A DNA stretch of 32,000 bases from an uncultured Eubacteriales bacterium. Its GTDB lineage: Bacteria; Bacillota; Clostridia; TANB77; RGIG9151. The stretch is taken from assembly GCA_964640345.1 (NCBI GenBank), contig CAZXFU010000001.1:1-32000 (forward strand). The letters are read 5' to 3'. Both the position numbers and the translations under genes were made by a program. The notes below the pieces were generated by a model. That model searched no databases, was not told where the DNA came from, and worked only from the letters and a program-made list of their open reading frames with translations. This document shows, one piece after another, positions 1 to 32,000 of the stretch; the first letter of the stretch is position 1, and the number at the start of each line of letters is the position of its first letter.

Positions 1-182
1 TTATGTGTCCTTTTTATTTATTCAATTCGTTCAATTAATTTTACCATTTATATAATTTTGTAAATTTCTCGAAAATTTTTATTTGAATTTCCGTTTTTAA
101 GTTTTGTATAAAATAAATTGTATCATTTTTTGAAAAAATATGATAAAGTTGAAATGAGATTATTATGAATGGAGGAATAGAG

Positions 183-758
183 ATGGCAAAGCTATACTAT
201 CGATATGGTGCAATGGGTTCAAGCAAAACCGCAAATGCTCTTATGGTAAAATACAACTATGAAGAACGAGGTCAAAAAGTCTTGCTTACAAAGCCTGCTA
301 TTGACACACGTGATGGTAAAAAGGTAATAAAATCACGTTGTGGTCTAGAATCTCCGTGCATATTATTCGATGACATCTCTGAAGAAATGCTAAAAGGATA
401 TTCTTGCGTAATAGTAGATGAATCTCAATTTCTAACAAAACAACAAGTCCAGTTCATTGTTCATATTGTAGATGATCTAAATATCCCGGTCGTATGCTAC
501 GGGCTACGTGCAGACTTTAAAGGTGAGCTCTTTGAAGGAAGTTCTTACCTACTTGCTTGGGCAGATAGTATCGAAGAAATAAAAACAATTTGTTGGTGCG
601 GCAAAAAAGCAACATTTAACGCAAGATTTAACTCTAACGGTAAGGTTGTAAAAACCGGTGCACAAGTTGTTTTAGGTGCAAACGACAAGTATATTAGCCT
701 CTGTAGAAAACACTGGTCAGAAGGAAACCTCGGGTCAAATAGGATTGTTCAAAAATGA
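183..758 (+). CDS. tdk: thymidine kinase
   Basis: N-terminal YGAMGSSKT P-loop, VDESQF Walker B, and C-terminal Zn-ribbon cysteines (CWCG...LCRKH). GGAGG lies about 7 nt upstream of ATG 183. The track start at 165 is an in-frame alternative. Confidence 0.92.
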   Translation: MAKLYYRYGAMGSSKTANALMVKYNYEERGQKVLLTKPAIDTRDGKKVIKSRCGLESPCILFDDISEEMLKGYSCVIVDESQFLTKQQVQFIVHIVDDLNIPVVCYGLRADFKGELFEGSSYLLAWADSIEEIKTICWCGKKATFNARFNSNGKVVKTGAQVVLGANDKYISLCRKHWSEGNLGSNRIVQK

Positions 759-807
759 TTTTCCTATTTACTAAAAAAAGAATTGCTAAAAAAGTTAATA
801 AGAGATT

Positions 808-1329
808 CTAATACCTTGAATTACTGCTTGCTTTTGCAATATCTATTGCCTGTATTTCTTCCGCACTCAAATTATACTTTGTTTCTCCTTTTACAAGAGC
901 CTTAGCAAAAATCGATGAACTCTCTCTTGAATATAATCCATTTACAACAACGCCATTATCTTCTGAATCCATTAAAGCCATCGTAAAACTCAAATCACTA
1001 CCTGTATCCCCATACGCATTATATCTAATAAGTCCAACCTTTTGGATACATTTTTTTAAATTAGCCTCTAATCTGTTTATTCTTTCTTCTTGCTCAATTA
1101 CTTGTTTTTTATTTTCATCGACAATCTTTAAATACTCAGACAAAATTTTTTCAACCTTATCCCCTTCACCTAATTTACTCATAAAGTTTTCATATCTCGT
1201 ATTTAGTTGTTTATATGCCTTGCCTACAATAAAGGTTACTACCAAAAAAGCTATCATAAGAACAAAATTAACACTCAAAACCGAAATCACAAAAATCGGA
1301 TTTTGTAAAATCCCCTCCAAAACTCTCAC
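808..1329 (-). CDS. DUF4446-family membrane protein
   Basis: N-terminal TM helix followed by a coiled-coil segment. It sits directly downstream of parB, a conserved position in Firmicutes. Confidence 0.65.
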   Translation of the reverse strand: MRVLEGILQNPIFVISVLSVNFVLMIAFLVVTFIVGKAYKQLNTRYENFMSKLGEGDKVEKILSEYLKIVDENKKQVIEQEERINRLEANLKKCIQKVGLIRYNAYGDTGSDLSFTMALMDSEDNGVVVNGLYSRESSSIFAKALVKGETKYNLSAEEIQAIDIAKASSNSRY

Positions 1330-1336
1330 CTCTTAA

Positions 1337-2200
1337 TTAATACATTTTATCCATGCCGATTATATCCATTATTCTATCTAAATCGTCATTTGAAAAATAT
1401 TCAATAACAATCTTCCCTTTTTCTTTAGATTTCGTAACAATTTTTACTTTTGTTCCTAAATAGTTTTTCATATTCTCTTCAATATTTTTTGCAAAAATGT
1501 CTTCAATCTTTTCTTTTTGGTTAATCTTTTTTCTTCTTCTCATAAGGTTCTCAACATCTCTTACATTAAGCCCTTTTTTCTCTATTAATAACGCTATTTC
1601 ATATTGCTTTTCTTTGTTTTCAATCGGTAAAATTGCCCTTGCATGTGCCTCAGAAATCCTTCCTTCAATTATCATATCTTGCACACGTTTATCCAAACTT
1701 AAAAGTCTTACCGAATTTGCAATTTTAGGTCTGCTTTTTCCTATAACCTCAGCAACCTGTTCTTGTGTCATGTTGTATTCATTAATTAAAGCCTGATAAG
1801 CGTTAGCTTCTTCTATTGAATTTAAATCTTGTCTTTGTAAATTTTCTATTAAAGCCAGCTCTAATAACCTTTGACCATTTATCTCTTCTTTAATATAGAC
1901 AGGTACCGTTGTTAAGCCTGCAAGTCTTGCAGCTCTCCATCTTCTTTCTCCAGCTATAATTTTATATGTATCTCCTTCTTTAGAAACAACTATAGGCTGA
2001 ATCAAACCATTTTCTTTTATCGATTTTGCGAGCTCGTTTATTCTCTCCTCATCAAAAGACTTTCTTGGCTGAGCTATATTCGGCTCTATTTGAGAAATTT
2101 TTAATTCCATTATGGCTTTCTTATTAGATATTTCTTCTATTTGTTCTTCTATTTCCTCTCCAAAAAGAGCCTCTAGTCCTTTCCCTAAACTTTTTTTCAT
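1337..2200 (-). CDS. parB: chromosome partitioning protein ParB/Spo0J
   Basis: N-terminal LGKGLEALFG, ParB box IIAGERRWRAARLAG, and an HTH region. Adjacent to parA. Confidence 0.95.
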   Translation of the reverse strand: MKKSLGKGLEALFGEEIEEQIEEISNKKAIMELKISQIEPNIAQPRKSFDEERINELAKSIKENGLIQPIVVSKEGDTYKIIAGERRWRAARLAGLTTVPVYIKEEINGQRLLELALIENLQRQDLNSIEEANAYQALINEYNMTQEQVAEVIGKSRPKIANSVRLLSLDKRVQDMIIEGRISEAHARAILPIENKEKQYEIALLIEKKGLNVRDVENLMRRRKKINQKEKIEDIFAKNIEENMKNYLGTKVKIVTKSKEKGKIVIEYFSNDDLDRIMDIIGMDKMY

Positions 2201-2201
2201 C

Positions 2202-2978
2202 TTACTTCACCTCTACCTTATTTTTCTTTATTATTAATTTCGCCAAATCTTCATAACATTTATTACCCGCCGACTTTTTATCATAAAGTGCAATTGGTTT
2301 TCCATGACTTGGTGCTTCACTAAGTCTTACATTTCTAGGTATTGAAATAGGAAAGACTTTATCTTTAAAATGCTTTTTTACTTCTTCTGCAACTTCTTTT
2401 GACAGTTTTCTCCTTGATTCATACATTGTTAAGAGAATTCCTTCTACATCAAGATTAACATTTAGCTTTTTCTTTATCAAGTTAACTGTATTTGTTAATT
2501 GACCCAAACCTTCTAACGCATAAAACTCACATTGTATCGGAATTAACACAGAATCTGATGCCGTCAATGCATTTAATGTTATTAGTCCAAGTGAAGGTGG
2601 GCAATCTATTATTATAAAATCAAATTCGTCTCTTATTTCATCTATTGCTGTTTTTAACACATATTCCCTTGCAATCATATTAGCCAGCTCTATTTCCGCA
2701 CCGGCTAGTTCTATACTTGATGGCAAAACAGATAATTTTTTTATTTTTGTCTCTTTTAAACATTCTTTTATTTTTTCTCCGTCTATCATAACCGAATAAA
2801 CATTTTTGTTTTCTTTTGATTTATTTATGCCTAATCCGCTAGTCGCATTTCCCTGAGGATCAGAGTCAATTAGCAACACTTTTTTGTTTTTTAGTGCAAG
2901 TGATGCACTTAAATTTATTGCAGTAGTTGTCTTGCCGACACCACCCTTTTGATTAGTTATTGCAACAACTTTTCCCAT
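2202..2978 (-). CDS. parA: chromosome partitioning ATPase ParA/Soj
   Basis: Deviant Walker A NQKGGVGKTT and IIIDCPPSLG. Its stop abuts the parB start. Confidence 0.95.
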   Translation of the reverse strand: MGKVVAITNQKGGVGKTTTAINLSASLALKNKKVLLIDSDPQGNATSGLGINKSKENKNVYSVMIDGEKIKECLKETKIKKLSVLPSSIELAGAEIELANMIAREYVLKTAIDEIRDEFDFIIIDCPPSLGLITLNALTASDSVLIPIQCEFYALEGLGQLTNTVNLIKKKLNVNLDVEGILLTMYESRRKLSKEVAEEVKKHFKDKVFPISIPRNVRLSEAPSHGKPIALYDKKSAGNKCYEDLAKLIIKKNKVEVK

Positions 2979-3054
2979 AGAATTTCCTCCTTATTTACAA
3001 CGTATATATTCTAACATATCTAAAAACAAAAAAAAAGAAATTTGCGAATTTTTT

Positions 3055-3070
3055 TGTTTCACGTGAAACA
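3055..3070. other. parS centromere-like site (perfect 16-bp palindrome)
   Basis: TGTTTCACGTGAAACA matches the Firmicute parS consensus TGTTNCACGTGAAACA at all positions. It lies just upstream of parA. Confidence 0.9.
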
Positions 3071-3079
3071 GGAAACAAG

Positions 3080-3108
3080 TTGACATAACTGCCGAACTGT
3101 GCTATATT
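3080..3108 (+). promoter_or_regulatory. sigA-type promoter with extended -10
   Basis: TTGACA (3080-3085), a 17-nt spacer, then TGc-TATATT (3100-3108). It lies about 90 nt upstream of ATG 3201. Confidence 0.7.
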
Positions 3109-3134
3109 ATATATGGTTTAACTAATTTCAATTA

Positions 3135-3180
3135 CGAAGCTTTAAGCTTCGGGACGTAAGTACAGTACATTTTATGTACT
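3135..3180 (+). promoter_or_regulatory. 5' leader with two short hairpins
   Basis: CGAAGCT/AGCTTCG (3135-3151, 7 bp) and AGTACAT/ATGTACT (3164-3180, 7 bp, loop TTT). The second hairpin ends 4 nt before the SD AGAGGAGG (3185-3192). Confidence 0.4.
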
Positions 3181-3200
3181 CAATAGAGGAGGATGGTTAA

Positions 3201-4400
3201 ATGTTCAAACCTGAAGGAAAAGATATTCTCGGATGCATAGAGATTTTAAGAGCACTTAATTGCATCCCACGCTGGTCAGCACATGTTGGTTGTCTACAAG
3301 ACAACTACACAGAGGCCGCAAAATTGGCTCTCAACAGCCAAATTTCAGCACTTTTATTTGAACTCGTCGCACATGAGCAAGAGTGCGGCGTGGGATTTGC
3401 GGAGCATCCAAAGGTAAGATTTTACCTTTTGCCTCGTATCGCACTATATCGTGCTTTTGAAAAATACGAGAAGTGTGACCTGTTAGACGAGACATACTCG
3501 AAAATTTTTGAGGACAAGAAGCTAGAAGCTGCATTTATGGAGCATATGAAGAAACAGATAGTTTCTCTAACATCTCCAGAGATGTTAGCTCATATCTCTG
3601 ACCTCGAAGACACATTCGAGATGAAAATCTATAAGGCTGCTACTGCAATAGCAACCTATTATGAGGGACGTGAAATTCAAAAATACGTCTCTCCTGAGAA
3701 ATATGCTGAGATCCAGGAGCGTCAGCTCAAAAGGCTCAGCAAATATAAAGAATTTCCCATAATTAGGGAAATTCTCAACGGTGGTAAAGGAACTGAAGCT
3801 TGCAGGCTTTGTTCCTTTATCGAGAGCTTGTCCACGCTTCGCCACCGAATCCGGTGGGTAAAGCGTGTACCCTTGCGGTGCTATTCCGTACTGGGGCACA
3901 GCTTTGACGTGGCAGTTTATGATTATCTCTTGTCTTTAAGTGTAACTGAAGATCAAGAGATAGCAGAAAGAGGATTTTATGTCGGCCTGTTTCACGACGT
4001 GGCCGAGATATGGACCGGGGATATGCCAAGCCCACTAAAGGACGCCATTCCCGGTCTCAGACGGAAGACCGAGGAGCTTGAAGTCGAAGTCCTCAACTCC
4101 AAGGTATTCCCTTTAATCCCTGAGTGGTTGCGTCTCAAGTTCAAAAACGTGCAACTTGAGATGCTGCCAAACTATCTCAAAAATTTCTACAAGAAGGGTG
4201 ATAGTTTGGCTGCTGTAGTCGAGGCAGCAACACAAATTGCAGCCGGATCTACAGATCCATATTTCAGGAATGTCGTGATCGACGGCTACTTGAAAAAGGA
4301 TACTTCTTTCTCCGTGGAAAGAGATGTACTTAAGGAAATAAGAAAGGAGGCTAAAATACCTTATCTCGCAATAATTGCGAGAAAATTACATAAGAAATAA
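3201..4400 (+). CDS. tandem degenerate-HD / HD-domain phosphohydrolase, YfbR-like 5'-deoxynucleotidase family
   Basis: The C-terminal half has IRW-x13-H233, FH265D266VAEIWTGDMPSPLK and KKGD334, matching the H..HD..D pattern and the 68-residue HD-to-D spacing of E. coli YfbR. The N-terminal half repeats the scaffold (IPRW25...DNYTE-A39) with the ligand residues substituted. Codon usage is foreign (C/G-ending codons). Confidence 0.8.
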   Translation: MFKPEGKDILGCIEILRALNCIPRWSAHVGCLQDNYTEAAKLALNSQISALLFELVAHEQECGVGFAEHPKVRFYLLPRIALYRAFEKYEKCDLLDETYSKIFEDKKLEAAFMEHMKKQIVSLTSPEMLAHISDLEDTFEMKIYKAATAIATYYEGREIQKYVSPEKYAEIQERQLKRLSKYKEFPIIREILNGGKGTEACRLCSFIESLSTLRHRIRWVKRVPLRCYSVLGHSFDVAVYDYLLSLSVTEDQEIAERGFYVGLFHDVAEIWTGDMPSPLKDAIPGLRRKTEELEVEVLNSKVFPLIPEWLRLKFKNVQLEMLPNYLKNFYKKGDSLAAVVEAATQIAAGSTDPYFRNVVIDGYLKKDTSFSVERDVLKEIRKEAKIPYLAIIARKLHKK

Positions 4401-4406
4401 TTTTAA

Positions 4407-4433
4407 AGGCTACCGAAAGGTAGCCTCTTTTTT
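4407..4433 (+). terminator. intrinsic terminator
   Basis: AGGCTACC-GAAA-GGTAGCCT, an 8-bp stem, followed by CTTTTTT. It starts 7 nt after the stop codon. Confidence 0.8.
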
Positions 4434-4456
4434 GTTGGAAATAATAAAATTACACT

Positions 4457-5149
4457 TTATTTTATCTTTCTTCTCGGAAAACTTTTAGGTGTTTCCTTTG
4501 CTTTTTCAATTATTATCATAGTATGCTTTATATCTGTACCGGGCAAAACAATTTCTTCAACTTCAACAACCTTTCCTCCCAAATTTCCTATGTGACTTTT
4601 TGCATCGTCAAGTTCACCTAGATATTCTGATCCTTTCATACAAATAAATCTTCCTCCAACTCTCAAAAATGGCATACAATATTCTGATAGTACCTTCATA
4701 TTAGCTACAGCACGAGCGGTTACAACATCATATTTTTCTCTGTATTCAGGATTCTTTCCAAACTCTTCAGCTCTTCCATGGACAGCAATTATTTTATCTA
4801 ATTTTAATTCGTCAATAATATTATTTAAATATACAATTCTCTTATTAAGTGAATCTAACAACGTAATATTTGTTTCATGTGAAACAATTTTTATTGGTAT
4901 GCCCGGAAAACCCGCACCAGTGCCCACATCTATAAGACTATCCTCTGAATTTATATATTTTAAACAATATAAAGAATCAATAAAATGCTTAGTAATTATA
5001 TCTTCTTCCTCTGTTATTGCCGTCAGGTTAATTTTTTCATTCCATTCAAGCAATAATTGCTGAAACTTTTCAAATTGTTTCACGTGAAACTCATTTAGCA
5101 AAATCCCAACTTTTTCAGCATCTCTTATAAGTTTTTCTTTATTTTTCAT
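4457..5149 (-). CDS. rsmG: 16S rRNA (guanine527-N7)-methyltransferase
   Basis: SAM-binding motif [16 protein letters not shown]. The start at MKNKEK is preceded by AAGGAGGAAG. The longer track ORF (to 5215) overlaps mnmG. Confidence 0.93.
4871..4886. other. parS-like site (15/16)
   Basis: TGTTTCATGTGAAACA differs from consensus by one central C-to-T change. It lies inside rsmG. Confidence 0.45.
5076..5091. other. parS site (15/16)
   Basis: TGTTTCACGTGAAACT mismatches the consensus only at the last position. It lies inside rsmG. Confidence 0.7.
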
Positions 5150-7028
5150 TACTTCCTCCTTTTTTTTGCATTGCAATCCATACAAGCAAAACAGATATAT
5201 CTGCTGGTGAAACACCTGAAATTCTGGAAGCTTGTCCTATTGATTCCGGTTTTTGCTTATTTAATTTTTGCCTTGCTTCAAGTGCTAAGCCTTTTATTTT
5301 ATCGTAATTAATATCTTGAGGTAACATTTTTTTCTCTAACTTTTTAAATTGAGCAATCTGAATCATTTGTCTGTTAATATATCCTTCATATTTAACTTGT
5401 ATTTCAACTTGCTCCTGCTCTGCAGAGGTTAAAACAGGTCGTGACTTATCAATTGGTTCCAAATCTTTATATGTTATTTCTGTTCTCCTTAAAAGCTCTG
5501 CTAAGTGAACGCCGGTTGTAATTTCAGATGTACCTTTTTCTCTTAAAATCTTATTTACTTCATCTGTTGGTGAAATAACAGTTTCTTTAACTCTCACGAT
5601 TTCTTTTTCAATGTTTGATTTTTTAATTAAAAACTTCTCGTATCTTTCATCAGAAATTAAACCGATTTCATGCCCTATAGACGTTAATCTCATATCTGCA
5701 TTATCTTGCCTTAAAATAAGTCTGTATTCAGCTCTAGATGTCATCATTCTATAAGGTTCATTAGTTCCCTTTGTTACTAAATCATCAATTAAAACTCCTA
5801 TATACGCTTCGGATCTATCTAATGTAAGAGGTTCTTTTCCTTGTACTTTTTTTGCAGCATTAATTCCGGCAATTATTCCCTGGGCAGCAGCTTCCTCATA
5901 TCCTGAACTTCCATTTATTTGCCCGGCAAAAAACATACCTTCAATATTTTTATGCTCTAATGAACGTTTTAACTGCGTTGGGTTTATACAGTCATACTCA
6001 ATCGCATATGCCGGTCTCATAATTTTTGCATTTTCAAGTCCTTTTATACTGTGATATACTTCATATTGAACGTCCTCAGGCAAACTGGACGACATTCCCT
6101 GAACATACATTTCATCAGTGTTCTCCCCCATCGGCTCTATAAAAATTTGATGCCTTTCTTTATCCGAAAATCTAACAATTTTATCTTCAATAGATGGACA
6201 ATACCTAGGACCTATACCTTTTATATTTCCTGAATATAAAGGAGAACGATATAAATTACTTTTTATAATGTCATGAGTATGTTGATTTGTATAAGTGAGC
6301 CAACAAGGTATTTGCTCTCTAGTTAAATGTTCATTTTCAAAAGAAAACGGTACAATTTCTTCGTCTCCGGGCTGAACTTCCATTTCATCAAAATTAATAC
6401 TTCTCGCATTAATTCTTGCTGGTGTTCCGGTTTTAAACCTAAGCAGTTCAATACCGTTATCAATCAAGGATTTTGATAAGAAACTTGCAGGAAACATCCC
6501 ATCAGGTCCTCCATCATAACTTACATCTCCTAATATTATTCTACCCTTTAGGTATGTACCAGTTGCTAGAACAACAGCTTTGACTCTATATTCTCCACCT
6601 CTGGCTGTTTTTATAGAAACTACCCTTCCTTCCTCGATAACAATATCACTTATCTCAGCTTGGTTTATATCCAAATTTTCCTGTGATTCTAAAGTGTGTT
6701 TCATTTCCATCTGATACTTTCTTCTATCTGCTTGTGCTCTTAGAGAAAAAACAGCAGGACCTTTTGATTTATTAAGCATTCTTGACTGTATAAATGTCTT
6801 ATCCGTATTCTTTCCCATCTCTCCACCAAGAGCATCTATCTCTCTTACCAAGTGTCCTTTAGACGTTCCTCCGATACTAGGATTACACGGCATATTAGCA
6901 ATACTATCTAAATTGATAGAAAATACTATTGTCTTTGCTCCAAGTCTTGCAGAAGCTAATGCAGCCTCACATCCGGCGTGACCTGCCCCAATTACTGCAA
7001 CATCATAATCCCCTATTAAAAAACTCAT
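5139..7028 (-). CDS. mnmG: tRNA uridine 5-carboxymethylaminomethyl modification enzyme MnmG (GidA)
   Basis: FAD-binding motif [12 protein letters not shown], about 629 aa, with conserved mnmE-mnmG-rsmG order. ATG 7028 lies 8 nt after AAGGAG. The track start at 7037 is a GTG alternative. Confidence 0.95.
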
Positions 7029-7040
7029 TTCTCCCACTCC

Positions 7041-8411
7041 TTACTTACCCAAGCAAAACCTTGAAAATATGCCGTTTATAGTCTCTTCGCTCACATTTTG
7101 CCCTGTAATCGTTCCTAAGTTCTCAAGTATACTCTGTATATTAATTGCTATCATATCGACCGGCAAATCGTCATTTAGAGCCTTGAACGCTGAATCTATC
7201 TCTTTAAGTGCATTTAAGAGTAATTCCTTATGTCTCATGTTTGAAACTATAACATCTTCAGTTGTACTCATATTATTACTTTTCCAAAGTTTTTCAATTT
7301 CATTTTCCAAATCTTCTATTCCAATTTTTGTTTTAGTAGAAATATCCAAAACTCTTTTATCTTTAAAAATATTTTTTACATCCCACTTAGTTTTCAAATC
7401 AATTTTATTTACAATTATTATTGCTTTTTTATTTTTTATAAGATCAATAATTTCAAAATCTTCCTCTGTTAAATCTCTTGAAACATCAAAAACCGCAATT
7501 ATCATATCGGCATCTTCAATTTCCTTTTTTGCTTTTTCTACTCCAATTTCTTCGATTCTATCATCAGTTTTTCTTATACCTGCTGTATCAATTATTCTAA
7601 GCGGTATTCCACGAATATTCACAAACTCTTCAATTGTGTCACGAGTTGTTCCGGGAATATCAGTAACAATAGCTCTTTCTTCTCTTAACAAAACATTCAT
7701 CAAAGAAGATTTTCCAACATTAGGTTTGCCTAAAATAGCTGTTCTAACACCTTCTTTTAATACTCGACCTTCTTCAAAGGAATTACACAATCTTTCAAGT
7801 TCTTCTTTTGATTTAGTTAAAACATTGAAAATTGTTTCACGTGTAACATCTTCAATTTCATGCTCAGGATAATCTATTCCGGCATCTATTTGTATTAAAA
7901 CATCATACAATTTAGTCTGAACATTATTTATCTTTTCCGACAAAAAACCTTCTAACTGAGTGAGAGATATTTTTCTTGCCTTATCGGTCTTCGATGTTAT
8001 TATATCAATAATTGCCTCAGCCTGTGTTAAATCAATTCTTCCATTTAAAAAGGCTCGTTTTGTAAATTCTCCGGGTTCTGCCATTCTTGCTCCGTTTTTT
8101 ATAACTATTTCTAAAATTCTTTGCATTATAACAGTACCGCCATGGCAATTGATTTCTACAATATTTTCCTTTGTATAACTATGCGGTGCTTTAAAAAAAG
8201 AAACCATAACTTCATCAATTTTTTCTTTTCCATCAAAAATATGACCATATTTAATTACATTTGGTAAAGGATTTGAAACATCAAAAAAAGCATCTTTTGG
8301 GCGAAAAATCTTTGACACCACTAAAAATGCTTCTTCTCCACTAATCCTTATTATCCCTATTCCACCAACACCGGGGGAAGTGGCAATAGCAGCGATTGTG
8401 TTTTTTTCCAT
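7041..8411 (-). CDS. mnmE: tRNA modification GTPase MnmE (TrmE)
   Basis: G-domain motifs GKPNVGKSSL, DTAG and NKID, with a C-terminal FCLGK. The start at MEKNTIAAIAT is preceded by GGAG. Confidence 0.95.
   Translation of the reverse strand: MEKNTIAAIATSPGVGGIGIIRISGEEAFLVVSKIFRPKDAFFDVSNPLPNVIKYGHIFDGKEKIDEVMVSFFKAPHSYTKENIVEINCHGGTVIMQRILEIVIKNGARMAEPGEFTKRAFLNGRIDLTQAEAIIDIITSKTDKARKISLTQLEGFLSEKINNVQTKLYDVLIQIDAGIDYPEHEIEDVTRETIFNVLTKSKEELERLCNSFEEGRVLKEGVRTAILGKPNVGKSSLMNVLLREERAIVTDIPGTTRDTIEEFVNIRGIPLRIIDTAGIRKTDDRIEEIGVEKAKKEIEDADMIIAVFDVSRDLTEEDFEIIDLIKNKKAIIIVNKIDLKTKWDVKNIFKDKRVLDISTKTKIGIEDLENEIEKLWKSNNMSTTEDVIVSNMRHKELLLNALKEIDSAFKALNDDLPVDMIAINIQSILENLGTITGQNVSEETINGIFSRFCLGK
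7833..7848. other. parS site (15/16)
   Basis: TGTTTCACGTGTAACA has one mismatch to consensus. It lies inside mnmE. Confidence 0.6.
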
Positions 8412-8470
8412 TGTATTCTCCTTTTTACTATCTTGTCGATATCTCATCATAAATACCGACAATTAGTTTT

Positions 8471-9115
8471 TTATGCCTTTTTTATTACTACTTTTCTAAA
8501 AGGCTCTGTTCCTATGCTAATTGTTGTGACTTTATCATCATTCTGTAATGCTGTATGAATAATTCTTCTTTCATAAGGCGTCATAGGCTCTAAAGTAACA
8601 TTTTTTCCATACTTTACTACATCTCTTGCCTTTTTCTCAGCCAAGCGAATTAATGTTTCCTTTCTCTTTTCCCTATAGTTTTGAACATCTAACTCGATTC
8701 TCTTATACTCACCGGTTTTATTGACAATAACACTTGTAAGTAATTGCAAAGCATCTAGGTTTTCACCTTTGCGACCAATTATCAACCCCAAGTTTTCACC
8801 GTCAATATTTACCTTTATTGCATCATTTTCTTCCTTAATATCATTACTTATGTTAAGCCCCATACATTTTACAATATTATTTATTACTTCATTTACTTTT
8901 TCTTTTTTATCTTCTTTCTTTTCATTTTCTATATGCTTTACTTCTTTAACAGAAACTCTAACCAAAGCCGGCTTTGCACCTATCCCTAAAATTCCCTTAG
9001 TAGGTTCTTCTAAAACCTCTATATCAACCTCGTCTTTAGATACTTTTAACTCTATCAAAGCTTCATTTACAGCTTCTTCAATAGTCTTTGCCGTTTTCTC
9101 AACCTTTTGCTCCAT
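8471..9115 (-). CDS. jag: RNA-binding protein Jag/KhpB (KH + R3H)
   Basis: Contains KH-like and R3H (ERRIIHTAL) segments. It sits in the conserved position after yidC. Confidence 0.88.
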   Translation of the reverse strand: MEQKVEKTAKTIEEAVNEALIELKVSKDEVDIEVLEEPTKGILGIGAKPALVRVSVKEVKHIENEKKEDKKEKVNEVINNIVKCMGLNISNDIKEENDAIKVNIDGENLGLIIGRKGENLDALQLLTSVIVNKTGEYKRIELDVQNYREKRKETLIRLAEKKARDVVKYGKNVTLEPMTPYERRIIHTALQNDDKVTTISIGTEPFRKVVIKKA

Positions 9116-9935
9116 CTGTATTTCCCCCTTTATCTAATAACTTAGTTCCTTTCTTTATCGATCCATAAATTTTTGAATTCATCCAAACTTGGAGTAAAAT
9201 AGTAACTAACGTATTTACAAGCCAATATAATCCCATCCCAAGAGGAACTCTTAACGAAATACCAAAAATCATTAATGGCATAACCATCATCATATAAATT
9301 TGCATTGATTCTGTTTGCTTATTAGATGTACCATTATTATTAGATTGTTTTTTAGTAATATATGAAGATAAAAATGTTGCACATCCAGACAATATAGGGA
9401 TTATCAACGTTACCCAATTTGAAACATTAGGAACCATTCCTAAATCCAACCCTAAAAATCCGGTATCAATAATATCTTTTCTCTCATTTATAATATAATA
9501 CAACTCTTTATATGTTCCTTTATCCGCATATGCCTCAATCGCCTCAGTCACTCCCGGAACCTGCTTTAATTCAGGATACATAAATTTAACCGGCTGTGCA
9601 ATTGCGAAAAACATAGAATAAATAATAGGAATTTGAATTAACAAAAGTAAACAACCACCAAAAGGATTTATTTTTCTTTCTTCATAAAGTTTTTGCATTT
9701 CTTGTGCTAATTTTTCCTGGTTATTCTTATATTTTTCCTGCAACCTTTCTAAAATAGGTTGTATTTCCTGTGTTTCTTTCATAGAACGTTGTTGCTTTAG
9801 TGACAACGGTATAGTTATAAGTTTTATGAAAATTGTAAATAATATAATAGCCAAACCGTAATTTGCTGTCGCTTCATACAACGATTTAAGTATCAAGCCC
9901 ATAAAACGAGCTATGATGTCCATTATCGCTATCAT
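9099..9935 (-). CDS. yidC: membrane protein insertase YidC/Oxa1 family
   Basis: PLSLKQQRSMKETQEIQP...KINPFGGCLLLLIQIPI core with multiple TM helices. GGAGG lies 5 nt upstream of ATG 9935. Confidence 0.92.
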   Translation of the reverse strand: MIAIMDIIARFMGLILKSLYEATANYGLAIILFTIFIKLITIPLSLKQQRSMKETQEIQPILERLQEKYKNNQEKLAQEMQKLYEERKINPFGGCLLLLIQIPIIYSMFFAIAQPVKFMYPELKQVPGVTEAIEAYADKGTYKELYYIINERKDIIDTGFLGLDLGMVPNVSNWVTLIIPILSGCATFLSSYITKKQSNNNGTSNKQTESMQIYMMMVMPLMIFGISLRVPLGMGLYWLVNTLVTILLQVWMNSKIYGSIKKGTKLLDKGGNTDGAKG

Positions 9936-9953
9936 TTTAACCTCCCCACAAAA

Positions 9954-10196
9954 TTATTTAAGCGGATCATCTCCGCCTTTTGCAAAGGGATTGCACCTTA
10001 ATATTCTCCAAAATCCTTTTATAAGTCCTTTTATAACCCCATACTTTTCAACTGCCTGTCTAGTATACTCAGAACAAGTAGGATTATATATACAGCAACC
10101 AGGACCTTTTAAGTGAGAAAGATGTTTCTGATAAAAACTAATTGCTTTTAACACTAATTTTTTCACTGTTTTTTCCCTTTTTATACAAATATTCAA
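9954..10196 (-). CDS. yidD: membrane protein insertion efficiency factor YidD
   Basis: FYQKHLS...CIYNPTCSEYTRQA...RILRCNPF..GGDDP motifs. The true start may be GTG at 10166, because the longer form overlaps rnpA. Confidence 0.85.
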   Translation of the reverse strand: MNICIKREKTVKKLVLKAISFYQKHLSHLKGPGCCIYNPTCSEYTRQAVEKYGVIKGLIKGFWRILRCNPFAKGGDDPLK

Positions 10197-10491
10197 TCTC
10201 TTTTTTTATCTCAAAAAAATCTACCTCATCAGCAGAAATCTTATTTTTCCAAACAAAAACTATATCAAATCCGTTTTCGAAATCAACCGAAGTCAGTCGC
10301 ACAGCCTCTCTTATAATTCTTTTTATGCGATTTCTACAAACAGCCTTTCCGGCTTTCTTTCCAATAGCAAAACCATATCTTGTTTGATTAAGTTTGTTGG
10401 GGAAAAAATAAACAGCAAGATTATTACCATTTATTGACTTTCCCCTACTTAATACTCTTTTAAATTCAAAGTTCTTTTTTATTGTTATCAT
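10138..10491 (-). CDS. rnpA: ribonuclease P protein component
   Basis: KAVCRNRIKRIIREA (RNR motif), directly downstream of rpmH. ATG 10491 has better SD spacing than 10497. The track ORF extends upstream into rpmH. Confidence 0.9.
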   Translation of the reverse strand: MITIKKNFEFKRVLSRGKSINGNNLAVYFFPNKLNQTRYGFAIGKKAGKAVCRNRIKRIIREAVRLTSVDFENGFDIVFVWKNKISADEVDFFEIKKEIEYLYKKGKNSEKISVKSN

Positions 10492-10517
10492 GCTCATTCT
10501 TTCCTTTTTTCGCTTAA

Positions 10518-10652
10518 TTAAACACAAAGAACTTCTCTACCCTTAGCACGTCTTGCACTAAGAACTTTTCTTCCTCCTGCTGTCTTCATTCTAGCTCTGA
10601 AGCCATGAACCTTTTTCATTTTTCTGTTATTAGGTTGAAATGTTCTTTTCAT
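10518..10652 (-). CDS. rpmH: 50S ribosomal protein L34
   Basis: Not in the ORF track. My translation is [44 protein letters not shown] (44 aa). Confidence 0.95.
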
Positions 10653-10701
10653 AATTTACACCTACTTCCTCATAAAACATTTTCCTTTTAAAGGCGTTCT
10701 T

Positions 10702-10730
10702 ATTATACTACATAAGGCTTGGAGTGTCAA
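10702..10730 (-). promoter_or_regulatory. perfect-consensus sigA promoter for rpmH-rnpA
   Basis: On the minus strand this reads TTGACA-17 nt-TATAAT. It lies about 50 nt upstream of the rpmH start. Confidence 0.8.
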
Positions 10731-10746
10731 TACTCAAAAAAACATA

Positions 10747-10775
10747 TTGACTTTTTTAAACTTTTTATGTAAAAT
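10747..10775 (+). promoter_or_regulatory. candidate sigA promoter for the 171-aa orphan ORF
   Basis: TTGACT-17 nt-TAAAAT. It is divergent from the rpmH promoter and 16 nt away from it. Confidence 0.55.
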
Positions 10776-10837
10776 ATTTTTGGTAATAATAATATAAATC
10801 CTTGATACAATTAAGTCAAGGAAAAAGGAGGAATTCG

Positions 10838-11353
10838 ATGAACAACTTGCGGACGGTTTCTTTCAAAAAAAGTTCCTTTGAGACATGGCATCTCAAGGAA
10901 GTTGAGGGCTGGGCTATTTTCCCCGGCACTAAGAATTCTTTCTGGTTGCCGGGATATGGAGATGTGCTAGTTTTAAATGATTCTTTGGCACATTTGCTTT
11001 CCTGCACCAGAAGGCTCTTTAACGGTTCTTTCATCATAAAAACCATTAAAGAGCCTGAGTACGAAGAATATCTTGGAGGAAGAGAACCCGACCGACCGAC
11101 AGGAAATTTTGTTTATAGACAGATTGCAAAATTTCTGCCTATCCCAGATGACAGGTACTATTACCAGTTCCTGTTGTCTGAAGATGATGATATCGGATTT
11201 TCTAAAGATTTCGATATCATTATCGATAGCTGCTTCGAGAATGTTGTTCATTCCGAGCAGTATATTCGGACTGTTTATGCTGCTACAGTATCGACGGCTC
11301 CTTTGATACTGGACAGCCAAAATCGGGTATGTATTTCGCCTTTTTTTAGCTAA
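10838..11353 (+). CDS. hypothetical protein, compositionally foreign orphan (171 aa)
   Basis: ATG lies 6 nt after AGGAGG. Hand counts give about 40-50% GC with C/G-ending codons, and shadow ORFs appear in other frames. I recognise no motif, TM helix or signal peptide. The track start at 10802 is an unlikely TTG. Confidence 0.7.
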   Translation: MNNLRTVSFKKSSFETWHLKEVEGWAIFPGTKNSFWLPGYGDVLVLNDSLAHLLSCTRRLFNGSFIIKTIKEPEYEEYLGGREPDRPTGNFVYRQIAKFLPIPDDRYYYQFLLSEDDDIGFSKDFDIIIDSCFENVVHSEQYIRTVYAATVSTAPLILDSQNRVCISPFFS

Positions 11354-11360
11354 AAAAGGA

Positions 11361-11382
11361 CCCCTCTTAATTGAGGGGTTTT
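11361..11382. terminator. bidirectional intrinsic terminator
   Basis: CCCCTC-TTAATT-GAGGGG followed by TTTTC on the plus strand and by TCCTTTTTT on the minus strand. It lies between the convergent orphan ORF and comEA. Confidence 0.75.
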
Positions 11383-11387
11383 CATTT

Positions 11388-12050
11388 TTAAACTGTAATT
11401 TTATCTTTTATCTTTTCATACTTTTTCTCTCCTATCCCGGAAACATTCTTTATATCTTCAATGTCGTTAAATTTTCCGTTTTTATTTCTATAATCAATTA
11501 TCTTTTGAGCAGTTGAGTCACCAATCCCATTTATTGACGTTAGCTGTTCTTTAGTCGAAAAATTTATATTTATTTTATTACTTTCTTCAAAGATTTCATT
11601 TTCTGTAACACCACTTGTTACATTTATAACAGGTGTTGAATTATAATAAGTTGTTTTACTTACAACTTTTTTTACTTCCTTCTTTGGTATCACAATTTTC
11701 ATGGCATCTGATAGAATATACGCTAAATTAACTGTGGACGTGTCTGCTTTTTCAGTTACGCCTCCTGCCAAGTTTATCGCATCATTAATTCTTGAATTTT
11801 CAGGTAATTCATATAACCCCGGACTTACAACCTCTCCTCCAACATCTACAAAAATAGTTTTTACCTCTTCAATTTTTTCTACTTCTTCTCTTTCAACATC
11901 AATCATTTCTCCACTCTCTATTTCATTAATTATTTCATTTTTTTGTTCCTTCATATAAAGTATGTTATATAATAATGCCGATAGTAAAAATGTAGTAATA
12001 ACTACAGAAATTATTGTTTTTTTATTTAGTTCGAATTTCAAAATTTCCAC
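11388..12050 (-). CDS. comEA: competence protein ComEA (helix-hairpin-helix DNA receptor)
   Basis: N-terminal TM helix, SLBB-like middle region, and C-terminal tandem HhH (INGIGDSTAQKIIDYR...VSGIGEKKYEKI). Confidence 0.88.
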   Translation of the reverse strand: MEILKFELNKKTIISVVITTFLLSALLYNILYMKEQKNEIINEIESGEMIDVEREEVEKIEEVKTIFVDVGGEVVSPGLYELPENSRINDAINLAGGVTEKADTSTVNLAYILSDAMKIVIPKKEVKKVVSKTTYYNSTPVINVTSGVTENEIFEESNKININFSTKEQLTSINGIGDSTAQKIIDYRNKNGKFNDIEDIKNVSGIGEKKYEKIKDKITV

Positions 12051-12127
12051 TCCTTTCCAAAATTAGAATATCTTGTTTTTCTTTTTTTGTCAACAGTGGA
12101 AAAATTTGCCGATAAATGGAGGTTATC

Positions 12128-13405
12128 ATGAAGAAAATTAAGCATAAAAAAATTCCATTGATTTTTACATTTTTTATTTTTATTTTAATAACAGTTCTTT
12201 GCCCTATAAAATCCTATGCATTAGATGTATACTGCGATTCAGCCATTCTTATAGATGCAAAAACAGGTAATGTTTTATATGAAAAAAATTCAAACCAAAA
12301 AGCATATCCTGCCAGTACAACAAAAATTCTAACAGCATACATCGCATTATCTCAAGGCTATTCAATGGATACAGAAATAATTCCATCAAGATATGCTGTG
12401 ATGTCAATTCCACAAGGGAGTACACTTGCATATTTTTCTGAAGGCGAAAAGCTTACTTTAGAACAGGTATTATACGGTTTATTGCTCCCATCTGGTAATG
12501 ACGCTGCAAATATACTAGCCGAACATGTTTCCGGTTCAATTTCAAATTTTGTAGATCTAATGAACACTACTGCTCGTAACCTAGGTGCAACTAATTCTAA
12601 TTTTGTAAATGCAAACGGATTACACGACGATAATCACTATACAACAGCTGCAGACTTGGCAAAAATAGCCTATAATGCTATGAAAATCGAGAAATTCCGA
12701 GAAATCGTATCTCAATCAAAATATGAAATGCCTGCAACGAATGTTTCAAAAACAAAAAGACCTTTCAATAATACCAATAAATTGCTAACATCAGGAGGCG
12801 AATACTTTTTCTCTGCCGCAAATGGAATAAAAACAGGTTATACATCACAAGCAGGCAATTGTCTGGTAGCATCTGCTTCAAAAGACGGTCTCGACCTTAT
12901 AACAGTTGTTCTGGGCGGAAGAATTATACCGGTAAACAAATCAACTGTTTATCTAGATACTTTAACATTATTTAACTACGGCTTTGAAAACTACCATAAT
13001 CAACAATTGATCGCTCAAAATCAATTTGTAACAACTTGTATTCCTAAAAAATCAAGAAAAGAAACCTTAAATTTATCTGCAGGTTCGGGATTAAATGTAA
13101 CTGTTAAAAATGGGGATACACCTGTGTTTGACAAGATTATCACTTTAAACGACAACATCGTTGCTCCCATCAAAAAAGGAGATGTACTCGGAACAGTTTC
13201 TTATACTAGAGATGGAGAAACTATAGGCATAATAAATTTATTGGCTCAAAATGACGTTGAAAAAGAGCCTGTTATATTTGTAATCTTAAGAATATTGCTT
13301 TATTTAGTGATTTCTGTTATAATACTTGGTGTTGGACTTAGAATTTTCAACGAAATACGAAAATTTATAAAAAAAATTTCAAAAAAAAGAAAAAAGGTGA
13401 AATAA
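12128..13405 (+). CDS. D-alanyl-D-alanine carboxypeptidase (PBP5/DacB-DacF type)
   Basis: Signal peptide, SxxK (PASTTK), SxN (PSGND), KTG (IKTGYT) and a C-terminal membrane anchor. GGAGG lies 5 nt before ATG 12128. Confidence 0.9.
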   Translation: MKKIKHKKIPLIFTFFIFILITVLCPIKSYALDVYCDSAILIDAKTGNVLYEKNSNQKAYPASTTKILTAYIALSQGYSMDTEIIPSRYAVMSIPQGSTLAYFSEGEKLTLEQVLYGLLLPSGNDAANILAEHVSGSISNFVDLMNTTARNLGATNSNFVNANGLHDDNHYTTAADLAKIAYNAMKIEKFREIVSQSKYEMPATNVSKTKRPFNNTNKLLTSGGEYFFSAANGIKTGYTSQAGNCLVASASKDGLDLITVVLGGRIIPVNKSTVYLDTLTLFNYGFENYHNQQLIAQNQFVTTCIPKKSRKETLNLSAGSGLNVTVKNGDTPVFDKIITLNDNIVAPIKKGDVLGTVSYTRDGETIGIINLLAQNDVEKEPVIFVILRILLYLVISVIILGVGLRIFNEIRKFIKKISKKRKKVK

Positions 13406-13939
13406 ATGGGATTAATCAACTTCATAAACAGTATTGGAAAAAGCTTCATGGATTTTGCTTCTTCTTCTTCTGACTTTAGGTGTGCACAATGTATAAAATG
13501 CAAGCAATGTGTAAAAACATTACCAAATTCCGAACAAGTAAGAGTTTTTACTTGTCCAGCTGTAGATCCCAGTCTAGCAGATGACGAATATATTGATTCA
13601 TTACTACCTGATGTTATAAACGGAATTAGCCCTGAATACATAGAAGCTTATAATAACAACAGAGATGCTATTTACTCGTATTTGTACTCTAACCCGACTG
13701 TTTGCTCAAATTTGGCTACTCCTCTTTTATTTGAAAACTGTACTCCTATCACTACTTATGACGAATTACTATATTTTTATAAAGCGACAGGCTGTCCTAA
13801 ATTCAGACCATTTATAGATACTTCAAATATTGTCGGTTATAACGATAACCTACAAACATTCGTAGCACCTAATATTGTTTCTTTTGATTCACTACCGGCT
13901 ACTGATAAAACTATGATAACCCAAACAGAAGGCTGGTAA
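13406..13939 (+). CDS. hypothetical protein with N-terminal CX2CX2CX2C...CP cluster
   Basis: The ATG immediately follows the dac stop (TAA-ATG), suggesting translational coupling. Cysteines are C26/C29/C32/C35, then C50-P51, plus three more. I recognise no family. Confidence 0.6.
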   Translation: MGLINFINSIGKSFMDFASSSSDFRCAQCIKCKQCVKTLPNSEQVRVFTCPAVDPSLADDEYIDSLLPDVINGISPEYIEAYNNNRDAIYSYLYSNPTVCSNLATPLLFENCTPITTYDELLYFYKATGCPKFRPFIDTSNIVGYNDNLQTFVAPNIVSFDSLPATDKTMITQTEGW

Positions 13940-13965
13940 TAAAAATTACCGGCCTTCTGTTTGGG
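13920..13965. terminator. long hairpin between convergent genes
   Basis: A 21-bp stem with one G-U pair and an AAAA loop. It overlaps the stop of the 177-aa ORF and ends 1 nt before the spo0A stop. There is no clear U-tract on either strand. Confidence 0.55.
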
Positions 13966-13966
13966 C

Positions 13967-14746
13967 TTACACCTCTGTCTTCATTTCCAACTTCATTTTA
14001 TCTGCAATCATAGCAATAAACTCACTATTCGTAGGTTTTCCTTTAGCAACATTTATCGTATATCCAAACACATTCTGTAAAGTATCTAGTCTCCCCCTGC
14101 TCCACGCAACCTCTATTGCATGTCTTATCGCCCTTTCTACCCTACTTGGTGTTGTATTATAAGTAGTTGCAACACTAGGATACAAAGTTTTTGTAACAGC
14201 ACCAAGCAAATCCTGATTATGTATTGACAAAATTATCGCCTCACGCAAGTATTGATGACCTCTTATATGAGCCGGAACACCAATATCATGCATTATATTA
14301 GTGATTTCTTTCTCTAAATTTTCATCTGTTACTGTTCTTTTTCTTTCTACTATCTTTGTACTTTTTTCTTTTTTAACAATTCTCCTTATACGTTCGGTCA
14401 ATATAGAAAAATCAAAAGGTTTCAACATAAAGCAATATGCACCTAAAGATATTGCTTCCCTTATCATAATATCTTGCGACAACGAAGATAAAACCAAAAA
14501 CACAGGTCTTTTATCAATCTTCTTATTTTGAACTGCTTTTAAAACCCCAATACCATCAATTTTAGGCAACAACATCTCAAGCACAACAAAGTCCGGTTTC
14601 TTTTCTGCAATCATTTCAACTGCATCTGCTCCGTTATCAACCACTCCGTCTACTACAAAATCCTTTTGTTGTGACAAATACTCCCTCAATTTTGCCGATG
14701 TTTCCACATTACCATCTGCAATTAAAACTCTAATTTCCTCGCCCAT
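13967..14746 (-). CDS. spo0A: sporulation master regulator Spo0A
   Basis: N-terminal receiver domain (VLIADGN...[12 protein letters not shown]) and Spo0A-specific C-terminal [18 protein letters not shown] 14746 lies 7 nt after GGAGG. Confidence 0.93.
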
Positions 14747-14881
14747 CGTCAAACCTCCTCCTTTTTTCTAGCCAAACATTCTTCTTCTGTTAAATTTTGT
14801 TTAACTTTCGTGAAAAAAGCATTATTTTCTTTATTCACAAATTTATTATAAAAACTTGTCTAAAAAAAATAAGGTAAAATT

Positions 14882-14919
14882 TGTCGATGAACATTGTATT
14901 TTTTGTATCTATTTCGACA
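14882..14919. promoter_or_regulatory. 0A-box pair upstream of spo0A
   Basis: TGTCGAT (14882-14888, 6/7) and TTCGACA (14913-14919), the reverse complement of the TGTCGAA 0A box. This fits Spo0A autoregulation. Confidence 0.45.
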
Positions 14920-15559
14920 AAATAGTATATATAATTTTATTTTCTGTTAATTTTATGACATCTTTGACAACTTCTTGTATTTTTTCTTCAGGAATTTCTA
15001 TTTCTATTTGAACATTCTCAGCAAATATAGATGTATACTGGATTTGAGATTTATCAAAATAAAATAAAACTTTATCTTTTATTTCATATCCACAAATAAA
15101 TCTTACTTTTGTATATTTTATTATTTCATATATCACAGCCTTTTCTAATGCTTTTTTTGCAGCTTCTGAATATGCTCTGATAAGTCCGCCTTTTCCAAGT
15201 AAAATTCCTCCAAAATACCTTGTTACAACTACCAAAACATTTGTTATTTCTCTCTTTTGAAGTATGCTAAAAATAGGCAGACCGGCAGTTCCCTGTGGCT
15301 CACCGTCATCACTATATTTACATATGTTATTCGGTAAAATATATGCATAAACATTATGTCTTGCATCCCAAAACTCTTTTTTTATCTCACTTATCTTATT
15401 TTCCGCCTCTTCTTTTGAATCAACAAGAAAGACACTTGCGATAAACCTAGACTTTTTTTCTGTTATTTCATCTCTAGCCTGATTTTTTATAGTAAAAATA
15501 TTATTGCACCTCCAATTGAGCAAACTTAGCCATAAGTCTCTTTTTTCCCGAACGTTCAA
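14909..15559 (-). CDS. yigZ: YigZ/IMPACT family protein (UPF0029)
   Basis: KKSRFIA...DDGEPQGTAGLPI motifs. The start is uncertain: the track start is a TTG 59 nt inside pcrA, and ATT at 15499 has a well-placed GGAGGTG. Confidence 0.8.
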   Translation of the reverse strand: MNVREKRDLWLSLLNWRCNNIFTIKNQARDEITEKKSRFIASVFLVDSKEEAENKISEIKKEFWDARHNVYAYILPNNICKYSDDGEPQGTAGLPIFSILQKREITNVLVVVTRYFGGILLGKGGLIRAYSEAAKKALEKAVIYEIIKYTKVRFICGYEIKDKVLFYFDKSQIQYTSIFAENVQIEIEIPEEKIQEVVKDVIKLTENKIIYTILSK

Positions 15560-17768
15560 ACAAAATCTCTAACATTAAATCATCATCTTCAGGGGTAATC
15601 TTTGTAATAACACCTGCACCAAACCTTTTATGCATTACAAATTTACCTTCTTCAAATACGGATAAATCTGCGTGTATCTGCGTCGCAGCCGGTTTGTATC
15701 CTTCTATATTCTTAATATAAGATCCTCCATTAGCAGCTGCAGAAACTTTTGACTTATAACTTGTATCATCAAATAACTTGTACTCTGTTACCTTTGAAGA
15801 ATAAAAATCATTTGAATTGTATTCACTTAGAAGCTCTTTTTGATATCCTTCCATAAGTGTTTCAGGTATCTCTTCTAAAAATCTTGACGGTTTATTTATA
15901 CTTGTGTTTCCAAATAATGTTCTTCTTCTTGCACATGTTATATAAAGTTTTTCCCTTGCTCTTGTAATCCCAACATAACAAAGTCTTCTTTCTTCTTCTA
16001 TTTCGGATGGATCACCCATAGAACGATATCCCGGAAAAACGCCTTCTTCCATTCCGGGAATGAACACAACCGGGAATTCCAATCCTTTTGCACTGTGCAT
16101 TGTCATTAAAGTAATATATTCTTTTTCTTCGGTATCTGCATTATCCAAATCCGACACTAAAGCCATATTTTCCAAAAAGTCTGCTAAACTTGGTTCTGCA
16201 GCTTCTTTTTCATACTCTTCAGCAACAGCAACCAATTCGGCTATATTTTCTATTCTCGTTTGATTCTCAATAGTATCTTCTTGTTGCAAAGCACTTATAT
16301 ACCCTGTTTCGTTAACAACCTTTGTTATTATCTGAGAAACCAACATATTCTCATTATTCGCTTCATTTTTTATTCCTTCAATCAAATTGTAAAATTCCTT
16401 TATTCCATTCTTCGCCCTAGCTACATCTGGGCATACATCTATGTTTCGTAGGATTTCCCAACAAGAAGTGTTTTTTTCTGTCGCAGATTTTTGTATGTTT
16501 TCTATAGCAGTTTTTCCTATACCCCTTTTTGGCTCATTAATTATTCTTTTAAGGCTTACATTGTCCATAGGGTTATATAATACCCTTAAATATGAAATAA
16601 CGTCTTTAATCTCCTTTCTGTCGTAAAATTTAAGACCTCCTACAACTTTATAAGGTAAAGCCTCACTCATCAAATAATCTTCAATTATTCTGGATTGTGC
16701 GTTTATTCTGTATAAAATTCCAAAATCACTGTATTTCCTTTCTTTTGATACTAATGATTTTATTTGCCCAATTATGTACTTAGCTTCATCTTTCTCATCT
16801 TCTGCCTTATAAAATTGTATTTTTTCTCCCTCTTCGTTTTCTGTCCAAAGTTTTTTTTGCTTTCTTCCTTCATTGTTTTTTATAACTTCGTTTGCAGCGT
16901 TTAATATATTGCTTGTAGAACGATAATTTTGCTCAAGTTTTATTGTTTTTGCACCAGGAAATGCCTTTTCAAAATCTAATATATTTCTCATATCTGCTCC
17001 CCTAAAACCATATATACTCTGATCATCATCACCTACTACACATAAATTTCCACTTCCTAAAGCAAGTAAACTTACTAAAGTAAACTGAGCTTGGTTTGTA
17101 TCCTGATACTCATCTACTAATATATATTTAAACTTGTTTTGATAATATGTTAAAACATCCGGATTTTCCAAAAAAAGTTGTGTTGTTTTCATTATCAAAT
17201 CGTCAAAATCCAATGCATTATTTTCCTTTAATTTTTTCTCGTATAACATATAAACATTTGCAACCTTAGCTAATCGAAAATTTGTCTGATTTTGTTTTAA
17301 ATATTCTTTTGGTTCAACTAATTGATTTTTTGCCTTACTTATTTCACTGATAAGGTATTGAACCGAAAAGTTTTTATCATCTATTTCTAATTCTTTTTGA
17401 CATTCTTTTATCAATGTTTTTTGATCTGCCGTATCAAATATTACAAAACTTTTTTCATATCCTATTTTTTCAATATCTCTTCTTAATATTCTAACACATG
17501 TCGAGTGGAAAGTGCTTATCCAAATATCTTCAGCTTCCTCTGTTACTAATTTTTCAACCCTTTCTTTCATTTCTTTTGCTGCTTTGTTAGTAAAAGTTAT
17601 TGCTAATATATTATATGGTTTTACATTTTTTTCTCCTATCAAATACGCTATTCTATATGTAAGTACTCTTGTTTTTCCAGAGCCTGCTCCTGCAATTACT
17701 AATAAAGGTCCTTCTGTGGTTTTTACCGCTTCTAACTGTTCCGGATTCAATTTATCTAATTCTAACAT
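15501..17768 (-). CDS. pcrA: ATP-dependent DNA helicase PcrA (UvrD family)
   Basis: AGAGSGKTRVLT, VDEYQDTN, TMHSAKGLEF and CYVGITRAREKLY, with a C-terminal Tudor-like tail. Confidence 0.94.
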   Translation of the reverse strand: MLELDKLNPEQLEAVKTTEGPLLVIAGAGSGKTRVLTYRIAYLIGEKNVKPYNILAITFTNKAAKEMKERVEKLVTEEAEDIWISTFHSTCVRILRRDIEKIGYEKSFVIFDTADQKTLIKECQKELEIDDKNFSVQYLISEISKAKNQLVEPKEYLKQNQTNFRLAKVANVYMLYEKKLKENNALDFDDLIMKTTQLFLENPDVLTYYQNKFKYILVDEYQDTNQAQFTLVSLLALGSGNLCVVGDDDQSIYGFRGADMRNILDFEKAFPGAKTIKLEQNYRSTSNILNAANEVIKNNEGRKQKKLWTENEEGEKIQFYKAEDEKDEAKYIIGQIKSLVSKERKYSDFGILYRINAQSRIIEDYLMSEALPYKVVGGLKFYDRKEIKDVISYLRVLYNPMDNVSLKRIINEPKRGIGKTAIENIQKSATEKNTSCWEILRNIDVCPDVARAKNGIKEFYNLIEGIKNEANNENMLVSQIITKVVNETGYISALQQEDTIENQTRIENIAELVAVAEEYEKEAAEPSLADFLENMALVSDLDNADTEEKEYITLMTMHSAKGLEFPVVFIPGMEEGVFPGYRSMGDPSEIEEERRLCYVGITRAREKLYITCARRRTLFGNTSINKPSRFLEEIPETLMEGYQKELLSEYNSNDFYSSKVTEYKLFDDTSYKSKVSAAANGGSYIKNIEGYKPAATQIHADLSVFEEGKFVMHKRFGAGVITKITPEDDDLMLEILFERSGKKRLMAKFAQLEVQ

Positions 17769-17896
17769 GTTTATCTCCTTTCTTCTTTCTTAGATATTTT
17801 ATCTTGTTTACTTTTCTATTTCAACCATTAGAAAAATTTTATTTTCTTTTTTCTTGAAAATAAAAACTTTTTCTGTTATATTGTTACTGATGTTGA

Positions 17897-18134
17897 TTAT
17901 CAACAATTTTATCAACATCAAAAAATGCTTTATTTTACGAATGATAAGAATTTCAAAGCTTTATTTATGCTTTATCAACAATTGTGGATAACTATGTGGA
18001 TAACTTTATATTATTCCCATGTTGATAAAAACTATTCAAATAGCTATGCTTTGAAATTTTTTAATTATATAGCTATTTTTTTATAAAAAAATTTGTTGTT
18101 TCATGCTATTAGCACTTCTTATAACTTATCAACA
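17897..18134. other. oriC upstream DnaA-box cluster plus AT-rich unwinding region
   Basis: Perfect TGTGGATAA at 17983-17991 and 17995-18003. TTATCAACA or TGTTGATAA variants at 17897, 17909, 17972, 18020 and 18126. An AT-rich tract at about 18061-18100. Gene strand bias switches here. Confidence 0.85.
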
Positions 18135-18172
18135 AGTTTTTTAACAGCAATATCTTTGGGAAGGGGATTAAA

Positions 18173-19507
18173 ATGTCAAATATTTTATCTGAGGAATGGC
18201 AAAAAATAATTGATTGTTTAAAAAACGAAACCAGTGTAATAAGCTTTAACACGTGGATTTCTCCACTAAAACCTTTATATATCGAAGATAATGTTTTGTA
18301 TTTAGAAGTACCAACAGATTTCCACAGAACATATTTAAAAACTAATTTTCACGAACTGTTAAAAAATACTGTCGTATTCGTAAAAAACATTGAATTAGAT
18401 ATTAAATATTTGATACCAGAAGAAGCTAAAAAACAAGAAGAAAAAAAAATACCAGAAATAAAAACTGTTGAAAAATCTCCAACCGGACTAAACCCAAGAT
18501 ATATCTTTGAAAATTTTGTAGTAGGGAATAACAATAGATTTGCACATGCTGCATCTTTAGCGGTTGCCGAATCTCCGGCAAAAGCGTATAACCCTTTGTT
18601 TTTATACGGTGGAGTAGGCCTTGGAAAAACACATTTAATGCATGCTATAGGTCATTATATATTACAACAGCATCCGGATCAAAAAATACTTTATATTACA
18701 TCTGAAAAATTTACCATTGATTTCATAAATGCAATAAAAGAGCAAGGTGCAGAAGGAAATAATGCTTTTAGAAACAGATACAGAAATGTTGACGTTTTGC
18801 TAGTAGATGATATTCAATTTATTGCTGGGAAAGAAGGAACTCAAGAGGAGTTTTTCCACACCTTTAATGCTTTATATGAAGCAAATAAACAAATAATCAT
18901 TTCAAGCGACAGACCGCCAAAAGACATTGAACCTTTGGAAGACAGGCTTCGTTCACGATTTGAATGGGGTCTTACTGCCGATGTTCAAATGCCCGATTAT
19001 GAAACAAGAATTGCAATTTTAAGTAAAAAAGCACAACTAGACGGAATAGAAGTACCGGACGAAATAAATGCTTTTATAGCCGAACGTGTCGATTCTAACA
19101 TAAGAGAGCTAGAAGGTTCGTTAAATCGTGTTTTAGCTCTTGCACGTCTTAATAATCAACCTTTATCTTTAGAACTTGCAAAACAAGCATTAAAAGATAT
19201 TACAAATTCACCTACAAAAGCTATTACTATAGAACTTATTCAAAAAATTGTAGCAAAATACTTTGGAATAAAAGTAGATGATCTAAAATCTACCAAAAAG
19301 AGTGCTGATATTGCTATTCCAAGGCAAATTGCAATGTATTTATGTCGTGATATTGCAAATGTATCTTTACCGAAAATAGGTTTTGAATTCGGAAAGAGAG
19401 ATCATTCAACCGTTATTCATGCTTGTAATAAAATCTCAAAAAACATAACGGAAGATGATGAATTAAATAAAAAAGTAGAAGAAATAAAGAAAATTTTATT
19501 CTACTAA
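18173..19507 (+). CDS. dnaA: chromosomal replication initiator DnaA
   Basis: AAA+ motifs GGVGLGKTHLMHA and LLVDDIQF, and a C-terminal DNA-binding domain (DHSTVIHA). Confidence 0.97.
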   Translation: MSNILSEEWQKIIDCLKNETSVISFNTWISPLKPLYIEDNVLYLEVPTDFHRTYLKTNFHELLKNTVVFVKNIELDIKYLIPEEAKKQEEKKIPEIKTVEKSPTGLNPRYIFENFVVGNNNRFAHAASLAVAESPAKAYNPLFLYGGVGLGKTHLMHAIGHYILQQHPDQKILYITSEKFTIDFINAIKEQGAEGNNAFRNRYRNVDVLLVDDIQFIAGKEGTQEEFFHTFNALYEANKQIIISSDRPPKDIEPLEDRLRSRFEWGLTADVQMPDYETRIAILSKKAQLDGIEVPDEINAFIAERVDSNIRELEGSLNRVLALARLNNQPLSLELAKQALKDITNSPTKAITIELIQKIVAKYFGIKVDDLKSTKKSADIAIPRQIAMYLCRDIANVSLPKIGFEFGKRDHSTVIHACNKISKNITEDDELNKKVEEIKKILFY

Positions 19508-19508
19508 G

Positions 19509-19756
19509 TTTTCCACAATATAAACATAACGAAAAACTGCATATTACAACGATTATACCAATGTGCAATCCTCTAAAATTCCAATGTTCAAACTATCAAC
19601 ATTTAAAGGTTGATACATTGTATATATTCTGTTGATAACAGGTATTTCACATTTAAATTTTATAGTGTTGATAAATTTTGATGAATTGTCCTCATGTTAT
19701 AAACTTTATTTTTTCAGTTATAATTTAGAAAAATCGACTTTTCAACATTATCAACA
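19509..19756. other. oriC downstream DnaA-box cluster (dnaA-dnaN spacer)
   Basis: TTTTCCACA at 19509, TGTTGATAA at 19630 and 19666, and TTATCAACA at 19748. The spacer is 330 nt, AT-rich and non-coding. Confidence 0.75.
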
Positions 19757-19837
19757 TTACTATAACTAAAATAACTTTTTAATATTTTAATTATAATAAA
19801 AAGAAAAACTTTTTAGCCATATAAAGGAGTGTTTTTT

Positions 19838-20938
19838 ATGAAACTTTCTATTGAAAAAGAAAAACTTTTAATCGGTATAAATGCATCACAAAAAGCTGTA
19901 GCGGGAAAAACAACTATGCCTATACTTGAATGTTTTCATTTAATTGCAAAAGATAACACATTGTTTATAACAGCAACAGATTTAGAACTTGGGATAGAAT
20001 ACAGAATACAGACAGAAATAACAGAAGAAGGAGAAACAACAGTTGGTGCAAGTATTTTTTCAGAAATAATACGAAAGTTACCAGACAGCACAATTAATTT
20101 ATCAACAAATGAACAAAATCTTCTTATAATAGAATGTGAAGGATCTTTATTTAAAGTTGTTACTACACCCAGTGATGATTTTCCTGTATTTCCTGAAATA
20201 AATGCAGAGCAAACAATAAAAATAAAACAAAATGATTTAAAAGAAATGATAAGAAAGACAATTTTCGCTGTGGGAATAGATGAATCAAGACCTATTTTTA
20301 CAGGATGTTTACTTGAAAAAAAAGACGGAATAATGAATATGGTTGCATTAGATGGTTTTAGACTTGCACTCCAGACAAAAGTAAATTTAGAAGAAAGCTC
20401 TGAAGAATTTTCTGTTGTTATTCCGGGAAAAACGTTAAATGAAATTTCGAAAATTTTGGTTGATGACAGTCAAATAATAAAAATAGGCGTTGAAAAGAAC
20501 CAAAGTTTGTTTGAAATTCCTAATTGTACAGCTGTTACAAGGGTATTGGAAGGAAAATTCTTAGATTACAGACAAGCGATTCCTAATGAGAAAGAGCTAA
20601 GAGTAAAAGCGAATAGAAACGTTTTGTTAAGTTCACTTGAAAGAGTTGCTGTTATGTCAAGAGATGAAAAGCAACTACCTATAAAGATAACAATAGCAGA
20701 TTCTTTAATGGTTATTCAATGTGCAGTGCAATCCGGAGATGTTAGGGAAGAAGTTATCGTAGAAAGTATAGGAAAGCCGTTGGAAATAGGTTTTAACCTT
20801 AAATATCTAATTGATGCAGTTAGAGCTGTTGAAGACGAAAATATTATTTTAGATTTCGGTTCATCTGTTTCTCCGTGTGTTATAAGACCGGAAGAAGGAG
20901 AAGAATATATTTACATGGTTTTACCTGTTAGAATATAG
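19838..20938 (+). CDS. dnaN: DNA polymerase III beta sliding clamp
   Basis: 366 aa starting MKLSIEKEKLL, with LDGFRLA and the conserved position after dnaA. AAGGAG lies upstream of ATG 19838. Confidence 0.95.
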   Translation: MKLSIEKEKLLIGINASQKAVAGKTTMPILECFHLIAKDNTLFITATDLELGIEYRIQTEITEEGETTVGASIFSEIIRKLPDSTINLSTNEQNLLIIECEGSLFKVVTTPSDDFPVFPEINAEQTIKIKQNDLKEMIRKTIFAVGIDESRPIFTGCLLEKKDGIMNMVALDGFRLALQTKVNLEESSEEFSVVIPGKTLNEISKILVDDSQIIKIGVEKNQSLFEIPNCTAVTRVLEGKFLDYRQAIPNEKELRVKANRNVLLSSLERVAVMSRDEKQLPIKITIADSLMVIQCAVQSGDVREEVIVESIGKPLEIGFNLKYLIDAVRAVEDENIILDFGSSVSPCVIRPEEGEEYIYMVLPVRI

Positions 20939-20966
20939 ATGTATCCTGTGTTTTAGGGGGAATAAA

Positions 20967-22028
20967 ATGATAATAGATTCTATTAATCTTAAAAATTTTA
21001 GAAGTTATAAAGATAGAGAATTTTTGCTTTCTCCTGATACAAATGTTTTTTACGGAAACAACGCTCAAGGAAAAACGAATATTTTAGAGTCTGTATACGT
21101 TTGTGCTCTTGGAAAATCATTTCGTACAAGAAAAGACTCTGAATTAATAAAATTCGGTGAAGAGTTTGGAAGTGTGGATATTAAATTTGATGATAGTGTA
21201 AGAAAAAAAAATATTAATTTCTTGGTTTCATCTAAAAACAAAAAACAAATAAAGATAAACGGAATAAAACAGGCAAAAATAAGTGATTTATTCGGTAATC
21301 TTCTGATTGTTATGTTTTCACCTGAAGATATGTTTTTTGTAAAAGGTGAGCCGGGCGAAAGAAGAAAAAGCTTTGATATGTTACTTAGCCAATTAAATCC
21401 GAGATACATTCATTTTTTGCAAGAGTATTACAGAGTATTAGAACAAAGAAATCAACTTATAAAAAATGGTTCAAATAGGATAGATATGGTTGAGCTTGGA
21501 ATATGGGATGAAAAATTAGCGGAACTTAATGTCAGAATAAAGGAGATAAGAGAAAGTTATATAGAAAAAATACAACCTATTTTTTATAAATATCATAGTG
21601 AAATTTCCGAGAAAAAAGAAGAGGTAGAGTTAAAATATAAAACTCAAATAAAAGGAAAGAAAGAAGATGTTTTAAAACAGCTAAAAGATAGATGTATCCA
21701 GGATTTTAAAAGGGGATTTACATCTGTTGGGATTCACAGAGATGATTATATATTTGAAATAAACGGACTTAATTTGGGTCTGTATGGTTCACAAGGTCAG
21801 GTAAGGACAGCAATTCTTTCACTGAAATTAGCCGAAAAGGATTTTATATTTGTAGAAAAAGGAGAAATGCCGGTTTTACTGTTAGATGATGTTATGTCTG
21901 AGTTAGATGAGAAAAGACGAAGTTTTTTATACGAAAAATTAAATAATTGTCAGGTGCTTATAACTTGTACGGATAAAAAAGAAGGAGATAATGTTAAAGC
22001 TTTTGAAATAGTAAAAGAATCAACTTAG
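20967..22028 (+). CDS. recF: DNA replication and repair protein RecF
   Basis: Walker A GNNAQGKTNILE, signature region, and LLLDDVMSELD. Confidence 0.94.
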   Translation: MIIDSINLKNFRSYKDREFLLSPDTNVFYGNNAQGKTNILESVYVCALGKSFRTRKDSELIKFGEEFGSVDIKFDDSVRKKNINFLVSSKNKKQIKINGIKQAKISDLFGNLLIVMFSPEDMFFVKGEPGERRKSFDMLLSQLNPRYIHFLQEYYRVLEQRNQLIKNGSNRIDMVELGIWDEKLAELNVRIKEIRESYIEKIQPIFYKYHSEISEKKEEVELKYKTQIKGKKEDVLKQLKDRCIQDFKRGFTSVGIHRDDYIFEINGLNLGLYGSQGQVRTAILSLKLAEKDFIFVEKGEMPVLLLDDVMSELDEKRRSFLYEKLNNCQVLITCTDKKEGDNVKAFEIVKEST

Positions 22029-22301
22029 TAATATAAAAAAAAGGCATAACAAAAGAAGGTTATTGTCCTTGTCTTTTTCTGTAAAAATAACATAGATAAT
22101 AGCAACTAAAATCAGGTCGTCAAATTCTATTTTTCTTCCGAGAAACTTTTCAATTGGAGAAAGAAAAGAATTAAAAAGAGAATTTTCATTTTCAGAAGGT
22201 GTTTCTTTTTTTGTGTGATTTTTATTGTGATTTGTGTGTAGGTGGTTAATTTTTGTATAAGGGAAAGTAGGATTGTTTTTATATTTACAAGAGTAAGTCA
22301 T
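22020..22301 (-). CDS. hypothetical small protein (93 aa, His/Asn-rich N-terminus, C-terminal TM)
   Basis: ATG lies 8 nt after GGAGG. The C-terminus LILVAIIYVIF...LLLLCLFFILLS is hydrophobic. Its 3' end overlaps the recF stop by 9 nt. Confidence 0.5.
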   Translation of the reverse strand: MTYSCKYKNNPTFPYTKINHLHTNHNKNHTKKETPSENENSLFNSFLSPIEKFLGRKIEFDDLILVAIIYVIFTEKDKDNNLLLLCLFFILLS

Positions 22302-22313
22302 ATAAAAAACCTC

Positions 22314-22574
22314 CTATTCATCAGTATTTCCTAGGAAATCGTCAAACATATGTAAGTCATTTAAAACTTTTAAGGTATCTGTAAGTGATATTATTTTTTC
22401 GCATTGTTCTAATTTTTTTTGCCTTTTTTTGCTTAAGTATGGTTTTAATGAATTTAGTAAAACAGTTTCTTTTGATACTTGAGTTTCTTCAGAAATATTT
22501 GACAGCATAGAAATAATATCTGACAACTCAGATTCTGTATCCTTGGATACATCTGCTTTTTCAGAGTTTGACAA
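22314..22574 (-). CDS. hypothetical small acidic protein (86 aa)
   Basis: TTG start 5 nt after GAAGGTGA, and the SD overlaps the stop of the upstream ORF. No motif recognised. Confidence 0.5.
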   Translation of the reverse strand: MSNSEKADVSKDTESELSDIISMLSNISEETQVSKETVLLNSLKPYLSKKRQKKLEQCEKIISLTDTLKVLNDLHMFDDFLGNTDE

Positions 22575-22579
22575 TTAAA

Positions 22580-22843
22580 TCACCTTCTTTTTTTTATACG
22601 TAATTTCTGCTCTAATTCATCTGGATTTATATTTTTAATGTCTATATTCTTTAGTTGTTCTTTTAGATTTTCTGCATCATTTCCGAGAAGTTTTGAGACT
22701 TGTGGATTCGACAAAAGCTTTGATAAATCTTCGTTATTTGAGTTTTTTAGCATATCCTTAGCCTTTGCTATATTGTTTTCTAAGTCTTTTTTTGGTAATT
22801 TTGAAAGTAGTGTAGACAGCGTTTTTAATAGTTTATCGTTCAT
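22580..22843 (-). CDS. hypothetical small protein (87 aa, helical, Lys/Leu-rich)
   Basis: The MNDKLLKT start is preceded by AAGGAG. It is the first gene of a tightly coupled three-ORF unit. Confidence 0.55.
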   Translation of the reverse strand: MNDKLLKTLSTLLSKLPKKDLENNIAKAKDMLKNSNNEDLSKLLSNPQVSKLLGNDAENLKEQLKNIDIKNINPDELEQKLRIKKRR

Positions 22844-22956
22844 ATATATCGCTCCTTGTTTTAAAAATATATGTCTATATAATATATGTTTTACAAAGTG
22901 GAGTATGTGATAAAAATAAGAAAACAAAATAATACAAAAGCACCAATAGTTTTTTG

Positions 22957-22985
22957 TTGAATATTGCAGAATGATGTGATAAAAT
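22957..22985 (+). promoter_or_regulatory. sigA-type promoter of the hydrogenase operon
   Basis: TTGAAT-17 nt-TGa-TAAAAT. It lies about 55 nt upstream of ATG 23040. Confidence 0.6.
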
Positions 22986-23039
22986 GACTTTTGGTGAAAG
23001 GTTTTTTAGTTTTCAAAATAAAATAAGGAGGACATAAAA

Positions 23040-23531
23040 ATGGCTGAACACAATGGGTGTTGCTGCGAACTAGACGCAGAAAAAGTAAAAAAATTAGAAC
23101 AGATCATAGCTGAACACAAAGATATGGATGGTGCCTTGATTCCTGTGTTACATGAGACTCAAGAATTGTTTGGATATCTTCCTGAAAAAGCACAGCAAAT
23201 GATTGCTAAGGGGTTAGGGGTAAGCCTTGCAGAAGTTTTTGGCGTTGCTACGTTTTATTCAAGATTTACTCTTGAACCGAAGGGAAAGTATAATATCCAA
23301 ATTTGTTTAGGAACGGCTTGTTATGTAAAAGGAGCTGATAAGGTTTTAGAAAAGCTTGAACAAGTACTTGGAATTAAAGCAGGAGAAACAACACCTGACG
23401 GGAAGTTCTCTATTCAAGATACCAGATGTGTTGGTGCTTGCGGACTTGCACCTGTTATGGTTATAAATGAGGAAGTTTATGGTAAGATGACACCTGATAA
23501 GGTTGAAGAAATTCTTAGTAAATATGAATAG
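23040..23531 (+). CDS. hydC: NuoE-like [2Fe-2S] subunit of a HydABC-type hydrogenase
   Basis: Thioredoxin-like 2Fe-2S cysteines CLGTAC...CVGACGLAP, about 160 aa, first gene of the operon. Confidence 0.88.
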   Translation: MAEHNGCCCELDAEKVKKLEQIIAEHKDMDGALIPVLHETQELFGYLPEKAQQMIAKGLGVSLAEVFGVATFYSRFTLEPKGKYNIQICLGTACYVKGADKVLEKLEQVLGIKAGETTPDGKFSIQDTRCVGACGLAPVMVINEEVYGKMTPDKVEEILSKYE

Positions 23532-23549
23532 AGAGAGGAGAGAGCAAAG

Positions 23550-25418
23550 ATGAAATCAATTGAAGAATTAGAAAAAATTCGTCGAGATACTTTTGAGCAA
23601 ATAAAAATGAGAATCGGCGAAAAGATAGATTCTACAAGAAAAAATATATTGGTTTGTGGTGGTACCGGTTGTACTTCTTCTAAATCTCCCAAAATTATAG
23701 AAGAATTAGAAAGAGAGATAAAAGAAAAACATTTAGAAAATGAAGTGCAGGTAATAAAAACAGGTTGTTTTGGTCTTTGTGCAAAAGGACCTATAATGAT
23801 CGTTTATCCCGGTGAAACATTTTACACAATGGTAAAACCGGAAGATGTTCCTGAAATAATTGACCAACATATTATTGGTGGAAATGTTGTTGAAAAACAT
23901 CTTATAAAGGATACAGAAACAGAAGAACTTGCACGTACTTTGCATGATCTTGGTTTTTATAAGAAACAAAACAGACTTGCGTTAAGAAATTGTGGAAGAA
24001 TAAATCCTGAAAATATTGATGAATATTTAGCTTTTGATGGTTATAAGGCTCTTGAAAAGGTTTTGCTTCATATGGAACCTGAAGAAGTTATTGATACTAT
24101 GTTAAAATCAGGACTTCGCGGTCGTGGTGGTGCAGGATTCCCAACAGGAAGGAAATGGTCTTTTGCGGCTGCTCAGCCTGCAGGTCAAAAATATGTTTGT
24201 TGTAACGCCGATGAGGGAGATCCTGGAGCTTTTATGGATAGAAGTGTTCTTGAAGGAGATCCTCATTCTGTGTTGGAAGCGATGGCAATAGCAGGATATG
24301 CTATTGGCTCAAATCAAGGATACATCTATGTTAGAGCGGAATATCCTATTGCTGTTAACAGATTAAAAATCGCAATTGCTCAGGCTAAAGAGTACGGAAT
24401 TTTAGGTAAAAATATTTTCGGTACAGACTTTAGTTTTGACATAGGTTTGAGATTGGGTGCAGGTGCCTTTGTTTGTGGTGAAGAAACAGCACTAATGACT
24501 TCTATAGAGGGAAAACGTGGAGAACCAAGAATACGACCGCCTTTTCCTGCTGTTAAAGGTTTGTTTGGAAAACCTACAATTCTTAATAATGTTGAAACGC
24601 TTGCTAATGTTCCTGAGATTATATTAAAAGGAGCAGATTGGTTTAGTTCAATTGGTACGGAGAAGAGCACAGGTACGAAAGTTTTTGCTGTAGGTGGAAA
24701 AATAAATAATACCGGTCTGGTTGAAGTACCTATGGGTATCACTTTAAGAGAGATTGTTTTTGATATTGGCGGAGGCATTCCAAACGGAAAGAAGTTCAAA
24801 GCAGCTCAAACTGGTGGACCTAGTGGTGGTTGCATACCAGCAAGTCATTTAGATACGCCAATTGATTATGATTCACTTATGGCTATCGGTTCTATGATGG
24901 GTTCGGGCGGACTTATTGTTATGGATGAAGATAACTGTATGGTTGATATTGCAAAATTCTTCTTGGAATTTACAATTAGTGAATCTTGTGGTAAATGTCC
25001 GCCTTGTAGAATTGGTACAAGAAGAATGTATGAAATTTTGGACAGAATTACTAAAGGACAGGGAGAAGAGGGGGATATCGAAAAGTTAGAAGAACTTGCT
25101 AATAATATTAAATGTTCTGCTCTTTGTGGTCTTGGTCAAACAGCACCAAATCCTGTTTTGAGTACTATTAAGTACTTTAGAGATGAATATGAAGCTCATA
25201 TTAGAGAAAAGAGGTGTCCGGCTGGAGCTTGTAAGAAGCTTGTAAACTATGTTATTGATCCTGAAAAATGTAAGGGTTGTAGTTTATGTGCGAGAAATTG
25301 TCCTGTTGGAGCAATTTCGGGTGAAATTAAGAGTCCGTTTAAGATTGACAGCTCAAAATGTATAAAATGCGGATTATGTATGAGTAAATGTAACTTTAAA
25401 GCTATTGAAAAGAAATAG
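23550..25418 (+). CDS. hydB: NuoF-like NAD(H)/FMN-binding subunit of a HydABC-type hydrogenase
   Basis: GLRGRGGAGFPTGRKW (FMN site), ESCGKCPPCR, and two C-terminal ferredoxin motifs (CKGCSLCARNCP, CIKCGLCMSKC). Confidence 0.9.
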   Translation: MKSIEELEKIRRDTFEQIKMRIGEKIDSTRKNILVCGGTGCTSSKSPKIIEELEREIKEKHLENEVQVIKTGCFGLCAKGPIMIVYPGETFYTMVKPEDVPEIIDQHIIGGNVVEKHLIKDTETEELARTLHDLGFYKKQNRLALRNCGRINPENIDEYLAFDGYKALEKVLLHMEPEEVIDTMLKSGLRGRGGAGFPTGRKWSFAAAQPAGQKYVCCNADEGDPGAFMDRSVLEGDPHSVLEAMAIAGYAIGSNQGYIYVRAEYPIAVNRLKIAIAQAKEYGILGKNIFGTDFSFDIGLRLGAGAFVCGEETALMTSIEGKRGEPRIRPPFPAVKGLFGKPTILNNVETLANVPEIILKGADWFSSIGTEKSTGTKVFAVGGKINNTGLVEVPMGITLREIVFDIGGGIPNGKKFKAAQTGGPSGGCIPASHLDTPIDYDSLMAIGSMMGSGGLIVMDEDNCMVDIAKFFLEFTISESCGKCPPCRIGTRRMYEILDRITKGQGEEGDIEKLEELANNIKCSALCGLGQTAPNPVLSTIKYFRDEYEAHIREKRCPAGACKKLVNYVIDPEKCKGCSLCARNCPVGAISGEIKSPFKIDSSKCIKCGLCMSKCNFKAIEKK

Positions 25419-25433
25419 GAAGAGGTGAAAAAA

Positions 25434-27161
25434 ATGGGTAAAGTTAATATAACGATTGATGGTGTTAATATAGAAGTTGAGGATAATTTAACCGTTTTGG
25501 AGGCTGCAAAGCAAGCAGGAATTGAGATTCCAACACTTTGCTATTTAAAAGATGTTAATAAAATTGGAGCGTGCAGGATTTGCTTAGTTGAAATTCAGGG
25601 AGCAAGAGGACTTCAAGCTTCTTGTTCATATCCTGTTGCTGAAGGTTTGGTTGTAAAAACTAATACAAAGAAAGTTATTGAAGCTAGAAAAGCTACTTTA
25701 GAATTGATTCTTTCAAATCATAAAAAGAATTGTCTTACTTGTTCAAGAAATACAGATTGCGAATTACAGGCCTTGGCTGAAACAATGCAAGTTGGAGATG
25801 TTATTTATGAAGGGTCTAACGATGAAGAGATTGATGATTTATCAACATCGATTGTAAGAGATAATTCAAAATGTATTTTGTGCAGACGTTGTGTTGCTGT
25901 TTGTAAAAATATTCAAACTGTTGGAGCAATTGATGTTGCCTATCGTGGGATGAATTCTAAGGTTACACCGGCATTTAATAAGCCACTTTCTGAAAGTAAT
26001 TGTGTAAATTGCGGTCAGTGTGTTGCTGTTTGTCCGGTTGGTGCTCTTACGATTAAATATGATATGGATAAAGTTTGGGATGCCCTGCAGAACCCGGATA
26101 TTCATGTTGTTGTTCAAACTGCACCTGCAGTTAGGGCAGCTCTTGGGGAAGAGTTTGGATTACCTATTGGTGAGGCTGTTACAGGTAAGATGGTAGCTGC
26201 GTTAAAGAGACTTGGATTTGACAGAGTATTGGATACAAATACAGGTGCTGACTTTACTATTATGGAAGAGGGTACAGAATTTATTGAGAGATTGAAGGAA
26301 AATAAAAATTTACCTCTTATAACTTCTTGTAGTCCTGGATGGGTAAAATTCTTAGAGCATAATTTCCCTGAATTAATTCCTAATTTGTCTACCGCAAAAT
26401 CGCCTATGTCAATGTATGGAGCGATAATTAAGAGTTATTACGCAAAAGAGCAAGGTATTGATCCTGAAAAAATTTTTGTTGTTTCGGTTATGCCTTGTAC
26501 TGCTAAAAAGTTTGAATGTGAGAGACCTGAGCTTGGTGAAGATGGTCATAAAGATGTTGATGCTGTAATTACTACGGTTGAGCTTGCTAAGATGATTAAA
26601 AAGGCTGGTATTATGTTTGACAAGTTACAAAACGAGTCTTTTGATGAACCGTTTGGTGAAGCAACAGGTGCCGCTACTATATTCGGTACAACAGGCGGAG
26701 TTATGGAAGCTGCTATTCGTACAGTTTCTGAGCTTTTAGAGGGCAAAGAAATTTCGAAGATTGAGTATGAAGAAGTTAGGGGTAATGAAACTATTAAGGA
26801 AGCAGAACTTGAAATTGCCGGTAAGAAGATTAAAATTGCTGTTGCTAGTGGTTTAGGTAATGCAAGACGTCTTATGGAAAAGGTTAAGAATGGAGAAGCT
26901 GATTATCAGTTTATAGAGATTATGGCTTGCCCTGGAGGTTGTGTAATGGGTGGTGGTCAGCCTAGAAAGATTTTGAAGGAAAGAGCGGGTATTGATGTTA
27001 GAGGTGCAAGAAGAAATGCACTATATAATGAAGATAAGAGATTGACTTTTAGAAAATCTCATCAAAATCCATATGTTAAAAAAGTTTATGATGAGTTCTT
27101 GAAGAATCCTGGAAGTGAAGTTGCACATCATTTACTTCATACTCATTATCAAGCTAGATAG
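25434..27161 (+). CDS. hydA: [FeFe]-hydrogenase catalytic subunit
   Basis: H-cluster signatures TSCSPGW, MPCTAKKFE and EIMACPGGCVMGGGQP, plus N-terminal 2Fe-2S and 4Fe-4S domains. The track start at 25425 is GTG, and ATG 25434 has a better SD. Confidence 0.93.
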   Translation: MGKVNITIDGVNIEVEDNLTVLEAAKQAGIEIPTLCYLKDVNKIGACRICLVEIQGARGLQASCSYPVAEGLVVKTNTKKVIEARKATLELILSNHKKNCLTCSRNTDCELQALAETMQVGDVIYEGSNDEEIDDLSTSIVRDNSKCILCRRCVAVCKNIQTVGAIDVAYRGMNSKVTPAFNKPLSESNCVNCGQCVAVCPVGALTIKYDMDKVWDALQNPDIHVVVQTAPAVRAALGEEFGLPIGEAVTGKMVAALKRLGFDRVLDTNTGADFTIMEEGTEFIERLKENKNLPLITSCSPGWVKFLEHNFPELIPNLSTAKSPMSMYGAIIKSYYAKEQGIDPEKIFVVSVMPCTAKKFECERPELGEDGHKDVDAVITTVELAKMIKKAGIMFDKLQNESFDEPFGEATGAATIFGTTGGVMEAAIRTVSELLEGKEISKIEYEEVRGNETIKEAELEIAGKKIKIAVASGLGNARRLMEKVKNGEADYQFIEIMACPGGCVMGGGQPRKILKERAGIDVRGARRNALYNEDKRLTFRKSHQNPYVKKVYDEFLKNPGSEVAHHLLHTHYQAR

Positions 27162-27176
27162 TTTTTTGAAATTTGG

Positions 27177-27211
27177 GATACACCTGCGTTTGGCTGGTGT
27201 ATCTTTTTTTT
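27177..27211 (+). terminator. intrinsic terminator after hydA
   Basis: GATACACC...GGTGTATC stem followed by eight T residues (27204-27211). Confidence 0.8.
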
Positions 27212-27245
27212 GTTTGTACATATTATGTGGTATGGAGGTGCAAAG

Positions 27246-27443
27246 ATGTGTAACAGAGATTGTTTTAGAAACTGTTGCAACAGGAGATGTTGCAGCGGAT
27301 GTTGTAATAACTATTGGAGACCTGGATGGGGTTGCGGTTGCAATGATTTTATGTCTCCACTTATGTTTATTTTATTAAGAGATACTATTCGGTCTTCTCG
27401 TTGTTGTGGATGGGTTGATCGGTATGATCAGTATAGATGTTAA
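27246..27443 (+). CDS. small cysteine-rich protein (65 aa, 13 Cys)
   Basis: GGAGG lies 7 nt before the ATG. Sequence is MCNRDCFRNCCNRRCCSGCCNNYWRPGWGCGCNDF, a hydrophobic MSPLMFILL, then RCCGW...YRC. Coding status is plausible but unproven. Confidence 0.5.
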   Translation: MCNRDCFRNCCNRRCCSGCCNNYWRPGWGCGCNDFMSPLMFILLRDTIRSSRCCGWVDRYDQYRC

Positions 27444-27688
27444 TTTTTTTAGATGAATAAAGATAGTAATAGTTTTATTGCAAAGTATACTAGTGCACAG
27501 TATGACAGGAAAAGTAAGATTTTTTTTATTGTATTTAAATTCATATTACCAACGCCTTTCAACTTTTATAGTCAAATTTAGTTTTTTCATTCTCATTATA
27601 CATTATTTAGAGGATAAAAGCCATACTAAAAGTGAGATTTTTTGAAAGGGATTATGACTGCTGTTTTGTTGTGATTAAGGTGTAGAGT

Positions 27689-28759
27689 ATGATTAAAAAT
27701 ATTGTTACTTCTGTTGTTACTACAGTTTTTGTTATGATGTTTTTTCTTGTGGGATTGGATAGTTTTGTTAATAATGAGGCTCAAAGTGAGATTAAGAATA
27801 TTTCTTATGAAGATAAGAGTGTGAAAAATACAGAGTTTGTTTATTCGGATAGTGATTCTGTTGTTCCTACTTCTTGTGTTGTCGGGATTGCTGTAAAGAA
27901 GAATAGCGGTAACAAAATTGCTCAGGTTTTAAATAATACTTGGAGCGTGGGAAGTGGATGTATCCTGAATTCTAAAGGTTTTATTGTTACTAATCAACAT
28001 GTTGTCGGTAATGAAAAAGATGAGGTGTTTGTTACTTTATATGGAGGAGATGTGGTTAAGGGTAATGTTCTTTGGTCTAATTCTAATTTAGATTTGGCTG
28101 TTGTAAAGATTGCTGTTGCCGGGCTCCCTGCTGCCAGTATGGGTGATTCGGATAAGTTAAGGATCGGGGAAAAGGCTATTGCTATAGGTAATCCTTTGGG
28201 GTTTGATTTCCAGGGAACTTTAACGTCCGGTGTTGTGAGTGGCTTAAATAGGAGTGTTGAGGTGGCAGGGATTTATATGGAGGATTTGATTCAAACCGAT
28301 GCTAGTATTAACAGTGGAAATAGTGGTGGTCCTCTTATGAACGGGAAAGGAGAAGTTATAGGGATAAATACTGTTAAAGTTGAGAGTGCTGAGGGGATAG
28401 GGTTTGCTATTCCAATTAATCAGGTTAAGCCTATTATTGATAAGATTGTTAGTAATGGTGAGTTTACAGAACCGTATTTTGGAATTTTAGGGTATGATAA
28501 GGCTATGACTTCATATGTTTCTTCTGAGGTAAAAATTAATACTGGTATTTATGTTTCAGATGTTGAGGACGGGAGTCCAGCTCAAAAGGCAGGAATAAAA
28601 AGAGGAGATGTTATTTTGGCGGTTGATGATATAGAGATTGAAAGTTTATGTAAGTTGAGAGAGGTTTTGTATAGCAAGAATATTGGAGAGAAAATGAGAG
28701 TGAATATTTTTAGAGATGAAAAAGAGCAAATGGTTATAGTTGAAGTTAAAGAAAAGTAA
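27689..28759 (+). CDS. htrA: HtrA/DegP-family serine protease with PDZ domain
   Basis: N-terminal TM helix, catalytic triad contexts TNQHVV, DLAVVK and GNSGGPL, and a C-terminal PDZ domain (GSPAQKAGIKRGDVILAVDD). Confidence 0.92.
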   Translation: MIKNIVTSVVTTVFVMMFFLVGLDSFVNNEAQSEIKNISYEDKSVKNTEFVYSDSDSVVPTSCVVGIAVKKNSGNKIAQVLNNTWSVGSGCILNSKGFIVTNQHVVGNEKDEVFVTLYGGDVVKGNVLWSNSNLDLAVVKIAVAGLPAASMGDSDKLRIGEKAIAIGNPLGFDFQGTLTSGVVSGLNRSVEVAGIYMEDLIQTDASINSGNSGGPLMNGKGEVIGINTVKVESAEGIGFAIPINQVKPIIDKIVSNGEFTEPYFGILGYDKAMTSYVSSEVKINTGIYVSDVEDGSPAQKAGIKRGDVILAVDDIEIESLCKLREVLYSKNIGEKMRVNIFRDEKEQMVIVEVKEK

Positions 28760-28812
28760 TAAAGCGAAAGCTGTATGTATAGCGGATTTTAGGTAAATTA
28801 TTGTGATAAAAC

Positions 28813-28841
28813 TTGACAACAAAAGTGTCAAAAAATATAAT
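28813..28841 (+). promoter_or_regulatory. perfect-consensus sigA promoter with palindromic -35
   Basis: TTGACA-17 nt-TATAAT. TTGACA-acaaaag-TGTCAA forms an inverted repeat across the -35. The track ORF start at 28813 is this hexamer. Confidence 0.7.
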
Positions 28842-28875
28842 ATACTTACAAGTTTATTATGAGAGGGAGATATTG

Positions 28876-30243
28876 ATGCTTTTGGAAAAAATTAATAATA
28901 ATGAATTTTCTTTTATGTTTATAAAAGTTGATGCCGGAGAAAATTTCGGCGAAGAGATAAAGGATTTTTCGGATAATAGAAAAGTTATGTTTTTTTCTGC
29001 CAATGAATTTGGTAAGCAGAGAAATCTAAATAGAATGTATAAAGAAATGGTTATGGCTTTTGAACACACAGAGACGGACAAAAAGAATGTTAGAGTTGAA
29101 GATATTTGTTCGTATATAGAGGAAAAAGGAAACAAAGAGCAAGTTATGTGGGTTATAGATAATGTTGAAGATATTTTTGATGAGGGTGATTTTTCAAAGG
29201 TTGATGCTATGTTAAAGGGACTTAAAGGTTCGGCTGATATGGTTATTTTTGCTTCTTCGAGTGGTACGTTTGCTAATAAATTTTATGATAGCAAGTTAGT
29301 TAAGTATATGGCTGCTCCGACTGTTCCTAATCAAAAAGGTTTTTTTGGTTTAGAAGAGGATAATCTTACTGCAGAGGATAAGTTTAAGTATTATGCTATT
29401 TTTGGAGATAAAAAAGAATATAGAAAGAAAATAGATTTTTCTAAAGATTTTAAAAGTAATGTTGTTAATAATTTTTTTAAGACACAAGGTTTTTTTTACG
29501 CAGAACCAAACAGATTACTAAAGAAAGAGCTTAGAGAAACACAAGTATATAATTTGATTTTAGAGGCTATTGCGAAGGGAAACACTACGTTAAATGAAAT
29601 CTCAGAATTTGTTGAGATGCCAACAAGTGTTTGCAATAAATATACTACGGTTTTATTGTCTTTAGGAATTATAAGTAAAGTTAAGCCTGCTTTTGGAAAG
29701 GATTCAAGAAAGAGCAGATATAGAATAAAGAATAATGCACTTGATTTTTGGTATTATTTTGTACCGGATAACATGAGTGATATTGACTTTAATAATGGTG
29801 AAAAAGTTTTTGATAAAAACGTGGAAGGCGGAATACATCAGTATTTACAGTTAAAGTTTCCGAAGCTATGTGAAGAGTATATAAGTAAGTTAAAAAGTGA
29901 AAATAAGATAAAGTTAGAGTTAAAAGAAATAGGTTCATGGTGGAATAAAAATGAATCTATAGATATTGTTGCAGGCGAAGGTTTATCTGCAATTGTTGCT
30001 GATTGCTATTGGAGAGATTATGAGGTTGGACTTGAAGAGCTTGGAAAACTTGAAAAGAAAGCAAAAGATTTGAGTGTTTTGGATAGAGAGTATTTTTTGT
30101 TTGCTAAGGAAGGATTTTCAACGGAACTTTTAGATTTTGCCAAAACCAGAAATGATGTTAAGCTTTATTCTTTTCATGATATGGTTAAAGGACAGGAATT
30201 GATAGAAAAACCTAAAAAGAGAGGTTTTTTCTTTAGAAGATAA
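28876..30243 (+). CDS. DUF234-type protein (archaeal-ATPase family) lacking Walker A
   Basis: The C-terminus IGSWWNKNESIDIVA...ADCYWRD matches the DUF234 pattern, with a wHTH-like middle region (YNLILEAIAKGNTTLNEI). No GxxxxGK[ST] occurs anywhere, and the Walker B position reads VIDNVED. Confidence 0.7.
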   Translation: MLLEKINNNEFSFMFIKVDAGENFGEEIKDFSDNRKVMFFSANEFGKQRNLNRMYKEMVMAFEHTETDKKNVRVEDICSYIEEKGNKEQVMWVIDNVEDIFDEGDFSKVDAMLKGLKGSADMVIFASSSGTFANKFYDSKLVKYMAAPTVPNQKGFFGLEEDNLTAEDKFKYYAIFGDKKEYRKKIDFSKDFKSNVVNNFFKTQGFFYAEPNRLLKKELRETQVYNLILEAIAKGNTTLNEISEFVEMPTSVCNKYTTVLLSLGIISKVKPAFGKDSRKSRYRIKNNALDFWYYFVPDNMSDIDFNNGEKVFDKNVEGGIHQYLQLKFPKLCEEYISKLKSENKIKLELKEIGSWWNKNESIDIVAGEGLSAIVADCYWRDYEVGLEELGKLEKKAKDLSVLDREYFLFAKEGFSTELLDFAKTRNDVKLYSFHDMVKGQELIEKPKKRGFFFRR

Positions 30244-30260
30244 GATGAAAAATTTGTTAA

Positions 30261-30320
30261 AAAAGTGAAAAATGTTATATTGACATTTTTCACTTTTTTT
30301 ACTATAATGAACATCGTTCA
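30261..30320 (+). promoter_or_regulatory. tetR promoter with operator-like inverted repeats
   Basis: TTGACA (30280)-17 nt-TATAAT (30303). A 14-bp perfect inverted repeat, AAAAGTGAAAAATG/CATTTTTCACTTTT, brackets the -35. A second repeat, TGAAC-atc-GTTCA, lies at 30308-30320. Confidence 0.65.
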
Positions 30321-30339
30321 CAAAAAAGAGGTGGTTTAT

Positions 30340-30873
30340 TTGCCAAAGAAAATAGATAATGTAAGAGAAGAGATTCTTAAAGTTGCTGCTAAATTGTTTT
30401 ATAAAGAGGATTTTAATGATATAAGCATGCGTAAAATCGCTACAGAGAGTAATGTTGGACTTGGCACTGTTTATAATTATTTTAATTCTAAAGAGGAGCT
30501 TTTGGCTGAGGTTTTTGAGAATAATGCAAATGAAAAATTTGAAAAAATAAGATTAGAAGTTGAAAATGAAAAAGATAGAAGAAATAAGTTAAAAACTATT
30601 TTTTATATAATAAAAGAAGAAATTTCTAAAATTGATAATATTCAATTAAAAAACATGATTACTACTTTGAATGAATCTCCAATAAACAAAAAAGAAATTC
30701 TTAAAGAAAAATGTATTGATTTTCATTGTAAGGTAATAAGGTATATGAAAGATGATTTAAATTTAAGAAATGAAATTGTTTCAAGAATTTTTTTTGCTAC
30801 CCTGATGTGGGCTGCTGTTTCCGGCAATGCAGAGTTTGATGATTTATGGTCGGAGTTTGAAAGACTTTTATAG
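30340..30873 (+). CDS. TetR/AcrR family transcriptional regulator
   Basis: HTH region ISMRKIATESNVGLGTVYNYFNSKEEL. TTG start follows AGAGGTGG. The track start at 30265 lies upstream of the promoter. Confidence 0.85.
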   Translation: MPKKIDNVREEILKVAAKLFYKEDFNDISMRKIATESNVGLGTVYNYFNSKEELLAEVFENNANEKFEKIRLEVENEKDRRNKLKTIFYIIKEEISKIDNIQLKNMITTLNESPINKKEILKEKCIDFHCKVIRYMKDDLNLRNEIVSRIFFATLMWAAVSGNAEFDDLWSEFERLL

Positions 30874-30891
30874 AGTGAAGGAAGGTTATTT

Positions 30892-31593
30892 ATGAGGAAT
30901 GTTATTCATGTTGAAAATTTGCGAAAAATTTATGATACCGGGAAAATTCAAGTTGAGGCATTAAAGAATATAAATTTTAATGTTGAGGAAAATGAGTTTG
31001 TTGCGATAATGGGAGCAAGTGGCTCAGGTAAATCGACTTTTATGAATATTTTGGGGTGTTTAGACACTGTTACACACGGTAAGTATGAATTAGACGGTAT
31101 AGATGTTTCTAAGATGAACTCAAGCGAGCTGGCTACAATTAGGAATAAAAAAATAGGCTTTGTTTTTCAGTCTTTTAATTTACTTCCAAAAATAAATATT
31201 TCAAAAAATGTAGAACTTCCTATGATGTATGCTGGTGTTGGGAGAAGTGAAAGAAAAAAGAGAGCTGAAGAGGCACTAGAGCGTGTTGGACTTGGAGAGA
31301 GACTTGATCATAAGCCAAATGAAATTTCAGGTGGTCAAAAGCAGAGAGTTGCAATTGCTAGGGCACTTGTTAATAATCCTAAGATTATTTTGGCGGATGA
31401 GCCGACTGGAAATCTTGATAGTAAGGTCGGAGATGAAATAATGGGCTTTTTTACGGAGCTTAATAATGAAGGTGTTACAATTGTTCTAGTTACACATGAA
31501 CCGGATATAGCAGCATTTGCTAAAAGGATTGTTGTGTTTAAAGATGGAAATATTATTTCAGATGAAATAAATAAAAACAGGAGGTCTTTATAA
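30892..31593 (+). CDS. ABC transporter ATP-binding protein (MacB/LolD-type)
   Basis: Walker A GASGSGKST, signature ISGGQKQRVAIARAL, and Walker B ILADEPTGNLD. Confidence 0.92.
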   Translation: MRNVIHVENLRKIYDTGKIQVEALKNINFNVEENEFVAIMGASGSGKSTFMNILGCLDTVTHGKYELDGIDVSKMNSSELATIRNKKIGFVFQSFNLLPKINISKNVELPMMYAGVGRSERKKRAEEALERVGLGERLDHKPNEISGGQKQRVAIARALVNNPKIILADEPTGNLDSKVGDEIMGFFTELNNEGVTIVLVTHEPDIAAFAKRIVVFKDGNIISDEINKNRRSL

Positions 31594-32000
31594 TGAAGTT
31601 CAAGTTTAAAAAAAGATATATTTTTATTGTAGTTTTAGTTTTAGTAATTGTTTTATTTTTTATTGGAGGCAGTAAAGGCGGAGTAATTCCGGCTGTTGAA
31701 ACTGTTGCGGTTACACGTGGCAATATTGAATCATTAGTTTCTATTTCCGGAAGTGTCAAGGAAAAGAATGAAAACAATGTTTTTGTTGAGAATAATGTTA
31801 AAGTAAATAAAATTTTAGTGGATGAAAATGATGAAGTTAAAAAAGGTCAAAAAATTGTCGACTTTGATATGGAAACTTTATATTCAAATTTAGAATCATT
31901 AAAACTTAATAAAGGTATTTTGGAGTTAAATTATAAAAAAGCTACTATAAGTGATGAAAATGGTATGTTATCTTTGGTTTCAACGGAAAATTCCGCAACA
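31593..32000 (+). CDS. HlyD/MacA-type efflux adaptor (5' partial, runs off window)
   Basis: The ATG overlaps the upstream stop (TAATG). It has an N-terminal TM helix (IFIVVLVLVIVLFFI) followed by a lipoyl-like segment (VKVNKILVDENDEVKKGQKIVDFD). It is not in the ORF track because it has no stop within the window. Confidence 0.75.
   Translation, partial: MKFKFKKRYIFIVVLVLVIVLFFIGGSKGGVIPAVETVAVTRGNIESLVSISGSVKEKNENNVFVENNVKVNKILVDENDEVKKGQKIVDFDMETLYSNLESLKLNKGILELNYKKATISDENGMLSLVSTENSAT

Follow-up and report, generated by a model that had tools for sequence, protein, structure and literature searches.

What does a two-domain HD protein with atypical codon usage do next to a chromosome-partition site, and how long has its gene been there? 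The question is raised by a 32,000-nucleotide stretch of DNA from an uncultured low-GC Clostridium, referred to here as the window, in which the gap between parA and rsmG holds an open reading frame for 399 amino acids (3201-4400, plus strand, from the open reading frame list). A sequence-only reading had proposed a horizontally acquired gene that encodes a degenerate HD domain fused to an intact, YfbR-like one and could act in defence or salvage. The joint reading that we favour, and regard as on balance probable, is that of a single-chain, two-domain phosphohydrolase of the YfbR/HDDC2 branch with a salvage role, belonging to a family that is prone to transfer and long resident at this locus.

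A self-contained transcription unit beside parS

The HD gene is a self-contained transcription unit that comprises a promoter, a leader, a single open reading frame and a terminator. A perfect parS site (TGTTTCACGTGAAACA, 3055-3070) bounds the variable block on the left, and the -35 box lies 10 nt downstream of it. Four parS-like sites (3055, 4871, 5076 and 7833) occur in the window, where chance would give 0.09. All six aligned relatives have parS upstream of the HD gene, and immediately to the right of parS the identity between the window and its closest relative (L042) falls. The sigma-A-type promoter (3080-3108, plus strand) reads TTGACA-17-(TG)TATATT, agrees with the consensus at 11 of 12 positions and includes the upstream TG; its pattern, TTGACATAA...TGnTAtAAT, is kept in six loci. 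Downstream follows a 5′ leader of about 92 nt (3109-3200, plus strand; fold z-score -2.0) with a hairpin (CGAAGCTT-T-AAGCTTCG, 3135-3151) and a Shine-Dalgarno (SD) sequence (AGAGGAGG, 3185-3192); by eye, compensatory changes between relatives can be seen in a short leader hairpin. No Rfam family matched the leader at a meaningful score in E-value mode, and RNAalifold found no consensus structure among eight leaders. A riboswitch or other known RNA in the leader was accordingly rejected, the Rfam matches being chance-level sRNA matches near the terminator. The intrinsic terminator (4407-4434, plus strand) is formed by AGGCTACC-GAAA-GGTAGCCT and a T-run, and from a reading of its sequence it would also serve the convergent rsmG on the minus strand.

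The promoter, SD sequence and terminator that had been assigned to the gene were thus all located, and its predicted orientation was correct as well. With dnaA at 18173-19507, dnaN at 19829-20938 and the minimum of the cumulative GC skew at about 18-19.5 kb, the HD gene on the plus strand is transcribed head-on to replication.

Two YfbR-type domains in one chain

The C-terminal half of the protein (residues 199-399 and the stop codon, 3795-4400, plus strand) is a predicted catalytic YfbR-like HD domain. Residues 206-356 match PF12917 with 75.1 bits (gathering threshold 25.9) and PF13023 with 43.8 bits (threshold 22.5), and the YfbR structure 2paq in the PDB is matched at E 2.6e-9. The top Foldseek matches are YfbR, Lin2634, OxsA, DatZ and HDDC2, with about 20-22% identity in the YfbR fold alignments. 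R218-W219, H233, H265-D266, E269, D274 and D334 align with YfbR R18-W19, H33, H68-D69, E72, D77 and D137, and the spacing from HD to D is 68 residues in both proteins, exactly as the motif positions had been read by eye. In YfbR the mononuclear metal site H...HD...D consists of H33, H68, D69 and D137, while R18, W19, D77 and E72 are the deoxyribose-specificity and catalytic residues that define its dNMP specificity (PMC8177086). The eight equivalent residues are invariant among 27 homologs; when the set is widened to 56 members this still holds for seven, the exception being W219 with a conservation of at least 90%. Judged by these alignments, the C-terminal domain keeps all residues with which YfbR binds its metal, recognises deoxyribose and carries out catalysis. 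The NCBIfam equivalog model for E. coli YfbR (NF003009) scores 49.5 bits, below its cut-off of 122; by this measure the 399-aa protein is a member of the YfbR family and not an ortholog-level equivalent of the E. coli enzyme. The HD core also matches PHROG families with a dATP triphosphohydrolase annotation. A match to PHROG 30941 (E 1.8e-14) is colinear across residues 123-331.

The N-terminal domain (residues 1-198, 3201-3794, plus strand) has the same fold as the C-terminal one and has lost the H...HD...D metal ligands. It is covered by no Pfam model. Alignment of the two halves with hhalign yields 166 colinear columns (E 1.5e-3), and the N-terminal profile matches PDB 3mzo (Lin2634) at E 6e-4 as well as genuine single-domain HD proteins (P0123 and P0142). 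An AF2 model of this domain alone has a pLDDT of 90; its top 16 Foldseek matches in the PDB are all of the YfbR/HDDC2/OxsA type, with target-normalised TM-scores of 0.5-0.69 to YfbR-like single-domain HD proteins. These results, obtained on the separate halves, confirm both the HD fold of the N-terminal half and the proposed fusion. The loss of metal ligands was likewise upheld, in a corrected register: in the window clade the profile alignment places K41, R84-A85 and T148 at the ligand positions, instead of A39, E87-K88 and T148. An intact H...HD...D motif occurs in the N-terminal domain of no member in the residue table, while W25, K41 and E155 are conserved across the 56 members.

The equivalents of the YfbR deoxyribose contacts R18/W19/D77 are retained in the N-terminal domain as R24-W25 and D93. 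Most members of the family keep them, which suggests a possible binding site for a deoxynucleoside or nucleotide in this domain. In one subclade (P0014-P0023), R24, W25 and D93 are lost together and H41, H84 and E148 are present; this pattern supports the profile register and implies that the role of the domain is not the same in every member.

The family to which the protein belongs is small and rare, and its two-domain architecture is fixed: from 1.84 billion representatives the N-terminal profile retrieved 121 clusters, and almost all of these are 370-450 aa long with the domain at the N-terminus. This family has no name in any source consulted, and our searches found neither a paper nor a solved structure. 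The full-length model (pLDDT 93, pTM 0.93) packs the two domains against each other with confidence. Viral contigs, GenBank phages and BFVD contain single-domain HD relatives and no full-length two-domain relative, and a phage origin was rejected on these grounds.

E. coli YfbR (PF12917/COG1896; PDB 2paq, 2par and 2pau) shares with the C-terminal domain its fold, metal site, R-W/D contacts, catalytic Glu and 68-residue spacing, but its subunits, of about 200 aa, have one domain each and form a homodimer, whereas here a single 399-aa chain contains two YfbR-type domains of which the first is dead. Lin2634 (PDB 3mzo), HDDC2/YGK1, PF0395 (1xx7) and AF1432 are the best matches of the N-terminal domain by profile and fold; they keep the metal ligands, where the N-terminal domain has Lys, Arg-Ala and Thr. 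In the mechanism that we propose, the protein would act as a metal-dependent 5′-deoxynucleotidase that converts dNMP into deoxynucleoside and phosphate. The dead domain would stand in for the partner subunit of the YfbR homodimer, and may provide a non-catalytic regulatory site for a deoxynucleoside or nucleotide. The substrate is one that we infer, since relatives with the YfbR fold include the dNTP-directed enzymes DatZ and OxsA. The class of YfbR-type 5′-deoxynucleotidases is well known; the family described here is a fixed tandem form of it, with a pseudo-enzyme domain that keeps the sugar-binding residues in most members. If the dead domain is a ligand sensor, the protein would illustrate in compact form the conversion of a homodimeric metabolic enzyme into a regulated single-chain enzyme.

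Residence and probable allele replacement in the parA-rsmG gap

The HD gene has long resided in the parA-rsmG gap of this clade and is neither a private nor a recent insertion. It occupies this gap in nine distinct clade genomes, with identities of 42-100% and with parS and the promoter conserved beside it; sampling of the clade is thin, and these nine are all the genomes sampled. No GTDB representative genome of the clade was recovered, none of the GTDB representatives carries a window-type allele, and an exact ParA look-up for an empty gap returned the same genome alone. In six genomes the tree of the HD gene agrees with those of rsmG and mnmG, and the flanks within the clade are near synonymous saturation. 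Of the proposed horizontal acquisition, the foreign composition is upheld and a private or recent event is not supported. The HD family as a whole appears prone to horizontal transfer, as judged by compositional misfits in both directions, by different chromosomal sites in different lineages and by an allele that seems to have been replaced.

This presumed replacement concerns a block with a separate history (3036-4494), which is about 69% identical at the nucleotide level between the window and L042, against 91% in the flanks (sliding identity range 87-98%). In the same comparison dN is 0.162 for the gene and 0.005-0.06 for its surroundings, dS is 0.41-0.49 in the flanks and saturated in the gene, and the distance at four-fold sites is about 2.0 against 0.29-0.48. 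The divergent block coincides with the transcription unit, and the allele was probably replaced by recombination in either the window lineage or its sister lineage. In the subclade of L005, L071 and L072 the nucleotide divergence of the gene equals that of the flanks, and a universal hypermutation confined to the transcription unit was rejected for this reason. At the protein level the HD gene evolves faster than its neighbours, with 40-60% amino-acid identity against 72-88%.

Two relatives (L071 and L072) contain extra cassettes in the gap, each fronted by a duplicated promoter, and the gap appears to act as a small variable locus of promoter-gene-terminator modules. A search for flanking repeats returned a single weak two-copy repeat (26 nt at 77% identity), so that att-like repeats were rejected as unconvincing, and neither an integrase nor a transposase was found.

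Composition and codon usage

The HD gene has a GC content of 43.4%, compared with 31-35% in the flanking genes and 32.4% in the window, and a GC3 of 0.445, compared with 0.17-0.29 in 24 other genes of the window; GC1 and GC2 are also somewhat raised. The difference noticed by eye is thus real, but the hand-counted GC values were too high. The shift is confined to the coding sequence, both flanking intergenic regions having 30% GC, and consists specifically in a shortage of A-ending codons: TTA, ATA, AGA, TCA, ACA and CCA are avoided, and T-ending codons are unchanged. The same shortage is shared by four unrelated fast-evolving families in these genomes, namely unk171, the x146/x234 genes, unk164 and HD2 of the second clade. 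Homology of unk171 with unk164, both GC-rich companions of the HD gene, was rejected, none having been found.

Across the wider family, the GC3 of the gene is 0.32-0.60 against 0.10-0.25 for its neighbours in 13 of the 15 loci first examined, and most additional loci follow the same pattern; within the clade it ranges from 0.23 to 0.445. The same gene at this site in close relatives, with host-like composition, had been named as evidence that would refute the transfer claim; half of this was borne out, since the site proved to be the same and the composition mostly not host-like. In an Oscillospiraceae MAG of 40% GC the codon usage of the family member is host-like and similar to the 'anomalous' signature; in a Flavobacteriia MAG the member exceeds its host in AT content, an anomaly in the opposite direction. 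The low-A-ending signature of the modules resembles that of a Clostridial genome of about 40% GC. If the gene has descended vertically from the clade ancestor, with flanks that are near synonymous saturation, incomplete amelioration does not fully account for a foreign codon usage that has lasted so long.

Three simple causes were rejected. High-expression codon bias does not agree with rpmH and rpsU, which use host-type A-ending codons (GC3 0.14-0.22). Head-on orientation as the sole cause does not agree with tdk, PBP5 and unk177, which are also head-on and compositionally normal. A conserved antisense reading frame does not account for the avoidance of TTA, CTA and TCA, since the antisense frames over the HD gene are short (67-104 aa) and none spans it.

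Salvage, defence and competing explanations

In four separate contexts the neighbourhood of the gene suggests a link with nucleotide salvage. In the window clade tdk lies 2.4 kb from the HD gene, in a distant clade dut is adjacent with guaA/hpt nearby, and in L075 the adjacent operon encodes a Bmp-type ABC transporter, a type that carries nucleosides. These nucleotide-metabolism neighbours are close and not co-transcribed, being divergent or convergent. In Trypanosoma brucei, a YfbR homolog and thymidine kinase belong to one pyrimidine pathway (PMC5098729). The physiological role would be deoxynucleotide salvage or pool homeostasis and not defence; of the two roles suggested at the outset, salvage has become the better supported and defence has found no support.

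A defence effector would deplete or corrupt deoxynucleotide pools upon phage infection, with the dead domain as sensor. Nucleotide depletion is a known antiviral strategy, and the faster evolution of the gene, its foreign composition and stand-alone organisation, and its place in a variable locus among further, uncharacterised cargo genes are what such an effector might show. The likeness of the protein to nucleotide-depleting defence enzymes (SAMHD1-like dGTPases, dCTP deaminases) lies in the HD superfamily and in its predicted deoxynucleotide substrates; it differs from them in HD subfamily and architecture, its fold being that of the YfbR monophosphatases rather than of SAMHD1/dGTPase (TM-score 0.32-0.36, normalised to the N-domain as query). 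PADLOC gave no significant match (Cas10 only, E 0.005, 14 bits), and at none of about 20 loci examined does the gene lie in a defence island, its neighbours being housekeeping genes. Moreover, its presence in all nine sampled clade genomes means that it is not patchily distributed, the conserved, near-consensus sigma-A-type promoter suggests constitutive expression, and the L005/L071/L072 subclade lacks excess divergence. Taken together, we consider defence distinctly unlikely. Less remote, but still doubtful, is another substrate: dNTPs, as for a DatZ-like triphosphohydrolase, sequential dephosphorylation in the manner of OxsA, or non-canonical or damaged nucleotides in a house-cleaning role. 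OxsA and cyanophage S-2L DatZ, YfbR-fold enzymes that act on triphosphates, are among the top structural matches of the C-terminal domain, and the PHROG matches, the adjacent dut of the distant clade and the unreached equivalog cut-off point the same way. OxsA and DatZ are single-domain enzymes, with oxetanocin phosphates and dATP, respectively, as their substrates. However, YfbR itself is the best match by sequence and fold, with its specificity residues R18, W19, D77 and E72 all invariant in the 27 homologs.

The history of the gene invites two further alternatives. A recent, strain-specific insertion into an otherwise empty parA-rsmG gap would account for the foreign composition and for the gene having its own promoter and terminator, but is very improbable given the same gene and site in nine of nine clade genomes, down to 42% identity, the lack of notable flanking direct repeats or mobility genes, and a context that is neither phage- nor plasmid-like. 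Alternatively, the codon usage is no trace of transfer and is maintained in a vertically inherited gene, through selection (on translation that bypasses the U34 tRNAs for A-ending codons, or on mRNA stability) or through mutational conditions peculiar to a head-on unit with strong transcription. In favour of this, the anomaly has lasted in a clade with near-saturated flanks and congruent trees, is specific to A-ending codons, is common to four unrelated families, ends at the boundaries of the coding sequence and, in the comparison with L042, accompanies a divergent block that matches the transcription unit. Against maintenance stand the host-like member in the 40% GC genome and the opposite anomaly in Flavobacteriia, the spread of GC3 within the clade, as expected of differing stages of amelioration, the normal composition of other head-on genes, the L005 subclade and the raised GC1 and GC2. 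We regard maintained codon usage as possible, though rather unlikely.

An extension of the favoured reading, a salvage phosphohydrolase from a transfer-prone family, would have the dead N-terminal domain sense a deoxynucleoside or nucleotide and thereby control the C-terminal dNMP phosphatase allosterically. The HD gene would then be a swappable module with a low-A-ending codon signature in a parS-adjacent, near-oriC hotspot, drawn from a small mobile accessory gene pool that uses the partition locus as a landing pad, possibly for pool control or counter-defence. In this full form we think the proposal unlikely.

The locus is a clean natural case of how foreign codon usage persists, or is re-imported, in a very AT-rich genome, and it also suits the question of whether a parS-adjacent gap is a recombination hotspot; neither the tandem enzyme nor the locus overturns current understanding. 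By analogy, the unit resembles the 'morons' of phages, which are independent promoter-gene-terminator modules with atypical composition. Like them it carries a promoter and a terminator of its own and is atypical in composition; it lies between two operons, and in relatives a second module with the same promoter sits next to it. The HD gene differs from morons in that it lies outside any prophage, on the chromosome beside parS near oriC, and is fixed across the clade.

Domain architecture of the HD protein

The HD gene, a 399-aa ORF (3201–4400, + strand) flanked by parA (2202–2978) and rsmG (4457–5152), both on the minus strand, belongs to a variable locus beside parS and encodes a member of a known enzyme family with a new architecture. 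Residues 206–356 match the Pfam YfbR-like family PF12917 (75 bits, cut-off 25.9) as well as HD_3, and retrieve E. coli YfbR from the PDB (E 2.6e-9). The alignment pairs R218-W219, H233, H265-D266, E269, D274 and D334 with R18-W19, H33, H68-D69, E72, D77 and D137 of YfbR, where H33, H68, D69 and D137 bind the metal, R18, W19 and D77 make the enzyme specific for deoxyribose (PMC8177086) and E72 is marked as catalytic in its structure (PMC5098729). All eight aligned functional residues are invariant in 27 homologs, and seven of them in 56 more diverse members, at least 90% of which keep W219. The YfbR-like character that the sequence-only reading had given to the C-terminal half is supported. Since the protein scores 49.5 with the NCBI equivalog model for YfbR, under the cut-off of 122, it is a member of the YfbR family rather than an ortholog of the E. 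coli enzyme.

The first 198 residues have no Pfam match. Aligned profile to profile, the N- and C-terminal halves are colinear over 166 columns (E 1.5e-3); the N-terminal profile matches Lin2634 (3mzo), a YfbR-like protein (E 6e-4). Run against 1.84 billion representatives, the same profile also picks up true HD proteins of one domain (P0123, E 2.9e-5, and P0142, E 6.3e-4). Modelled on its own with AF2, the N-domain reaches a pLDDT of 90, and its top 16 PDB fold matches are HD domains of the YfbR/HDDC2/OxsA type, with target-normalised TM-scores of 0.5–0.69. Profile alignment, profile matches and fold matches show that this region is a degenerate copy of the C-terminal domain, supporting the proposed fusion of a pseudo-HD with an HD domain. 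Its metal-ligand positions are occupied by K41, R84-A85 and T148 in the window; one subclade carries H41, H84 and E148 at exactly the columns of K41, R84 and T148. The loss of these ligands had been recognised correctly, in a register two to three residues away from the one that this subclade backs. R24-W25 and D93, the equivalents of the deoxyribose-contact residues of YfbR, are kept in most members and lost together in the H41/H84/E148 subclade, while W25, K41 and E155 are conserved in the wider family.

The full-length model is confident (pLDDT 93, pTM 0.93); the protein may adopt a pseudo-dimer geometry on the pattern of the YfbR dimer. No solved structure spans both domains, the best query-normalised TM-score being 0.41. 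The family is rare: a word-indexed search of 5.8 billion proteins gave 28 clusters, and the N-domain profile gave 121 clusters at 50% identity, of which almost all are 370–450 aa long with the pseudo-domain first. No source names these proteins beyond a generic 'hydrolase' or 'HD domain-containing protein', a literature search for a tandem YfbR-like protein found no paper, and viral collections hold single-domain relatives only. A dead and a live HD domain joined in a curious locus next to parS are moderately interesting rather than very surprising.

Genomic setting and expression signals

The gene has a near-consensus promoter, TTGACA-17-(TG)TATATT (3080–3108, + strand), a Shine–Dalgarno sequence, AGAGGAGG (3185–3192), and a terminator consisting of a stem-loop and a T-run (4407–4434). 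The positions of dnaA (18173–19507) and dnaN (19829–20938), both identified by Pfam, and the turn of the cumulative GC skew at about 18–19.5 kb place this + strand gene head-on to replication. A perfect parS, TGTTTCACGTGAAACA (3055–3070), lies 10 nt upstream of the −35 box. It belongs to a cluster of four parS-like sites (the others at 4871–4886, 5076–5091 and 7833–7848, with 0–1 mismatch on one strand), where 0.09 would be expected by chance; the three further sites fall within rsmG and mnmE. In Bacillus-type synteny this slot presumably holds noc, consistent with the arrangement of the B. subtilis origin region.

The leader contains a hairpin (3135–3151) with counterparts in the leaders of L005, L071 and L041, three relatives' loci, and its stem varies compensatorily among relatives (GCTT...AAGC, GGTT...AACC, GATT...AATC). 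It has no Rfam match and RNAalifold gave no consensus. A pseudo-Shine–Dalgarno sequence (AAAGGAGG) follows the hairpin, far upstream of the real one.

Residence in the parA|rsmG gap

The HD gene occupies the parA|rsmG gap in the same orientation in nine distinct genomes at 42–100% identity, including the window (= L017), L001, L005, L041, L042, L044, L071 and L072. The parS and the promoter (TTGACATAA...TGnTAtAAT) are conserved, a six-genome tree of the HD gene is congruent with those of rsmG and mnmG, and neither mobility genes nor convincing flanking repeats were found around the gene. Distant members (33–36% identity) reside elsewhere on the chromosome, at dut|asnS/guaA, near sigE/sigG, cotJ, nusA and smc. 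Horizontal acquisition, as proposed from the sequence, holds for the history of the family and probably for the window's allele; a recent insertion is contradicted by the shared gap.

Identity to L042, the closest relative, falls abruptly to about 69% over 3036–4494 in the window, a block with sharp edges that begins immediately to the right of parS and ends at the 3′ end of rsmG; the flanks are 87–98% identical. Synonymous divergence is saturated within the block (flank dS 0.41–0.49), and the four-fold-site distance is about 2.0 against 0.29–0.48 in the flanks. Hypermutation restricted to the transcription unit was considered and rejected, since in the L005/L071/L072 subclade the divergence of the HD gene is exactly that of its flanks; given this lack of excess, allele replacement by recombination is the better reading of the block. 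The parB–parA flanks of L005 and L072 are mosaic, with stretches of 99–100% nucleotide identity alternating with 79–90%, a sign that homologous recombination has recently acted around the partition locus.

In two relatives an extra GC3-rich ORF of unknown function, termed an x-gene, lies between parS and the HD gene (L071 3546–3986, 146 aa; L072 9099–9803, 234 aa); L005 and the window lack it. Only the first 20 residues are common to the two, the remainder being unrelated, and each has its own terminator and its own copy of the HD gene's promoter (TTGACATAAT...TATAAT). The gap thus acts as a small variable locus of promoter–gene–terminator modules. The perfect parS, abutting the HD gene promoter, forms the left edge of both the divergent block and these insertions.

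Atypical codon usage and its persistence

The HD gene has 43.4% GC against 31–35% in flanking genes and a GC3 of 0.445 against 0.17–0.29 in 24 other window genes, so that the atypical composition first noticed by eye is real, although the hand-counted GC values were too extreme. The anomaly is confined to the coding sequence, with 30% GC in the intergenic regions on both sides, and consists specifically of too few A-ending codons (A3 0.29 in the window and 0.11–0.33 in relatives, against 0.41–0.44 in host genes; TTA, ATA, AGA, TCA, ACA and CCA are avoided), T3 being roughly host-like. The GC3 of the HD gene (0.32–0.60) lies far above that of its neighbours (0.10–0.25) in 13 of an initial 15 loci and in most of those added later. 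High expression does not account for the bias, as rpmH and rpsU use host-type AGA, ACA and GGA (GC3 0.14–0.22).

The low-A-ending signature is common to four unrelated families, namely unk171, the x-genes, unk164 and the HD genes of the second clade; codon-fraction correlations are 0.71–0.85 among these sets and 0.42–0.71 to host genes. unk171 (10802/10838–11353, + strand; GC3 0.42, few A-ending codons) is transcribed head-on and lacks matches in Pfam and PHROG. In a comparison of three genomes it retains 33–38% identity, against 40–60% for the HD gene and 72–88% for flanks, so atypical codon usage accompanies faster evolution in both. A family member in a 40% GC Oscillospiraceae MAG is host-like in composition, and the codon profile of that host resembles the 'anomalous' signature. 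In a Flavobacteriia MAG the member (L076 8001–9206) is AT-richer than its host (GC3 0.17 vs 0.35–0.45). Together with the varied chromosomal sites and the divergent block, these misfits across hosts speak for a family history prone to transfer.

The flanks of the clade are near synonymous saturation, yet the HD gene keeps a spread of GC3 from 0.23 to 0.445. Incomplete amelioration combined with re-import of alleles may account for it; active maintenance, by selection or a local mutational bias, is the less likely of the two readings.

Salvage or defence

The most likely activity of the C-terminal domain is metal-dependent dNMP hydrolysis, in which W219 would keep ribonucleotides out, the part played by W19 in YfbR (PMC8177086). 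The second subunit probably has its replacement in the N-domain, which may bind a nucleoside or nucleotide non-catalytically.

The sequence-only reading had left the role at defence or salvage. Nucleotide-metabolism genes lie near the HD gene in four independent genomic contexts: tdk at 2.4 kb in the window clade, dut adjoining and guaA and hpt close by in the distant clade, and a Bmp-type ABC transporter operon adjoining in the Oscillospiraceae MAG. Transporters of this type carry nucleosides. As no neighbour of this kind shares a transcript with the HD gene, the contextual support is modest. In T. brucei, a YfbR homolog and thymidine kinase act within one pyrimidine pathway (PMC5098729). A defence effector is unsupported: the gene has no PADLOC match, no defence island was found around it, its presence across the nine sampled clade genomes is not patchy and its conserved promoter looks constitutive. 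Between the two roles, salvage or pool control has the better support.

Other cargo and neighbouring genes

In L001, L005 and L071, too, unk171 follows rpmH. In the distant clade, members of the unk164 family (L004 9323–9817, L012 5288–5791, L009 2301–2906; GC3 0.45–0.47) stand beside the HD gene or a short way from it; Pfam and PHROG contain no match to the family, and it shares no homology with unk171 (hhalign probability 0.3%). In one distant-clade genome a 952-aa CYTH + HD protein (L009 2957–5818) lies between unk164 and the HD gene. L005 (6000–7529) and L072 (5074–6594) encode a generic HD-domain protein (PF01966, 506–509 aa) between tdk and a DUF4446 gene, absent from the window. Near the family member in the Flavobacteriia MAG, an MIP channel gene (L076 6006–6710) has a GC3 of 0.19 against 0.35–0.45 in its neighbours, and the misfit of both genes runs in the opposite direction to the window's. 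Finally, the usual rpmH–dnaA adjacency is interrupted in the window by about 7.5 kb (~10518–18172), which hold unk171, a comEA-like gene, a PBP5-type carboxypeptidase, spo0A (13967–14752), a UPF0029 gene and a UvrD/PcrA helicase.
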